The position numbers and the translations under genes are program-made. A DNA stretch of 64,000 nt, taken from an uncultured Candidatus Saccharibacteria bacterium (GTDB taxonomy: Bacteria > Patescibacteriota > Minisyncoccia > Phycocordibacterales > Phycocordibacteraceae). Location of the stretch: assembly GCA_964607655.1 (NCBI GenBank), contig CAZSKX010000001.1, positions 232,939-296,938 of the forward strand, given 5' to 3'. Of the stretch, positions 1-64,000 are shown in pieces (positions within the stretch are counted from its first letter, which is position 1; every line of letters begins with the position of its first letter). A model generated the notes under the pieces. The model was given only the letters and a program-made list of their open reading frames with translations. It was not told the DNA's origin and ran no database searches.

Positions 1-442
1 GGGCATCGGTCCAGCGCGGTTCGCCATCGGCAGCGCCAAACGTGCTGTGGAGTGCTACGCCTTCGAGTCGCGAGAGTTGCTCAGCATACTTCCCCACCGC
101 CACGAGCGAGACAGTGCCGCTCTGCTGCGCGGCAAACGTAGTAAACGCCTTCGCAATGGCTGCGTTGTAGCTTCCACACAGTCCTTTGTCTGCCGCAATC
201 ACGATCGCAAGAGTCGCGTCAGCATCTGCATGCTCGCGCATGAGTGGATGCCGAAGCTCGGCGTGTTTAGATAGATTTCGTATGATTTCGAGTGCGCGTG
301 CCGCATACTCGCGAGACGCGACGGATCGATCGATCGCTGGCTTCATCTTCGCGGCAGCGACGAGCTCCATCGCTCGGGTTATCTTCCCGATATTCTTCAC
401 CGAGCGGATCTTGGTCGTGATTGTTTTGGTCGAGAGCGCCAT
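1..442 (-). CDS. atpG: F0F1 ATP synthase gamma subunit, N-terminal part (gene runs off window start)
   Basis: Minus-strand translation from ATG (complement of 440-442) reads MALSTKTITTKIRSVKNIGKITRAMELVAAAKMK... with a GLCGSYNAAI motif, typical of the gamma subunit. There is no stop before position 1. It starts 4 nt after the atpA stop. It is missing from the ORF track because it is truncated by the window edge. Confidence 0.85.
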   Translation of the reverse strand, partial: MALSTKTITTKIRSVKNIGKITRAMELVAAAKMKPAIDRSVASREYAARALEIIRNLSKHAELRHPLMREHADADATLAIVIAADKGLCGSYNAAIAKAFTTFAAQQSGTVSLVAVGKYAEQLSRLEGVALHSTFGAADGEPRWTDA

Positions 443-445
443 AGA

Positions 446-1945
446 CTACGAAGCAGAATACAGACCTGCGAACTCGGCGACCGCAGCCCGTAGCGCTGAC
501 TCGATGCCGTCGTCCCACTCGCTTTCGAGCTTTTTAAGGAGCGAAGCGTGTGTCGTCTGGAGGAAGTCGCGGTAGGCCGCCTCCCATTTCTGGATCTGAT
601 CAGGCGGGATCTCGTCGAGCGCGCCCTCGTTCACGGCGAAGAAGAGCGCGACCTGTAGACTCGCCGGCACCGGCGCATACTGCGGCTGCTTCAGGATCTC
701 TTGGACGCGCGCTCCTCGCTCGAGCACTTGACGCGTCGCTTGGTCTAAGTCGCTGGCGAACTGAGCGAAGGATTCGAGCTCGCGGTACTGAGCCATCTGT
801 AGCTTAATCTTCCCGGCGACCTTCTTCATCGGCTTGCGCTGTGCGCTCGAGCCCACACGCGAGACCGAGAGTCCGAGGTTAACTGCGGGACGCACCGCTT
901 TATAGAAGAGGTTGCTCTCGAGGTAGATCTGCCCATCGGTGATCGAGATGACGTTTGTCGGGATATAGGCCGAGACATCGCCCGCTTGCGTCTCGATAAT
1001 CGGGAGCGCTGTGATAGAACCACCCCCCGAAGCTTTATTCCGCCGGCAGGCGCGCTCGAGCAGTCGCGAGTGGATATAAAACACATCGCCCGGATACGCC
1101 TCGCGGCCCGGCGGGCGGCGTAGGAGAAGCGAGATCTCGCGATAGGCAACCGCGTGCTTCGAGAGATCGTCATAGACGATGAGCACGTCCTTTCCTTGAT
1201 CCATAAAATATTCAGCGAGCGCCGTCGCGCTGTAGGGCGCCATGTAAATACTCGAGGGACTGTCTGAGGCGCTCGCGAGGACGACGGTCGTATACTCCAT
1301 CGCGCCATGCGCCTCGAGCTCGGCGACGATGCGCGCCACCTTCGAGCGCTTCTGCGCGATCGCGACATAAATCGCAATCACATTCTGACCCTTCTGATTA
1401 ATGATGGCGTCGATCGCGATGGCCGTCTTACCCGTCTGGCGGTCGCCGATGATGAGCTCGCGCTGTCCACGACCGATCGGAATGGCAGCATCGATGGCTT
1501 TGATACCGGTCAGGAGCGGGACCGTTACCGGCTCGCGCGTCATCACGCCGGGCGCAATTTTCTCGACAGGGTACTCTGCGTCGGCGGCGATAGTATCGCG
1601 CCCATCGATAGGTCGCATGAGTGGATCGAGTACTCGTCCGAGCATCTTCTTGGCGACGGGAACAGCGAGCATGCGGCCCGTGCGGCGCACGATGTCTCCT
1701 TCTTTAATACTACGAAAATCGTCGACAATGATGACACCCACAATCCCCTGTTCGAGATTCTGTGCGATGCCCGTCACGTCGCCCTCGAAGACAAGCATCT
1801 CACCTGCCATGACACCGGGCAGACCCTGCACTCGGGCGATGCCATCGGCCACTTCGGTCACCACCCCGACTTCTTCGTTCTGGTCAGAGGGACTGAAGTG
1901 TTTGAGCTCAGATTGGAGCGCGTTCAGCAATGCGTCGGTGTTCAT
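446..1945 (-). CDS. atpA: F0F1 ATP synthase alpha subunit
   Basis: 499 aa with a Walker A GDRQTGKT motif and an alpha-subunit N-terminus (VSEVADGIARV-like). The atpH stop overlaps its start. Confidence 0.97.
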   Translation of the reverse strand: MNTDALLNALQSELKHFSPSDQNEEVGVVTEVADGIARVQGLPGVMAGEMLVFEGDVTGIAQNLEQGIVGVIIVDDFRSIKEGDIVRRTGRMLAVPVAKKMLGRVLDPLMRPIDGRDTIAADAEYPVEKIAPGVMTREPVTVPLLTGIKAIDAAIPIGRGQRELIIGDRQTGKTAIAIDAIINQKGQNVIAIYVAIAQKRSKVARIVAELEAHGAMEYTTVVLASASDSPSSIYMAPYSATALAEYFMDQGKDVLIVYDDLSKHAVAYREISLLLRRPPGREAYPGDVFYIHSRLLERACRRNKASGGGSITALPIIETQAGDVSAYIPTNVISITDGQIYLESNLFYKAVRPAVNLGLSVSRVGSSAQRKPMKKVAGKIKLQMAQYRELESFAQFASDLDQATRQVLERGARVQEILKQPQYAPVPASLQVALFFAVNEGALDEIPPDQIQKWEAAYRDFLQTTHASLLKKLESEWDDGIESALRAAVAEFAGLYSAS

Positions 1946-2337
1946 AGAGATGCGATTCGGGTTAATAATTGTGCACGAAGTCTCATGAGCTGTGTCTCGT
2001 AGGTGCGGTCCGTCAGCTGATCCTGGTAGAGCGCTCTGAACCCGCCGAGATGATCAGGATTGACGTGGTGATGTACCAGAGCCTCCTTGGGCGCCCCAAC
2101 GGAGCTCTGGATACGCAAGAGAGTTTCCTTGCCGATCTCGTGGGCGGTCTCCACCTTAAGAACGCCAGGACGATATCCATAGAGCGCTCGACGTTCATAG
2201 ATGGCGACAATCGATGGGAGAAGGTGTTCGGCGTTACGGCGCTTAAGAAACTTGATGAGACTTTTTACGATGGCGCGCTCCTCGACGCCCGCGTCCTGGA
2301 GCGTGTCGAGTGCGGTCGTGTAGGTGGCAAGGGTCAT
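1942..2337 (-). CDS. atpH: F0F1 ATP synthase delta (OSCP) subunit, short form
   Basis: 131 aa. It sits between atpF and atpA in the canonical operon order and has an OSCP-like C-terminal GGF motif. It is shorter than the usual ~180 aa. Confidence 0.75.
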   Translation of the reverse strand: MTLATYTTALDTLQDAGVEERAIVKSLIKFLKRRNAEHLLPSIVAIYERRALYGYRPGVLKVETAHEIGKETLLRIQSSVGAPKEALVHHHVNPDHLGGFRALYQDQLTDRTYETQLMRLRAQLLTRIASL

Positions 2338-2339
2338 AC

Positions 2340-2834
2340 CTATTTCACCATCTCACGGATAAGCACTTCGCCGCGCTTCGTATCTACCTCTGCCTGTAGG
2401 ATCGATCGGGTGGCATTAACTGCGAGCTCGACCGCTGTTTCTCGAACACGGCGTTTGGCCTCGCGTTCGAGTTCTGTGGCCTGTTCAGTCGCGTGCTTCA
2501 TGATCGCTTCTGCGTGCGCGCGAGCAGCGTTACCGGCAGTGTGGACAATCTGCTCCCCTGCTAGGTGTGCCTCGTGGAGCAGGTCGGCTCGTTCTCGCTT
2601 CGCCTCTTCGAGGATCCGTCGCGATGCTTCGTCGGCTTCGACCTTCTTGCGCTCTGCTTCGCGGGCATCGTCGAGCCCTTCGGCGATGGCTGCTTGGCGG
2701 GTCTCGATGTGCGCGCGCAACGGCGTCCAAATGAACCGCTGCAAGAGGTAAAACACAATTAAGAAGTTAACCAGGTTCGCCAGAGCGAGCCGCCAGTCAA
2801 ATCCTATGTTCGATAGTGCGCCGAGAATCTCCAC
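2340..2834 (-). CDS. atpF: F0F1 ATP synthase subunit b
   Basis: 164 aa. An N-terminal hydrophobic helix is followed by a long charged Ala/Glu/Arg-rich coiled region. Operon position fits. Confidence 0.85.
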   Translation of the reverse strand: MEILGALSNIGFDWRLALANLVNFLIVFYLLQRFIWTPLRAHIETRQAAIAEGLDDAREAERKKVEADEASRRILEEAKRERADLLHEAHLAGEQIVHTAGNAARAHAEAIMKHATEQATELEREAKRRVRETAVELAVNATRSILQAEVDTKRGEVLIREMVK

Positions 2835-2849
2835 AAAAGTGTCGTGATC

Positions 2850-3074
2850 TTAGATCAAGAAGAACAGCACCAGCGCGTAGATAGCGGTCGATTCAGCCAT
2901 TGCGACACCGATAATCATGCGGGTAAACAATTCGCCGGACATCTCAGGGTTACGACCCATCGCCTCAAGCGCCTTACCGATCAGATAGCCTTCACCAATA
3001 GCCGACCCGAAGAGCGAAGTGGTCGCGAGACCCTTCGCTATCACTCGAGCTGCCTCAACACTCATTTCTTCCAT
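2850..3074 (-). CDS. atpE: F0F1 ATP synthase subunit c
   Basis: 74 aa, two TM helices with a conserved carboxylate (GVAMAES). It matches the c-ring proteolipid. Confidence 0.9.
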   Translation of the reverse strand: MEEMSVEAARVIAKGLATTSLFGSAIGEGYLIGKALEAMGRNPEMSGELFTRMIIGVAMAESTAIYALVLFFLI

Positions 3075-3084
3075 AATTCAATAA

Positions 3085-3891
3085 TTACTTAGTAAATTCT
3101 GCCTTCCCCACTTCATCCTTCATTGCGAGCGTGTAGTAGGCGGTCGCAAGAGCGCCAAACACGATCGCCTGTACCAGCGCAAACAGCATGCTCATCGAAA
3201 GCCAGAATGCCGGAATCACAAACGCGAATGCGCCGAGCAAAAGGACCATGAGGACTTCGCCTGCGAACATGTTCCCGAAGAGGCGGAATGAAAGTGAAAT
3301 CACCTTCGCAATCTCCGAGAATATGTCGAGTAGGCCGATCAAGAACTCGATGACCGCTGTCGCAAACGCGCTTGCGCCGCCCCGAACCCCCTGATACAGC
3401 TCCTTAAACTTAAAGAAGCGCAGGAAGTAGCCCACGGGTCCCCACACGCGGATCGAGTCGATCTGGATGAGGAGCACCACACCGAGTGCAAGGCCCACAG
3501 TCGTGTTGAAGTCGCTGGTCGGCGTGCGGAAGAGGCTTATCCCGCCCCAGGTGATGCTCGAGAGCCCGGGGATGATACCGAGCAGGTTCGCGAGACCAAT
3601 AAAGACAAAGAGCGCGGTGACGAGAGGGACAACGTCACGCGCCAGCTTCATGCTCGAGGTGATCTGGGCGATGAGTCCCACCATGGCTTCGTAGGCAAGC
3701 TCCGCGAGGCTCTGGAAGATCCCCGGGCGCTCTCGAAACCGCGGTACGACGATGAGCCCCACAAGCGCGATAACCAATGCGACGAGCACGCTCGCCATAA
3801 AGGAATTCGTGATCGGCAAGCCACCGATAAACCCCAGCACTTCTGGGGCGATCGGGGTGACTTCCCGCTTCAACTGTAAGAATTCGGTCAT
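3085..3891 (-). CDS. atpB: F0F1 ATP synthase subunit a
   Basis: 268 aa polytopic membrane protein with the LSFRLFGNMFAGE motif typical of subunit a (essential Arg). Confidence 0.92.
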   Translation of the reverse strand: MTEFLQLKREVTPIAPEVLGFIGGLPITNSFMASVLVALVIALVGLIVVPRFRERPGIFQSLAELAYEAMVGLIAQITSSMKLARDVVPLVTALFVFIGLANLLGIIPGLSSITWGGISLFRTPTSDFNTTVGLALGVVLLIQIDSIRVWGPVGYFLRFFKFKELYQGVRGGASAFATAVIEFLIGLLDIFSEIAKVISLSFRLFGNMFAGEVLMVLLLGAFAFVIPAFWLSMSMLFALVQAIVFGALATAYYTLAMKDEVGKAEFTK

Positions 3892-4184
3892 GAGGAATGA
3901 TCACCTGATCGAGCGGCTGCTTCAGCCTCCTTTATTTCAGTCTGGATAGCCTTGATGCTGCGAGATACTTGGCGGACACGGTAGAGGAAGAGTATCCACG
4001 AGAGCACGAACGCGATGGCGAGGCATACATACACCACCACCTGTCCGGCGCCCGTGGTCTCGGCGAGCCAGCTCCCCAGATAGACTGAGAGGATCGCCGG
4101 CAGCCCAAAGATGGCCAACGTCTCAAAGGTCAGATAGAAGGAGCGCGTCACGAGCGCCTCACGCTTGCGTTTCAGTTCGTCCAT
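3888..4184 (-). CDS. small membrane protein, putative ATP synthase protein I (AtpI/AtpZ-like)
   Basis: 98 aa, two TM helices, first gene of the atp operon. It overlaps the atpB start by 4 nt. Confidence 0.45.
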   Translation of the reverse strand: MDELKRKREALVTRSFYLTFETLAIFGLPAILSVYLGSWLAETTGAGQVVVYVCLAIAFVLSWILFLYRVRQVSRSIKAIQTEIKEAEAAARSGDHSS

Positions 4185-4238
4185 GAAGAAATAAAAGGTC
4201 TCGCAGCTGATACATGCGAGATACCCCTAGTGTACGAA

Positions 4239-4256
4239 TGTCTGGGCACTTTTGCA
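4239..4256. promoter_or_regulatory. perfect 18-bp palindrome GCACTTTTGCAAAAGTGC upstream of the atp operon (candidate operator)
   Basis: Read directly from the sequence. Self-complementary. About 55 nt upstream of the atpI-like start. No adjacent T-run, so it is less likely to be a terminator. Confidence 0.35.
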
Positions 4257-4316
4257 AAAGTGCAAAACCTTCTAGCCGCTCGGATAGCGTCAGATCCTGG
4301 CCGGGGACCGTCGGGG

Positions 4317-4661
4317 TCACTCTTGGTTGATGGCTCCCCTTTCTATCTGATCGATGGCTTCAGCGCTTGGCGGGGTGTTTTTTGCAAACACAGTAAGTGC
4401 TTTTTGCTTCCGTAATTCTTCTTCAAGACTCGCGACTTCTTTCGTGAGCTTTCTATACCGGAAGTAATTAGCAACGCTTTCCGGGAGGAGCAGGAGCAGC
4501 GTCACCAATACTCCTGTAAGGATGGCCGCCATTAATATGAGGGCCAACGAACCAGTAAGTTGCCAACTAAAGAACGCGACTGTTACGACGGTGATATTTT
4601 GTAAGGCAAACGTAACGGCAATGCCTCCAAGAAGCAGGCCGAGGATAAATAGGATAATCAT
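4317..4661 (-). CDS. small membrane protein (LapA/DUF1049-like, two TM helices + coiled tail)
   Basis: 114 aa. Two N-terminal TM helices are followed by a charged coiled-coil region (EVASLEEELRKQKAL). Confidence 0.4.
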   Translation of the reverse strand: MIILFILGLLLGGIAVTFALQNITVVTVAFFSWQLTGSLALILMAAILTGVLVTLLLLLPESVANYFRYRKLTKEVASLEEELRKQKALTVFAKNTPPSAEAIDQIERGAINQE

Positions 4662-4704
4662 GGATGTAAGTATAGACGACTTTGGAGGTTATTAGTTACA
4701 GTCG

Positions 4705-5415
4705 CTAAGCAACCATAGGAACCTCGATAAGCAGCGCCCTCCCTTGGCCTGAAATGGAGACTGATGGGGTATCTGAGACGCCAAGCGCATCTCGTGCAGA
4801 GAGCCTGGTGCCGGCCACTGTGAGATTACCCTCAATCACAAAGACGTATACTCCGTCTCCTTCTTGTTTGACGTGGTAGTCGAGAGGTTTGGTCTTGGCA
4901 TCTACATAGGTTATCCACGCGTCCTGATTGATCATGAGCTCACCGACACGGCCTTTCTCGAATGGCGCCACCAAGGACAGCTCCCTATCAGCCGCCTGTA
5001 ATAGATGAAAGCTTTTCTGCGCATACTGTACCGGCGCGTTCTGCTTATTGGGCGTAATCCAAATTTGAAAAAGCTTAAGTGACTCTGTGGGCGAGTTGTT
5101 GTACTCGGAATGTAGTACTCCGGCGCCGGCTGACATAACCTGCACATCGCCGGCAGCTACAACGCCCTCATTTCCCTCGCTATCCTTGTGGGTCACGGCA
5201 CCCTCGGTGACTATTGTGATAATTTCCATATCTCGATGCGGGTGCATACCGAAGCCAGACGAAGGGGCTATGGTGTCGTCATTGATCACCCGGAGCGCGC
5301 CGAACCCCATGTGGTCTGGGTTGTACCAATCGGCAAAGCTGAAGCTAAAGCGGCTCGAGAGCCATCCGTGTTCAGCCACCCCTCGTTCATTCGCTCGATG
5401 TAATATTGCGTTCAC
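4705..5415 (-). CDS. pirin-family cupin protein
   Basis: 236 aa. Has HPHRDMEIITIV/EG motifs and a bicupin layout, typical of pirin (YhhW-like). Confidence 0.85.
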   Translation of the reverse strand: MNAILHRANERGVAEHGWLSSRFSFSFADWYNPDHMGFGALRVINDDTIAPSSGFGMHPHRDMEIITIVTEGAVTHKDSEGNEGVVAAGDVQVMSAGAGVLHSEYNNSPTESLKLFQIWITPNKQNAPVQYAQKSFHLLQAADRELSLVAPFEKGRVGELMINQDAWITYVDAKTKPLDYHVKQEGDGVYVFVIEGNLTVAGTRLSARDALGVSDTPSVSISGQGRALLIEVPMVA

Positions 5416-5469
5416 GTCTTAAACTATAGCAAAGGTGATATGCGGACTGCGTGGAACGATGATGAACAT

Positions 5470-6036
5470 TTATTCCGACTTCCTGCGTAGTAACTGCGGG
5501 AAATATTCAGCCGTAATCTCCTCGACGTACTCCTGTAAGGGGCCCATACCCATCGCCGCGCGACGTTCGTCGACACGCTCGCGGTCTTCGATGGGCTGTG
5601 GTTCGTATGCGATCGTTTGGCCGCTCTCATCTCGCGTTTCGTTCATTTGGGTCCCGTAGACCTGCCCCCTACCCGAGTTCACGCGTATTCGGTCAGTAAG
5701 ATACGCCACGTCACGGAGCTCGACTTCGCTAGGTGGCTCGGCTTGCATGAGCGAGAGGCAGTGTTCTTGGAACGCGACATCCTTATCGGCATGCTGTACG
5801 AGAAGCCAAGCGGCGTGAGATGCCTTCATGCCAACTTTCGATACGGTCGGCCAGCCGATCTGAGCGATGATATTCTTCATCGCCTCGGTATTGCGCGGGT
5901 CAACAGTATCGTCCCATTTACCTTCTAGATCCTTCCGCATCTTTTGGTCAATTTCCTCCATTGCGAGGATTTGTTCGGCCATGTCTTTGTGCTTAAAACT
6001 CTCAGGTTGAGGTTGTTGAGAGGGCTGCTTCTCCAT
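5470..6036 (-). CDS. hypothetical protein
   Basis: 188-aa ORF with coding-like composition. No recognisable motif. Confidence 0.4.
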   Translation of the reverse strand: MEKQPSQQPQPESFKHKDMAEQILAMEEIDQKMRKDLEGKWDDTVDPRNTEAMKNIIAQIGWPTVSKVGMKASHAAWLLVQHADKDVAFQEHCLSLMQAEPPSEVELRDVAYLTDRIRVNSGRGQVYGTQMNETRDESGQTIAYEPQPIEDRERVDERRAAMGMGPLQEYVEEITAEYFPQLLRRKSE

Positions 6037-6106
6037 GACCCCATTTTACACGAGCTGTCTGACGAGGAAATTCTCCCCCAAGTCCCATCGCGCCGTCGCG
6101 CATGAG

Positions 6107-6541
6107 TCAAAGGCGGTAAAAAAGTTGTATCGACTCGGGCAGGTCGTGTATAAGGTCCATCTCGAGTGCCTCGGCCGGCGTCACCCAGATAAAATCCTGA
6201 TGTTCGGTTGGGCTAAGTCGTATTTCAGGCTTCTCCTCTACTTTGGTCGAGAACATGTGCCACACGAAGTCATATGGCTCCATTCTCACAAATCGAGAAT
6301 CGAAATATGCTAATTGATCTTCTGAAATATCCACGTCCGTCTCCTCGTAGAGCTCCCTTTTGACGGCTTCAATCCTTGATTCGCCATCGTCCATCTTGCC
6401 AGCAGGCAGTCCCCACTTGCCTCCGTTACTTTTATGATGGTGTCTATGGAGCAAGAGGAATCTCCCGTCGTGTTCGAGATAACAGCCCACGATATCTTTG
6501 GCGTCATTTTTGAAGTCAGCCGGAGCTTCCTTAAACATCAT
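6107..6541 (-). CDS. NUDIX hydrolase
   Basis: Nudix box GKWGLPAGKMDDGESRIEAVKRELYEETDV (GX5EX7REUXEEXGU). Confidence 0.9.
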   Translation of the reverse strand: MMFKEAPADFKNDAKDIVGCYLEHDGRFLLLHRHHHKSNGGKWGLPAGKMDDGESRIEAVKRELYEETDVDISEDQLAYFDSRFVRMEPYDFVWHMFSTKVEEKPEIRLSPTEHQDFIWVTPAEALEMDLIHDLPESIQLFYRL

Positions 6542-6626
6542 AGAGGCATTGTATCAGGCTAAACTGGCTGGTCGCTTGGGACGATGTTGGAACCTTTCGG
6601 GCTGCGGCTGAGTTCTCAGAATATGG

Positions 6627-7031
6627 ATGATCCCAACAAATGGAGGACGTATGCTCAAAGCAAAACTCGCAGTAATAGAGTCTCAGCGCGGCGCCGAAGA
6701 GATAGAGAGGCAGAAAGCGGCCGCGGCGGAGCGGAGGCAGCGGGAGTGGCTCGACAAAGAGACGGCTTCCATCCCGATGTGGTTAGCAAAGGCCGATGCG
6801 GCGGTCAAAACAGCATGTTCGTACGGCAAGCGTCGTGTGTGTACCGGGATCTCATTCGTTCAACATGAGGACTACGAAGGAACCTTCAGTCGCGACCATC
6901 TCTGTGAGCCGCATCAAAAGCTGCTGCGACATTTCGAAAATGCCGGCTATATCGTCGAGTTCAAGTACGACTTTGAACCTCACAGTCTCGACCTCTCCAC
7001 CGAGTCGCACGAGATAGTGCTCAGCTGGTAA
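6627..7031 (+). CDS. hypothetical protein
   Basis: 134-aa ORF. GC composition matches the host. No recognisable motif. Confidence 0.35.
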   Translation: MIPTNGGRMLKAKLAVIESQRGAEEIERQKAAAAERRQREWLDKETASIPMWLAKADAAVKTACSYGKRRVCTGISFVQHEDYEGTFSRDHLCEPHQKLLRHFENAGYIVEFKYDFEPHSLDLSTESHEIVLSW

Positions 7032-7098
7032 CTGCAGCACCGCCCACGGAGCCCCTAGCTCACGCTGGGCGGTTTCCGTTTCTGTTCCAAAATCACTG

Positions 7099-7111
7099 GC
7101 TGCCCGACAGG
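7099..7111. repeat. 13-nt direct repeat of the tRNA-Gln 3' end (candidate distal att site of the island)
   Basis: Identical to 19543-19555. Confidence 0.4.
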
Positions 7112-7689
7112 ACCGCGATTACGCTTTCGGTCACACATAAATCTCTGCTGAGATTTTGCGCGACCCCGCCTCGCTCCGTCGCGCTCCGGCTTTCGAATCC
7201 CTGCCGAGAGACGTCCCACGTCTCTCTTCGGGCAGCAAAAAGCTGCTACGCACCCTTTTGCTGACTGTCACGGTTACGAACTTGTAGGGCGAGACCTGAC
7301 AACACACTTTGAGATCCCTTCTACTCCTTGTCTGAGGCGTCTCGGTCTCTAGGGTGTTTTTACGAGCAAAGCAAACTAAGCACATTTCATCCGTCTCGGT
7401 CACCCCTCCGTTTGTGAATACTACAAATACTACACCCTAAAAAGAGATTTTTATAGAGTTAACATCCTGCTATAGGTTATCCACCATTTACACCCCTGCT
7501 ATCTAGCCAAGCAATCTGTATAAGCTAGAATATAGCTACTGAGTGACTAGTAATTGAACGAGCTGAGAAAGCGCTCGCTTTTCTCATTTAACAGCAATTA
7601 ATTTGCGGTCTTTGGTCGAACCGCTGAGTGACTGGTAACTGATTGGAAGATCTGCGAACAGATCTATTATTTCCAATTAAGTACTAACA

Positions 7690-9030
7690 ATGATTAAACA
7701 AAATATCGAGGTCTTTACCGTCCTCGTGAAAGACATTAAGCCTGCCACGTATAATCCCCGTACCTGGAACGAAGAGCAGACTGCCGCTCTCAAAGAAAGC
7801 ATTACCCGTTTCGGATTAGTCGATCCTCTCATCTGTAACTCAGCTCCTAAACGGAAGAATGTTCTTATTGGTGGGCATTTCAGATTGCACGTTGCCAAAG
7901 AAATGGGTTATACCGAAGTGCCCGTGGTATACGTGAATATTCCAGAGATCGAAAAGGAAAAAGAACTGAATCTGAGACTTAACAAGAACACTGGGTCGTT
8001 CGATTTCAAGTTGTTAGCCGAATTCGATAAAGCCTTTCTCACTGATGTCGGCTTCTCCAGTGAGGATATCGACGAAATCTTCCCGATCGACATGAATACC
8101 GAACAGTTTGATCTCAAAAAGGAGCTGGACAAAATGAACATCAAGGAAATTAAGGTCAAGAAAGGTGATGTTTATGAGATCGATGGTTGTCGCCTTATGT
8201 GCGGAGACAGTACCATCGAAGCAGATATGCTCAAACTGATGGAAGGAGCCAAAGCCGATATGGTTATGACTGATCCTCCTTATATTCTCGATTACTTAAG
8301 AGGAAAAACTAAACAGAAGGATGGTGTGACCACTGGCTTTGGAGCCAAAAAGAATCGTCGATATCTAGAAACCGAATCTCTGCCTGATAACTTCTCAGAC
8401 CTCTGGATGGCTAATGTTGCCAAAGTACAAAAACCTGACTTCTCGATCATGATTTTCGAGAATCCGAAAAACCTGCGGACTATCTGGAATGCTCTGGAGA
8501 AACACTGGAAGTACCGCAATACGATCACATGGCATGTGCCGAACAGGATGCAAGGATTCTCAGCCAAGTACAAGTTCTTCAACAAAACTGACATAGCCCT
8601 TGTCGGCACGCTTGGTAACACGCCGCTCAATCTTGATCCTGAAGGCGAACTATTCCAGAACGAGTATGAGAATGCACTCTTTGCTACTGCTGGTAAACCG
8701 CAGTGGGAGTCGTATGGAAAAGGTAAAAAGTACTGTCCGACTGACTTCATCGAACATATTGCTGCTGACAAAAAATCATCGGGACAGGACATTATTTTCG
8801 GCACCAAACCACTAGAACTACTCATCCCGTACATCAAAGTGCTCACCAAGCAAAATGATCTTGTTCTGGAACCTTTTGGTGGATCAGGCTCGACTCTCAT
8901 TGCTTCGATCAAGATTGGCCGAAAGTGCCGGATCATGGAGAAGTCTCCTGTCTACACGGAAGTCATTATCAAGCGTTGGGAAAAGCTGACGGGTAAAACT
9001 GCCAAGCTTTTAACTCAACATGCTTCGTAG
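7690..9030 (+). CDS. ParB-like nuclease domain fused to an N6-adenine/N4-cytosine DNA methyltransferase (phage/plasmid-type orphan methylase)
   Basis: N-terminal ParB/Srx-like motif (LIGGHFRLHVAKEMGYTEVPVVYV). The C-terminal half has DPPY (motif IV) and LEPFGGSGST (motif I), i.e. beta-class amino-MTase order. Confidence 0.85.
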   Translation: MIKQNIEVFTVLVKDIKPATYNPRTWNEEQTAALKESITRFGLVDPLICNSAPKRKNVLIGGHFRLHVAKEMGYTEVPVVYVNIPEIEKEKELNLRLNKNTGSFDFKLLAEFDKAFLTDVGFSSEDIDEIFPIDMNTEQFDLKKELDKMNIKEIKVKKGDVYEIDGCRLMCGDSTIEADMLKLMEGAKADMVMTDPPYILDYLRGKTKQKDGVTTGFGAKKNRRYLETESLPDNFSDLWMANVAKVQKPDFSIMIFENPKNLRTIWNALEKHWKYRNTITWHVPNRMQGFSAKYKFFNKTDIALVGTLGNTPLNLDPEGELFQNEYENALFATAGKPQWESYGKGKKYCPTDFIEHIAADKKSSGQDIIFGTKPLELLIPYIKVLTKQNDLVLEPFGGSGSTLIASIKIGRKCRIMEKSPVYTEVIIKRWEKLTGKTAKLLTQHAS

Positions 9031-9523
9031 GGCGAAAAAGAAAGAGCGAAAAGTAACTCGAACGGAGACAATCAAAAAGCGTCAGGATGAGAACAAAGCC
9101 AAGTTTGTAAGCAAACTATTTGAGACTCCAATCATTCAAGTTGCCGCCTCGCAAACAGGTATCGATCGCACCACTTATTATCGCTGGCGTGACGAAGATC
9201 CAGAATTCGCAAAGCAGTGTAAACATGCTCACGAGCGAGGTGTCGAATTCGTAAACGACATGATGGAGTCGATTCTCATCAAAAACGCTAAAGCCGATAA
9301 TATGACCGCGGTCATTTTCTGGTTAAAGAATAATCACCTTAGATATTCAGAAAAACTGAAACATGAGTACGAGATCAATCTGAAGCAAGAAACCGTACTC
9401 AGCCCTGAGCGTATCAAGGAAATTGCCGATGCCATGAGGGCTTGGTCAGAACCAGAGACTGGCGACGAGCGCGATGAGGACTATGAGCCTGATCGTGATG
9501 AAAACGGAAAGCTTACAGAGTAG
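9020..9523 (+). CDS. phage terminase small-subunit-like HTH DNA-binding protein (tentative)
   Basis: 167 aa. A basic N-terminus is followed by TYYRWRDEDPEFAKQ...TAVIFWLKNNH, which resembles TerS/homeodomain-like HTH. Acidic C-terminus. Overlaps the upstream methylase gene by 11 nt. Confidence 0.4.
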   Translation: MLRRAKKKERKVTRTETIKKRQDENKAKFVSKLFETPIIQVAASQTGIDRTTYYRWRDEDPEFAKQCKHAHERGVEFVNDMMESILIKNAKADNMTAVIFWLKNNHLRYSEKLKHEYEINLKQETVLSPERIKEIADAMRAWSEPETGDERDEDYEPDRDENGKLTE

Positions 9524-9551
9524 TCATAAAACCCTCTCAAGTGAGAGGGTT

Positions 9552-10619
9552 TTATGTTTGTTCAAAGAGCACACTGTATGAATCAGGATTATTTTTCTTC
9601 AAAAAATTCTTAAGACTCGCCAGTTCTCGCTCAGTGAGCGGCTCACTAACATCATCATTTTCATTCCATGGCACTACCCCTAACTCTTTCTTGCTTTTCG
9701 ATTGATCCTTCTGCCACTCTTCCAGAACGCGCTTCACCTTTACGCACTCACCAGCTAGATAGTCATCGTAGTGTTGCCTTAGGCTATTTGCCTCAACTTG
9801 CACCCTGAGATAGTTAGTTGGTATCTCGTTCTTCTCCAGCAGGCTTTCGTATCCATACCTCTCTTGATCTTTTGTGGCAAATGGCAGACGTCGAATGTGG
9901 TTAGTGTCATTTCCGAGCGGATCGAGAAACATATACTGGTGATACTCAAGATTGTCTTCGTCGATAAAGTTGTCCATCTTACGAGCAGTGCCCTGATCGA
10001 TATGCCTTTCCATCGACATGAGCATGAGTTCTTCCAGCGTCTTTCCTTTGGCATGTTCCCAGACTTCGGCCATAAGTTGTACCCGCATCCAAATGAAATC
10101 CTTATGTTTTTCCCCCGGGCCCCAGAGCAGATCCCACGCCTGTTTTCGTAAGTTTTCGTCGTCAGAGATGATCGCTTTCTGGATCATCTTGTACATATCG
10201 CTGTATGACATGCCTGCAAACTTCCTGACTCCATTTAATTCTTCTTCGCCGCCATCCCGTATTTTCTTAACAATTTCCTCGATTTCTCCGAATACCTTCT
10301 GATGCTTTGCTTTCTTCTGCTCAATTTCAGCTTTGCGATAAAAAATACTGCCAGCGTCCTCAACGGCATACAGTAACGCATCACCTTTAGAGCGGCTGAC
10401 TTCCTCAGCGTAATATTCGCCTCCGAGCGATATGATTATCAGAGGCTTTATCTCTTCAATTTTAGACTTCCAATCCTCTCGACTCGCAAAATGAATAGTG
10501 CCGATATCAAATTGTGACAAAAGCTCTTTAAAATATTTATCATCTCTAATCTCCCGAGCCTTTTTACCCGTTGTATCGGTAAGTGGAATATAGCCGATGA
10601 TAAGAGTATCGATCTGCAT
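9552..10619 (-). CDS. hypothetical protein (partner of the PD-(D/E)xK nuclease-like gene)
   Basis: 355 aa. The N-terminal ~90 aa looks like an alpha/beta Rossmann-like fold (IIGYIP...IIISLGGEY). Translationally coupled to the upstream nuclease-like gene (3-nt gap). Confidence 0.4.
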   Translation of the reverse strand: MQIDTLIIGYIPLTDTTGKKAREIRDDKYFKELLSQFDIGTIHFASREDWKSKIEEIKPLIIISLGGEYYAEEVSRSKGDALLYAVEDAGSIFYRKAEIEQKKAKHQKVFGEIEEIVKKIRDGGEEELNGVRKFAGMSYSDMYKMIQKAIISDDENLRKQAWDLLWGPGEKHKDFIWMRVQLMAEVWEHAKGKTLEELMLMSMERHIDQGTARKMDNFIDEDNLEYHQYMFLDPLGNDTNHIRRLPFATKDQERYGYESLLEKNEIPTNYLRVQVEANSLRQHYDDYLAGECVKVKRVLEEWQKDQSKSKKELGVVPWNENDDVSEPLTERELASLKNFLKKNNPDSYSVLFEQT

Positions 10620-10622
10620 AGG

Positions 10623-11216
10623 TCATAAAGAAGTTATTGTTATAGCCAGATCGGAAAACGCCACAGGATCTATGCCAAGTTTCTTCAGTTTGTTATACGA
10701 TATGCTGCCTCCGTTTTTGCTGACTTCTCTTACTTTTTCTTTCGTTAATACCCAAAAACACCACTGATCCATATCAATGATATCGAGCGTTGCATGATCC
10801 TGATGTTTGAATAGCGAGAGAATGTAGATATCAGATTTGTAATCCGACAATTGGTTGAGATCGGATAACTTTGCTACCGCTTCCGAATAGTACAATTCTC
10901 TTGCTTTAAGCCCCGACCACTGGATAGTGGAAAGTTTAGTTTGATCCCAATCCTGAATATATGAACAACACTTTACTTCTATCTTCTTCTCCTTATACAA
11001 AACGTCGTAGTCTCCCCAAGGACTACGTACATCAATCTCTGCATTTTCTTTTAAGGCATTCTCGACAATGAATTCAGCGAGCGCTCCACGAAGCACATTC
11101 GAATTAAGACTCGAGAAGCCATACTGCCAGAACTCTAATACCGAAAACTTTTTAGAGCCGACATTTTTAAATTGTTCACTACCCGTGAGTTTTCTCACGG
11201 GAATTCTTTTATACAT
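10623..11216 (-). CDS. PD-(D/E)xK nuclease-like protein (possible restriction endonuclease)
   Basis: 197 aa. The segment GDYDVLYKEKKIEVKC fits a D...E-x-K catalytic motif. Confidence 0.45.
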   Translation of the reverse strand: MYKRIPVRKLTGSEQFKNVGSKKFSVLEFWQYGFSSLNSNVLRGALAEFIVENALKENAEIDVRSPWGDYDVLYKEKKIEVKCCSYIQDWDQTKLSTIQWSGLKARELYYSEAVAKLSDLNQLSDYKSDIYILSLFKHQDHATLDIIDMDQWCFWVLTKEKVREVSKNGGSISYNKLKKLGIDPVAFSDLAITITSL

Positions 11217-11492
11217 AACGTTGATCGCGTTTTGTTAGTAACTCTCGATGGCCAGGTACACAAAAACCCGGACACCAAGGTGAGCCTTGCGGCCCCTACC
11301 AGAGTTTCCCCTGATAACGCGATCAACGCCCCTGATGCCGGGGTTTTTACGTTGATCGCGATTTGCAACCGTATCCTATAAAACTCAGTGTTCTTTAGGG
11401 GTTAGGTCGTCTTTTATTCAGTTGTACAGGTACATAGTAGCAAATTTTGCTACCGTTGACACCTTAGCTTAATAATTGAGGCTTGCGAAGTC

Positions 11493-11507
11493 TGAGTTAC
11501 CAACAGG
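11493..11507. repeat. 15-bp direct repeat CTGAGTTACCAACAG (copy 1; copy 2 at 17119-17133)
   Basis: Perfect 15-mer in both intergenic regions that bracket the RM operon. A third partial copy, GAGTTACCAAC, lies at 17184-17194. Confidence 0.5.
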
Positions 11508-11517
11508 TCAGCGGGGC

Positions 11518-14500
11518 TTAAGCTGAAATCAGAGTTCTGACTTTCGCATCAAGTCTATTAACAACATCCACTTGTTTTTCCAATGATTGAAGTAAGAACA
11601 GAAGGCGTTTTAAATGATTTTTTGTGAAGTTTGTTCTGGTATATGCGTGAGAATGCATCTTTAACCATTGTTGTAACACTTGATAACCACCAACTTGAAA
11701 ATCAAGAATCTCACAAGGAATTGGTTTTATTTCAAACTCGGAACGACCATCTTTTAAGATTATTGATTCGAACTCTTTATTAATCTTGAAATCAGTCATC
11801 TTTAAATCCTGAGCAAGTAAATTGAGATACTTGGAGTATTTTTCTTCGATAAAAATGTCTTCATCTTGAGTATGCCTCTCTTGCAGAGCAAGCTCTTCTC
11901 CCAGAGCAGCGATGCTATCAAATAGATCCTTAGACTCAGGTACTGGTATGCGAGGAGATTCGCTTCCTGAAGGAGTGAACAAAACTGGTTCAAACGCGTC
12001 CAAGTAAGCACTTGAGCAAAGAATTCCATACACATAAAACACTGCTTTATCGGGAGACTCTTCTCCGATCGTCGTCAAAAAATCCCTACTTACATTTACT
12101 TGTGGAGTATCATTCCAAGTCCTTCTTCCTTGTTTGTACTCAGGAAAGTAATTACAAAACACGTGTGCATTTCCACGCTTACTCAAATCATTATCTGGCA
12201 AATACCAACAAAAAGATGCAAAGCGGTGAAGCTCTTCCCCCAGATCTTTAGGGGACGGTGCAATAGCAATTCCAAAAGTTCTACTGTCTTTATATGCACT
12301 GACAATCTCAGGACGATAACGAGTTCCACCGCCCGGAGCACGGGCAAGAACACCTAATACATCTTCGGATATAAGTGCTGGGAGGTTTAGCATTGGTCTA
12401 TACGAATACATTGCAGCAGAATCTTCCCCGCGTTGTTGGAGGTTATTTTTGAATGCTGCACGCACCGTAGAAGAAAACTTTGCGGCTCCTGGTGGGCGAT
12501 CCTGTCCTCTATACCAACGAGAAAGGATTTCGGGGGTCTCAATTTCACTATTCGCTATATCAGAACTTCTCCTAAACAAGATCGGCTCATCGGCATGAAC
12601 GAACAAGCTTGAAGGAGCCAATTTCAAACCTGAGCAATGCCTATCAAATATGTACTTCTCTTCAGAGGATGTGTCGCTTTTATAGAGAGGCCAGAAGCTC
12701 GAATAAAGCTCACTATTAAAATCTTTGCGTGGCCTGAAAATTGGATCACTCACATCAGTGTCATAAGCATCAAACTTTTGAAGCATGCTTTCTCCTGCAT
12801 CGGCTTCTATATCAAAGAAGGCATTCTTCTCATCAATATTAAAATCAGCAATCGAAATATAGTTGTATAAGACAGATTCTTTATCAATTCTCTCTTGTTT
12901 TCTTAATGCAACAAAAAGAAGACGTCCCTGAAGTGTGTGGAATATGCTCGAGGAACGAACACCTGTTCTGCCGTCCTTATCGATATCAACCACCCAAAAT
13001 TTATCGAAATTCTTAGCAAACCATGTTCGTGCGTATTTATACGAAGGACTCTCGGCAAAAGAAGCGGGTAGCACTAAAGCAACAATGTTATTCCCGGTCT
13101 TGACGGCCTTATTTCCTGTCCATCGCAAAAACTTAACAAACTCATTCTGAAGCTGTTTTTGAGTATTTTGGCGGGTATTTCTTGCTTCAGTAGGCGGGCG
13201 AAAATCTTCAAGAAGGTTTTGGATGATACTGAAATCTTCACCATTACTATGAGAAAAGGAATCCGAAGATGGTGGATTTCCAATAATGAGAGTCAATGGT
13301 GGCTTTGCGAGATCTCTTGCTACTTTCTGTTCATCTTCAAACAAGTTTTGCTGCCCGCTTCCTGCTGGACCACTTTCTAATACGTCACTCAGGGTATTAG
13401 TTAAGACAATATTCACATCTGAATAATCGGGAGAAACTTTTGCAATTCTATAGTGTGCAAGCGCATACGGCGCTGGCAAGATTTCAAATCCAATAATGTT
13501 TGCATTACCACCACTTCGCACCGAAGAAAGTAAAAGTCTCTCCAAGAAAGAACCTGTTCCGCAACAGGGGTCGATAAGTCTGTTACCTCTGTCGTAAATA
13601 CTTCCTCCAAATTCTTTTCCGTTAATTTCTTCCACTAATGAAACAGTGTAGGCAGCAAGTTCTTTTGGCGTATAAAAAGCTCCATAATCAAAGCGTGTTT
13701 GAGGATCGAAGGCACCAAGAAAACGCTCGAAAAGTCCATGATAATCAGGAGTAGTGACCTGATCCTCTTTCAATTCAACGTGAGAAAGCATCAAGCAACA
13801 ATCTTCATACCAAACACCCAGAGCTCCAACAGAGGATATTTCCTCACGCAAGAGTTTGGTTAAGGCTCTGAATGGCTTAAGGTGTTGAGTGAACCTAGTA
13901 TCCAGATCTTCTAACCAAAATTCCTTTAATTTTGAATATCTGTCAGTGGGACTCATACTCTCAACTCCTAAAACTCTATGGGCATATATAAGTCCAAATA
14001 TTAAAACCTGAGAAACAAAAGCAGAAAAAACTTTTTTATCTCTCAATAAAGGATCATGGTGCTTTTGAACGATTCCTCTGAGTTGAGCCAATATCTCTAT
14101 TGCTTCGTTCTCAAGATCATTTAATCCTGCACCGCTACGCAAATCAGCCAAAGCTTCTATTTCACCTGCTAAAAATCTAGCGCGCATAGCACACTCCGCA
14201 ACGAGCTGTTGTTCTGAGATACGCCTTGCAGCAAGATTTCCAAAGAATTTTCCAAATTCTGTTTCAATCAAAGAAAGGTTGCTGGAAATTCTGCCTTCTA
14301 GAGATCCACTGACACCCTTATCAATCAAAGAGTATGCGCGATGAGACTTATCTGTTGGATCAAAGAAAATAAACTCGACACCATCAGTCAGGATAACCCT
14401 ATAACCAAGTGAAAGGTATTTTTCAACCTGCTCTATGTAATCTTCAACCTTGATTGATTTGTCTTCTGAAAATGCTTTCGCCTCAACATATCCATAAATC

Positions 14501-14733
14501 CCTAAGCTGCGCTTATCATAAAACCTCCAGTCGGGTCTACCTGCACGAGCTTGCTGGCGTGGCTCATACACACTGGCAATATCACTGTCAAATTCCTTCA
14601 TTACATCAGAAAAGTAATCATTTAATGAGGGTCGATAAGAAAGCTCACCGGTCATCTCATTCACCCTTTGAGATTCTTGATGAAACCTTTGCAACGACTT
14701 AATGTATTTTTCTGTTACAGCTCGAAACGCCAT
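11518..14733 (-). CDS. Type IIG/IIL restriction-modification fusion enzyme (MmeI-like: N-terminal PD-ExK nuclease + gamma-class N6-adenine MTase domain + C-terminal target-recognition region)
   Basis: 1071 aa. N-terminal RPDWRFYDK...YGYVEAKAF (D...E-x-K). Motif X FYTP (DYGAFYTPKELA), motif I DPCCGTGSFL and a motif IV position reading IIGNPPSSDSF (NPPS rather than NPPY/F). The length and domain order match MmeI, BREX-PglX and Type IIG enzymes. Confidence 0.75.
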   Translation of the reverse strand: MAFRAVTEKYIKSLQRFHQESQRVNEMTGELSYRPSLNDYFSDVMKEFDSDIASVYEPRQQARAGRPDWRFYDKRSLGIYGYVEAKAFSEDKSIKVEDYIEQVEKYLSLGYRVILTDGVEFIFFDPTDKSHRAYSLIDKGVSGSLEGRISSNLSLIETEFGKFFGNLAARRISEQQLVAECAMRARFLAGEIEALADLRSGAGLNDLENEAIEILAQLRGIVQKHHDPLLRDKKVFSAFVSQVLIFGLIYAHRVLGVESMSPTDRYSKLKEFWLEDLDTRFTQHLKPFRALTKLLREEISSVGALGVWYEDCCLMLSHVELKEDQVTTPDYHGLFERFLGAFDPQTRFDYGAFYTPKELAAYTVSLVEEINGKEFGGSIYDRGNRLIDPCCGTGSFLERLLLSSVRSGGNANIIGFEILPAPYALAHYRIAKVSPDYSDVNIVLTNTLSDVLESGPAGSGQQNLFEDEQKVARDLAKPPLTLIIGNPPSSDSFSHSNGEDFSIIQNLLEDFRPPTEARNTRQNTQKQLQNEFVKFLRWTGNKAVKTGNNIVALVLPASFAESPSYKYARTWFAKNFDKFWVVDIDKDGRTGVRSSSIFHTLQGRLLFVALRKQERIDKESVLYNYISIADFNIDEKNAFFDIEADAGESMLQKFDAYDTDVSDPIFRPRKDFNSELYSSFWPLYKSDTSSEEKYIFDRHCSGLKLAPSSLFVHADEPILFRRSSDIANSEIETPEILSRWYRGQDRPPGAAKFSSTVRAAFKNNLQQRGEDSAAMYSYRPMLNLPALISEDVLGVLARAPGGGTRYRPEIVSAYKDSRTFGIAIAPSPKDLGEELHRFASFCWYLPDNDLSKRGNAHVFCNYFPEYKQGRRTWNDTPQVNVSRDFLTTIGEESPDKAVFYVYGILCSSAYLDAFEPVLFTPSGSESPRIPVPESKDLFDSIAALGEELALQERHTQDEDIFIEEKYSKYLNLLAQDLKMTDFKINKEFESIILKDGRSEFEIKPIPCEILDFQVGGYQVLQQWLKMHSHAYTRTNFTKNHLKRLLFLLQSLEKQVDVVNRLDAKVRTLISA

Positions 14734-14734
14734 A

Positions 14735-15787
14735 TTATTTACCTTTATAATACTTCAAAATCTGCCTTCCGACGACTTCTGCTAATTTAGGAGGCACGGC
14801 ATTTCCAATCTGACGAGCAATATCCACTTTTGTTCCCGCAAACTGAAAGTCCTTAGGAAATGTTTGTAGTAAGGCACCTTCTCTAAGGGTGATACTTCTA
14901 TCTTGCTGAGGGTGTCCAAACTTACCACGAGTAAAACTATCAAATCGTGCCGTTATGGTCGGAGCAACATCATTCCACGCCATTCTTCCATACACGTTTC
15001 TATGGCCGATCTTGTCAGCCCCAGCCTTATGGCAATCGGCCAAAAGATCTTTCGGTAAATACTCCATTCCTTGACCGGGCTTTAGTGCACGGATACGAGC
15101 TAAATTGAGAGAACTTAGCTTATCTCTTCGATGATGAGCGATTTTCGGATGGTCAGTCCCGTCTATTGGTGGTTCAGGTAACTTTGATAAAACATCCTCA
15201 ACAGTTACTCGTGTTTTCTTAGTGGTAATCGGTTGAGGAAAGGAAAACTCACCCTTATGGATATCATCTCTAACACCGACAACAAAAACACGTTTGCGTC
15301 TTTGGGGAACACCATAGTCTTCAGCATTCAGCACCTTTAAATATGGATAATAACCCTCGTTTTTTACACTTGCTAAAAATGAATCCAAGATGGGCTTACC
15401 TCGAACACCCATAAGTCCAGGAACATTCTCCATTAGAAAAAACTTGGGACGAAGTTCTGAGATTAATTTTAGATATGCAAGAACAAGATCATTTCTTGCG
15501 TCTGTGTTTGAACCCACCCGTTGGATAGAAAAGCCTTGGCATGGTGGACCTCCTGCCAACAAAAAAAGTTCTCCCTTTTTTAAACCAATCTTCTTTGTAA
15601 AAGATTTACCTTTCAAAAGGTGATATATATCTGCGACGTCTGCTTCGTGGTCGAAATTGATTTTTTGAGTTTGTATGGAAACAGGATCATTATCAAATGA
15701 GTACAGAACATCGAAACCAGCCTTGGTTAGACCAAGTGACAACCCTCCAGCTCCTGAAAATCCATCTATACATGTGTATTTGCTCAT
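14735..15787 (-). CDS. DNA (cytosine-5)-methyltransferase
   Basis: Motif I FSGAGG, motif IV GPPCQGFS, motif VI ENV. 350 aa. Overlaps the upstream MTase by 4 nt and ends 2 nt before the RM fusion start. Confidence 0.92.
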   Translation of the reverse strand: MSKYTCIDGFSGAGGLSLGLTKAGFDVLYSFDNDPVSIQTQKINFDHEADVADIYHLLKGKSFTKKIGLKKGELFLLAGGPPCQGFSIQRVGSNTDARNDLVLAYLKLISELRPKFFLMENVPGLMGVRGKPILDSFLASVKNEGYYPYLKVLNAEDYGVPQRRKRVFVVGVRDDIHKGEFSFPQPITTKKTRVTVEDVLSKLPEPPIDGTDHPKIAHHRRDKLSSLNLARIRALKPGQGMEYLPKDLLADCHKAGADKIGHRNVYGRMAWNDVAPTITARFDSFTRGKFGHPQQDRSITLREGALLQTFPKDFQFAGTKVDIARQIGNAVPPKLAEVVGRQILKYYKGK

Positions 15788-17082
15788 GAGATTAAATCCT
15801 TAACACCAGAAGTCATACTCTTATACGAATTGCTGACAGCTTTAATGGTGTAGTTATCTTGTACTTTGCGCTCTTCACTATCTGGAGAAGTAGAGATCAG
15901 TTCGATGAATACACTTGCCGCTACCGCACAAGAGAACTTTGGAGGCACAGCCTCACCGATTTGCTTGAACATCGAGTCAAACTTTCCAGCAAACTGAAAA
16001 TCATCTGGAAAAGTTTGCAAGCGGGCAACCTCTCGAATTGAAAGACCGCGGTCTTGTTCAGGATGCACATATCTACCACTAGCAGGGTTTCGTGCGTACT
16101 GAGTTATCGTGATAGAAGGACGCTCCCAACTTAGTCGACCATAAACGTCACTAAATCCCTTAACTCGATCGAGACATTTAGGACCAATTCCTTTTGGTCT
16201 ATTTCCACCATTCTTTGGTACAGACTGTATGACTTTTACGGTTTCTGGCTTATGCCGCGCAGACACATGATAAGCATCCTGTATTGGTCTTTCCCCTGGA
16301 GTTATCGCTGGTAGGTCTCCAATAGCATCTCGAACTGTAAGAAACTTATCTTTTGCGTACAACTCCTCTGGTAGCAGAAAATCTTTTTTCATCGCAACAC
16401 TTAGTAAACGATAGCGTTCCTGCGGTACACCAAAAGCAGCAGTATTGTAAATTTTCTGATGAACAGTGTAGCCAGATTTCTCAAAGATTCGTTTAGCACT
16501 TTGATAGTAGCTTTCGTATTTATTGGAAAACATATCCGGAACATTTTCCATCACAACACATGCAGGTTTTAGCTGTACTGCTATTGAGGCAAAGATAGAG
16601 ACTAGATCATTTCTAGGATCTCGTTCCTCCCAGTTCTTCTTTCGATGGGATGTGAATCCCTGACAAGGACTACATCCGATCACGACAAGAGGTTTTTTAG
16701 GATTGTAACCGACATCTTTTAAAAACTTCTTTAGCTCTTCAGGTTTTGATAGCTTACGGATGTCCTGAACCATTCCGTGGGCTCCGTAATTCTTCGTATA
16801 GGATTGCGTTGCGTCTTCATTGATATCAACACCTGCAAGAAATTTGAAAGAGCCTGGAATAGTTTTTGCAACCATCGCAAAACCAGCTGTCATTCCTCCA
16901 GCACCACTGAAAAAGTCGAGGACTTGAAACTCACCATCGTTTGGGAGAGCCTTTTGAGAAAAACTTTTCTGAAGAAGCTTGTGTGCGGCTTTTGTGAGCG
17001 TCTTTTTTTGTGTACGTAAATCTGCCTTTACCCCTTTCCCAGACCTCTTAAACGTATTGAAATTTTTGATGAGGTCTTTCAT
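15784..17082 (-). CDS. DNA (cytosine-5)-methyltransferase (second copy, different sequence)
   Basis: Motif I FFSGAGGM, PCQ motif GCSPCQGFT, ENV motif VMENVPD. 432 aa. Confidence 0.9.
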   Translation of the reverse strand: MKDLIKNFNTFKRSGKGVKADLRTQKKTLTKAAHKLLQKSFSQKALPNDGEFQVLDFFSGAGGMTAGFAMVAKTIPGSFKFLAGVDINEDATQSYTKNYGAHGMVQDIRKLSKPEELKKFLKDVGYNPKKPLVVIGCSPCQGFTSHRKKNWEERDPRNDLVSIFASIAVQLKPACVVMENVPDMFSNKYESYYQSAKRIFEKSGYTVHQKIYNTAAFGVPQERYRLLSVAMKKDFLLPEELYAKDKFLTVRDAIGDLPAITPGERPIQDAYHVSARHKPETVKVIQSVPKNGGNRPKGIGPKCLDRVKGFSDVYGRLSWERPSITITQYARNPASGRYVHPEQDRGLSIREVARLQTFPDDFQFAGKFDSMFKQIGEAVPPKFSCAVAASVFIELISTSPDSEERKVQDNYTIKAVSNSYKSMTSGVKDLIS

Positions 17083-17118
17083 GTAAATAGTATAGCACGC
17101 GTGTCAGCCTAAAACAGG

Positions 17119-17133
17119 CTGAGTTACCAACAG
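17119..17133. repeat. 15-bp direct repeat CTGAGTTACCAACAG (copy 2)
   Basis: Identical to 11493-11507. Lies in the divergent promoter region between the MTase operon and the serine recombinase. An adjacent hairpin GTCAGCCTAAAACAGGCTGAG is present. Confidence 0.5.
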
Positions 17134-17241
17134 TTATCCACATCAAAACTCTAAAGGGAGAAATCGAAGCTTCCTATCTATTCGAGTTACCAACTTCGGA
17201 CGCTCTAGACTCCTAAAGGGATCAGCGTCATCAATGTATGC

Positions 17242-18573
17242 ATGAGAAATACAACAAAACAAAAGCCGGAGATGGGACTGCCTCAAGAGGTCACCTCGCC
17301 GAAGATTAGATACTGTCTCTATGCCCGCAAATCAACAGAACAAGAGGACAAGCAAGCATTATCAATCGAATCGCAAGTTAAGGAGATGCAAGCTCTCGCA
17401 GAACGTGAGGGATTGGAAATAGTCGAGATCAAGCGAGAAGCACACTCCTCTAAGGAGGTTGGACAGAGACCTGTCTATAACGAACTTCTTAGCGAAATCA
17501 GGAAAGGTAAATTTAGTGGCATCCTGACGTGGGCACCTGACCGCCTATCGAGAAATGCTGGTGACCTAGGAAGTGTGGTTGACTTGATGGATCAGAAGCT
17601 TCTGCACGAGATACGTACCTATGGACAGAAGTTCACGAACAATCCAAATGAGAAATTCCTTCTAATGATTCTCGGCTCGCAGGCAAAGCTAGAGAATGAC
17701 AATAAGATGGTGAATGTAAAGCGAGGGCTTCGAGCAAGATGCGAAATGGGCCTCTGGCCATCAGTACCACCGACAGGATACTTGAGTAATCCTGACCGAA
17801 ACAGGAAGTGTGAAGTAATAATTGATCCGATAAGAGGTCAGGTTATCAGACAAATGTTTGAAAAAGTCGCATACGACGGATGGTCTGGCAGAAGGCTCTT
17901 CAAATGGCTAAAGGATGACATTAGGTTCAAGACGAAGCATGGCAAACCACTGACACTAAGTAACATTTACATAATTCTCAAAAGCACTTTCTACTACGGA
18001 GAATTTGAATATCCTAAAGGAAGCGGACAATGGTATGTCGGGAAGCACGAGCCGATTATCACAAAAGATTTATATAACCAAGTACAGGACAAGATAAGCA
18101 ACGACCACCTTACAAGGATTCAGGATAAAGAGTTCGCCTTTACCAAGATGATCACCTGTGGACTATGCGGATCTGGAATAACAGCTGATGAGAAATTCAA
18201 AAAGCTCAAGGACGGAACAACAAATCGCTACGTCTACTATGGATGCACGAAATTTAGAGATAAGGACTGCCCATGCGGATATATACGAGAGGAAGACTTA
18301 ATTGAGCAACTAGCAAATATCCTGAATACCGTGTCGCTGAACGAGATCGGAATGAAAGATAAGATCAAAGCTGAAATCGAATCCCACAATGAATTCCAAG
18401 AATCAGTACTGGGACGGGAGGTTAAAGAGAAAATAAAGATCAAAGATATCGACATCAGGAACTACGCGAAGCATATTCTAAGAAAAAGACCACTGTATGA
18501 GAAGCGAGAGCTGCTTAGTCATCTGAGAAGCAAGCTAATTCTGAAAGAGAAGCAATTGAGCCTAGTAAGCTAA
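17242..18573 (+). CDS. large serine recombinase (resolvase/invertase catalytic domain + recombinase domain + zinc ribbon)
   Basis: N-terminal YARKSTEQEDKQALSIESQ (catalytic Ser region) and GILTWAPDRLSRN. Central recombinase domain. CGLCGS...YYGCTKFRDKDCPCG zinc ribbon. Confidence 0.9.
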   Translation: MRNTTKQKPEMGLPQEVTSPKIRYCLYARKSTEQEDKQALSIESQVKEMQALAEREGLEIVEIKREAHSSKEVGQRPVYNELLSEIRKGKFSGILTWAPDRLSRNAGDLGSVVDLMDQKLLHEIRTYGQKFTNNPNEKFLLMILGSQAKLENDNKMVNVKRGLRARCEMGLWPSVPPTGYLSNPDRNRKCEVIIDPIRGQVIRQMFEKVAYDGWSGRRLFKWLKDDIRFKTKHGKPLTLSNIYIILKSTFYYGEFEYPKGSGQWYVGKHEPIITKDLYNQVQDKISNDHLTRIQDKEFAFTKMITCGLCGSGITADEKFKKLKDGTTNRYVYYGCTKFRDKDCPCGYIREEDLIEQLANILNTVSLNEIGMKDKIKAEIESHNEFQESVLGREVKEKIKIKDIDIRNYAKHILRKRPLYEKRELLSHLRSKLILKEKQLSLVS

Positions 18574-18575
18574 CT

Positions 18576-19343
18576 CTACCAACTCATACCCACAGACTGC
18601 TTTATTGCCAATAAATCACTAGTATATTTTTCAGGAAAGACTCTTGTATCTATAAGCTGTTGGTAAAATTTGATATAGATCTCTAGGAAATACTCTAATG
18701 CCCAACAAGTTGTAATTTCTACATCATCAACAAATGTATGCTGACTACCTAGACGAAGATGATTTGATTCACTGTAAAGAGCATAGATGCTATACATGGC
18801 TGATCCCTTTAAATCTTTAAGATTGAGCGAGCTTTTATCGCACAAATCCTTTATCGAAGGAAACACTCTTGTATTGGACTTTATTTTAGTTAGATCAAAA
18901 TCGGTCTTAAGAATTTTATTTACAACACCAACAGCTTTTAGTGTCTTATGCATATCATGTTCCTCCGTTGGAGGAATTGCTACATCAATCGCAGCTCCGA
19001 TCTGTGCCATATCCCGAGAAAGTAACTCGAGTACTTTATGGCTATCCTCTTTTGCCAATCTCAATATATATTCCAAGTAAAAAATAACCTCAAACGAACC
19101 TCTTACGGCAAAGAAAACATACTTCTGATTAAAATCATCTTTTAGAAGATACTGAAAAAGCTTAGATAGACCTATAATTTCTTTATGGAAATGCTGAACA
19201 TAAGCATATTCGAGGTGTCCACCATTGGTCTTGTGTTGGTTAGAGATGTTCTGTATTTGAGAACTAAACTCAGCAGAAAAATCATCTACTTTTTTAAGAG
19301 CAGTCTTGAGTAGGGAGATCTTATTTTGTGTAGACAATTCCAT
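18576..19343 (-). CDS. hypothetical protein (AT-rich island cargo)
   Basis: 255-aa ORF. No recognisable motif. Confidence 0.4.
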   Translation of the reverse strand: MELSTQNKISLLKTALKKVDDFSAEFSSQIQNISNQHKTNGGHLEYAYVQHFHKEIIGLSKLFQYLLKDDFNQKYVFFAVRGSFEVIFYLEYILRLAKEDSHKVLELLSRDMAQIGAAIDVAIPPTEEHDMHKTLKAVGVVNKILKTDFDLTKIKSNTRVFPSIKDLCDKSSLNLKDLKGSAMYSIYALYSESNHLRLGSQHTFVDDVEITTCWALEYFLEIYIKFYQQLIDTRVFPEKYTSDLLAIKQSVGMSW

Positions 19344-19371
19344 AACACAATTTTATCATTTTTGAAGTATA

Positions 19372-19402
19372 AACATAAAAGCACCCGATCGGGTGCTTTT
19401 AT
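19372..19402. terminator. bidirectional rho-independent terminator (hairpin GCACCCGATCGGGTGC flanked by an A-run and a T-run)
   Basis: Read directly from the sequence. It lies downstream of the tRNA-Gln 3' end (minus strand) and downstream of island genes. Confidence 0.7.
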
Positions 19403-19543
19403 GTTCTGGATACTGCACTCAGCAGGTATGCAATTTACGGAATAGTATCGTGTGATTTGTGAAAGTTCGAGCCCATGACTGGTTCTCAAAACTTCTAGAC
19501 CGAAACGGCGTTTTTAGCCGTCTCGATAGGTCTCACATGACTG

Positions 19544-19614
19544 CTGCCCGACAGGGATTCGAACCCCAATTAACGGCTTCAAAGGCCGCTGTCCTACCAT
19601 TAGACGATCGGGCA
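19544..19614 (-). tRNA. tRNA-Gln (anticodon UUG)
   Basis: The minus-strand sequence TGCCCGATCGTCTAATGGTAGGACAGCGGCCTTTGAAGCCGTTAATTGGGGTTCGAATCCCTGTCGGGCAG folds as a cloverleaf. It has a 7-bp acceptor stem, a TTCGAAT T-loop and a CTTTGAA anticodon loop. CCA is not encoded. Confidence 0.85.
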
Positions 19615-19748
19615 ATATTGGTACTCTAACCTATTACCGATCGCCATGGGAGGACACTGTCCTACTACCAAGCGAGCCGAGACATAAGCGCATGTCTGCA
19701 TATGCTTATGCGAGGCGAGCGCCGGGAGGAAGCTCTGCGTACTGCAAG

Positions 19749-19770
19749 AAGCAGAGCTTACCATTAGACG
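19749..19770. repeat. 22-nt direct repeat of the tRNA-Gln 5' end (positions -1 to 21)
   Basis: TACCATTAGACGATCGGGCAAT is identical at 19593-19614 and 19749-19770. The intervening 134 bp contains a further CTGTCCTAC tRNA-derived fragment and the hairpin CTCTGC...GCAGAG. Confidence 0.7.
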
Positions 19771-19812
19771 ATCGGGCAATGGAAATAGCCTAGCATTATT
19801 TTATTTCCCTTT

Positions 19813-20619
19813 CTATTTAGGGCCGCAGAGTGCCGCGAGCGCAGCCAGGTCTTCAGCGGCGGGTTTTAAATTACCGCTTTCGTTCATCGCGTACATGATC
19901 GCGTTGGGGTTGTCGTTGTGGTCGAGGCCGACCGCGTGGCCAAACTCGTGTGCGAGGACCCGCGTGAGCTGTCCCTGACTTACGTAAACAAAGATATTGA
20001 TGCGTTCACCGGCGCTGTCGCGTACATACTGCCCTTCCTCGAAGGTGCGTCCCGCCACTCGGTTGTATTCTTGGATGAGCGCATTAAGCTCGGCAACGCG
20101 TCTGTTGTGGGCCCTTACTTCGGCGTTGATCGTCTCGCCGAGTGAGGTGAGCGAGTCCCGCTCTGTCTCGAGCTCTCGCGCCTCCTTGGGCGTGGCACCG
20201 CCGCGAGCGTTGATGGTAGACACTTTATCGTTGTAGGAGTCTTGAAACGCCTCGTACTGATCTTGCCTAGCGGCGAGGGCGATGCGCTGTGCCTCTTGGG
20301 CAGATTGGGTCTCAGTGATCTTGATACCGAGCTTTGCAGTAGCCTCGCGTTCGTCGTATATCAGATTGATCTTGAGTGCCGCCTCTGGATCATAGACAAA
20401 AAGATTTTTCTCAGCGGCCTTGTTCCAGATCTGAGCGGCATCGTCTGCTGTCTTCAGTAGCGTAGTCTCTCTAACTTCGAATCGCGGGTCGACCGCGCCG
20501 AGGGCGTAGCGAATCGGTTCGGCACACGGTCTCGTTTCTAGATACTTGGTATATATCTGCCACCCCGCGATAGTGAGAACGATCGTCAGGATAGCCCAAT
20601 TGATCGCGTTGCGGACCAT
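19813..20619 (-). CDS. membrane-anchored zinc metalloprotease, metzincin/matrixin-like
   Basis: N-terminal TM helix. HEFGHAVGLDH zinc-binding motif followed by a Met-turn (AIMY). Confidence 0.75.
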   Translation of the reverse strand: MVRNAINWAILTIVLTIAGWQIYTKYLETRPCAEPIRYALGAVDPRFEVRETTLLKTADDAAQIWNKAAEKNLFVYDPEAALKINLIYDEREATAKLGIKITETQSAQEAQRIALAARQDQYEAFQDSYNDKVSTINARGGATPKEARELETERDSLTSLGETINAEVRAHNRRVAELNALIQEYNRVAGRTFEEGQYVRDSAGERINIFVYVSQGQLTRVLAHEFGHAVGLDHNDNPNAIMYAMNESGNLKPAAEDLAALAALCGPK

Positions 20620-20624
20620 GGCAG

Positions 20625-21650
20625 CTACGGCGTATCAGGAAAAAGCTCGAGAACAGCGAGTTCGAGCGGGAGTGCAGGGATGGGGGCGTAACGGATACGA
20701 TCAGCCGCGTTTAAGAACGCGAGCAGGGTGTCGTGCGTAATCCCCTTATCCTTCGCAAATGCCTCGAGGTCGGTGTATTCCTCGCCCAGTTCTTCTTTTA
20801 GGGACGCTCGTAAATCGGCGGCATAGCGGATAAGGAGCGTTGAGCGCAAGGCCTCGAGGACAAGGCTTAAGAAAAGGCGCATGTCGACATCGTCCTTGGC
20901 GGTCTTCTCGATGGCCGTCAGCGCAGCGCCCCGATCGCCCTTCGCGAGCGCTTGGACAAGCGCGTTTACCTGGGCACGGCGGGGCGCGCCGGTGACCGAC
21001 TCAACGATCTCTCGGGTGAGCGTCGTCTCCCCGGTGCCGATCACTTTCTGTAAGACAGAGAGTGCATCACGGTACGAGCCATCGGCGAGCATCGCGACGA
21101 GTTCTGCGGCATCTTTCTCGAGAGCGTGTGACTCTTTCTTCGCGACGGCGGTAAGCATCTTGGCGAGCGTTTGTCGCGTCGGCTTCTTAAATTCGAATAC
21201 TTGGCAGCGCGACTGGACCGTCTCGGGCACCTTTTCCAATTCAGTGGTGGCGAGGATAAACACTGCATACGCCGGAGGCTCCTCAAGCGTCTTTAAGAAC
21301 GCATTCCACGCGCTCTTCGAGAGCATGTGGACCTCGTCGAGAATATAGACCTTGTAGGGCGACTCAAAGGGCAGCGTATAGACACCCTCAGTAAGGGCGC
21401 GAATATCTTCAACCGAGTTATTGCTTGCCGCGTCGATCTCATAGAGGTCGTTCTCCTTACATCCGATCTCGCGCGCGAAGATGCGAGCGACTGAGGTCTT
21501 CCCGAGGCCGCGCGAGCCGGCGAATAAATAGGCGTGTCCAATCCCTTTGCTCTTTACCGCCTCACTCAGAGGTCCTGTCACCTGCTCCTGTCCGATGACA
21601 TCTTTGAAGGTGCTCGGTCGATGGATCCTGTAGAGAGACTGATGCGCCAT
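20625..21650 (-). CDS. dnaX: DNA polymerase III gamma/tau subunit (short form, AAA+ clamp loader)
   Basis: GSRGLGKTS Walker A, DEVHML Walker B and the sensor SRC motif. 341 aa, lacking tau C-terminal domains. Confidence 0.9.
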   Translation of the reverse strand: MAHQSLYRIHRPSTFKDVIGQEQVTGPLSEAVKSKGIGHAYLFAGSRGLGKTSVARIFAREIGCKENDLYEIDAASNNSVEDIRALTEGVYTLPFESPYKVYILDEVHMLSKSAWNAFLKTLEEPPAYAVFILATTELEKVPETVQSRCQVFEFKKPTRQTLAKMLTAVAKKESHALEKDAAELVAMLADGSYRDALSVLQKVIGTGETTLTREIVESVTGAPRRAQVNALVQALAKGDRGAALTAIEKTAKDDVDMRLFLSLVLEALRSTLLIRYAADLRASLKEELGEEYTDLEAFAKDKGITHDTLLAFLNAADRIRYAPIPALPLELAVLELFPDTP

Positions 21651-21714
21651 GATTGATAGAGTATATCAAATAGAGAGAGCCCAGCGTCGCAAGCGACGCC
21701 GGGCTCAAGTTGAT

Positions 21715-22371
21715 TCAGTCGTGGAGACCGAGGTATGGGGTGGGATCGCGGTACCCCGCCCTGATGATGTCGAGGTCCTCCTCCTTGCCGTAGCCATCGA
21801 GATCCTTCCAGGTGAAGGGACCGATGGTGTACTGCTGAAAGGTCTTCCAGAGCATCGCCTGAGCGTGCAGGTGCGGATACCAGCCGCCATTCTCGGCATG
21901 ATCCCCGATCGTAGCGAAGATCTGTCCCGCCTCGAGAATGTCGCCCGGCCTGCAGTGCACTTCCTTGGCCAGGTGGCCGTAGAGGAGGACGATACCCAGT
22001 CGAGTCAGATCGACGGCGACGGTGGTGCCCCAACCGTGCTTCTCGGGCGTGTCACAGTCGATGCGGATCACACGCGCTCGCTCGACGACCGCCACTTCGG
22101 TACCTGCCGGGACCCAGACATCGACACCCAGATGGATGAATTTCTGTTCGTCCGCCAGGTAGGTGTCTGCGAGCAGGTCGGAACGTTTTTCGAGGAAGCC
22201 TCCCACCAGCACATTCGTGCCGAACGTGTGCTGGAGCCGCGTGACGATGTTGTCGCGCGTGCCCGGCTCGAGTTGCGTTTCGCGGACGAAGGTGGGATCG
22301 TAATCCTTCGAAGCGTCGTTCAGGTTGACGTAGCCATGCCGGGTTTCTTTCAGATTCGGAAATCCTTTCAC
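21715..22371 (-). CDS. M23 family peptidase (LytM domain)
   Basis: HLGVDVW...PAGTEV...GHL...YPHLHAQ motifs, typical of M23 metallopeptidases. Confidence 0.85.
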   Translation of the reverse strand: MKGFPNLKETRHGYVNLNDASKDYDPTFVRETQLEPGTRDNIVTRLQHTFGTNVLVGGFLEKRSDLLADTYLADEQKFIHLGVDVWVPAGTEVAVVERARVIRIDCDTPEKHGWGTTVAVDLTRLGIVLLYGHLAKEVHCRPGDILEAGQIFATIGDHAENGGWYPHLHAQAMLWKTFQQYTIGPFTWKDLDGYGKEEDLDIIRAGYRDPTPYLGLHD

Positions 22372-22423
22372 TGTTTACCTCCGTACTAGATTCTGTCTGG
22401 ACCTTACCACACAAGTAAGGTTC

Positions 22424-22470
22424 TGTATATAAAAAGATAGCGGCCTCCTTGCTATTGCGCAAGAGAGGCC
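22424..22470 (-). terminator. rho-independent terminator downstream of dus
   Basis: On the minus strand, the hairpin GCGGCCTC...GAGGCCGC is followed by TATCTTTTTATATA. Confidence 0.65.
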
Positions 22471-22556
22471 GCTATTCGCCGCGGGAATCCGCGACTTGGC
22501 CACAACCGGGCCTCTGGAAAGAGCCGAGTAGCTCCAGGGGTTAGCAATCCACTACC

Positions 22557-23555
22557 CTAGGCTACAACTCCATCATACACTATCCCAGCTTTACTGTCAA
22601 GTACCTCGGAAAGCTCCTCGGCAGACTGCGTTTCCATGAGCTTATGGCGCAGTTCGGCGGCCCCATCGAATCCGGTCACAAACGCCTTAATGTGTTTCTT
22701 TAAAATGGCGAAATGTTTAGCAGGTTTTAAAGCTTCGAAGGCGTAGGCGAGCTCGCTAAGTGCGTCGAGCTTCTCTTGAAGAGGAATATCCTCTCCTTTA
22801 CGGCCAGCAAAGACCCAGGGATTACCAAACATCCCCCGCCCGATCATCACTCCGTCGCAGCCAGTCGCAGCAATCTTCTCTTTAGCGTCTTCTAGATCAG
22901 TCACGTCGCCGTTGCCGATAAGCGGGATCGTAGAGCCGAGCGCGTCGCGGATCGCAACTGCTTTAATCATCAGCTCCCAGCGCGCTGGTACGAGCGACAT
23001 CTCTTTACGGGTCCGGAGGTGGAGCGTCATCGCTGCTGGTTCAGCCTTGATGAGGGTCGGCAGCCAGGTATCGAGCACTTCGGTGTTATAGCCCACGCGA
23101 GTCTTCACCGAGACGGGTAATGTGGTTGCGGCCTTTGCAGCGGCGATAAGCTCGACAGCGAGCTCTGGAGTCTTGATCAGACAGGCGCCGGCCCCCTGCT
23201 TCTCGATCGAGCGGTCGGGGCAGCCCATGTTGATATCGACGCCGTCGAATCCAAGTTCTTCGGCGAGCTTGGCCGCGTAGGCGATCATCTCGGGCTTGCT
23301 TGAGAATATCTGCGCGACGATTGCGCGCTCTGCTTCGCCAAACTGTAGATCGCGCATAAGCGGATTTTCACTGTCCGGCAGCTTCGCTATTTCGCGGGTA
23401 TGGTAGAGGCCGTCCGCTGAGACGAACTCTGTCCAGAAGACGCTCGGCTTGCCTCGCTTGGCGACAAGTGCGCGAAATGCCGGGTCGGTTACATCCGCCA
23501 TCGGGGCCATCAAGATGAAAGGCTTCTCAAGACTCTGCCAGAAATTTCGTATCAT
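22557..23555 (-). CDS. dus: tRNA-dihydrouridine synthase
   Basis: TIM-barrel Dus motifs (LMAPMADVTD, VDINMGCP, IGNGDV). 332 aa. Confidence 0.9.
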   Translation of the reverse strand: MIRNFWQSLEKPFILMAPMADVTDPAFRALVAKRGKPSVFWTEFVSADGLYHTREIAKLPDSENPLMRDLQFGEAERAIVAQIFSSKPEMIAYAAKLAEELGFDGVDINMGCPDRSIEKQGAGACLIKTPELAVELIAAAKAATTLPVSVKTRVGYNTEVLDTWLPTLIKAEPAAMTLHLRTRKEMSLVPARWELMIKAVAIRDALGSTIPLIGNGDVTDLEDAKEKIAATGCDGVMIGRGMFGNPWVFAGRKGEDIPLQEKLDALSELAYAFEALKPAKHFAILKKHIKAFVTGFDGAAELRHKLMETQSAEELSEVLDSKAGIVYDGVVA

Positions 23556-24457
23556 TACTCGGCCACACTATCATCTTTCATTTTCTTATACACCTTCCCG
23601 CTAAAGCGCAGATCGACATAGTCGAGTGTCGGCGCCGTGAGGGCGAGCTGCTTCTTCGCTGAGACGAGTGCGGTATAGGCCTCGTTTTCCTTACCAAGTA
23701 CATATTTGATTCGCGCACTGTTCTTAAGGACAATCGTTGCCTCAGGAGCTTCGATCGAGATCGACACAGCCGTAGCACCAAAGGTGTCGAGCTGACGCGC
23801 GAAGTTGAGCGCAGCAGGAATACGGTCTGCGTGTGGGAGTCGTTGACCGCGGATTGGCTCGGCAGCGGCTAAGGGTTGGTGGATAATAAATGGGTACACG
23901 AGCGCTACTTGGCTACTCGTCGCGAAGAGAAGCCCGCTGTCGTCGAAGAACCAGCAAGTGTCGAGCGCGGAGCTGCTCGAGGTGCTCGTCCCGACGGTGT
24001 GCACAGGAGCTGGGCACCACCTCGCGATCGGTACGCGCTGCGTGATGCGAAGCGTGATGCCGTCGGTGCCATTACGAAAGAAAGAAACTCCTGCGATGTC
24101 GCCGTGTCGTTCGACGATCCGCGCACGGATCGCCTGCTCGGGATAGAAAAAGATCGAGTCTCGGGGGATGATCCCAAGGTACTTCCCTTGCATTGCCTCG
24201 AGCGCGATCACCTCAAGTGGTAGTGGTGAGCCGTACACCTGCACCCGAGAGACTCGCACGCTCGGCTTCTGGATGCCGTAGAGGGCGAGCGCGAAAAGAA
24301 GAACGCAAAGGATCGCGAGCGCGATCGTAAGACGTCGACGGGCGCGCCTGCGCCGCTCCGCCAAGCTACTGCGCCTTCCCGAGGATATCCTTGCCGACAT
24401 ACGGCACGAGGGCGTCCGGTACCTTGATCGTACCGTCAGCCTGCTGGTAATTCTCAA
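23555..24457 (-). CDS. ftsQ: FtsQ/DivIB-like cell-division protein (POTRA domain)
   Basis: Arg-rich cytoplasmic tail, one TM helix, a POTRA-like region (VRVSRVQVYG...ITLRITQRVPIARW) and a C-terminal beta domain. The annotated start overlaps serS by 92 nt, so the true start is probably an internal Met (e.g. near 24400). Confidence 0.6.
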   Translation of the reverse strand: MRITSRLTVRSRYRTPSCRMSARISSGRRSSLAERRRRARRRLTIALAILCVLLFALALYGIQKPSVRVSRVQVYGSPLPLEVIALEAMQGKYLGIIPRDSIFFYPEQAIRARIVERHGDIAGVSFFRNGTDGITLRITQRVPIARWCPAPVHTVGTSTSSSSALDTCWFFDDSGLLFATSSQVALVYPFIIHQPLAAAEPIRGQRLPHADRIPAALNFARQLDTFGATAVSISIEAPEATIVLKNSARIKYVLGKENEAYTALVSAKKQLALTAPTLDYVDLRFSGKVYKKMKDDSVAE

Positions 24458-25637
24458 CGACCTGAGTCAGGAGACGAGGCATCGCGAGCGCGGTGTTGTT
24501 AAGTGAGTGAGCATATTGGAGGGCGCCTTCCTTGTCACGATAGCGGATATTCAAACGGCGCGTCTGGAAGTCGTGGAAGTATGAAGCAGAGTGTGTCTCT
24601 CGAAAGCGCTCTTCAGACGGCATCCACGCCTCGATGTCGTACTTCTTTACCTGCCCGAGACCGAGGTCGCCGCCACAGTTCACGACGACGTGGTAGTGAA
24701 GACCGAGTTCTTGGAGAAGTTTCTCCGCGTTCTCGGTGAGTTCTTCGTGCAGCCGGACCGATTCTTCGTGACTTGCTTCACAGAGCACAACTTGTTCATA
24801 TTTCTCAAATTCGTGGACGCGGAAGACGCCTTTCTCGTCCTTGCCGTGACTTCCTGCCTCGCGGCGGAAGCAGGGTGAGTAGGCGAAGAACTTGATCGGG
24901 AGCGCGCTCTGCTCGATGTTCTCGTTCATATACATCGCCATCGTCGCGACCTCGGCAGTGCCGGCCAGGTATTCACCGTCTTGGGTCTTGTAGAGATCCT
25001 CTTCGCTCTGAGGTAGGTATCCCGTACCGATAAAAGGCTCACGACGCAGGAGAGACGGGACGACTAGCGGTTCGAAGCCTTCCCTGTTCATAAAACGGTC
25101 TTCAACGAATCGTCGAAGCGCCGAGAGCAGGCGGGCGCCGTCACCCTTCAAGAAATAGCCTCTGAATCCAGCGACCTTAGCGCCGCGTTCAAAGTCAGCG
25201 AGACCAAGGGAGGTCATAAGCTCGTAATGCGACTTTGGCGCGAATGAAAACTGTGGCTTCTCGCCCCAGACCCGCACCTCGACATTTCCTGCGTCGTCAG
25301 CACCCTCGGGCACCGACACGTCGGGGAGGTTTGGTACCGAGAGCATGAGCTTCTGCCACTCTTCCATCACCACTTTATAGCGTTCCTCGGTCTCGGCCAT
25401 GCCGCCCTTCAGTTGCTTCATCGCCTCGAGGATCTTCGTGCGCTCCTCGCCCTCTGCGCGCTGTATCTCGTTACTCCGGCGATTCTGCTCGGTCTTCTTC
25501 GCATCGATGTCCTGACGAAGCGATTTACGCTCGTCATCAATTGTGAGGAGTCTGTCGATGTCGACTTCAATACGTTTCTTAGCAGCGCCCATCTTCACCA
25601 AGTCGGCGTTCTCGCGAATAAACTTAATATCAAGCAT
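24366..25637 (-). CDS. serS: seryl-tRNA synthetase
   Basis: N-terminal coiled-coil arm plus class II aaRS motifs (FRREAGS, GLGQ...). 423 aa. Confidence 0.95.
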   Translation of the reverse strand: MLDIKFIRENADLVKMGAAKKRIEVDIDRLLTIDDERKSLRQDIDAKKTEQNRRSNEIQRAEGEERTKILEAMKQLKGGMAETEERYKVVMEEWQKLMLSVPNLPDVSVPEGADDAGNVEVRVWGEKPQFSFAPKSHYELMTSLGLADFERGAKVAGFRGYFLKGDGARLLSALRRFVEDRFMNREGFEPLVVPSLLRREPFIGTGYLPQSEEDLYKTQDGEYLAGTAEVATMAMYMNENIEQSALPIKFFAYSPCFRREAGSHGKDEKGVFRVHEFEKYEQVVLCEASHEESVRLHEELTENAEKLLQELGLHYHVVVNCGGDLGLGQVKKYDIEAWMPSEERFRETHSASYFHDFQTRRLNIRYRDKEGALQYAHSLNNTALAMPRLLTQVVENYQQADGTIKVPDALVPYVGKDILGKAQ

Positions 25638-25722
25638 ATCTTATCAGTATAGCACCACGATTTTATAAAAAAGAATCGCCCACCACCGCGGCAGCGGGCG
25701 ATTCGGTGGTGGGCGTCAGTCG

Positions 25723-25920
25723 TTACCAGTAGGGGTTGGACGGGGTCCACGAAGGGTCATAGCGACGCAAGAATTCCTCCTTCTCCTTGTGCGTGGCGTG
25801 CACCCGAAGACTACGGTTCCTGCAACGGGTTGAAAGACCGTTCGGTTTGTTGGGAAGGTACACCTGCGGGCTCAGAATAGCGAGCGCGTCGGTCAGCTTG
25901 ACGTGCACGAGAAAGTACAT
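25723..25920 (-). CDS. small hypothetical protein (65 aa)
   Basis: An internal Met of the 84-aa track ORF is preceded by a strong SD (AAGGAGG-N6-ATG on the minus strand), which supports the shorter start at 25920. Confidence 0.35.
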   Translation of the reverse strand: MYFLVHVKLTDALAILSPQVYLPNKPNGLSTRCRNRSLRVHATHKEKEEFLRRYDPSWTPSNPYW

Positions 25921-26009
25921 GATTTGCCTCCTTAACTTGCTGTGTAATAGCTTACCATGGAATGGCTTAATCGTCAAGTTTTATGTAAGACGTAGTATAT
26001 ACTGCTGAG

Positions 26010-26861
26010 ATGAACGTTCGTGAGCTCTGCAAGGACGAGTGGCCCCCACAGTTACTCGAGATACCGCAGCCGCCGAAGCGGTTATGGTTGCGCGGGGCGC
26101 TGCCGCCCAAGGGACATAAGCTTCTCACTGTTGTCGGCTCGCGTGCCATCACGCGCTATGGACAAGAAGCATGCGAAAAACTTATCAGTGGACTTGCGGG
26201 ATACCCGATCTCGATTGTGAGTGGTCTCGCGCTCGGGGTCGACACCTGCGCGCATAAAGCAGCGCTCGCGGCGGGGCTCCACACTCTCGCCTTCCCTGGG
26301 TCGGGTGTCGACGACTCGGTGCTCTATCCGCGGAGTAATCGCGTCTTCGCGCGGGAGCTTGTTGAGCGCGGTGGAGGAATCGTTTCAGAATATGCGCCTA
26401 CCGATCCATCGCGCGTCTACTACTTTCCCGAGCGCAATCGTCTTATGGTAGGAATCTCTGACGCCGTGCTGCTTATCGAAGCAGGCCAGAAGTCAGGAAC
26501 GCTCATCACGGCGCGTCTTGCGAGCGAGTACAACCGAGAGCTTCTGTGTGTACCCCACCGGATCGGCGATCCACACAGCTTCGGGTCGCATCTTTTTATT
26601 CGCCTTGGCGCCAGCTTGGTGGCCGAACCGCTTCATATATTAGAAGCGCTGGGGATCCCACCGCGCGAATCAGCTACGCTCGTGGCTCCGAGTGACCTCG
26701 AAGATGTTGAGCTCGTTATATGGAATATGCTCGAGGAACCCAAGAATCGCGACGAGGTCTTACGTGGCGGAGGCAATCCGGGCGAGCTCCTCACCGCACT
26801 TGTCTCGCTCGAGCTGCGGGGGCTTATACGCGAAGAGTTTGGTGCGTGGCGACGTGTATAA
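26010..26861 (+). CDS. dprA: DNA processing protein DprA/Smf
   Basis: Rossmann-like DprA core (VVGSRAITRYG...GLALGVDTCAHKAAL...ERNRLM). 283 aa. Confidence 0.88.
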   Translation: MNVRELCKDEWPPQLLEIPQPPKRLWLRGALPPKGHKLLTVVGSRAITRYGQEACEKLISGLAGYPISIVSGLALGVDTCAHKAALAAGLHTLAFPGSGVDDSVLYPRSNRVFARELVERGGGIVSEYAPTDPSRVYYFPERNRLMVGISDAVLLIEAGQKSGTLITARLASEYNRELLCVPHRIGDPHSFGSHLFIRLGASLVAEPLHILEALGIPPRESATLVAPSDLEDVELVIWNMLEEPKNRDEVLRGGGNPGELLTALVSLELRGLIREEFGAWRRV

Positions 26862-26870
26862 TCATCCAAC

Positions 26871-27659
26871 ATGAAGATTTATAGCTGGAACATGCTTTTC
26901 AGGAATCCTGATATGGATCGGGCGTTTGAGTTTATTGCGAACGCTGATTTCGATGTCTTCTGCCTTCAGGAGGTGCCTGAAGATTTTTTTGAACGCCTGA
27001 AGGCCCTGCCCTTCTACCTGAGTGCCGCACCCGAAGTAGAGCGCATATTTAACGGCTCGCGTTCCTCGCAGTACCTAGTGACGCTCTCTCGTTATCCTCT
27101 CGGAAAGGAGGGGCGGATCCCGCTTCCCTATCGCGAGATTATGTTGCCACTACGCGCACGTATCTTTGTTGGCGTCATGACCCGCCTAAAGCTCTGGGCT
27201 CTCGGCGTGGGGAATCGTCACAGTCTCTATACCGACCTCGTGACACTCGAGGGGATCGTGCGCGTCTTTAATCTTCACCTCCCACTCGCCACTCCCGCAT
27301 GGCGTGTCGAGGAGTTTGAGCAAGCGATGCTCGAACGTGACCCAAGCATGTCAACTATCGTGTGCGGCGATTTTAATATTCTCGAACGGCCCCACATCAC
27401 TCCGGTCTCGTGGGCCCTCGGCGGCTCACTGGGCGATATGTTTTTCTATCGTCGTGAGCGAGTGCGCATCGAGGAGCGCTTTTTTGAACACCAACTCGCT
27501 AACCCGCTGCGCGGTAAAATCACTCACAACATCTCTCGATCACAACTCGACCATATCCTGGTCTCGCACTCGTTTACGATCAAAAATGCCGAGGTGATCG
27601 CTGACTCCTACGGCTCTGACCATAAACCCATCTTTGCAGAAGTGAGCTGGAGAGAGTAG
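26871..27659 (+). CDS. endonuclease/exonuclease/phosphatase (EEP) family protein
   Basis: SWN...FCLQEV, CGDFN and SDHKPI motifs. Confidence 0.85.
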   Translation: MKIYSWNMLFRNPDMDRAFEFIANADFDVFCLQEVPEDFFERLKALPFYLSAAPEVERIFNGSRSSQYLVTLSRYPLGKEGRIPLPYREIMLPLRARIFVGVMTRLKLWALGVGNRHSLYTDLVTLEGIVRVFNLHLPLATPAWRVEEFEQAMLERDPSMSTIVCGDFNILERPHITPVSWALGGSLGDMFFYRRERVRIEERFFEHQLANPLRGKITHNISRSQLDHILVSHSFTIKNAEVIADSYGSDHKPIFAEVSWRE

Positions 27660-27705
27660 GATTCAATCGGAAGGTATAGCCCCCAAGGGCTACAAGGAGA
27701 ACCAT

Positions 27706-28197
27706 ATGCTCCCAGTTCTATATGCTGTGGAAAACGTGCTTCCCGCGCTGCTCCGTTCCGAACACGAGTGGCAGAGTTTGTACGTTGACTATCACCTGCC
27801 CTTTGTCGAAAGGCTCTGGCGTGACTGGCATGGCCATCGAGTCTACCTGCACAGGATCCTTCCCTGTGAACCAGGAGAAGCCCTTTTCCACCCGCATCCC
27901 TGGCCCTCGGCCATGCGCGTACTCGCAGGCAACTACGAGATGGGGATCGGGTACGGCTTAGGTCTACAGGCGCCACCGATCGCCGCACGGCTGATTCTCG
28001 GAGCTGGGTCGGAGTATGAGATGACCGATCCCGACAGTTGGCACTATGTCCGACCCCTCGAGGAACCAACCCTGTCACTCATGGTCGCGGGACAACCCTG
28101 GAATCGCGAGTCACCCAAGTCTGAAAAACCCCTCGGTCCGTTGTTCCCCCGTAAAGTCGACGAACTCTTCGAATTCTTTCGATCGGTCTACAAGTGA
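27706..28197 (+). CDS. hypothetical protein, possibly cupin-fold
   Basis: 163 aa. HPHPW...G and P-x-x-W-H-Y-V segments resemble the two cupin motifs. Weak. Confidence 0.35.
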   Translation: MLPVLYAVENVLPALLRSEHEWQSLYVDYHLPFVERLWRDWHGHRVYLHRILPCEPGEALFHPHPWPSAMRVLAGNYEMGIGYGLGLQAPPIAARLILGAGSEYEMTDPDSWHYVRPLEEPTLSLMVAGQPWNRESPKSEKPLGPLFPRKVDELFEFFRSVYK

Positions 28198-28240
28198 AGA
28201 CGATCCCTTCCTCCCGCGCAGCAATGCGCGGGAGCCCTCT

Positions 28241-28286
28241 TATATAAAAGAAAACCCCGCACCAACGTCTCAGCATTGGTGCGGGG
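28241..28286 (-). terminator. rho-independent terminator
   Basis: On the minus strand, the hairpin CCCCGCACCAA...TTGGTGCGGGG is followed by TTTTCTTTTATATA. Confidence 0.65.
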
Positions 28287-28343
28287 TCCCGCGTGGTCCG
28301 ACTTCCCCAAGTCGGTAGCCACGCATTTCGAGGAGGCCGCGGA

Positions 28344-37828: not shown

Positions 37829-38140
37829 TTGCTGATGACGATGCGCCGTATGTTCGCGAAGCGAACGTTACTGCCAGTGTTATCGCATCAGCAATGAAAA
37901 GACGCCAGCTGACGTGTTCGCAAGAACGATACAGCTCGTGTCTTTCTAGCCCGGGTTGCGCTTGCGCACCCGGGCTTTTTGTTTTATGTTCGAGGCAGGT
38001 TGCAAGGGACGCTGCCTGTCTTGTATTCGATATTCGACGGATCACGATCTGTTCTCCGCAACCGCCTCTTGGTTGGCTCGACGATCTTTGGTTTGTTCTC
38101 ACCGAGAACGAAAGGAGGCATGTTCGACGCCAACCATTCA
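37829..38140. repeat. repeat module copy 4 (T1 hairpin at 37948-37988 and GGTTGGCTCGACG...CGACGCCAACC hairpin at 38060-38130)
   Basis: About 80% identical by eye to modules at 35686-35940 and 35031-35300. Confidence 0.65.
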
Positions 38141-38829
38141 AGAAGCTTCGTCGCGATGCAATTCTGATTATCCAGAAGGACGTAAGGAGGTGTGTCCCGA
38201 GCCAAGCAATGCCGCCTATCGAAGCTCGATAGGCGGCATTATTTTGTACCTCTCATACTTAGTCTAGCTCCTGTAAGTGCCTTGGCCACAACGCTCATCG
38301 ATACAAAAAATTTATTGGGGTGGGGATAACGCCAACGTGATCTGGACTCAAGCGTTAGCCGCGGGGCGTCATATATATAGTCGCCCGCGAGGCCTCGCGC
38401 GCCACATCTCCGGTCGGTAGGCGCATAAGCGCTACGACAATTAGGCACCACAATATATAAGTGATATTCAAGAAGTTCCCGTATCTCGGCAAGACGTGAA
38501 AGCCTTTATTTACTTAATAAATAATCTCGGCATCCCAAGATTCCCGGCCGAATGTCAGGATTTGCATGGGCTCTCCTCGTTCCTTGTGCTCACAGTCCTC
38601 TCGCCAGCAAGGCACTTGAGTCACTTTGCAGGGCTTTTATCCTTTCCCACATAAGTTTCTTAGGCTGATTCCCTACCGCCTGAATGTGCGGTGAAGGAGG
38701 CCATTTTTATGGCGATTTGGTGACTCATTTTAGGTCCAAAAGTCACTGCCTTTGGCAGACTAAAGTTATACTTACATACATGATAAGTCGCATGTCGTTA
38801 TGGCGACATATGGCTTGAAATAAGAGCAA

Positions 38830-41800
38830 ATGGACGACAACCAAATCCTCAACGACGCATCTGAATATCTCTCATCTCGCGACGTCGCGGAGCTCTACAG
38901 GGTTACCCACGATCACGTCTCTCGACTCTGCCGCCAAGGTCGTTTAGCCGCCACCCAGAGGGGCGGAATCTGGCTCATCGAGAAAGGGTCGGCCGCCAGA
39001 TTTTTTGATTCGAAGAGCAAGCCCGTAGTGATCGAGAGGATGATCTCCTCACGGGACGCGGCTTCTTTGTACAGAGTCACTCACGACCACATTGCTCGAC
39101 TATGTCGCCAAGGGAAACTGACTGGGACGCTTCGTGACGGGATGTGGCTAGTGGACACAGGGTCACTCGATGTTTTTTTCAAGCATAGGGCAAAGGTTGA
39201 ACAAGCACCTGCGTCAGCGACGACAAGCCCGAGTGAAAAGCTCGTCTATGTTGTCCAGAAGGAATTACCAGTCGCTCCCCCAACCACGTTGCCACAAACG
39301 TCAGTACCAGCATCGACACTCGTCGTACCGACACGAGTATCGCTGCTAAGAATCACCACTTCGTTTGCTGCGCTTCTACTTCTTTTCGTGCTGCTGCTCG
39401 GAGTGAACACAGCAGAGACAACACTCTCAAGGTCGTCATCGACTGCAGAGGCAGCTGCGCTCGGGTTTCTCCCTGAGCCCATCGCTACATGGGGTGTGAA
39501 TGTTATCGATGGTACGCGAGTTGCGATTACATCGTTTAAAAATTTCTTTACCTTCTACTCGAATCCATTTCCTACCATCGTCTTGGAAGCACCTCAGATT
39601 TTCTACCATCTTGCTGATCGGGTGCCCTCCTCAGCAACCACCACTCGATCGGTAAGTAATAGCTACGCGACCTACAACACCTTTATCGAAGGAGTTTCTA
39701 AAAGCTATTTAGATCAAGTGCTCGTTCAACTACGCACCGAGGTGTACCGCAATATTGATTCGACCATTCGCCCATACCTCGAGCGCCCCGCTCGATCTTC
39801 AGGCAGTACTTCCCTTTCTCTCACCACTTCGGGCACGAGCGGGGCAGCAACGCTGAGCGGCAACGTGCTCAATATTCCGCAATACACCGGTGGTGGCTCG
39901 GGCACTATCGGCAGTGGTACTGTCGGGCAGATCCCGTACTACAGCGGGGCCACCGCTCTCACAGCCACCTCTTCACTCTTCATCGATACGACAGGATACC
40001 TCGGCCTCGGCACTACCTCACCTGGCACGATCCTCTCGATCGGCGATGGTGCAGACGCAATCAATTTCTCAAACACCGCAACGAGCACATTCAGCTACGG
40101 GATCAACATCAAGGGCGGATGTTTCGCGGTGGACGGTGTTTGTTTTTCTGATGGTCCTGGCCTCTCCTCAGTCTCTGCCACCTATCCGATCACTGGCAAC
40201 GGAACTATTGGCTCGCCGCTTGTACTTGCTTTTGGTACCTCGACCGCAAACACGTGGGGCGACACCCAGACCTTCACGAACAATCCCATCCTCGGTTCAC
40301 TCTCCGGTCTCATCTACGGCAACAGCGGTACGCTCGCAAGTACGGCCACCTCAACCCTCTCCTTCAGCAGCTTCCCAGCACGCCTCACCGGCACCCTCGG
40401 CTCACTCGTGGGTGGCACGAACTCTTCGTTCACCTGGTGGGGTCTCGCTACGACAACGAACATCGTCTCGGGCAATCTCCTGTACGGCAGTGGTGCTAAT
40501 GGTGTAGCGAATGTGGCGACGTCCACCCCAACCGCCGGCACCGGCATCTCACTTGCAGGCACCGGCAGTGTCGTTGGCGGCAGCCTCTCGATCACCAACA
40601 CCGGCGTCACGAGCGTCGCCGCCACGTATCCACTCATCACGAGCGCTGCAACCGGCAACATCACCCTCTCTACGGCCCTTGCCACCACGACGATCCGCCA
40701 AGAGTTTGGCACGGCACAGCTCGGCAACATCTCCTTCGCCACTTCTTCTGACGCAAACCTCAGACTCAACATCACTAACAGCGGTGGCGCCTTCACCTTC
40801 GCTCCGGTATGGAATGGCGTCCTCTCGATCCTTCGTGGGGGTACTGCAAGCACAACACCGCTCGGTGGCATCTTGGTTGGCAACGGTACGAACCCAATCA
40901 AGTCACTCGTGGTCGGCACCGGCCTCACCTTCGACGGTACGACGCTCGCCTCGACAGCAAGTGGCGGTACGGTGACGCAGGTTGATACCTCAAGCTCAGT
41001 CACCGGCCTCACCCTCACCGGTGGCCCCATCACCACGACGGGCACCGTCACTCTTGGGCTCACGGCCGGCTACACGATTCCGCTCAGTGCCTCAACCACT
41101 GAATGGGACACGGCATACTTGAATCGCATCACCTCAGCGAGCGCACCACTGTCGTTTGCAAACAATACCCTCTCGATCACCCAGGCGGGCGCCGCTACGA
41201 ATGGGTATCTCTCCTCAACTGACTGGAATACGTTTAACAACAAAGCCGGCTTCGCCTGGCCGTTCACCGTGCAGACTGGTTACGTCTCAACCTCCACTAC
41301 GGTTGGCTTCTTGCAAGGTCTCTTCTCGACCGCTTCATCAACTTTCTCGGGCCCCCTCCGCTTCTCCTCGCTCACGCCCGGCGGTCTCGCGGTTGGCACG
41401 GGCGGTCTCGTATACAGCGCTGCCACCACCACTGCGGGTACTGGCCTTACATACAGCGGCAATGCCTTCAACGTCAACACAACGCAGGACATTTCTCGAC
41501 TTTCGAACCTTACGTCAAACGGCGTGGTCTACACATCAGCCGGCAACGGAACGTTGAATGTTGGTGCGACCTCGACACTCTCCTTCAGCAGCTTCCCAGC
41601 CCGCCTCACCGGCACCCTCGGCTCACTCGTCGGCGGCACCAACTCTTCGTTCACCTGGTGGGGACTCGCTACGACCACCAACATCGTTCCCGGCAATCTC
41701 CTGTATGGATCAGGTGCAAATGGTGTGGCGAATGTGGCGACTTCGACGCCATCCCTCGGCCTCGGCCTCAGCTACGTTGGCGGCACCCTCGGTTCGTTTG

Positions 41801-44800
41801 TCGGTGGCTCAAGCGGCACCTTCTCGATCGCCACCTCCTCTCTGTACAGCGGCTCAACAGGGCAGTTTCCATACTTCAGCGACACAAATACGATCACCGC
41901 AACCTCATCGATCTTCCTTGCGACCAACGGCCGCATCGGCATCGGTACTACCACGCCGGGTACAATCCTCTCGATCGGCAACGGTACAACGGCCATCAAC
42001 TTCAGCAACACGGCGACTTCAACCTTTAGCTATGGTCTGAATATCCGAAATGGATGTTATGCAATCGGCGGCTCTTGCCTCTCGGCGGCGACATTTGGCC
42101 TCACTAACTACTGGACCCTCTCGGGAGGAAACATCTTCAACAACAATGCAGGAAAGGTCGGCGTCGGGACCTCGACTCCGTGGGGCCAGCTCTCAGCTTC
42201 TTCGACTTCTGCATACCCAACGCTCGCGATACAACAACTCGGAGCAGGACCCGCAGCGACATTCTTAGGAGGAAATGTGGGCATCGGCACCACCTCGCCG
42301 TATAAGACACTTTCTGTAGGAGGAAACGTGGGCATAAACGGTGATGTGCAGATCTATGGGAATACGCTGTACGAGCCGAGCGGCATGCTCTCTAGTGGTG
42401 CGTGGTTTGGCGATGGATCGGGATACTATGTGCAGGTTGCCGGGTTCCAAGACACACTGACTGCTAACGCAAATATTCTATTTCCTGCCGGTATCAGTGC
42501 AGCTAATGATACGTTTGTTCTAGAGAATCTAGCTCAAACCCTCACCAACAAAACGCTCACCTCACCCGTCCTCACGACACCAACCCTCAGCGGCGGCACC
42601 CAAGGCAGCGTCCTCTTCCTGGGCACGAGTGGGACCATCACCCAGAACAACAGCAGTTTCTTCTGGCACAACACGCGCACTACACTCGGACTTGGTACAA
42701 CGACGCCACGGTATAAACTCACCATCGCCACCTCAACCGCCCCCCAACTCTCCCTCGCGGCAGGCACCGGTATCGCCCAGTGGACCTTCCGCAACGCTGG
42801 CGGCAACCTCTACGTCGCTAGCACTAGCGCTGCCGGCACTGCCACCTCAAGCATCGCTGCGCTCTCGATCACGGGATCAAATGCATACGTCGGTATTGGC
42901 GTGAATGCCCCCACCCAGAAGCTCGATGTCGCTGGCAACGTGAACGTCACCGCCACCTCTGGGTACTATCAGGGCGGCTCTCGCGTACTCTTCGCTCCCG
43001 CCAGCTATGAAGCCACCTATGTCGGCATCGGCGCAGGCAATGCAAACCCGACGGGCGGAGCTAACTCAGCGCTCGGGTATCAGTCGCTGTACAACACCAC
43101 CACCGGTATCCAAAACACCGCCCTTGGCCACTCCGCCCTCTATACCAACTTCAACGGAGGTCGCAACACGGCGGTGGGCTGGTATGCCGGGTACTCAAAC
43201 CAAAGCGGAACCGACAACGTCGCGATCGGCAACGCGGCACTCGAGAACGCCAGCAGCTCATACAACACCGCACTCGGCAGCTTTGCCTTAAACGCCGTTA
43301 CGACGGGAGAGTACAACATCGGGATCGGGTACCAGGCAGGCAACACGAACCCCATCACCGGCAGCAACAACATCCTCATCGGCAACAACGTCGACCTTCC
43401 AAACGCAAACAGCTCAAACATGCTCTCGATCGGCAATCTGATCTACGGCACGGGGCTCTCCACGAGTGCGGGTACGGGTGTCTCGACGGGGAATATTGGT
43501 ATTGGGACGACGAGCCCACAGTACAAGCTGTCGGTATTAAATAGTACCGCGCCTCAGCTCGCACTTGCTTCAGGGGCGGGAGTGGCGCAGTGGACCTTCC
43601 GCAACGCAGGCAGCAACCTCTACCTCGCTACCACTACGGCGAACGGCTCGGCCACCACGACACTCCCTGCCTTTACGATCCTTGGATCAACAGGAAGAGT
43701 GGGTATTGCGACCAGCTCTCCCGGATCACTCTTCTCAATCGCCAACGTCGCCAACTTCAAGACCGGGACCTCGACCATATATGAGAATCTTAACGTTCGC
43801 GGACAACTCAAGATCGGTACGGGTTCTATCTATCTCAATGGGGCGGCGACGAGCACCTTCTCTAACGGCATTTCCCTTGCTGCCGGCAACATCATCAGCT
43901 CCCCCGGCGCCTTCAGTATTAACTCAGGCGCCGCCTCTGCGCTCAACATTGACTCAGGCACCACGGGAGCGCTTAATCTCGGTACCAGCGCTAATGCGAA
44001 GACGATCACTATCGGCAACTCAACCGGTGCCACCGCTGTGAACATCACCACTGGTACCGGGAATTTTGCGCTTAACACGAATCAGCTATTCGTTAATCAG
44101 TCTACGGGATATGTCGGCATCGGCACAACATCTCCCAGCGAGACTCTTACCGTGAACGGCAATCTTCTTTTCGTTAAGGAATCGGCCCGCACCATCTCTG
44201 TGGGCGATTCAACGACTTCAAACACAGCAGGGGCGGCGCTATCCATCCTGGGTGCAGCTGCAACATCCGGTGCAGCGAATGGTGGGGCAATTAGCATTAC
44301 AGGCGGCGCGTCGACAGGCACGAGCGGTAATGGTGGCGCCGTTACCATTACAGGAGGGGCGGGCAAAACAGGCACCTTTTCTACCGGCGGGGCGATTTCG
44401 CTTACTTCAGGAGGAACTTCGTGGTACTCAGGGGCGATCACGATAGCAACGGCGGGTTCGGCGGAGTCAGGCGACCTTACGCTAAGCACGGGGTCTGCTG
44501 GTTTCGCAGCATCGGCGGGTGACATATCGCTGACCGCTGGAAGCCATTCGTCAACTGGATCAGCGGGCAACATTCTGCTTACTGCAGGCAGCAACTCAAG
44601 CTCTGGCGCCGCAGGTTCGATCACCATCAACGCTGGCAACTCGACTTCAGGAACTGTCGGGAACGTGCTCTTGAACAGTGGTGGCGTAGGCAAAGTGGGC
44701 ATCGGTCTAGCATCACCAGCAACGATGCTCGATATCGATACGGGCAGTAACACTACCGGCCTGCGGATTCGGGGCTTGGCTGAGACGGTCGAGATCGCTG

Positions 44801-46713
44801 ACATTTCTGTTGGGTCGGCCGGTCAGCTGATACTGTCAACGGCAAACACAGGAGATTCTGGCGCATTTATTGAGGTAGACGCTGAGGACGACTTGTATGG
44901 TCTCATCATACGCGATTCGAATACGGGCAGCACACAGTTCGCAAACGTGTATATGGCCGACGCAGCAACCGACTACCTGAATATCGTAGTGAACAACACT
45001 GCCGCCACAGCCGGACTCGTCGTCAGCGACGACGACTATGTTGGCATCGGTGACACGACTCCGGCTGCTAGGTTATCGATTGTAAACAATGTCGCCACCA
45101 ACTTCCTGGACACCTACGCCGAGTATCAGGTCTTGCTGTATGACAGTGGCGTAGCAGCAACTTCGTATGGCCTCGGTATCAAAAACAACACCATGGTCTT
45201 CAATAGTGGCGTTGGCGGGTATAGCTTCGACGACGCTGGAGGATCGAGCAGTATGGTTATCGACTCTTCGGGCAATGTAGGTATCGGCACCGCATCACCG
45301 TACAATAAATTTGATATTGTGGCCGACACGTCGGGCGTGGCCAATGCGCAGGCCAGCGCAGGCCTTCGCATCGACGCCAACACATCCTTAAATGACACGG
45401 CTTTCCTTGCTGGCGTCGACAGCACGAACAACCTCGCATACATACAAGCAGTAGAACCTCTCGTTTCTTGGACAACTAGACCACTTATTCTGCAGCCCAA
45501 TGGCGGTTCTATCGGTATCGGGGACACCACCCCCTCCTATACCCTCGATGTGAACGGCACATTGCGCACAACGAGCAACCTGACCGTCGACGGCACTACG
45601 ATGACACTGACCAGCTCCGGTTTTGTGGGCATCAATAACATTAACTCCAATTCCACTATTGTTGTTTTTGCTGCTGATGCTAATAATGATGGCAGCACTG
45701 AACAATTCCAATTTCGAATTAACGACACAGTGGCGGGTGGCGCTCGTCTGGCGCAGATTGATACCGTCGGCATCTATACTGACAATATGCCAGCTCCCGG
45801 CAACTCTACTGTCTGTAGAGACGCCTCTGGAGAATCCTACTTCGGTTCGTGTACGTCGCTGTTGAAGTACAAGGAGAACATCCGTGATCTGCCACTTGGG
45901 CTGGATACCGTGCTCGCGCTAAAGCCGCACCTGTTTGACTGGCGATACAATATGGGCTCACCTGACGACCTTGGGTTCATTGCTGAAGAAGTCGAGGCGA
46001 TTAGCCCTATACTCACGGAGTATAACGATAACGGCGAGCTGACCGGCGTGAAATATGCGAGCATGGCAGCACTCTTTGCGCGGGCGATACAGCAGCTTGA
46101 TGCACGAGAGCGCCTCTTTGCGAGCTCGACCACTATCCGCCTTGACTCGCTCGAGAGCCGCCTCGCAATGCTCGAGAACGGGCTCATCTCCACCACATCG
46201 TCGGGTATCGTCTCGAGTCTGGGAGAATCAGCCCTCACACAACTCATTACTTGGTTTGGAAACGCCTCAAATGGGATCCAAGACCTGTACGCTACCGCCT
46301 TCCACGCGGAGGAGGTGCACACGCGCACGCTCTGCGTTAAGAGGTCTGACGATACTGACATCTGTGTCACGGGCGACGAGCTCGCGGCACTCCTCGCTGC
46401 TCAGAATATCTCCCCTGTCCAGGCTCCTTCAGACGAGATCATCATTACAGATACTCCGTCGGGAGCAGTAACACCACCTGACACGAGCACTACTACGCCC
46501 GCGGTGAGCGACCCTCTCGTTCCCCCAACCGATACAGACGAAACTACGGTTGAAACCGCTCCGACGCCTTCCCCAGACACTACCGGCGAGAATGTCGCCG
46601 AGAGTGCCACGGACACCTCGAGCACACCAGACCCAGCACCAGACGCTCCGGCCGATGCGGTAGTAGAACCTGCCTCAACGGCTAGCGCCCCTGTAGAGAC
46701 GGCTACGCTGTAG
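38830..46713 (+). CDS. giant 2627-aa protein: two tandem excisionase-type HTH domains, one TM helix, a huge Gly/Thr/Ser-rich repetitive fibre, and a C-terminal phage-tail-spike-like intramolecular chaperone (peptidase S74-like) domain
   Basis: HTH copies at aa ~15-60 and ~70-115 (LSSRDVAELYRVTHDHVSRLCRQGRLAATQRGGIWLIEKGSAARFF; ISSRDAASLYRVTHDHIARLCRQGKLTGTLRDGMWLVDTGSLDVFF). TM helix VSLLRITTSFAALLLLFVLLLGV. Internal near-identical repeats. C-terminal LKYKENIRDLPLGLDTVLALKPHLFDWRYN...LGFIAEEVEAISPILTEY...GVKYASMAALFARAIQQL matches the S74 auto-cleaving chaperone domain. The antisense ORFs in the track are artefacts. Confidence 0.8.
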   Translation: MDDNQILNDASEYLSSRDVAELYRVTHDHVSRLCRQGRLAATQRGGIWLIEKGSAARFFDSKSKPVVIERMISSRDAASLYRVTHDHIARLCRQGKLTGTLRDGMWLVDTGSLDVFFKHRAKVEQAPASATTSPSEKLVYVVQKELPVAPPTTLPQTSVPASTLVVPTRVSLLRITTSFAALLLLFVLLLGVNTAETTLSRSSSTAEAAALGFLPEPIATWGVNVIDGTRVAITSFKNFFTFYSNPFPTIVLEAPQIFYHLADRVPSSATTTRSVSNSYATYNTFIEGVSKSYLDQVLVQLRTEVYRNIDSTIRPYLERPARSSGSTSLSLTTSGTSGAATLSGNVLNIPQYTGGGSGTIGSGTVGQIPYYSGATALTATSSLFIDTTGYLGLGTTSPGTILSIGDGADAINFSNTATSTFSYGINIKGGCFAVDGVCFSDGPGLSSVSATYPITGNGTIGSPLVLAFGTSTANTWGDTQTFTNNPILGSLSGLIYGNSGTLASTATSTLSFSSFPARLTGTLGSLVGGTNSSFTWWGLATTTNIVSGNLLYGSGANGVANVATSTPTAGTGISLAGTGSVVGGSLSITNTGVTSVAATYPLITSAATGNITLSTALATTTIRQEFGTAQLGNISFATSSDANLRLNITNSGGAFTFAPVWNGVLSILRGGTASTTPLGGILVGNGTNPIKSLVVGTGLTFDGTTLASTASGGTVTQVDTSSSVTGLTLTGGPITTTGTVTLGLTAGYTIPLSASTTEWDTAYLNRITSASAPLSFANNTLSITQAGAATNGYLSSTDWNTFNNKAGFAWPFTVQTGYVSTSTTVGFLQGLFSTASSTFSGPLRFSSLTPGGLAVGTGGLVYSAATTTAGTGLTYSGNAFNVNTTQDISRLSNLTSNGVVYTSAGNGTLNVGATSTLSFSSFPARLTGTLGSLVGGTNSSFTWWGLATTTNIVPGNLLYGSGANGVANVATSTPSLGLGLSYVGGTLGSFVGGSSGTFSIATSSLYSGSTGQFPYFSDTNTITATSSIFLATNGRIGIGTTTPGTILSIGNGTTAINFSNTATSTFSYGLNIRNGCYAIGGSCLSAATFGLTNYWTLSGGNIFNNNAGKVGVGTSTPWGQLSASSTSAYPTLAIQQLGAGPAATFLGGNVGIGTTSPYKTLSVGGNVGINGDVQIYGNTLYEPSGMLSSGAWFGDGSGYYVQVAGFQDTLTANANILFPAGISAANDTFVLENLAQTLTNKTLTSPVLTTPTLSGGTQGSVLFLGTSGTITQNNSSFFWHNTRTTLGLGTTTPRYKLTIATSTAPQLSLAAGTGIAQWTFRNAGGNLYVASTSAAGTATSSIAALSITGSNAYVGIGVNAPTQKLDVAGNVNVTATSGYYQGGSRVLFAPASYEATYVGIGAGNANPTGGANSALGYQSLYNTTTGIQNTALGHSALYTNFNGGRNTAVGWYAGYSNQSGTDNVAIGNAALENASSSYNTALGSFALNAVTTGEYNIGIGYQAGNTNPITGSNNILIGNNVDLPNANSSNMLSIGNLIYGTGLSTSAGTGVSTGNIGIGTTSPQYKLSVLNSTAPQLALASGAGVAQWTFRNAGSNLYLATTTANGSATTTLPAFTILGSTGRVGIATSSPGSLFSIANVANFKTGTSTIYENLNVRGQLKIGTGSIYLNGAATSTFSNGISLAAGNIISSPGAFSINSGAASALNIDSGTTGALNLGTSANAKTITIGNSTGATAVNITTGTGNFALNTNQLFVNQSTGYVGIGTTSPSETLTVNGNLLFVKESARTISVGDSTTSNTAGAALSILGAAATSGAANGGAISITGGASTGTSGNGGAVTITGGAGKTGTFSTGGAISLTSGGTSWYSGAITIATAGSAESGDLTLSTGSAGFAASAGDISLTAGSHSSTGSAGNILLTAGSNSSSGAAGSITINAGNSTSGTVGNVLLNSGGVGKVGIGLASPATMLDIDTGSNTTGLRIRGLAETVEIADISVGSAGQLILSTANTGDSGAFIEVDAEDDLYGLIIRDSNTGSTQFANVYMADAATDYLNIVVNNTAATAGLVVSDDDYVGIGDTTPAARLSIVNNVATNFLDTYAEYQVLLYDSGVAATSYGLGIKNNTMVFNSGVGGYSFDDAGGSSSMVIDSSGNVGIGTASPYNKFDIVADTSGVANAQASAGLRIDANTSLNDTAFLAGVDSTNNLAYIQAVEPLVSWTTRPLILQPNGGSIGIGDTTPSYTLDVNGTLRTTSNLTVDGTTMTLTSSGFVGINNINSNSTIVVFAADANNDGSTEQFQFRINDTVAGGARLAQIDTVGIYTDNMPAPGNSTVCRDASGESYFGSCTSLLKYKENIRDLPLGLDTVLALKPHLFDWRYNMGSPDDLGFIAEEVEAISPILTEYNDNGELTGVKYASMAALFARAIQQLDARERLFASSTTIRLDSLESRLAMLENGLISTTSSGIVSSLGESALTQLITWFGNASNGIQDLYATAFHAEEVHTRTLCVKRSDDTDICVTGDELAALLAAQNISPVQAPSDEIIITDTPSGAVTPPDTSTTTPAVSDPLVPPTDTDETTVETAPTPSPDTTGENVAESATDTSSTPDPAPDAPADAVVEPASTASAPVETATL
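40357..40530. repeat. internal ~170-bp repeat within the giant gene (copy A; copy B at 41588-41761)
   Basis: Encodes TLSFSSFPARLTGTLGSLVGGTNSSFTWWGLATTTNIV(S/P)GNLLYGSGANGVANVATSTP twice. About 85-90% nucleotide identity by eye. Other degenerate repeat families are also present (PGTILSIG-G-AINFSNTATSTFSYG; TAPQL-LA-G-G-AQWTFRNAG-NLY). Confidence 0.8.
41588..41761. repeat. internal ~170-bp repeat within the giant gene (copy B)
   Basis: See copy A. Confidence 0.8.
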
Positions 46714-46805
46714 CCAGCCCCTTCGACAGGACGCCCGGAGCTGTCTTTTCCATATATTTGTGCTACTGTGCTGTTGGACCAACCTTAAAGCCTAGGAGGC
46801 ACCAC

Positions 46806-47174
46806 GTGGATATCACACTGCATTTCAATTTCCGCAATGTCGAGGAGTACTGGATGTACCTGGACCGCGTCATCGGCACCAAGCTCGTCCAGATCCAACA
46901 ACAGGGAGACGTCTGGAAGGATGATCCCGTCTACATCGCTGATAAGCAGAGACGCGAGGACTTCGTGACTCTGTGCTGGGTCGAGCTCGTCGCCGAGCTC
47001 GCGGCTGCCAGCCAGTTGATCAGGCTGATGGGCTACCCGGAGGCTGCCGACAAGGGTGAGGTACTACTCCGCATGGTGAAGATCGGCGATGTCCGCGAAC
47101 ACAAGGTTCGCGAGGCGATCAACACCTTCCATCACCAGTTCCACCCTGAACAAGGGAAGTATCTGGTGACCTAG
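46806..47174 (+). CDS. hypothetical protein (122 aa from an SD-supported GTG start)
   Basis: AGGAGG precedes the GTG at 46806. Followed by the terminator at 47191-47234. Confidence 0.4.
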   Translation: MDITLHFNFRNVEEYWMYLDRVIGTKLVQIQQQGDVWKDDPVYIADKQRREDFVTLCWVELVAELAAASQLIRLMGYPEAADKGEVLLRMVKIGDVREHKVREAINTFHHQFHPEQGKYLVT

Positions 47175-47190
47175 CTCTCTCGCGCCCGAC

Positions 47191-47234
47191 GAAAACCGCC
47201 CGACGGTTCTCGTCGGGCGGTTTCTTCTTTTTTA
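47191..47234. terminator. bidirectional rho-independent terminator
   Basis: The hairpin CCGCCCGACGG...CGTCGGGCGG is flanked by an A-run and TTTCTTCTTTTTTAT. Confidence 0.65.
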
Positions 47235-47888
47235 TAACTTCCCTACCAGGTCCATGCCCGGTTCGAGCGTGTCGTCACCTGGCTCCCAGGAGGCTGGGCA
47301 GACCTGACCCTTGTGCGTTTCTACATACTGAGCAGCCTGGAGCTTACGCAACGTCTCTGCCCCCTTTCGCCCGATAGAGTTATCGCTTACTTCAGCAGAG
47401 CGGAGTACCCCTGACGGGTCGATGATAAACGTTCCGCGTAGCGCGAGGCCTTCGTCAGGAACAACTGCCGCGCCCGTATTTTCGATAAGCGCACCGAAGG
47501 CGCGTGCGAGACGGCCTGCTGGATCTGCAGCCATCGGATATTTGATTGCACGGATCCCTTCTGAGGCGTTGTGCCAGGCCTTGTGCGTATTTACGTTATC
47601 AGTCGATACTGAGACAATCTCAGCGTTGAGCTCCTGAAACTTCGGGTAGAGCTTCGCGAGCTCCTCGAGCTCTGTCGGGCAGATGAACGTGAAGTCCGCT
47701 GGATAGAAGACGAGAATCACCCACTTGCCCTGGAGCTTGCCGAGGCTCATCGTCTGAACCTCATCGGCCTGCGGCTGATATACCTCAAACTCATAATCAG
47801 GGACAAAATTGCCCACCTTAACCTCGCTCTCATAGAACCCAACCGGGTTGTGGAACTCGCCGCACGTCTCGCAGTAGTTGCTTTTCAT
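47232..47888 (-). CDS. 2-Cys peroxiredoxin (AhpC/TSA family) with a short N-terminal CxxC-containing extension
   Basis: FTFICPTE peroxidatic Cys and C-terminal GQVCPASW resolving Cys. The SD-supported start is MKSNYCETCGEF at 47888. The track ORF start at 47957 would overlap divergent miaA. Confidence 0.85.
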   Translation of the reverse strand: MKSNYCETCGEFHNPVGFYESEVKVGNFVPDYEFEVYQPQADEVQTMSLGKLQGKWVILVFYPADFTFICPTELEELAKLYPKFQELNAEIVSVSTDNVNTHKAWHNASEGIRAIKYPMAADPAGRLARAFGALIENTGAAVVPDEGLALRGTFIIDPSGVLRSAEVSDNSIGRKGAETLRKLQAAQYVETHKGQVCPASWEPGDDTLEPGMDLVGKL

Positions 47889-47922
47889 TTCCTTCATAGA
47901 CGGGTAGTATACCAAATCATAT

Positions 47923-48768
47923 ATGGCCACCCAAATACTGTGCATCGTCGGCCCCACAGCCTCGGGTAAATCAGCCCGAGCGGTAGCTGAGGCGCTCGCG
48001 AGAGACGGGGAGGTGATCTCGGTCGACTCGCGGCAGGTCTACCGAGGCCTCGATATCGGCACCGAGAAGATCTCCCATGAGGAGATGCAGGGAGTGCCCC
48101 ACCATCTCATCGATATTCGCGAAGTCACCGAGCCCTACTCAGCCGCAGACTTCGCGCTTGATGCGGCCCGACTGATCGACGAGATTTCTGGGCGTGGGAA
48201 GTTCCCTGTTCTCGTAGGTGGGACGAGCTTCTACTTCGACGCGCTCTTACGACCCCTTGCGGCCGAGACTCGGCCCGACCCGCTCCTGCGCGCGCAGCTC
48301 GAAGGCCGCTCTACCGAAGATCTTTATGCAGAAGTCGAGAAGAAGGATCCGCGTAGAGCTCGAGAACTCGATCCGATGAACCGCCGCCGACTTATCCGCG
48401 CGCTCGAGATTATCGAGACCCACGGCCAGGTGCCTTTGCGTGAGAAAGTAGCTGAGGCATATGACACAGAGTGGATTATCATCGATCCCCCGCGTGAAGA
48501 GCTCCGCTCTCGCATCGACACCCGCCTAAAGAACGCGTTTGCGCGAGGGCTCGTCGAGGAAGTAAGGGGAGTCGCTCGGCGTATTACTGTCGAAGGATTA
48601 AACGAGCTCGGTCTCGAATATCGTATCGTCGGAGAATATCTCCGCGGCGAGCGGAGCGAGGACTCAATGTTCCCCGCCCTGTCAGCAAAACTCTGGCAGT
48701 ATGCTCGTCGTCAAAAGGCTTGGCTTCGCAAGCTCACCGCTGAGTACGCTATAGCGGAAGCTCAGTAG
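47923..48768 (+). CDS. miaA: tRNA dimethylallyltransferase
   Basis: P-loop IVGPTASGKS and MiaA motifs (SVDSRQVYRGLDIGT). Confidence 0.92.
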   Translation: MATQILCIVGPTASGKSARAVAEALARDGEVISVDSRQVYRGLDIGTEKISHEEMQGVPHHLIDIREVTEPYSAADFALDAARLIDEISGRGKFPVLVGGTSFYFDALLRPLAAETRPDPLLRAQLEGRSTEDLYAEVEKKDPRRARELDPMNRRRLIRALEIIETHGQVPLREKVAEAYDTEWIIIDPPREELRSRIDTRLKNAFARGLVEEVRGVARRITVEGLNELGLEYRIVGEYLRGERSEDSMFPALSAKLWQYARRQKAWLRKLTAEYAIAEAQ

Positions 48769-49357
48769 CACCAGGACAGAAGCTGAAACCGATATTTTTT
48801 GACGCGTATCGCTCGTTGATGTCTGCCGTCGTGCCAATATAGTACTTCAAACGGCAGATACTCGAATTACTGATGCCGAGGGTGTCCCTCAAAAACTGCT
48901 CTGCTAATGCACGCTCGAGCCCTAACGGCTCTTGTAGTAACGCGATGGTAAACGAATCGTATTTGGCATTGTAATAAACATTGAAATTGACGGGCGGTCC
49001 AGCCTGGCATTCTTCAGGACGAAGAACACATGACTGTAGATTTCCCGCGAGTAGGTACTGCCCAGAATTGCTCGTGTCAGAAATAGTAACCCCGTTATGT
49101 AAAAAGTCTCTGACCTCGAGGCGCTGCCCGTCCACTGTCCCCACAGATATAAAGCCCGATGGGTTTTGCTGAGTTGCTGTACCACTGGCCCCAGCACCGG
49201 GTAAACCCTGAGTCGGGTCCCGCCCACTTATTGGATCTGCTTGCTCAGCAAGATCTACATCCGCCTCCTTTGAGGCAGATAGAAGGAATGCTCCCACGAT
49301 AAGCAATATTAGCGTGAACAGAGTGGCAACGATTGTTAAAAGGGATTTGGTGCTCAT
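48749..49357 (-). CDS. hypothetical secreted/membrane-anchored protein
   Basis: 202 aa. N-terminal TM/signal anchor. No motif. Confidence 0.4.
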   Translation of the reverse strand: MSTKSLLTIVATLFTLILLIVGAFLLSASKEADVDLAEQADPISGRDPTQGLPGAGASGTATQQNPSGFISVGTVDGQRLEVRDFLHNGVTISDTSNSGQYLLAGNLQSCVLRPEECQAGPPVNFNVYYNAKYDSFTIALLQEPLGLERALAEQFLRDTLGISNSSICRLKYYIGTTADINERYASKNIGFSFCPGATELPL

Positions 49358-49362
49358 AAGCG

Positions 49363-50376
49363 CTAGTCGGTATAATAGTTGCTAATACAGGTTTCCTGCA
49401 CGTTACTTTTCGGATCAGCCGTCCAATTGTTGAAGCCCCTTACCCCGCCGCCACTCTGTTGATATAGGCTATATGCGGCAGTGAAATTGCACTCCAGGTT
49501 TGATGCCGCGGTGACGCACGCTTGAAGAATGGCAGCATCTCCCCCCTCAAGAAATCCGTTTGGGCCGAAACCTTTATGACACCGCAGTGGGCCAGAAACT
49601 CCCGCTGCGTCATAGCATTTCTGGTTTTCATAGTGACTAGAGTTTGTAGAAAGCAACACTTGAAATGCTCCGTATGCGGACGAAGCCTTTCCCTTCCCAC
49701 AGTCCTTATTCCAACAATAATTCTGCAAGCGTGAGCCGCAAGTGCTTTCCGGTTGTGCGAGACAGGCGAAGACATTCGCTTCTGCGTCTGTGAGACCAGA
49801 AACAATACCTTTTAGAACGTTTGGGTCACATGCTCCCGTCCCTGAGGGGGGCGGGTAGTCAATGTCTGGGCCCGGTCTAACACCAGTTGTGCCAATGTTT
49901 AGATCTGCTTGATCCAAACTCGCCTTCAGCGGTATGCAGTCATGTGCGCCGGTCATTGTGATCAGGTTATACCAGTTTGCTGGGAAGCCTTGCTCTGGAT
50001 CAGGGTTGTATAGGACTGCCATAAGCGCGTTGACGATGAGCCATGCTGAGAGCGCAACGACTATGCCGACCACGGTCGAGAGCAGCATGCTCTTCGCTTT
50101 GGTACGAGCACCAGGGTTCCCTCCACTGGTGACGAGGAGAGCGCCTGCCCACGTGATCATGATGGGTGCGACTATAGCAATAGCCACCGTCACAGAGAAC
50201 TGAATGATGCGGTTGATGACTTCGACGGCGAAGCCCCAGCCCGCTGCGCAAAGAGGATCGTTTGCTGAGGGAGGGATGATGGGTCCCCAGAATGGGAGGG
50301 AGGCGTGGGTGACCAAAGGCGCAAAAAGGAGGACCGTGACTAGCGGTCCGGCAACCTTCAGAAAGCGAACACTCAT
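49363..50376 (-). CDS. Cys-rich membrane protein: N-terminal TM hairpin (VirB2/TrbC-pilin-like) plus a possible lytic-transglycosylase-like C-terminal domain
   Basis: Signal/TM followed by a second TM helix. The C-terminal AQPES...SSAYGAFQVL loosely fits the SLT E-S...GLMQ motif. About 16 Cys in the C-terminal half. Confidence 0.3.
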   Translation of the reverse strand: MSVRFLKVAGPLVTVLLFAPLVTHASLPFWGPIIPPSANDPLCAAGWGFAVEVINRIIQFSVTVAIAIVAPIMITWAGALLVTSGGNPGARTKAKSMLLSTVVGIVVALSAWLIVNALMAVLYNPDPEQGFPANWYNLITMTGAHDCIPLKASLDQADLNIGTTGVRPGPDIDYPPPSGTGACDPNVLKGIVSGLTDAEANVFACLAQPESTCGSRLQNYCWNKDCGKGKASSAYGAFQVLLSTNSSHYENQKCYDAAGVSGPLRCHKGFGPNGFLEGGDAAILQACVTAASNLECNFTAAYSLYQQSGGGVRGFNNWTADPKSNVQETCISNYYTD

Positions 50377-50581
50377 TCCCTTAGGATACTACGCAGGAGC
50401 AGTGCCTGAAGGAACTTTCCCCACTGCTTCGCCAAGGCTTCGCAGTGCAGGCACCGTGTCGCCTTTTCTCTCACATTTGCTATATTTTATTTGATAGGGC
50501 CTATATCGATTACTTGCACGATATAGACCCTCGTTCGGCGAGAAAGACTGATTGAGGACACTCATCATTCTGCCTCACTTC

Positions 50582-50652
50582 GGGCCTATAGTTTAGTGGT
50601 AAAACAGCGGTCTCCAAAACCGCCGTCCCAGGTTCGAGTCCTGGTGGGCCCG
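50582..50652 (+). tRNA. tRNA-Trp (anticodon CCA)
   Basis: GGGCCTATAGTTTAGTGGTAAAACAGCGGTCTCCAAAACCGCCGTCCCAGGTTCGAGTCCTGGTGGGCCCG folds as a cloverleaf. Anticodon loop CTCCAAA. Confidence 0.9.
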
Positions 50653-50753
50653 CTTGACATGTATTTTATAATGTGCTAACATATTTTTGGAAAAGAATTC
50701 TAGTTTCTTGACGTAACCGTACTGATCAACTCAACCAAAGAAAGAGGTGCCCG

Positions 50754-51797
50754 ATGTCAAAGTCTCTCGAAGATATGATCGCCGACGGAACGTTACCGAT
50801 CTTCCCGACAACCTATGCGCAGCGAGTCGTCGACCACGCTGCACACAAGGCAGGCCGTGGAAGTGGCCGCAACCCGTCCATGCCGTTTCTCGAAGAACGC
50901 AACCCGCGCAAGGCGCTCGGGCTGGCGGAAGCCATCCTCGAGTCCCCTGACGGGCTGATCAGGGAGCGCCTGCTCAATCTGAGACAGCACCTCCCTGGTC
51001 AACAGCAGGCAATCTACGACTTCGCTGCACACATGGCCAACTACACCAACGCGGAACTCGTTCCGCAGGGGTTTGCGATGGCCGCGGCGCTCGCGCTCTA
51101 CGACCTGCAGGAGGGCTCGAACGGATTCACCGGCAAGCCCATCACGGGCTCGCTCGTGGGACAGCCTGCTCTGGTGTACCGGCTCATCGAGATGATGGTT
51201 CCGAACATCGCCAAGGCGATCTTCCCTGCTGAGTTTGCGGGCGGGGTCAAGGAGATGGTCGACGGGGTCCACACCATCCGGCGTGAACGTGCGGAGGCTG
51301 TAAAAGCCGCCGCTCCCAAGCCGACCATCGCCGGCGATCCATTCGTGACCTACGAGGCCATGCGCAAAGTCGCCGATCTGGTGTACACCTTCTACGACAG
51401 CAACGCGGGGAGCCGCTCTGGCAAACCGTGGTGCGAAGACCGGCGAAACCAGGGGGTCAACCCCTTCTACCATCAGACCACCGGCGGCCTGTTCCTCGAA
51501 CAGTACTACAGTGGTCCCGGCAGCATCTGGACGCCCTGGGGCGAATGGAACTGCTGGGGTAGCGGCACGGGGAGCGAAGAAGCGATGCCGAACTTCCTGG
51601 CTTCGATCGGACAGATCGAAGTCTATCAGGAGGTGCGGCACACACGTGAGGGGACCTTCGGTCCGATCTACGCGATCCTGAAAGTTGGTGACGTCGAGTT
51701 GCCGAGGCCCGAGCCGCGAGAACCTGCGTCGTACGTCGCGTACGAGGAGGCGAATCGTCTCTGGGACGAGATGACAGAACGGTTCGAAAGCAAGTAA
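50754..51797 (+). CDS. hypothetical protein (347 aa)
   Basis: GAGGTG SD before the ATG, and its own terminator at 51833-51882. The antisense 346-aa ORF is an artefact. No recognisable motif. Confidence 0.5.
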   Translation: MSKSLEDMIADGTLPIFPTTYAQRVVDHAAHKAGRGSGRNPSMPFLEERNPRKALGLAEAILESPDGLIRERLLNLRQHLPGQQQAIYDFAAHMANYTNAELVPQGFAMAAALALYDLQEGSNGFTGKPITGSLVGQPALVYRLIEMMVPNIAKAIFPAEFAGGVKEMVDGVHTIRRERAEAVKAAAPKPTIAGDPFVTYEAMRKVADLVYTFYDSNAGSRSGKPWCEDRRNQGVNPFYHQTTGGLFLEQYYSGPGSIWTPWGEWNCWGSGTGSEEAMPNFLASIGQIEVYQEVRHTREGTFGPIYAILKVGDVELPRPEPREPASYVAYEEANRLWDEMTERFESK

Positions 51798-51832
51798 GAC
51801 GTTGACGAACACTGACCGTCGCTCTGTGAGCA

Positions 51833-51882
51833 CGCCGCCCTGCGGATGTGTTCCTCAGGGCGGCGGTCTCTCTTTTTATATT
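51833..51882 (+). terminator. rho-independent terminator
   Basis: Hairpin CGCCGCCCTG...CAGGGCGGCG followed by TCTCTCTTTTTATATTT. Confidence 0.7.
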
Positions 51883-52076
51883 TAAACCAAACTCACCAGC
51901 TCTCCGATCTGCCGCTTCATGGACTCAGGATCAAGGACCGCACCAGCCCAGTCAAAGGTACGGAACGCAGACTGCCATGCCGCATATTGACATTTAATTC
52001 TTAGCGTGTCATATAATAATTTGAAGCTCTTCACAAACAAGTGAGGACCAAACTCTGTTCGGAGGTAAAAGAAACC

Positions 52077-52541
52077 ATGACAAACCGTCTGACGAAAGGA
52101 ATGTACGGCCATGAGTTCGGGAGCACCAGCGACCTGTTCGGGATCCGCTGCGGCCAGATGCGCGGCGGAGAGCTCGTCCACAACGGCGGGTGGTACAACC
52201 GGCTGGGCGAGAAGCTTGGCTGGGGTGACCTCTCCATCGAGGACATGCAGCGCATCGCGAGCCAGCTCGAAGAGGGCGAGCTCTTCATCATCCTCGGCGA
52301 GCGGGACTCCTACTGGGATATCCATGAGGAGAAGGGTGACCAGAAGAAGGACGAACACGCGCCGGGCGTCGAGTACGTGACGAAGAAATGCCGCTACATC
52401 ATCGCTCCCAAGCAGCTCTACGCTGCCGACGAGTTCGGAAACGTCACGGAACCCGTGAAGCGCCAGCTGGACGGGATGGAGTTCACCTGGTTGCCTCGCG
52501 AGATGGTCAACCGGCTGATTGCCACCGGGTCCATCAACTGA
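52077..52541 (+). CDS. hypothetical protein (154 aa from an SD-supported start)
   Basis: GGAGGT lies 10 nt upstream of the ATG at 52077. Followed by the terminator at 52550-52605. Confidence 0.45.
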   Translation: MTNRLTKGMYGHEFGSTSDLFGIRCGQMRGGELVHNGGWYNRLGEKLGWGDLSIEDMQRIASQLEEGELFIILGERDSYWDIHEEKGDQKKDEHAPGVEYVTKKCRYIIAPKQLYAADEFGNVTEPVKRQLDGMEFTWLPREMVNRLIATGSIN

Positions 52542-52549
52542 CCAACGAG

Positions 52550-52605
52550 CCGTCACGGCGGGACAGCGAGAGAGCTGTCACTGCGGTGACGGCTCTCTTT
52601 TTATA
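52550..52605 (+). terminator. rho-independent terminator
   Basis: The long hairpin CCGTCACGGCGGGACAGCGAGAGAGCTGTCACTGCGGTGACGG is followed by CTCTCTTTTTATA. Confidence 0.7.
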
Positions 52606-52663
52606 CAAGTGTGTGTGCATTGCCTGCATACGCTCTACTCATAGGTGATAAAATTTAAGTGCT

Positions 52664-53032
52664 ATGGCACTGCTAAAAAACCGGCATACTGAACACCGGC
52701 CGTGGGGATCATTTGATCAATTCGCCTTAAATGAGGCGTCGACTGTGAAGGTCATAGCCGTTGAGCCTAATCAGCGTCTCTCTCTTCAGACACACACCAA
52801 ACGTGCTGAATTTTGGTACATCCTTCAGGGACAAGGAGAGGTCACGGTTGGCGAGACCGTGCATGCCGCTAAGGCCGGAGACGAGTTCGAGATTCCTGTG
52901 GGGACAGCGCACCGGGCTGCTAGCGGCGCTGAGGGATTAACGTTTCTTGAGGTATCGCTCGGAGAGTTTGATGAGCACGACGAGGTACGACTTGAAGACG
53001 CTTACGGCCGCACCTCGCCCACCAGCCAATAA
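52664..53032 (+). CDS. cupin-domain protein (mannose-6-phosphate isomerase type II C-terminal-like)
   Basis: HRPWGSFDQF...LSLQTHTKRAEFWYILQGQGEV...GDEFEIPVGTAHR cupin_2 pattern. Confidence 0.75.
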   Translation: MALLKNRHTEHRPWGSFDQFALNEASTVKVIAVEPNQRLSLQTHTKRAEFWYILQGQGEVTVGETVHAAKAGDEFEIPVGTAHRAASGAEGLTFLEVSLGEFDEHDEVRLEDAYGRTSPTSQ

Positions 53033-54192
53033 TGACCTACGACCCACTTGGTATTTGGGTGGGCATTCTTGTATTCACGACCATCTTTGTGCTGGGGTGC
53101 ATGTTCTTCGGCACCTTCTTTACGAAGAGGCGGTCGCTAAAAAAGACTGTTAAGGAAACGTCTCTTGCCCTTCAGCGATCTGAGAAAAATCCCCTCCTTA
53201 CACCAAACCAGAATCACTGGCAGGCCGAGGCGGTCTTTAACCCTGCAGCCACGGTTATCGACGGAAAGACCTACCTACTCTACCGGTCGGTAGGCGCCGA
53301 TGGCGTCTCGCGCCTAGGGTATGCCGTGTCAGACGACGGTGTCCACTTCAACGACCGCGTCCCGTATCCGGCCTACGTTTCTGGAGATCCGCGGCGCGCG
53401 CTTCGTCGTCCAAAGAAATACAGCCCCACGCTCTACCCTTCTGGCGGTAGCTGGGGAGGCTGTGAGGACCCGCGGATGGTCGAGATCGATGGAGATATCC
53501 ATGTCACGTTAAACATGTTCGATGGGTGGGACTTTATCCGCGTCGCCGCTCTGTCTATCCCTAAGGAAGACTTCCTCGCTAAACGCTTTGACGGATGGAG
53601 CACCCCGACACTCCTCTCTAAGCCTGGTGAGCGCCACAAAAACTGGGTGCTCTTCCCAGAGAAAGTTAATGGAAAATTTGCTATTTTACACAGCATTTCT
53701 CCGCGTATCGAGATCGAGTATCGTGACTCGGTAGAAGACATCGGCACGACCGAGCCGTTTATAGAGAGCTGGGAGGGGGCTCGCTCGGGCATCGCGGTAC
53801 GCGAGGGATACTGGGATAATTACGTCCGCAGCGCCGGCCCCCCGCCTCTGCGCACCGACGCGGGTTGGCTGCTCTTTTACCACGCACACAACAAGGAGGA
53901 GACCAATCGCTACAAGCTCGGCGCAATGCTCCTCGACCTTGAAGATCCAACAAAGGTTCTCTATAGGTCGGCACAGCCTATCCTCGAACCAAACTGCCGC
54001 TACGAGAACGACGGCAAGCCTGGGGTCGTGTACGCCTGCGGCTCCACCGTTAAAGATGGCATACTCCACGTCTACTATGGCGGAGCCGACAAGGTGATCT
54101 GCGTTGCTACAGCTCCTCTCACCGCTTTTCTTACCGCGCTCACGAAGAATGAGCACGCTATACTAGAGGAACAACCATCATCCAGCCGTTAA
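53032..54192 (+). CDS. membrane-anchored GH130-family glycoside hydrolase/phosphorylase (beta-mannoside phosphorylase-like)
   Basis: N-terminal TM helix. FNPAATVIDGKTYLLYRSVG, GCEDPRMV and YKLGAMLLDLEDP motifs, typical of GH130/DUF377. Confidence 0.75.
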   Translation: MTYDPLGIWVGILVFTTIFVLGCMFFGTFFTKRRSLKKTVKETSLALQRSEKNPLLTPNQNHWQAEAVFNPAATVIDGKTYLLYRSVGADGVSRLGYAVSDDGVHFNDRVPYPAYVSGDPRRALRRPKKYSPTLYPSGGSWGGCEDPRMVEIDGDIHVTLNMFDGWDFIRVAALSIPKEDFLAKRFDGWSTPTLLSKPGERHKNWVLFPEKVNGKFAILHSISPRIEIEYRDSVEDIGTTEPFIESWEGARSGIAVREGYWDNYVRSAGPPPLRTDAGWLLFYHAHNKEETNRYKLGAMLLDLEDPTKVLYRSAQPILEPNCRYENDGKPGVVYACGSTVKDGILHVYYGGADKVICVATAPLTAFLTALTKNEHAILEEQPSSSR

Positions 54193-54194
54193 CC

Positions 54195-56108
54195 ATGTTT
54201 ACCGTCCGACGTGAAGAAGAAAACCCCGTGCTCTCACCCAAGGCCGATCATCCTTGGGAAATGCAGGCGACCTTCAACCCCTCAGCCGTGCAGACTGACG
54301 AGGGCGTCCGTATCTTTTATCGAGCTATCGGTGCGCCGGACATACTCGTCTCGCCCAATCTCGGTCTCTCTTCAGTCGGCACCGCCGTCTCAGAAGACGG
54401 AATCCACTTTACCGATCGGACACAGGTGATCGCTCCTAAGGAATCTTGGGACGCATACGGCTGTGAAGACCCTCGCGTCACCTTCTTCGAAGGGCGGTGG
54501 TACTGCTTCTACACTGCGCTCGGAGGCTACCCGTTTGGCCCCGAGAATATTAAAGTCGCGGTAGCTATCGGCGACTCTCCCACTGCCTTCACCGAGCGTC
54601 ATCTCATCACCCCTTTTAACGCGAAGGCGGCGACACTATTTCCAGAGCGAATCAACGGCGAGGTCGTCCTCCTCTTGACCGCTCATACTGACTGGACACC
54701 GGACCACCCTCGCCCCACGATCGCGATCGCGCGCGCTAAGAATGTGAGCGATTTCTTTGATCCTGCGTACTGGGAACAGTGGCATCACGACCTTCCAGCA
54801 CACGCGCTAGGAGAACTCCGTCGACTCGATGATGACCATATCGAAGTGGGCGCAACACCCCTGAAGACACCTCACGGCTGGCTCCTGGTCTACTCATATA
54901 TCCAAAATTATTACGATGAACACCATCGCCTTTTTGGTATCGAAGCCGCATTTCTCGATGCAGAGGACCCTCGCCGCGTTATCTCGCGCACCTACCCCTG
55001 TATGGTGCCCGAGACCGTCTATGAGATCTACGGCATGATCCCGAAGATCATCTTCCCCACAGGGGCAACCCTCAAAAACGACACGCTCAGCATCTGGTAT
55101 GGCGGCGCCGACACCGTCTGTGCACGAGCTGATATACGCTGGTCGGATATTCTACGCGCTCTCGATCCTTCTGGGCCGGCACGGACGTTTATCCGCGCTG
55201 CAGAGAATCCCATCCTGACCCCCCGAGGCGACGGCTTTGAAAGCCAAGCCGTCTTTAACGCCGCCGCCATTGATATCGAGGGGACCATATATATCCTCTA
55301 CCGTGCGATGGATGCATATAACACCTCGACCTTTGGTCTCGCGCTCTCTAAGGACGGGATCCACATCGACGAGCGCCTGGATGCGCCCGTATATGTGCCC
55401 CGTGCCGAGTTTGAGCAGAAGCGCAGTTCGCCCACTGGTAATTCGGGCTGTGAGGACCCTCGTCTCTCCCGCATCGGCGACCGACTCTACGTCGCCTACA
55501 CTGCGTACGACGGCATGCACGCACCGCGAGGCGCCGTAAGCTCAATCAGTATCGAGGACTTCCTCGCGCGACGGTTTGACGCATGGAGCGAGCCCGTCCT
55601 GATAACCCCAGATGCTGTGGACGATAAGGACATCGGCCTCTTGAGTGAGCCGGTACACGACGGCTATGTGCTGTATCACCGCGTCTCGGGCCAGATCTGC
55701 GCCGACGTTATCCCTGACCTCGCCTTCGCGAAGCGGGTTTCGCGCTGCATCGAAATCATGGGCCCCCGAGAAGGCATGTGGGACGGCGCTAAGATCGGCA
55801 TCGCTGGCCCACCGATCAAGATCCCGGGTGGCTGGCTCCTCATCTACCACGGCGTCTCCTCGCGCGCGCACTATCGTCTCGGCGCGGCACTCCTCGACGA
55901 AACGGGCCTCGTCGTAAAGGCCCGCACGGCAGACGAGATTTTTCAGGCAGTTGAGGGCTACGAGCGTGAAGGCATCGTCCCGAACGTGGTATTCTCCTGT
56001 GGCGCTGTCGTGCGCGATGACACAGTCTTCCTCTACTACGGTGGCGCTGACCGCGTGCTTGGAGTCGCCACCGCTTCACTCTCGCACATCATCAAAGCGC
56101 TCTCATGA
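54195..56108 (+). CDS. tandem double GH130-domain protein
   Basis: Two successive GH130-like units (FNPSAVQTDEGVRIFYRAIG...GCEDPRVT and FNAAAIDIEGTIYILYRAMD...GCEDPRLS). 637 aa. Confidence 0.75.
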   Translation: MFTVRREEENPVLSPKADHPWEMQATFNPSAVQTDEGVRIFYRAIGAPDILVSPNLGLSSVGTAVSEDGIHFTDRTQVIAPKESWDAYGCEDPRVTFFEGRWYCFYTALGGYPFGPENIKVAVAIGDSPTAFTERHLITPFNAKAATLFPERINGEVVLLLTAHTDWTPDHPRPTIAIARAKNVSDFFDPAYWEQWHHDLPAHALGELRRLDDDHIEVGATPLKTPHGWLLVYSYIQNYYDEHHRLFGIEAAFLDAEDPRRVISRTYPCMVPETVYEIYGMIPKIIFPTGATLKNDTLSIWYGGADTVCARADIRWSDILRALDPSGPARTFIRAAENPILTPRGDGFESQAVFNAAAIDIEGTIYILYRAMDAYNTSTFGLALSKDGIHIDERLDAPVYVPRAEFEQKRSSPTGNSGCEDPRLSRIGDRLYVAYTAYDGMHAPRGAVSSISIEDFLARRFDAWSEPVLITPDAVDDKDIGLLSEPVHDGYVLYHRVSGQICADVIPDLAFAKRVSRCIEIMGPREGMWDGAKIGIAGPPIKIPGGWLLIYHGVSSRAHYRLGAALLDETGLVVKARTADEIFQAVEGYEREGIVPNVVFSCGAVVRDDTVFLYYGGADRVLGVATASLSHIIKALS

Positions 56109-56860
56109 CCCCACGCCTCGTTATCTTTGACGTCGACAAGACGCTTAATCGTAGCAAGCAGCCGCTCGAGGCTCCTATGGCTGACTTGATGAGAACACTT
56201 CTCGGCACAACCCGCGTCGCGATAATCTCAGGCGGCCTTTTTGAAGAACTTAAACGTATCGTTGTGGCGCAGCTACCAGAGCACTCTCAGATAGAACACC
56301 TGTTTATCCTCCCGACCTCTGGTGGTGCGCTCTATGTCTACAAGAATGGTTTCTGGCAGCGTATCTATGCTGAGATGCTCTCAGAGCACGAGTCACTCAT
56401 AATCGTCGAAGCACTAAAGGCGGTCTGCACAGAGACTGGCCTCGTGGACCTTAAGGCTCCAAGCTATGGTGAACGCATCGAGTACCGCGGCTCACAGGTC
56501 ACCCTCTCAGCCCTCGGCCAAAAGGCTCCTGTCGATGAAAAAGAGGCCTGGGACCCAAATGGAGAAAAGAAGCACGCGCTGCGCGACGCCGTGGCAGCCA
56601 AGCTTCCCGCCTATGACGTAAAGATTGGCGGCTCCACCTCGATCGACGTGACAAAGCACGGGATCAACAAGGCCTATGGGGTGCGTCGTCTGTCGGAGTA
56701 TCTTAAGATCCCTATCAGCGATATGCTCTATGTGGGCGACGCGCTCTACCCAGGCGGCAACGATGAGATCGTTAAGGAGACCGGTATACAGACCCGGCAA
56801 GTCGCAGGGCCGGAAGAAACTCTAGAGGTAATCCAGAGCCTGCTCACAACAATCTCATAA
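56105..56860 (+). CDS. HAD-superfamily hydrolase, subfamily IIB (phosphomannomutase/sugar-phosphatase-like)
   Basis: Motif I FDVDKTL, a cap region and a C-terminal GDALYPGGNDE motif. 4-nt overlap with the upstream GH130 gene. Confidence 0.7.
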   Translation: MTPRLVIFDVDKTLNRSKQPLEAPMADLMRTLLGTTRVAIISGGLFEELKRIVVAQLPEHSQIEHLFILPTSGGALYVYKNGFWQRIYAEMLSEHESLIIVEALKAVCTETGLVDLKAPSYGERIEYRGSQVTLSALGQKAPVDEKEAWDPNGEKKHALRDAVAAKLPAYDVKIGGSTSIDVTKHGINKAYGVRRLSEYLKIPISDMLYVGDALYPGGNDEIVKETGIQTRQVAGPEETLEVIQSLLTTIS

Positions 56861-56962
56861 GCCATTAACGCATTGACACGTAGTCCTATTTCGATGTATA
56901 AATACGATTGGGTGAATCTGCTCCTTGACAGGAGTATTCGTTATTAAAAAGGAGGCCAGTAA

Positions 56963-57736
56963 ATGGCAGACCAGCTAGAGAAAGGATCGACGATCGAGTG
57001 CTTCCGGCACTACGCGACGCACGTGCTCCCCCCCAAGGGGGCGCGCAATTCGTCTACGGCAAAAGAGCCGATGGCACGGTTCATCGGAGTGGCGCCAGAT
57101 GCCATTACCGGATGGCTCCATCGTGACACAGAACCCGTCGGCGCATCGCTTCTGAAGCTGCGCTTCTTCCTCGACGCCGTCGGCTACGAGGTCACGGAGC
57201 TCAGGGTGATGCAAGGGACGGTGAATTACATGCTCGCAGAGATGCTGGCATATGACGTCGTCACGACGCAAGAAGCCCTCGAGCTCTTCGGCTTCTCGAG
57301 GCCCAAGACGATCTACCACCTTGCCTTCGGCAAGGGCGGTACGAGCGAAGGCCCCGCTTCGAAGATCGAGAACCACTACTGGAAGTCGGCTGACGCGCTC
57401 ACGCAGGCGAAGAACGCTCTGCGCGAACAGCTCGGTCGGCCTCTCGAAGAAGCTCTGCTGCCGGCCGAAGTGCCAGCAGCAACGACGACACGGAGAGAAC
57501 CCTCTCCGCCGAAAACTGTTGCTTCGGGCGAGGAAGACTCCTTGCTCGAATTGATCGCCAACCTCGTCAACACGCTCACTCCACACCTGGAGCGCATCGT
57601 GGGGACCAATCGTGGCCAGCGCGACCGTCTGCGCAAGCTCGTCGGTGGCGATGGAATGTTCAGACTTTCCATCGCCTCGAGTAAGCTCTGCAGCGAGAAA
57701 GCGCGCGAGGTCATGCAACAAGGTACGGAGGGATGA
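56963..57736 (+). CDS. hypothetical protein with a putative N-terminal XRE-like HTH
   Basis: AGGAGG SD. The segment FIGVAPDAITGWLHRDTEPVGASLLKLRFFLDAVGY resembles an XRE-type HTH. 4-nt overlap (ATGA) with the downstream GHKL ATPase gene. Confidence 0.45.
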   Translation: MADQLEKGSTIECFRHYATHVLPPKGARNSSTAKEPMARFIGVAPDAITGWLHRDTEPVGASLLKLRFFLDAVGYEVTELRVMQGTVNYMLAEMLAYDVVTTQEALELFGFSRPKTIYHLAFGKGGTSEGPASKIENHYWKSADALTQAKNALREQLGRPLEEALLPAEVPAATTTRREPSPPKTVASGEEDSLLELIANLVNTLTPHLERIVGTNRGQRDRLRKLVGGDGMFRLSIASSKLCSEKAREVMQQGTEG

Positions 57737-59514
57737 AGATGTCTCGCAGTCCATTCGGTTTTCATCAAGGCTCTGCTCTTCTGAAGCTCGCGAGTTTCTA
57801 CCCGCGACTTCTCGACGTGCTGCTCGAAGAGGTGCAGAACTGCATCGACAAGGGCGCACGGGCAGTGCATCTGACCATCAACCAGAAAACCCGCAACGTC
57901 GCGATCCGCGATGACGGTGACGGCGTGAGCCAGCACGAGTTCGAGCAGGCGCTCACGAGCATCTCCAAGACGATGAAAGATCGTAAAAAGGGAAAGCTCG
58001 GGCGCTTCGGCCTCGGACTCATCTCGCCACTCGGCAAGTGCGAACGCTTCGTCTTCACCTCGACGTCGAAGCGCGATCCACGTGCCTACCTCGAGTGGAC
58101 CTTCGTCACGAAGGACCTCGAGGATCAGGAGACCATTCGTGGGATCCCGATGCGGACCCGCCCGGACCTCCTCTTCCGTCGTGGTGAGAACCGAAACGTA
58201 CGCGGCACCACAGCGGTACCGTGGCGCACGGAAGTGCGCATCGAGCGCTACACCAACGATCGGCAGATCAACCGAGTAACCATGGAGTCCTTGCGCGAAG
58301 GCATTCTCGACCGCTTCGGTCCGAGCATGCGTCGCAACCAGGTTGTTGTAACCGTCAAGCTCACCCACGAGAGTGGCGAGAGCTCGACACTCGACATCAA
58401 GGCCAAAGACTTCGAGGGCACGAAGCTCCCGGAGTTCACGGCCGAGGACCGCTCGAGCAAGAGCCGGACCTGGTTCAAGCTCTATCTCGCTCGCAAGACC
58501 GAGAAGGGCCGCAAGGGCAAGGTGCTCGTCGGCGAGGTGGATAACGACTTCCGCTTCGACTTCAGCACCTTCGTGCGCTACCTGGGCGACGACTTCGACC
58601 TCTCGGACGAGGCTGTTGCGGCGCTGAAGTCGGGCGTGTTCGAGGGGGAGATCCTGAGCGACGTGGTGCAGCTGCACGAGAACCGAAAGTCGTTCCTGGC
58701 GAACGAGGCTCTGCTCGCGTTCTGCGCGGCGATCGAGGAGTGGTTCGAGCTTCACGGCAAGAAGCACTTCAAGGAGGCCCAAGAGGAAAAGCAGGAGGAG
58801 CGGTATCAGACCCTCGGCACGCGCTCGATGCGCGTGATCGAGGAGATGCTCAAACTCCCGGCGTTCTCAGGTCTTCTGCAGGCGATCGACTCCTTCAAGA
58901 AGGGTTCGATCGGTCCTGGCCACACCGAGCACAAGGGTGCGACGAGTCCTGACACTTCGCTCGCGGTCCGTGGAAACACGGGTCGCTCGAACGAAGGGCG
59001 CGAGAGCACGGGCGACGGCGAGGGTCGAACCCCGCCGAAGAACGATCTCCCCAAGGACCGGCCGCTCACGGTGGTCGGTCCGCGCGGGGTGAATCGGACG
59101 ATCGTCCGCGGTCACAGCACGGGCCTCCAGCTCGCACACGTGGCGATGCCGGGCAGCCAGAGCCTCTGGGTGCTCGACGAAGTCATGGGCGTGCTGAAGA
59201 TCAACGTGCTGCACCCGCTGTGGCTCCAGTGTGAAGAACACAACGACCGGTCGCTGATGCGCTTTCAGGAGTACCTGATGCTGCAGGCATTGGGTCTCCA
59301 GGCAGCACCGCAGGACTGGGCGCAGTTCGCTCGGCTCGTCTTCGACGAGCTGAACGCACCGTATGCCTTCATGTTGGTGCACGGAGACGCACTCGCTGGC
59401 CGCCTCCCTGGCAGTCGCGCAAAGGGGCCTGTCGAGAAGCAGAAGGTGACGGCTATCGAGCCGAAGCCATCTTCAACTCGACTCACCCTCGCCAAGCGAC
59501 GCGCTCGGGCGTAG
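57733..59514 (+). CDS. GHKL-superfamily ATPase (MORC/Hsp90-like HATPase_c_3 type) with a long uncharacterised C-terminal region
   Basis: N-box LLEEVQNCIDKGA, G1 box IRDDGDGV and G2 box GKLGRFGLGLIS within the first ~110 aa. Total length 593 aa. The antisense 468-aa ORF is an artefact. Confidence 0.65.
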   Translation: MKMSRSPFGFHQGSALLKLASFYPRLLDVLLEEVQNCIDKGARAVHLTINQKTRNVAIRDDGDGVSQHEFEQALTSISKTMKDRKKGKLGRFGLGLISPLGKCERFVFTSTSKRDPRAYLEWTFVTKDLEDQETIRGIPMRTRPDLLFRRGENRNVRGTTAVPWRTEVRIERYTNDRQINRVTMESLREGILDRFGPSMRRNQVVVTVKLTHESGESSTLDIKAKDFEGTKLPEFTAEDRSSKSRTWFKLYLARKTEKGRKGKVLVGEVDNDFRFDFSTFVRYLGDDFDLSDEAVAALKSGVFEGEILSDVVQLHENRKSFLANEALLAFCAAIEEWFELHGKKHFKEAQEEKQEERYQTLGTRSMRVIEEMLKLPAFSGLLQAIDSFKKGSIGPGHTEHKGATSPDTSLAVRGNTGRSNEGRESTGDGEGRTPPKNDLPKDRPLTVVGPRGVNRTIVRGHSTGLQLAHVAMPGSQSLWVLDEVMGVLKINVLHPLWLQCEEHNDRSLMRFQEYLMLQALGLQAAPQDWAQFARLVFDELNAPYAFMLVHGDALAGRLPGSRAKGPVEKQKVTAIEPKPSSTRLTLAKRRARA

Positions 59515-59664
59515 CAATAACGGGTAACTCCTACAACCAAACCCCCGCGGCACACGTAATGCGTGCCGCGGGGGTTCTGTTTTTACAGCGGGACTTATTT
59601 CTTGGCTCCTGAGGAAACACGGGATATGATTACAGGACTCTTAGCGTAGTGGTATATTTCCTCC

Positions 59665-60642
59665 ATGGAAGGATTTCGGCCTAAACCATCAAGCAACGAG
59701 ACCGCCCCTCAGAAGCGACGTTGGCGCGAGATGCTATCGCTCGCCCTCGCTGGCGCGCTCAGCCTTAGCGCTTTTGAAGAGCCGCCCTTCGAGGGTCCAA
59801 ACCAGGTCGAAACATACGCCTCAGACTGGGGCAATCTACGCGAACACACTCCATTTGAGCTACAAACTCTTGAGTCGATCGCCGCAGCGAAGCTGGAAGT
59901 CCCGGGCAATAAATATATTTTCCATATTTCGCAGATGCACGGGGGTGGATCACTTGAGGCGACCAAAGAGGTGTATGAAAAAGAAGGCATACCACTCGAG
60001 CAGCTCATCGAGTGTCAGAAGCAAGTGGCTGAGGTGCTCATCTTCTTGCGCTCCACCTATGGTGTAGAGACTGTGTATCAAGAAGGGCTCTCTCCCGAAG
60101 ACGCTGCCTATGGCGCGAAGCAGCTTGCCCAAGTACAAGAAAATCCCAAAAAGCTTGGGGAGAAAATTTACCAAGACTGGAAGGACGACCAGAGCCGCGA
60201 CATGCCCGGCATCTTTGAAGATTATCGAGCACAAGAACTGATTGTTGGCGCCCAAGCACTTCGCGGCACACCGGAGGGGGATCAAATCGCTCAAGATCCA
60301 CTTATTGCCGGTGATACGAAATATATCTGGGGTGCCACACACATACTCGCCGCTGAAGGCGTCATTACCCTTGCGGGCGCCGAAGACAACGACGCTAGCG
60401 GCAGGGCCATACTAAGTGGCCCCACTCCCGTAGAAGGCATAACCTCTCCTGAAGGTAAAGGGATTCGTGAGGAGGCCGCTCTTAAGCTCATAACTCGCGA
60501 CGAGAAGCTTACTAGAGAAACTCCGGTGGCACTCGTATACGGGACGAACCATGATTTTGCCGACGACGTCCGTAATCACAACATCGATAATAACGCTGAC
60601 GTCGGACTCATACGGATCGATCCTCGCGCCTGCCTGAAATAA
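59665..60642 (+). CDS. hypothetical secreted protein
   Basis: 325 aa. N-terminal hydrophobic signal-like segment. Followed by the terminator at 60641-60677. Confidence 0.4.
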   Translation: MEGFRPKPSSNETAPQKRRWREMLSLALAGALSLSAFEEPPFEGPNQVETYASDWGNLREHTPFELQTLESIAAAKLEVPGNKYIFHISQMHGGGSLEATKEVYEKEGIPLEQLIECQKQVAEVLIFLRSTYGVETVYQEGLSPEDAAYGAKQLAQVQENPKKLGEKIYQDWKDDQSRDMPGIFEDYRAQELIVGAQALRGTPEGDQIAQDPLIAGDTKYIWGATHILAAEGVITLAGAEDNDASGRAILSGPTPVEGITSPEGKGIREEAALKLITRDEKLTRETPVALVYGTNHDFADDVRNHNIDNNADVGLIRIDPRACLK

Positions 60643-60677
60643 CAAAAGCCCCGCTCTTGCGGGGCTTTTGTTATTTC
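60641..60677. terminator. bidirectional rho-independent terminator
   Basis: The hairpin AGCCCCGCTCTTGCGGGGCT is flanked by AACAAA and TTTTGTTATTT. Confidence 0.7.
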
Positions 60678-60855
60678 TTGGCTTCTTTGAAGATGACGTT
60701 TTTGCGCAGCACGGGGTCGAATTTCTTGAGCTCAATCTTACGTTGGACAGCTTTTTTGTTCTTCCGGCTCCACATCGTGTGAGCTGATTCGGTCGACTTA
60801 AGCTTTATAAGGCGGTCTTGTGACATACCGTAGCACTGTACCAGACTGGACCCTG

Positions 60856-63531
60856 TTAGGCAACTTGCGCGGTCCTCGGCTGCGCCTTTGGGACCCGCTT
60901 CCGTACCTCAAAGTAGGGTTCGCCATTTCTGATCGAGACCGTGACCTGCCCTCCCTCCATAAGCCCCTGCGCGAGCATCATAGAGGCTAGCGGGGTGAGG
61001 ATCTTGTCCTGGATCGTGCGGCGGAGCGGTCGAGCGCCAAACTGGGGGTTATATCCCTTCTCGGCGAGCCAGCTGCGTACCTCGGGCTCGATGACAAGCG
61101 CGATTTTCTTTAGTGACAAGCGCTTCATCACCTCCTCAACCTGATTCTCAACAATCCGCGCTAGCGCCTCCTTCGAGAGCACGTCGAAAGTGATGATCTC
61201 ATCGAGACGGTTTAAGAATTCTGGGCGGAAATGTTCCTTAAGGGCGCCCATGACCTTCTCCTTCGTTTCTTCATAGCGACTTGCGTCTGTGGCGTCAGCC
61301 TTACCGAAGCCGATGTGGGCGAGACGATCCATAAACTCGCCGCCGATGTTACTCGTGAGTACGATGATCGTGTTCTTGAAGTTCACCTTACGCCCCTTGC
61401 CGTCCGTCAGGTGACCCGAATCGAGCACCTGCAAGAGGATATTAAAGACTTCGGGGTTCGCCTTCTCGATCTCATCGAAGAGCACGACCGCATACGGGCG
61501 GTGGCGGATACGCTCAGTGAGCGTTCCTGATTCTTCATAGCCGACATAGCCTGGCGGAGCGCCGATAAGCTTGGCGACCGAGTGCTTTTCCATAAACTCG
61601 CTCATGTCTATCCGTACGAGAGCTTCTGGATCGTTGAACATAAACTCAGCCAACTTTTTAGAAAGCTCAGTCTTGCCGACACCGGTAGGACCGAGGAAGA
61701 GGAATGAGCCAATCGGGCGGTTAGGATCGCTGATCCCCACGCGACTCCGCTTCACTGCATCAACCACTTTCTTTACCGCACCGTCTTGGCCGATTACCGC
61801 ACCTTTCAAGACCTCTTCCATGCGGGTGAGCTTCGCAGCCTCTTCTTCGAGCATCTTAGCGACAGGGATGCCGGTCCAGCGAGATACCACGCCGGCAATC
61901 TCATGCTCAGTCACCTCCTCGTGCAGCACGCGGCGCGACTTCTGAAGCGACTTCAGGCGCTTGAGCTTACCCTCCAGATCTTTCTGAATATGTGGGATGC
62001 GGCCATAGCGGATCTCGGCTACCGTGCCAAGGTCCGCCTGCATCTCAGCGTTGTCGGCTTGGACTTTTAATTCCTCGAGATCTGATTTGTTTTTACGGAT
62101 ACCTTCGAGAACCTCCTTTTCGTTCTTCCACTTAAGCTCGAGTTCACTCGTCTTCTCTTTCAAATCAGCGATTTCTTCATCGATAAGCTTGATGCGCTCT
62201 TTAATCTCCTTAGCATGATCACTATCAAGATCTTTCTGGAGTGCCTGACGCTCGATCTCAAGACGGCGGATTTTACGATCGGTCTCTTCAAGTAGTGGCG
62301 GCTTGTTCTCGAGCGCGATACGGAGACCTGACGCAGCTTCGTCGATCAGGTCGATCGCCTTATCGGGCAAGAATCGGTCTGAGATATAGCGCGAGGAAAG
62401 CTCAACTGCAGCAACGATCGCCCCGTCAGTGATCCGCACACCGTGGAAGAGCTCGTACTTATCGCGAAGCCCTCGCAGGATCGCGATGCCGTCTTCTACG
62501 GTTGGCTCTTGCACAAACACGGGCTGGAAGCGACGCGTGAGCGCAGCGTCTTTTTCAATGTGCTTCTGATATTCCTTAAGGGTCGTAGCGCCGATCATAC
62601 GGATTTCGCCACGGCTGAGCGCAGGCTTCAACATGTTTGAAGCATCCAGCGAGCCCTCAGCCCCGCCCGCACCCACCAGCGTGTGGAGCTCGTCGACGAA
62701 GAGAATCACCTTCCCTTCTGCCTTCTCGACCTCTTTCATCACGTTCTTCATGCGCTCTTCGAATTCGCCACGATACTTAGTCCCAGCGATCATGAGGCCG
62801 AGATCGAGCGACAGGAGATCCTTGCCGCGCAGACTCTCTGGCACATCCCCTATCGCCATGCGTGCCGCAAGTCCTTCGGCGATTGCCGTCTTACCCACAC
62901 CAGCCTCGCCGATAAGCACCGGGTTATTCTTCGTACGGCGCGCGAGGATCTGGATGACGCGATTGATCTCGAGATCGCGGCCGATTACCGGATCGAGCTT
63001 GTTCTCAGAGGCGAGCTTGGTTAGGTTACGGGCGTACTTAGACAGTGCGCGGAAACGCTTCGGGCTCTCTCCCTGTCCTTCTTTCGAACTCTTGAGCTCC
63101 TTGAGGACCGCGAGTGCTGCGTTCTGAGTAATGCCAAAACGTGAGAGTATGTCCGCAGCAGTACCCGGATGCTCGATCACCGAGAGAAAAAGATGTTCGG
63201 TGCCGACAAAATTCTCATTCATGCGGGCGGCAATCTTTCCAGACGCTTCAAGCGCTTGAGCGAGATCGGGCGTGAGATATATTTGATACGACGGAGAGAG
63301 AACTGAAGCGGACTCCGGCGTCTCGAGGTGCTCAAGCGCCGCGTCGGTAAACATGAGCGTGTCGATCTCCATTCGCTCGAGCATCGAGAAGACTAGCGAC
63401 TCTTCCTGAAGGATGAGCGCCGCGAGCAAGTGGAGCGAGGAAACGTGGTTTTGACCCCGTTCTATCGCGAGCTCATGAGCCCGGCGAACTGCTTCTTTGG
63501 CTTTGCTGGTGAAGTTATTAAAGGGAGGCAT
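60856..63531 (-). CDS. clpB: ATP-dependent chaperone ClpB
   Basis: 891 aa. Clp N-domain, two AAA+ modules ([15 protein letters not shown]; [16 protein letters not shown]) and a long middle coiled-coil. Confidence 0.95.
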
Positions 63532-63571
63532 AGGTATCTATTATACGAAATATCCTATAAGTCGCACTAAT

Positions 63572-64000
63572 TTAGTTTGAAGCGGCAGGATTGGGCGAGA
63601 GCAGTTTAGTGATTTCCTCAGCGTTAATAAGCAGGCCCGCTACTCCTCCTGACGGCGTAATACCGATAATATTACCCGCGAGATCGACCACCGTACTCCC
63701 GGCTCCAAGGTCGGGCAGGGTTGTGTGAATGCCGGTGTTGTCTACCTTTGAGACAATACCCGTAACGGCCGCCCCCTGGTTAGAAAGCGCCAGCGCAGTC
63801 TGGCCAAGCTTCAGATCTTTAGCCGGAATAAGCGCCGCCTTAGGAGCCTGAGGGAGAGTCACCTTGTCGGAGAAACCATAGATCACCACACCACCGCCTT
63901 CGCGCCCCTGAGAGGCCGGCATCTCGACGCCATTGGCAAATTGAATAAGCACCTCTTTAGGCAATGCTTCACGCGAAGCTGTTACTACCGCACGTGCTGT
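63572..64000 (-). CDS. trypsin-like serine protease (HtrA/DegP-like), C-terminal part; gene continues beyond window end
   Basis: The reading frame stays open to position 64000 (the track 'start' is a TTG inside the frame). Gly-rich catalytic-domain-like sequence (GGGVVIYGFS...GAGSTVVDLAGNIIGI). Confidence 0.5.
   Translation of the reverse strand, partial: TARAVVTASREALPKEVLIQFANGVEMPASQGREGGGVVIYGFSDKVTLPQAPKAALIPAKDLKLGQTALALSNQGAAVTGIVSKVDNTGIHTTLPDLGAGSTVVDLAGNIIGITPSGGVAGLLINAEEITKLLSPNPAASN

What the first reader, a model, noticed from the sequence alone, without database searches (positions are those of the whole stretch)
38830..46713. Giant 2627-aa ORF fusing tandem cytoplasmic excisionase-type HTH domains, a single TM helix, a repetitive fibre and a phage-tail-spike self-cleaving chaperone domain
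Seen directly in the sequence:
- Two tandem ~45-aa repeats at the N-terminus match the excisionase/MerR-type HTH pattern (…SSRD-A-LYRVTHDH-RLCRQG-L…G-WL-…F).
- One strongly hydrophobic span (aa ~185-207).
- About 2100 aa of Gly/Thr/Ser/Ala-rich sequence with long internal duplications.
- About 300 aa from the C-terminus, a block (LKYKENIRDL…LALKPHLFDWRY…GFIAEEVE…GVKYASMAALFARAIQQL) that matches the peptidase S74 intramolecular-chaperone domain of phage endosialidase and tail fibres.

I am not aware of a described system that couples a membrane-tethered tandem DNA-binding module to a giant, auto-processing surface fibre. Possible roles are a fibre-gated membrane-bound transcription regulator, a DNA-anchoring or DNA-uptake surface appendage, or host attachment in an episymbiont. 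It sits directly downstream of a hairpin-repeat/IS110 region, which may influence its expression.
Basis: partly seen in the sequence, partly recalled or inferred. Interest (0 to 1): 0.85.

Follow-up and report, generated by a model that had tools for sequence, protein, structure and literature searches.

The report
Membrane-anchored giant fibre with cytoplasmic HTH
A 2627-residue protein of a tiny CPR (Kaiserbacteria-like) bacterium joins two cytoplasmic DNA-binding-type domains, one membrane helix and a phage-tail-fibre-like, probably self-cleaving surface fibre; this design recurs in many CPR genomes and I found no paper describing it.

Summary
Window 38830-46713 (+) is one uninterrupted 2627-aa ORF. 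It has two tandem HTH_17 domains (aa 9-62 and 67-120), one hydrophobic helix (aa 170-192, not 185-207), about 2100 aa of repeat-rich T/G/S/A/N shaft, and a Peptidase_S74 chaperone domain.

The S74 Ser-Lys dyad is intact (Ser2343/Lys2348), 285 aa from the C-terminus.

It is not an assembly artefact or a one-off. In a search of 1.84 billion representative proteins:
- 361 proteins share the N-terminal module.
- 108 of the best 150 have a hydrophobic helix within 200 aa after the HTH.
- 42 are 900-7214 aa long.
- About 19 also carry S74 domains near the C-terminus.

All named or located relatives come from Patescibacteria. None was found in viral contigs.

Best reading: a trimeric cell-surface fibre held in the membrane by an N-terminal signal anchor and matured by C-terminal autocleavage. 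Its N-terminus is a CPR-wide HTH-TM module. The recognition helix of that module is nearly invariant, which points to one shared cytoplasmic ligand, probably DNA.

The HTH function is untested. A MYRF-like release of the HTH is excluded by the domain order. I found no literature on this architecture. I rate it a new variant of known kinds, of moderately high interest.

The parts
38830..46713 (+). Complete 2627-aa ORF (ATG start to stop codon)
   Evidence: An identical protein (P0042) is held in the public collection, from an NCBI contig of 464,554 bp.
38854..39015 (+). Winged HTH domain 1 (aa 9-62), excisionase/MerR-like HTH_17
   Evidence: Pfam HTH_17 at aa 13-52. The AF2 model shows beta-alpha-alpha-beta-beta-alpha with pLDDT about 88. 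Foldseek matches BldC, RacA, Xis and TraN.
39028..39189 (+). Winged HTH domain 2 (aa 67-120)
   Evidence: Second HTH_17 stretch. A local HMM places it at aa 67-120. It is 59% identical to domain 1.
39190..39336 (+). Pro/Thr/Ser/Ala-rich cytoplasmic linker (aa 121-169)
   Evidence: Seen in the sequence. Low pLDDT from residue 122 onwards.
39337..39405 (+). Single transmembrane signal-anchor helix (aa 170-192)
   Evidence: The only hydropathy peak above 1.6 in the protein. Across the family K+R averages 2.7 on the N side against 1.1 on the C side, with N>C in 79 of 108 proteins. This predicts an N-in topology.
39427..39816 (+). Conserved juxtamembrane extracytoplasmic region (aa ~200-329)
   Evidence: Aligns over aa 200-320 with P0043, P0045 and P0064, and with internal regions of P0087, P0102, P0103, P0138, P0167 and P0187.
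39817..45855 (+). Repeat-rich fibre shaft (aa 330-2342). It includes the SLTTSGTSGAATLSGNVLNIPQY motif (aa 330-352), recurrent GIGTTxP motifs, an N-T-A-x-G repeat block (from about aa 1429) and Cys pairs 431/438, 1076/1083 and 2329/2341.
   Evidence: Composition and motif positions. Internal repeats. Shaft modules are shared in mosaic fashion with other CPR giant genes. The motif recurs in tail-fibre-like proteins. There is no Pfam, PHROG or PDB sequence match.
45856..45873 (+). Predicted autocleavage centre: Ser2343 (nt 45856-45858) and Lys2348 (nt 45871-45873). The predicted scissile bond is Thr2342|Ser2343.
   Evidence: Ser and Lys are invariant in 18 family S74 domains. They align with the MYRF ICA dyad position, and the Ser aligns with residue 1 of the released GA-1 chaperone chain 3gud. 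The dyad and the cleavage on the N-terminal side of the Ser are documented in PMC8326128.
45856..46179 (+). Peptidase_S74 / intramolecular chaperone autocleavage domain (aa 2343-~2450)
   Evidence: Pfam match of 30.1 bits against a cut-off of 22. The family profile hits solved tail-fibre and ICA structures: 8jov 1e-14, 6f45 1e-13, MYRF 7dc3 8e-12, T5 8hqz 5e-7, 3gud 1e-4.
46246..46398 (+). Conserved post-S74 motif (aa 2473-2523): W-F/L-x-[ND]-A-x-NGI...L-[YF]-A...LC[VI]...C[VL]T..[DE][LF]..LL, with Cys2502 and Cys2512
   Evidence: Alignment of C-terminal tails of family members. Function unknown.
46399..46710 (+). Low-complexity Pro/Thr/Ala/Asp/Glu tail (aa 2524-2627)
   Evidence: Comparable acidic or Pro-rich tails, or DUF5011/Ig-like domains, occupy this position in relatives.
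38208..38240 (+). Strong terminator-like hairpin that closes the upstream unit. About 590 bp follow without a credible ORF or Rfam match before the start codon.
46758..47174 (+). Small downstream ORF (at most 138 aa), possibly co-transcribed. No family match, and not conserved next to homologues.
47193..47223 (+). Terminator-like hairpin (14-bp stem plus a T run) that ends the probable transcription unit

Best explanation
The gene encodes a cell-surface fibre of a Kaiserbacteria-like CPR bacterium, probably an adhesin or host-contact appendage.

Proposed mechanism:
1. The protein inserts into the cytoplasmic membrane as a type II (N-in) protein through the single helix at aa 170-192.
2. The roughly 2430 residues beyond the helix are exported.
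3. The C-terminal S74 intramolecular chaperone trimerises and nucleates folding of the shaft from the C-terminal end, as in phage tail fibres and endosialidase.
4. The chaperone then cuts itself off between Thr2342 and Ser2343, using the Ser2343/Lys2348 dyad.
5. This leaves a mature trimeric fibre of aa 1-2342 anchored by three N-terminal helices.

On the cytoplasmic face each fibre would display six excisionase/MerR-type winged HTH domains. This HTH(x1-2)-linker-TM unit is a generic, CPR-restricted N-terminal module shared by many surface proteins. Its exposed recognition-helix residues are nearly invariant. It most likely binds one common ligand, probably DNA, so that it tethers these envelope proteins to the nucleoid or to a common site rather than acting as a gene-specific regulator.

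Shown here: the domain identities, catalytic residues, topology bias, recurrence and taxonomic restriction. Inferred: trimerisation, cleavage, the adhesin role and DNA binding.
For: - Domains: HTH_17 x2 and Peptidase_S74 score above the Pfam cut-offs.
- HTH fold: the AF2 model of aa 1-135 shows two beta-alpha-alpha-beta-beta-alpha domains with pLDDT about 88. They match BldC-DNA (rmsd 1.4 A over 49 aa), RacA-DNA, Pukovnik Xis and MtaN. As a tandem they match the dsDNA-binding TraN of pIP501 (E 6.5e-4). TraN inserts its two recognition helices into adjacent major grooves (PMC6158623).
- S74: Ser and Lys are invariant across 18 family domains. The family profile hits solved ICA and tail-fibre structures, and the Ser aligns with residue 1 of the released GA-1 chaperone chain. 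Dyad chemistry is described in PMC8326128.
- Topology: there is a single hydropathy peak, and the family shows a positive-inside bias, N>C in 79 of 108 proteins and N<C in 7. Paired cysteines occur only beyond the TM helix.
- Recurrence: 361 hits. Among the best 150, 108 have HTH followed by TM, 42 are at least 900 aa, and 19 representatives have S74 near the C-terminus.
- Independent MAG loci: 17 loci carry HTH-led ORFs, up to 3477 aa or more.
- Paralogues: arrays of 2-3 HTH-led genes lie side by side in L002 and L003.
- Shared ligand: the recognition helix D-Y-[ILV]-x-R-L-C-R-x-G-K is the most conserved stretch in 168 domains, and the wing Trp is invariant.
- Cellular, not viral: the neighbours are housekeeping genes (ParB, RelA/SpoT, MiaA, peroxiredoxin, tRNAs). 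There are no PHROG structural hits and no relatives in 2.9 million viral contigs.
- Taxonomy.
Against: - No experiment or structure shows trimerisation, cleavage, surface exposure or DNA binding for any member.
- The AF2 model of the C-terminal 244 aa was unusable (pLDDT 45).
- The shaft has no match in Pfam, PHROGs or PDB, so its fibre fold is inferred from composition, repeats and the presence of S74.
- The relative orientation of the two HTH domains is not modelled (pTM 0.39, linker pLDDT below 50), so a TraN-like compact DNA-binding unit is unproven.
- A conserved recognition helix could equally mean a conserved protein or RNA partner.
- The 285-aa released fragment is larger than a minimal chaperone and carries a conserved Cys motif of unknown role, so cleavage may have a further purpose or may not occur.
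- No conserved neighbouring gene gives functional context.
Confidence: 0.6

Rival explanations
1. Contact-sensing, membrane-bound, one-component transcription factor (ToxR/CadC-like logic). The fibre is the sensor. Host contact or fibre assembly changes the clustering of the cytoplasmic HTH domains and so changes transcription, for example of its own gene or of attachment genes.
For: - The HTH fold is that of bona fide DNA-binding regulators (BldC, MerR/MtaN, TraN).
- TraN is a repressor that uses tandem wHTH domains.
- Trimerisation outside the cell would bring six HTH domains together inside it.
- An unusually long (~590 bp) non-coding leader precedes the gene.
- In ultra-small cells the nucleoid lies close to the membrane (general knowledge).
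Against: - The recognition helix is nearly invariant across hundreds of proteins with unrelated ectodomains, and across several paralogues in one genome. That is atypical for regulators with distinct targets.
- No repeated operator-like motif was identified upstream. This was not searched systematically.
- Many family members have very short ectodomains.
Confidence: 0.2
2. The HTH domains do not bind DNA. They are cytoplasmic docking or export-control domains. They might resemble RodZ, whose HTH binds MreB, or serve as a leader that paces Sec-dependent export of very long passengers, as the ESPR of giant autotransporters does.
For: - The module heads many different exported proteins, often giant ones, like a sorting or anchor leader.
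- The invariant surface is compatible with one conserved protein partner.
- RodZ shows the same HTH-TM-ectodomain layout (general knowledge).
Against: - The conserved exposed residues are basic (two Arg and one Lys in and just after the recognition helix, plus a G-R-x-W wing), as in DNA-binding members of the fold.
- No candidate partner gene is conserved nearby.
- Tail-anchored-like short members, such as the 258-aa protein in L003, have almost nothing to export.
Confidence: 0.15
3. MYRF-type self-cleaving membrane transcription factor: S74 autocleavage releases the DNA-binding domain from the membrane.
For: - The same three ingredients are present: a DNA-binding domain, an S74/ICA domain and a TM helix.
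- The family S74 profile hits the MYRF ICA structure 7dc3 at E 8e-12.
- MYRF biology is described in PMC3742443 and PMC8326128.
Against: - The domain order is HTH-TM-shaft-S74.
- The S74 domain lies about 2150 residues beyond the TM helix, on the opposite side of the membrane.
- Cleavage at Ser2343 therefore frees only the C-terminal 285 aa and never the HTH.
Confidence: 0.02
4. Artefact or phage gene: either a chimeric ORF created by misassembly or a frameshift in the repeats, or a prophage tail-fibre gene.
For: Repeats within the ORF and an IS110-like gene about 1.2 kb upstream could promote rearrangement. S74 is best known from phages.
Against: - The repeats are only 72-86% identical at the DNA level, too diverged to collapse in assembly.
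- The same HTH-TM-shaft-S74 order is found in 19 representative proteins (50%-identity clusters, many assemblies) and in the complete ORF of MAG locus L007.
- There are no phage genes nearby, no PHROG structural hits and no viral-contig relatives.
Confidence: 0.03

Closest known systems
Phage tail fibres and tailspikes with a C-terminal intramolecular chaperone (endosialidase endoNF, T5 L-shaped fibre pb1, GA-1 neck appendage, S16 long tail fibre)
   Same: A C-terminal Peptidase_S74 domain with the Ser-x4-Lys dyad follows a long, repeat-rich, presumably trimeric shaft. Profile matches to the solved structures range from E 1e-14 to 1e-4.
   Different: The gene is chromosomal and cellular, not part of a virion module. 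The N-terminus is a cytoplasmic HTH pair plus a membrane anchor instead of a virion-attachment domain. The released fragment (285 aa) carries an extra conserved Cys motif and an acidic tail.
MYRF (myelin regulatory factor), a eukaryotic membrane-bound transcription factor with an ICA/S74 domain
   Same: It is the only described protein class I know that combines a DNA-binding domain, a TM helix and an S74 self-cleaving trimerisation domain (PMC3742443, PMC8326128). The S74 domains are homologous.
   Different: MYRF has the order DBD-S74-TM, with S74 on the cytoplasmic side, so cleavage frees the DBD. Here the order is HTH-TM-shaft-S74, and cleavage cannot free the HTH. The DNA-binding folds are unrelated (Ndt80-like versus wHTH).
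TraN of Enterococcus plasmid pIP501 (and AM32 of pAMbeta1)
   Same: Two excisionase/MerR-like winged HTH domains sit in tandem in one chain. It is the best Foldseek match (E 6.5e-4) and a weak profile match (E 2e-3). TraN binds dsDNA with both recognition helices (PMC6158623).
   Different: TraN is a small soluble cytosolic repressor with a compact internal-dimer interface. Here the domains are joined by a flexible linker of unmodelled geometry and are tethered to the membrane and to a giant ectodomain.
BldC and RacA (MerR-like wHTH proteins without effector domains)
   Same: The single-domain fold is the same (rmsd 1.4-3 A). BldC multimerises head to tail on direct repeats, and RacA tethers chromosomal DNA to the cell pole (general knowledge). 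Both are precedents for multivalent or anchoring DNA binding.
   Different: Both are soluble. Neither has a TM helix or an ectodomain.
RodZ, ToxR and CadC-type bitopic HTH proteins
   Same: They share the layout of an N-terminal cytoplasmic HTH, a single TM helix and an extracytoplasmic domain.
   Different: The HTH classes differ (XRE or OmpR-type wHTH). Their ectodomains are small sensor or scaffold domains, not multi-thousand-residue fibres with S74.
Trimeric autotransporter adhesins and other giant bacterial surface adhesins
   Same: They are very long, repeat-rich, probably trimeric surface fibres. JGI labels two relatives 'trimeric autotransporter adhesin' and 'fibronectin-binding autotransporter adhesin'. 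An N-T-A-x-G repeat block recalls head repeats (sequence).
   Different: There is no signal peptide, no C-terminal beta-barrel anchor and no Pfam TAA domains. Anchoring is by an N-terminal TM helix.

Membership tests
Peptidase_S74 / intramolecular chaperone autocleavage (ICA, CIMCD) domain | Profile match above the curated threshold | tested here: met
   PF13884 scores 30.1 bits against a cut-off of 22. The family profile hits 8jov, 6f45, 7dc3, 8hqz and 3gud.
Peptidase_S74 / intramolecular chaperone autocleavage (ICA, CIMCD) domain | Catalytic Ser-Lys dyad, with the Lys five residues after the Ser | tested here: met
   Ser2343 and Lys2348. Both are invariant in 18 family domains. They align with the MYRF S587(A)/K592 position and with the first residue of the released 3gud chain.
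Peptidase_S74 / intramolecular chaperone autocleavage (ICA, CIMCD) domain | Trimerisation-dependent autocleavage that releases the C-terminal domain | not testable with these tools
   This needs protein expression with S2343A and K2348A controls, or proteomics. The monomer AF2 model was of low confidence.
HTH_17 / excisionase-MerR-like winged helix | Profile match above threshold and a beta-alpha-alpha-beta-beta-alpha fold | tested here: met
   PF12728 scores 48.7 bits against a cut-off of 27, with two stretches. AF2 secondary structure and Foldseek matches to BldC, Xis, RacA and MtaN.
HTH_17 / excisionase-MerR-like winged helix | DNA binding | not testable with these tools
   Basic residues are conserved in the recognition helix and wing, which is suggestive only.
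Excisionase (recombination directionality factor) | A small soluble protein encoded next to its cognate integrase in a mobile element | tested here: not met
   The domain is part of a 2627-aa membrane protein. No integrase is adjacent; the nearest recombinase lies about 20 kb away in a separate island. TIGR01764 scores below its cut-off (19.3 against 28.8).
MYRF-type self-releasing membrane transcription factor | [quoted passage not shown] | tested here: not met
   The order is HTH (9-120), TM (170-192), shaft, S74 (2343-2450).
TraN-like internal-dimer dsDNA-binding protein | Two wHTH domains in one chain, packed through their wings into a compact unit | tested here: inconclusive
   The tandem domains are present and TraN is the top Foldseek hit. 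The inter-domain geometry is not modelled (pTM 0.39, rmsd about 14.7 A).
Trimeric autotransporter adhesin | N-terminal signal peptide and C-terminal YadA-type beta-barrel anchor | tested here: not met
   No TAA Pfam domains. The N-terminus is a folded HTH, and the C-terminus is S74 plus an acidic tail.
Phage virion tail fibre or tailspike | Encoded in a phage structural module, with an N-terminal virion-attachment domain | tested here: not met
   The neighbours are housekeeping genes. PHROGs hits fall only on the HTH. No relatives in IMG/VR.
CPR HTH-TM-led surface protein family (defined here) | N-terminal HTH_17 (one or two copies) with the D-Y-I-x-R-L-C-R-x-G-K helix, then a linker and a single TM helix within about 200 aa, then a variable ectodomain | tested here: met
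   The query scores E 5.6e-51 against the family profile A1.

The most novel reading that the evidence does not exclude
CPR (Paceibacteria-type) bacteria have a lineage-specific way of wiring their surface to their chromosome. A conserved cytoplasmic tandem wHTH-TM module would physically couple trimeric, S74-matured host-contact fibres and many other envelope proteins to DNA. This coupling would act either as a trans-envelope nucleoid tether or as an assembly- or contact-dependent membrane-bound DNA-binding switch. It would be a bacterial counterpart of, and a topological inversion of, the MYRF design.
Probability: 0.3. Interest if true: 0.85.

Novelty: new variant of a known kind. Interest (0 to 1): 0.62.

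Why it matters
CPR/Patescibacteria make up a large share of bacterial diversity. They are thought to live attached to other cells, and almost nothing is known about the molecules that mediate that contact.

This family gives concrete candidates: giant, probably trimeric, self-processing fibres encoded in arrays and built from shuffled modules.

It also shows that the phage S74 chaperone has been recruited by cellular genomes for their own surface structures. That goes beyond the phage and MYRF cases discussed in the literature I could read (PMC8326128).

The conserved cytoplasmic HTH-TM leader is the most intriguing part. If it binds DNA, it would be a new kind of envelope-nucleoid coupling in ultra-small cells. 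If it binds a protein, it would mark an unknown sorting or anchoring system. Either way it is a compact domain of about 55 aa that can be expressed and tested directly.

Tried and rejected
- The word-index homologue search with aa 1-367 mostly returned proteins that share only the short SLTTSGTSGAATL..NIPQY motif. A second search with the HTH alignment returned only 19 short proteins.
- The genome-contig scan with the single sequence found nothing. The broad alignment A1 was too variable to seed patterns. The 4-sequence alignment A2 worked.
- Exact look-ups of the window's proteins on encoding contigs found no record.
- Single-sequence PDB searches of the N- and C-termini and of the 2004-aa shaft gave nothing meaningful. 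Only profiles worked.
- PHROGs and NCBIfam gave no fibre annotation.
- The AF2 model of the C-terminal 244 aa from an 8-sequence alignment had mean pLDDT 45, so I did not use it for fold search.
- The small downstream ORF and the other neighbours are not conserved beside homologues, so no operon partner can be proposed.
- No Rfam element lies in the 4.2 kb upstream.
- Five literature searches for the architecture in CPR found nothing relevant. The papers on the novel CPR pilus and on giant genes concern other proteins.
- I rejected the MYRF-like release, prophage tail fibre, misassembly, TAA membership and excisionase function. The reasons are given under the rival explanations and membership tests.
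Full report
**1. Observation**

Window 38830-46713 (+) is a single ATG-initiated ORF of 2627 codons with no internal stop.

- HTH: Pfam HTH_17 matches twice in the first 197 aa (48.7 bits against a cut-off of 27). The two copies (aa 9-62 and 67-120) are 59% identical.
- TM helix: there is exactly one strong hydrophobic segment, aa 170-192 (VSLLRITTSFAALLLLFVLLLGV).
- Shaft: aa 210-2300 is 52% Gly/Thr/Ser/Ala. It contains diverged internal duplications: DNA copies are 72-86% identical and protein copies 43-83% identical.
- S74: Pfam Peptidase_S74 matches aa 2347-2393 (30.1 bits against a cut-off of 22).

All elements of the observation are therefore real and pass curated thresholds.

**2. Organism and context**

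- Neighbouring genes are housekeeping: topoisomerase I, RelA/SpoT, ParB, tRNA-Leu, peroxiredoxin, MiaA, tRNA-Trp, two GH130 phosphorylases and ClpB.
- A PF18895 T4SS-pilin protein also lies nearby.
- The identical giant protein, and four more of eight neighbouring proteins looked up, are on record from one NCBI contig of 464,554 bp.
- Named relatives of the window's topoisomerase I (75-79% identity) are all Candidatus Paceibacterota, Kaiserbacteria, Parcubacteria or Minisyncoccota.

The window thus comes from a Kaiserbacteria-like member of the CPR/Patescibacteria. The gene is chromosomal, not prophage-borne.

A strong terminator (38208-38240) and about 590 bp without an ORF or Rfam match precede the gene. 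The next strong terminator on the + strand is at 47193-47223, after a small unconserved ORF.

**3. The fusion is a recurrent family**

I ran an exhaustive phmmer search of aa 1-330 against 1.84 billion representative proteins. It found 361 proteins at E<=1e-3.

Among the best 150:
- 86 carry two tandem HTH domains and 60 carry one.
- 108 have a hydrophobic helix within 200 residues after the last HTH. Most exceptions are short fragments.
- Lengths run from 71 to 7214 aa.
- 42 are at least 900 aa, and all of these contain 49-60% G/T/S/A/N.

A local iterative search found an S74 domain near the C-terminus in 19 of these representatives, plus the complete 3206-aa ORF of locus L007. Several carry two S74 domains in tandem.

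A pattern scan of one genome per GTDB species returned 17 loci, all in Patescibacteria MAGs (Kaiserbacteria, Adlerbacteria, Paceibacterota, 'Saccharibacteria'). Their HTH-led ORFs reach 3477 aa or more. Source names of other members agree with this taxonomy. The names show how they are annotated today: 'tail fiber domain-containing protein', 'helix-turn-helix domain-containing protein', 'immunoglobulin-like domain-containing protein' and 'DUF5011 domain-containing protein'.

In two long contigs, two or three HTH-led genes lie side by side. Shaft segments are shared in mosaic fashion between loci. The same patterns found no relative in 2.9 million viral contigs.

Misassembly, frameshift chimera and prophage tail fibre are therefore rejected.

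**4. The C-terminal domain**

I aligned 18 family S74 domains. Six columns are invariant, among them Ser (Ser2343 in the query) and Lys five residues later (Lys2348).

The profile of this alignment hits solved structures:
- a phage tail fibre (8jov, 1e-14)
- the S16 long tail fibre (6f45, 1e-13)
- the MYRF ICA domain (7dc3, 8e-12)
- the T5 L-shaped fibre (8hqz, 5e-7)
- the released chaperone of the GA-1 neck appendage (3gud, 1e-4), whose chain begins exactly at the aligned Ser

In MYRF and endoNF this Ser-Lys pair is the catalytic dyad. Cleavage occurs on the N-terminal side of the Ser and only in the trimer (PMC8326128).

The prediction is therefore cleavage between Thr2342 and Ser2343, releasing a 285-aa fragment.

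That fragment is larger than the S74 core. It contains a family-conserved motif (aa 2473-2523, with two Cys) and a Pro/Thr/Ala/Asp/Glu tail. Relatives carry DUF5011/Ig-like domains at this position. A Cys one to three residues before the nucleophilic Ser is also conserved in most family members.

An AF2 monomer model of this region was too poor to use (pLDDT 45).

**5. The N-terminal module**

AF2 with a 14-sequence alignment gives two beta-alpha-alpha-beta-beta-alpha domains with pLDDT about 88. They are joined by a low-confidence linker.

Foldseek against the PDB returns:
- for the tandem: the dsDNA-binding TraN of pIP501 (E 6.5e-4)
- for single domains: BldC-DNA (rmsd 1.4 A over 49 aa), RacA-DNA, Pukovnik Xis and MtaN

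TraN places its two recognition helices in adjacent major grooves and acts as a repressor (PMC6158623).

Across 168 family HTH domains the recognition helix and the turn after it (D-Y-[ILV]-x-R-L-C-R-x-G-K) are the most conserved stretch. The counts are Asp 159/168, Tyr 142, Arg 108, Leu 156, Arg 160, Gly 146 and Lys 122. The wing Trp is invariant.

This matters for interpretation. Regulators with different targets diversify this helix. Here the ectodomains differ completely and several paralogues coexist in one genome, yet the helix stays the same. I infer a shared ligand. The basic character of the conserved surface and the fold relatives make DNA the most likely one.

Topology:
- The family shows a clear positive-inside bias. 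K+R averages 2.7 on the N side against 1.1 on the C side of the helix, with N>C in 79 of 108 proteins and N<C in 7.
- There is no N-terminal signal peptide.
- Paired cysteines occur only beyond the helix.

Together these place the HTH domains in the cytoplasm and the shaft outside.

**6. Mechanism proposed**

The steps below are inferred from the anatomy and from what is established for S74 proteins.

1. Co-translational insertion as a type II membrane protein.
2. Export of about 2430 residues.
3. Trimerisation and C-to-N folding nucleated by the S74 chaperone.
4. Autocleavage at Thr2342|Ser2343.
5. A mature trimeric fibre anchored by three N-terminal helices, with six wHTH domains clustered at the inner face of the membrane.

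The outer part most plausibly serves attachment to a host cell or substrate. This fits the episymbiotic lifestyle attributed to CPR bacteria and the mosaic, array-like evolution typical of receptor-binding proteins.

The inner part is a CPR-wide anchor module that probably binds DNA. Whether it tethers the nucleoid, regulates genes on assembly or contact, or docks to a protein remains open.

I put about 0.8 on the fibre/anchor/S74 part. I put about 0.35-0.4 on DNA tethering as the role of the HTH. My overall confidence in the combined statement is 0.6.

**7. Comparison with known systems**

- The C-terminal half works like a phage tail fibre with an intramolecular chaperone, and the S74 domain is a bona fide member of that family.
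- The protein is not a virion protein, not a TAA (no signal peptide, no barrel anchor) and not an excisionase.
- It shares its ingredient list with eukaryotic MYRF but inverts the logic. S74 lies on the far side of the membrane from the DNA-binding domain, so a MYRF-like release is excluded.
- The N-terminal pair resembles TraN in arrangement, and BldC and RacA in fold.
- The bitopic layout recalls RodZ, ToxR and CadC.
- I found no paper in the held library that describes HTH_17-TM-fibre-S74 proteins or S74-bearing cellular fibres in CPR. The absence of a paper in this library is not proof that none exists.

**8. Verdict**

The finding is real and well characterised at the domain level. It is generalised here from a single ORF to a large CPR-restricted family. 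The individual parts are known kinds, while the combination and the conserved HTH-TM leader are undescribed.

- Novelty: new variant of a known kind.
- Interest: 0.62.
- Most novel reading not excluded: a lineage-specific coupling of surface fibres to the chromosome or to gene control, with probability about 0.3 and interest 0.85 if true.

Noticed in passing
window 7690-20619: A low-GC island (41-45% against about 56% elsewhere) lies next to tRNA-Gln (19543-19614). It carries a large serine recombinase (17242-18573), a ParB-N/N6_N4 methylase, a 1071-aa type ISP-like methylase/specificity protein and two C5 cytosine methylases. It is probably an integrated mobile element that carries restriction-modification genes.
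   Followed up: partly
window 11281-11408 (-): An Rfam LOOT RNA match (68.5 bits against a gathering score of 46.4) sits inside the low-GC island, just downstream of the type ISP-like gene.
   Followed up: no
window 34785-38240: About 3.4 kb after tRNA-Leu contains almost no credible ORF apart from an IS110-like gene (36312-37661; Transposase_20 scores 26.8 bits, DEDD_Tnp_IS110 is below its cut-off). A ~140-nt element with a perfect terminator-like hairpin (AGCCCGGGTYGCGCTTGCGCACCCGGGCTTTTT) occurs three times: at 35147, 35797 and 37940. The last two copies are 91-96% identical and flank the IS110-like gene. Further repeats with ~650-bp spacing occur. These might be the ends of the element, or a non-coding RNA linked to the IS110-type recombinase.
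   Followed up: partly
window 38241-38829: An unusually long (~590 bp) non-coding leader for a compact CPR genome lies between a strong terminator and the giant gene's start codon. It has no Rfam match and only one weak promoter-like site (38496-38525).
   Followed up: partly
window 49363-50376 (-): A 337-aa protein with a PF18895 T4SS_pilin domain (E 1.3e-9) lies about 2.6 kb downstream of the giant gene. It may be another surface-appendage component.
   Followed up: no
window 53032-56860: Two adjacent GH130 genes (relatives are named beta-1,2-mannobiose/oligomannan phosphorylase) are followed by a phosphomannomutase-like HAD protein. Together they look like a mannoside salvage module in a reduced genome.
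   Followed up: no
L002 1-25664; L003 8806-28199: Related CPR contigs carry arrays of two or three consecutive giant HTH-TM-led, S74-bearing genes. In L003 a bAvd/23S_rRNA_IVP gene (an accessory protein of diversity-generating retroelements) follows the array. This hints at targeted hypervariation of such fibres.
   Followed up: partly
family members P0060, P0061, P0138, P0169 (C-terminal regions): Several relatives carry two S74 domains in tandem. The second is a distinct subtype (TSTRxAKxDI...YRY...LRLGxIAED...KGVDLYKLATF). This implies two successive autocleavage sites, or one degenerate chaperone.
   Followed up: partly
window 45814-45858 (aa 2329-2343): A Cys pair (2329 and 2341) lies just before the predicted cleavage site. 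A Cys one to three residues before the nucleophilic Ser (two in the query) is conserved in most family S74 domains, so the mature fibre would end in ...Cys-Thr. Each HTH recognition helix also carries a conserved Cys (Cys34 and Cys92; Cys in 101 of 168 domains).
   Followed up: no
window 39817-39885 (aa 330-352): The motif SLTTSGTSGAATLSGNVLNIPQY recurs, often many times per protein, in otherwise unrelated tail-fibre-like metagenomic proteins (for example 7 copies in P0001). It looks like a mobile fibre module or junction motif.
   Followed up: no

What the first reader, a model, noticed from the sequence alone, without database searches (positions are those of the whole stretch)
56963..59514. 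Translationally coupled pair: XRE-HTH-like protein plus MORC/Hsp90-like GHKL ATPase, a candidate uncharacterised defence or regulatory module
- The 593-aa protein has clear N-box, G1 and G2 motifs of the HATPase_c_3-type Bergerat fold in its first ~110 aa. About 480 further residues have no recognisable family, and there is no kinase phospho-acceptor region.
- The upstream 257-aa gene overlaps by ATGA and carries an XRE-like HTH candidate.
- The pair sits between a sugar-metabolism cluster and a secreted-protein gene, unrelated in function.

Stand-alone MORC-like GHKL ATPases with small partners recur in prokaryotic conflict systems. This particular pairing is not one I can assign to a named system.
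Basis: partly seen in the sequence, partly recalled or inferred. Interest (0 to 1): 0.55.

Follow-up and report, generated by a model that had tools for sequence, protein, structure and literature searches.

The report
Conserved HTH plus GHKL-ATPase accessory operon
A small self-contained operon encoding a helix-turn-helix protein and a MutL/Hsp90/MORC-like ATPase is real, is kept together in about thirty mostly Patescibacteria genomes and fits no named system; it most likely forms a DNA-directed, ATP-driven clamp, but its biological role is unproven.

Summary
Genes A (56963-57736, 257 aa) and B (57733-59514, 593 aa) are real, tightly coupled, and have their own promoter-like site and a strong terminator.

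- **B** has an intact GHKL ATP site. Its AlphaFold model matches MutL N-terminal, Hsp90 and GyrB ATPase-plus-transducer modules. It also has a C-terminal region found only in this family.
- **A** is all-helical. Its HTH is weak in the window copy but supported across the family. Its most conserved part is a C-terminal helical motif.
- **Linkage:** an A homologue lies directly upstream of B in every locus with upstream DNA, and the two proteins co-diverge.
- **Third gene:** about half the loci add a small gene C upstream of A. The window lacks it.
- **Accessory status:** neighbours differ between loci and are mostly housekeeping. A close relative lacks the pair at the syntenic site. The module is GC-richer than its flanks in 29 of 31 loci.
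- **Not a known system:** scores fall far below the HtpG, MutL and MzaB cut-offs. No kinase, nuclease, STAS, HEF_HK or DUF4263 domain was found, and no defence system recurs nearby.

Best reading: an accessory module in which A brings a dimeric ATP-driven clamp (B) to DNA. A defence role is plausible but unshown. Verdict: a new variant of the MORC/paraMORC-type kind.

The parts
56873..56902 (+). Promoter-like site of the operon: TTGACA (56873-56878), 18-nt spacer, TATAAA (56897-56902)
   Evidence: Read from the sequence. The scan tool did not list it because it requires T at position 6 of the second hexamer. TTGACA-type sites are seen upstream of the module in many other loci. Inferred, not tested.
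56919..56936 (+). Inverted repeat TGCTCCT-TGAC-AGGAGTA just downstream of the promoter-like site; candidate operator for A or a 5'-UTR hairpin
   Evidence: Listed as a stem-loop. The block ATCTGCTCCTTGACAGGAGTATTCGTTA is identical in the relative L036, while the flanking intergenic DNA has diverged. As RNA it is not unusually stable (z -0.38). Its function is inferred.
56950..56955 (+). Ribosome-binding site AGGAGG, 7 nt before the ATG of A
   Evidence: Read from the sequence.
56963..57736 (+). Gene A, 257 aa. Helical protein with an N-terminal HTH region (about aa 30-140, possibly two HTH units), a variable acidic linker (aa ~160-190) and a conserved C-terminal helical motif (aa ~190-257: LTPxLE...R..LRKL.G..GMFRLS...S.LCSEKARE)
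   Evidence: ORF. AlphaFold model pLDDT 75.5. HTH evidence. Alignments; W51, G60 and R220 are invariant, and P58, R224, L242 and E245 nearly so. An A homologue lies directly upstream of B in every locus with upstream DNA.
57733..59514 (+). Gene B, 593 aa (591 aa if the second ATG at 57739 is used): GHKL ATPase, transducer, family-specific C-terminal region and basic tail
57733..58107 (+). B aa 1-125: Bergerat-fold ATP-binding domain (HATPase_c_3) with intact N box, G1 and G2
   Evidence: Pfam E 1.8e-12. Invariant E32, N36, D39, D60, G62, G64, G90, G93, G95. The family profile aligns this stretch with the N-terminal ATP-site region of MutL.
58108..58692 (+). B aa ~126-320: mixed alpha/beta middle domain matching the transducer of MutL, Hsp90 and GyrB; invariant R274, G301, G305, R318
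   Evidence: Foldseek matches span 370-450 columns to PMS1/MutL N-terminal fragments (TM 0.53-0.57 by target), Hsp90 and GyrB 43K, E 1e-12 to 1e-9. Model pLDDT is mostly 85-95. Invariants. Domain limits are approximate.
58693..59400 (+). B aa ~321-556: long helices (325-386), a beta domain (390-491, with a disordered G/S/E/R-rich loop at about 412-444) and a three-helix end (495-554); invariant W337, G342, G464, N491, H494
   Evidence: Model. No Pfam match. A profile of aa 318-593 finds 432 clusters at 50% identity; all of the best 150 have the same ~560-aa architecture or are fragments. A dimerisation role is inferred by analogy with MutL and Hsp90.
59401..59511 (+). B aa 557-593: disordered basic tail (11 K+R, 2 D+E, pI 12)
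   Evidence: pLDDT about 40; composition. K/R-rich tails recur in homologues. Nucleic-acid binding is inferred.
59540..59585 (+). Intrinsic terminator: 14-bp G+C-rich stem (59540-59576) followed by a U-rich tail (UCUGUUUUU)
   Evidence: RNA fold -34.1 kcal/mol, z -6.15, none of 200 shuffles as stable. Conserved with compensating changes in L036. The scan tool missed it because the loop is longer than 8 nt.

Best explanation
A and B form a self-contained accessory operon. In about half of the related loci a small upstream gene C joins them. The products most likely work as one DNA-directed ATPase machine.

Proposed mechanism:
- B is a dimeric GHL-type ATPase (GHKL ATP site, transducer and C-terminal dimerisation region, as in MutL, Hsp90 and MORC). 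It closes on ATP binding and reopens on hydrolysis.
- A binds DNA through its N-terminal Cro/C1-type HTH region and binds B through its conserved C-terminal helical motif. It therefore either targets the clamp to DNA or represses the operon, or does both.
- The basic tail of B adds non-specific nucleic-acid affinity.

The module is not housekeeping. It is rare, sits in unrelated neighbourhoods, is absent from a close relative at the same site, and differs in composition from its hosts. Its likeliest role is therefore in genome conflict, that is handling or silencing of foreign DNA, or a function carried by a mobile element.

Shown here: gene structure, the intact ATP site, the GHL fold, strict A-B linkage and co-divergence, and accessory status.

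Inferred: the A-B complex, DNA as substrate, the clamp cycle, and any defence role.
For: - **Intact ATPase site and GHL fold:**
- **HTH in the A family:**
- **Strict linkage:** an A homologue lies directly upstream on the same strand in all 31 loci with both genes complete, in 2 more where B is cut by the contig end, and in L036, L039 and L041-L046. Independent gene calls give A-to-B gaps of 0-37 nt.
- **Co-divergence:** pairwise identities of A and B correlate with r 0.76, and 0 of 2000 Mantel permutations reach this value.
- **Conserved C-terminus of A:** it is the best-conserved part of A even at 20-25% overall identity.
- **Charge:** B has pI 9.4 and a tail of pI 12.
- **Own promoter-like site and strong terminator:**
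- **Accessory status:**
  - Only 32 loci were found among 185,579 species genomes, and neighbourhoods differ between them.
  - The relative L040 has tRNA-Trp, the 325-aa gene, L33 and ClpB with no A-B. L036 has A-B on the other side of the 325-aa gene.
  - The module is GC-richer than its flanks in 29 of 31 loci, by 7.3 points on average.
Against: - No effector domain (nuclease, TIR, helicase, methylase) is present in B or encoded nearby.
- There is no PADLOC system hit. Neighbours are mostly housekeeping, and no defence island is seen.
- There are no homologues in 50,697 phage or 72,556 plasmid records, and only one on an IMG/VR contig.
- The HTH of the window's own A is below every curated threshold.
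- The A-B interaction and DNA binding are untested, and no complex model could be run.
- The structure search only reports whole-chain hits, so the C-terminal region remains unclassified.
- The GC excess could reflect protein composition rather than transfer.
Confidence: 0.4

Rival explanations
1. A is only the autorepressor of the operon, like the controller proteins of restriction-modification systems or the XRE regulators of defence and toxin-antitoxin loci. B acts alone, on a substrate that need not be DNA.
For: The best fold matches of A are small dimeric repressors, including the controller proteins C.BclI, C.Kpn2I, C.AhdI and C.Esp1396I. A conserved inverted repeat lies next to the promoter-like site.
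Against: The most conserved part of A is its C-terminal helical motif rather than the HTH, and A is three times the size of a controller protein. A and B co-diverge and are never found apart in the loci examined. No common operator was seen across loci.
Confidence: 0.2
2. It is an addiction or toxin-antitoxin-like module. B would be a growth-arresting ATPase, and A its antitoxin and repressor.
For: The layout is a two-gene, translationally coupled, HTH-first operon. It has a patchy distribution, sits in unrelated contexts and differs in composition from its hosts. Two A homologues give weak YdaS-type matches.
Against: [quoted passage not shown] No toxin domain was found. The frequent third gene C is not explained.
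Confidence: 0.1
3. It is an Hsp90-like chaperone with its own transcriptional regulator, forming a proteostasis or stress module.
For: The best Foldseek matches include many Hsp90, GRP94, TRAP1 and HtpG structures. ClpB lies within 1.4 kb in the window and within about 0.5 kb in L034.
Against: HtpG scores 13.4 bits against a cut-off of 371, and the Hsp90 family model 24 bits against 455. MutL and PMS1 N-terminal fragments fit as well or better by target TM-score. ClpB adjacency in 2 of 31 loci is within chance. The strict pairing with an HTH protein and the basic tail point to nucleic acid instead.
Confidence: 0.08
4. It is a lineage-specific DNA repair or topology factor of Patescibacteria, acting as a MutL or topoisomerase-ATPase substitute. 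On this reading it is housekeeping rather than conflict-related.
For: The fold and the best sequence-profile hits are to the MutL N-terminal domain. Some neighbours are DNA-metabolism genes: DnaB, RecR and RmuC in L041, and PIF1 helicases in three loci.
Against: MutL TIGR00585 scores 22.5 bits against a cut-off of 180, and no MutL C-terminal endonuclease or dimerisation domain is detected. No Toprim or nuclease partner is present. The module is rare and patchy, and it is missing at the syntenic site of a close relative.
Confidence: 0.1

Closest known systems
Prokaryotic MORC and paraMORC1-5 ATPases (Iyer, Abhiman & Aravind 2008, PMC2292703)
   Same: They share the N-terminal GHKL domain of the HATPase_c_3 type, an S5-type transducer and family-specific C-terminal extensions. 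They are also sporadic and laterally mobile, and have tightly linked partner genes.
   Different: Those families sit in restriction-modification contexts with SF2 helicases, methylases and RE-fold, HNH, Vsr or TIR partners. None of these is linked here. The partner here is a dedicated HTH protein (plus gene C in other loci), and the C-terminal region is confined to this family. The MORC-specific motif was not tested.
MutL N-terminal ATPase (LN40) and eukaryotic PMS1/PMS2/MLH1
   Same: These give the best sequence-profile hits in the PDB (E 1.6e-6) and the best target-normalised structural fit (TM 0.53-0.57). The catalytic Glu, Asn and DxGxG motifs align.
   Different: The score of 22.5 bits falls far below the cut-off of 180. 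There is no MutL C-terminal domain and no MutS or MutH context. The module is accessory rather than universal.
HEF_HK (PF19191) / Response_reg_2 (PF19192) gene pairs related to paraMORCs (Bellieny-Rabelo et al. 2021, PMC8011034)
   Same: It is a HATPase_c_3 protein strictly linked (91.6%) to a small partner gene, read as a two-protein unit.
   Different: Neither PF19191 nor PF19192 is detected in B or A at E up to 1. The partner there is receiver-like rather than HTH-like. Those pairs lie beside type II R-M systems and C5-methylases, which is not the case here.
Shedu type I-D / paraMORC3, e.g. VcSduA (PMC12137116)
   Same: It has an N-terminal GHKL ATPase with a clamp-like middle domain, and it is a proven anti-phage protein of comparable length.
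   Different: VcSduA carries a C-terminal DUF4263 PD-(D/E)xK nuclease that is essential for defence. B has no such domain and no conserved D...(D/E)xK pattern. VcSduA is a single-gene system.
CapK/CapS and VapKSC (PMC13373217)
   Same: This is a GHKL-domain protein paired with a DNA-binding regulator in immune contexts.
   Different: CapK is a SpoIIAB-type serine kinase with HTH and STAS domains, and CapS is STAS plus a winged HTH. It regulates a downstream immune operon. Here there is no STAS domain, the ATPase is of the MutL/Hsp90 type with a transducer, and no downstream operon follows because a terminator comes straight after B.
Tiamat TmtA and MZA MzaB (PADLOC / NCBIfam models)
   Same: There is weak local similarity of the ATP-binding region: TmtA E 8.2e-7, MzaB E 9.9e-9.
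   Different: The matches cover only aa 27-123. TmtA is about 1,500 aa. MzaB scores 34 bits against a cut-off of 850, and none of the other MZA genes is present.

Membership tests
GHKL (Bergerat-fold) ATPase superfamily | N box (ExxxNxxD), G1 (DxGxG) and G2 (GxxGxG) motifs in a HATPase_c-type domain | tested here: met
   Pfam HATPase_c_3 scores 47.9 bits against a cut-off of 25. E32, N36, D39, D60, G62, G64, G90, G93 and G95 are invariant in 34 sequences.
GHL subgroup (GyrB / Hsp90 / MutL / MORC type) | ATP-binding domain followed by an S5-fold transducer domain | tested here: met
   The model (pLDDT 84) aligns over 370-450 columns with PMS1/MutL N-terminal fragments, Hsp90 N and M domains and GyrB 43K, at E 1e-12 to 1e-9. 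The sensor residue (candidates R274 or R318) was not assigned.
MORC family proper | The MORC-specific sequence motif that unites MORCs and separates them from paraMORCs (Iyer 2008) | not tested
   The only data are a weak profile hit to the human MORC2 N-terminus (E 7.6e-4, aa 24-100). No MORC alignment was available for comparison.
MutL | Score above the TIGR00585 / PRK00095 cut-offs, and a C-terminal MutL dimerisation or endonuclease domain | tested here: not met
   TIGR00585 scores 22.5 bits against 180, and the PRK00095 models 10-19 bits against 391-840. No MutL_C match in Pfam.
HtpG / Hsp90 | Score above the HtpG or Hsp90 family cut-offs, and the HSP90 middle and C-terminal domains | tested here: not met
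   NF003555 scores 13.4 bits against 371, and NF010683 24.1 bits against 455. No PF00183 match.
Sensor histidine kinase / anti-sigma kinase (including CapK) | DHp/HisKA phospho-acceptor helix, or a STAS partner or domain | tested here: not met
   No HisKA, HEF_HK or STAS match in B or A. HATPase_c scores 21.3 bits, below its cut-off of 26.4. No invariant His lies in the long helices.
Shedu type I-D / paraMORC3 | C-terminal DUF4263 PD-(D/E)xK nuclease | tested here: not met
   No DUF4263 match, no PADLOC Shedu hit, and no invariant acidic or lysine triad in the C-terminal region.
HEF_HK + Response_reg_2 pairs | PF19191 in the ATPase protein and PF19192 in the partner | tested here: not met
   Neither family appears at E up to 1 in a Pfam copy dated 2025.
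MZA (MzaB) and Tiamat (TmtA) defence systems | Full-length match to the model and the system's other genes or architecture | tested here: not met
   MzaB scores 34.1 bits against 850. TmtA matches only aa 27-96 of a 1,486-position profile. No Mza genes are nearby.
Cro/C1 (XRE)-type HTH proteins (for A) | Match to an HTH_3 or HTH_31-type model, or a five-helix Cro/C1 fold | tested here: inconclusive
   The window's A has no Pfam or NCBIfam hit. Supporting hints are PHROG MerR-like HTH at E 8.6e-4, the family profile against P22 c2 at E 0.04, and Foldseek matches to C.BclI, ClgR, P22 c2 and HipB at probability up to 0.9 but E about 1. Each of HTH_23, HTH_17, HTH_3 and HTH_31 matches 3-4 of 32 homologues, best E 1e-6.
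Type II toxin-antitoxin systems | Toxicity of one product that is neutralised by the other | not testable with these tools
   This needs expression experiments.

The most novel reading that the evidence does not exclude
C-A-B (A-B in this window) would be a previously unrecognised immune or DNA-silencing system without a nuclease, centred on Patescibacteria. An HTH adaptor would load a MORC/MutL-like ATP-driven clamp onto incoming or resident foreign DNA. The clamp would then block or compact that DNA rather than cut it. This would be a bacterial counterpart of MORC-mediated silencing in eukaryotes.
Probability: 0.15. Interest if true: 0.75.

Novelty: new variant of a known kind. Interest (0 to 1): 0.5.

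Why it matters
- **Uncharted accessory genes:** Patescibacteria make up a large share of bacterial diversity. They have tiny genomes, and very few defence or accessory systems are known in them.
- **A compact test case:** this module spans at least 270-430 clusters at 50% identity and is always paired with its own HTH protein. That makes it a small, testable example of how GHKL-plus-transducer engines are coupled to DNA recognition without a nuclease, helicase or methylase.
- **Link to eukaryotic MORCs:** if it acts on foreign DNA, it would extend the MORC/paraMORC theme to a new architecture. It would also speak to whether clamp-type silencing predates eukaryotic MORCs.
- **Even if regulatory:** it would still define two, or with C three, new protein families with clear boundaries.

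Tried and rejected
- **Divergent HtpG or MutL:** rejected on curated cut-offs and on the variable context.
- **Histidine or anti-sigma kinase (CapK/CapS-like):** rejected; no DHp or STAS domain.
- **Shedu or paraMORC3:** rejected; no DUF4263.
- **HEF_HK / Response_reg_2 pair:** rejected; neither Pfam family is detected.
- **Phage or plasmid cargo:** no match in the INPHARED or PLSDB collections. The one IMG/VR hit is a 354-kb contig whose viral nature I could not verify.
- **Defence-island context:** PADLOC hits among the 112 nearest neighbours were to generic ATPase, helicase and reverse-transcriptase models. No system recurred.
- **A conserved third or fourth gene downstream:** none found. 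PIF1 helicase occurs in 3 loci, GIY-YIG in 2, P-type ATPases in 4, ClpB in 2 and PMM/HAD in 2; I treat these as chance.
- **A common operator upstream of the module:** none found across loci.
- **Gene C:** no Pfam, NCBIfam, PADLOC or PDB match. The best is an SH3b-like segment at E 1.6.
- **Wider search for A relatives:** a 32-sequence profile added only two proteins.
Full report
**1. Observation**

The start of B needs one caveat. The GGAGGG at 57727-57732 is too close to the overlapping ATG. It fits a second in-frame ATG at 57739, which is the start called in the 91%-identical relative (591 aa, 2-nt gap). Either way the genes are tightly coupled.

The pair has its own signals:
- A promoter-like site: TTGACA, 18 nt, TATAAA at 56873-56902.
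- An AGGAGG ribosome-binding site 7 nt before the ATG of A.
- A strong intrinsic terminator at 59540-59585 (-34.1 kcal/mol, z -6.15).

It is therefore a self-contained transcription unit.

**2. The ATPase (B)**

Pfam finds only HATPase_c_3 (E 1.8e-12, aa 29-123) and no phospho-acceptor domain. In an alignment of 34 homologues at 33-91% identity, the following are invariant: the N box (E32, N36, D39), G1 (D60, G62, G64) and G2 (G90, G93, G95). Further invariant positions run along the whole protein: K102, W122, R274, G301, G305, R318, W337, G464, N491 and H494.

The AlphaFold model is good (pLDDT 84.2, pTM 0.68). Its parts are:
- a Bergerat domain;
- a mixed alpha/beta middle domain extending to about aa 320;
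- long helices at 325-386;
- a beta domain at 390-491 containing a disordered loop;
- a three-helix end at 495-554;
- a disordered basic tail.

Foldseek against the PDB aligns 370-450 columns with GRP94/Hsp90, PMS1 and MutL N-terminal fragments, and GyrB 43K (E 1e-12 to 1e-9). The best target-normalised TM-scores (0.53-0.57) are for the MutL-type fragments. A family profile against PDB sequences also puts MutL first (E 1.6e-6) and aligns the catalytic Glu/Asn and DxGxG.

B is therefore a GHKL-plus-transducer ATPase with an intact active site. It is not a member of the curated families:

| Model | Score (bits) | Cut-off (bits) |
|---|---|---|
| HtpG | 13.4 | 371 |
| Hsp90 family | 24.1 | 455 |
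| MutL | 22.5 | 180 |
| MzaB | 34.1 | 850 |

PADLOC gives only a local N-terminal match to Tiamat TmtA.

A profile of the C-terminal 276 residues, scored against 1.84 billion representative proteins, finds 432 clusters at E up to 1e-3 and 268 at E up to 1e-30. All of the best 150 have the same ~560-aa architecture or are fragments. The C-terminal region is specific to this family, and the family is moderately large.

**3. The partner (A)**

The window's A has no Pfam, NCBIfam or PADLOC match. Support for an HTH is indirect but consistent:
- a PHROG MerR-like HTH family at E 8.6e-4 over aa 18-60;
- the family profile against P22 c2 repressor at E 0.04 over aa 33-66;
- Foldseek matches of the all-helical model (pLDDT 75.5) to C.BclI, ClgR, P22 c2, HipB and other Cro/C1-type repressors, at probability up to 0.9 but E about 1;
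- HTH_23, HTH_17, HTH_3, HTH_31 and ISL3-type HTH models, each matching 2-4 of 32 A homologues with best E 1e-6.

The helix pattern suggests two HTH-like units between aa 30 and 140. The most conserved part of A is the C-terminal helical motif (LTPxLE...R220..LR224KL.G..GMFRLS...S.LCSE245KARE), which stays recognisable at 20-25% overall identity.

**4. Linkage**

I collected 32 loci from species-representative genomes and several metagenomic contigs.
- An HMM of A finds a homologue directly upstream of B, on the same strand, in all 31 non-redundant loci where both genes are complete.
- The same holds in two more loci where B is cut by the contig end.
- The only locus without a detected A has just 334 nt upstream.
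- Independent gene calls give A-to-B gaps of 0-37 nt.
- Pairwise identities of A and B correlate with r 0.76, and 0 of 2000 Mantel permutations reach that value.

The two genes are inherited as a unit.

In 16 loci a third small gene, C, sits directly upstream of A, often with a 4-nt overlap. C is 80-120 aa with the motif ITFSLxxWxG..GQVV.L....F..GWRA..ARP. It matches nothing in Pfam, NCBIfam, PADLOC or the PDB. The window has no C anywhere.

**5. Accessory status**

The record titles are mostly Patescibacteria: Saccharibacteria, Paceibacterota, Microgenomates, Sungbacteria, Vogelbacteria and Taylorbacteria. A few MAGs are labelled Gammaproteobacteria, Thermotogae, Acidobacteriaceae or Nitrospiria; I did not verify those labels.

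The two nearest neighbours on each side in 31 loci (112 proteins) are heterogeneous and mostly housekeeping: GreA, MreB, aminoacyl-tRNA synthetases, ClpB, PMM/HAD, P-type ATPases, and a few PIF1 helicases, GIY-YIG proteins and one reverse transcriptase. No defence system recurs.

Three related genomes at 77-85% nucleotide identity differ exactly at this site:

| Locus | Gene order |
|---|---|
| L040 | tRNA-Trp, 325-aa gene, L33, ClpB (no A-B, no GH130 cluster) |
| L036 | tRNA-Trp, cupin, GH130, GH130, HAD, 326-aa gene, A-B, L33, ClpB |
| Window | cupin, GH130, GH130, HAD, A-B, 325-aa gene, L33, ClpB |

The block that moves with A-B is window 56893-59606, that is, the two genes with their promoter-like site and terminator.

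The module is GC-richer than the DNA flanking it in 29 of 31 loci. The mean difference is 7.3 points and the maximum is 16.7. In the window the values are 0.618 against 0.531. I cannot tell whether this reflects transfer from a GC-richer pool or protein composition.

There are no homologues in the phage or plasmid collections. The single IMG/VR hit is a 354-kb contig where A-B sits in a co-directional run of ORFs with no recognisable relatives.

**6. Mechanism**

The anatomy is that of a dimeric ATP-driven clamp of the MutL/Hsp90/MORC kind. It comes with a dedicated partner that has a DNA-binding-type N-terminus and a conserved C-terminal motif, which I take to be the B-binding surface. B is basic (pI 9.4) and has a tail of pI 12.

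I propose the following:
- A tethers B to DNA, and may also repress the operon through the conserved inverted repeat at 56919-56936.
- ATP binding closes the clamp, and hydrolysis resets it.

The complex, the DNA substrate and the biological role are all inferences. The accessory, patchy, context-free distribution favours a role in genome conflict. However, the lack of any effector domain, defence-island context or PADLOC hit keeps that reading at roughly one chance in three.

The rivals are an autorepressor with an independent ATPase, an addiction module, an Hsp90-like chaperone, and a lineage-specific repair factor. Each is scored in the rival section.

**7. Comparison with known systems**

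- The closest kind is the prokaryotic MORC/paraMORC radiation of GHKL-plus-S5 ATPases with linked partners (PMC2292703). Those families sit with helicases, methylases and nucleases in R-M contexts, which is not the case here.
- The HEF_HK/Response_reg_2 pairs (PMC8011034) are the nearest two-gene analogue. Their defining Pfam families are absent here.
- Shedu type I-D/paraMORC3 (PMC12137116) has a DUF4263 nuclease that B lacks.
- CapK/CapS (PMC13373217) uses a SpoIIAB-type kinase and STAS domains, which are also absent.

I found no paper describing this family.

**8. Verdict**

This is a new variant of a known kind: a distinct GHKL-transducer family with a dedicated HTH partner and an optional third gene. 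It is centred on Patescibacteria and its role is unknown. Interest is 0.5.

Noticed in passing
window 50654-52696: About 2 kb lies directly after tRNA-Trp (50582-50653) in the window but is absent from the relatives L036 and L040. Its GC is 0.62-0.63 against about 0.53 for the window. It holds two ORFs, 50754..51797 (347 aa) and 52041..52541 (166 aa), with no Pfam, PADLOC or PHROG match. The tRNA is inverted relative to both relatives. It looks like a second, unrelated insertion at a tRNA.
   Followed up: partly
window 59595-59650 and 60646-60690; L040:1185-1270: Just after the A-B terminator there is a 13-16 nt copy of the 3' end of the L33 gene. It is followed by a ~45-nt relic of the 3' end of the HAD/PMM gene, and then by the 325-aa gene. 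That junction would arise from a tandem duplication of HAD 3' end, 325-aa gene, A-B and L33 3' end, followed by two deletions. This would explain why A-B and the 325-aa gene are swapped relative to L036. L040 also carries a ~45-nt duplicate of the L33 3' end upstream of its 325-aa gene.
   Followed up: partly
L036:5430-5445 and L036:8155-8170: In the relative L036 the A-B block is flanked by TTACTATTTGAC and TTACTATCTGAC, which agree at 11 of 12 positions. This could be a target duplication or an attachment-like repeat. I found it post hoc, and it is not clearly present in the window.
   Followed up: no
31 loci (L001-L035 and the window): The A-B module is GC-richer than its own flanks in 29 of 31 loci, by 7.3 points on average and by up to 16.7. 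Host GC ranges from 34% to 58%. This is opposite to the usual AT bias of acquired genes and remains unexplained.
   Followed up: partly
L001:6833-7198, L008:4141-4440, L016:6894-7250, L035:2258-2560 and 12 more: A small gene C (80-120 aa, probably beta-rich) lies directly upstream of A in 16 related loci, often overlapping A by 4 nt. It matches nothing in Pfam, NCBIfam, PADLOC or the PDB, and it is absent from the window.
   Followed up: partly
window 11281-11408 (-): A LOOT RNA (Rfam RF03000) matches at 68.5 bits against a gathering score of 46.4, over the full model length.
   Followed up: no
L039:9289-11653 (IMG/VR UViG 3300013121_000020, 354 kb): This is the only A-B pair found on a contig catalogued as viral. 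It lies in a co-directional, tightly packed run of ORFs. The three large neighbours tested have no PDB relatives, and there is no tRNA in 21 kb. I did not establish whether this is a huge phage or a misfiled cellular contig.
   Followed up: partly
L003:813-2045 and 5169-5531; L037:9813-10172 and 12444-13739: In two unrelated loci a small GIY-YIG gene lies within about 140 nt downstream of B and an RVT_1 reverse transcriptase lies within 3 kb. This suggests the module can sit in regions visited by other mobile elements.
   Followed up: no
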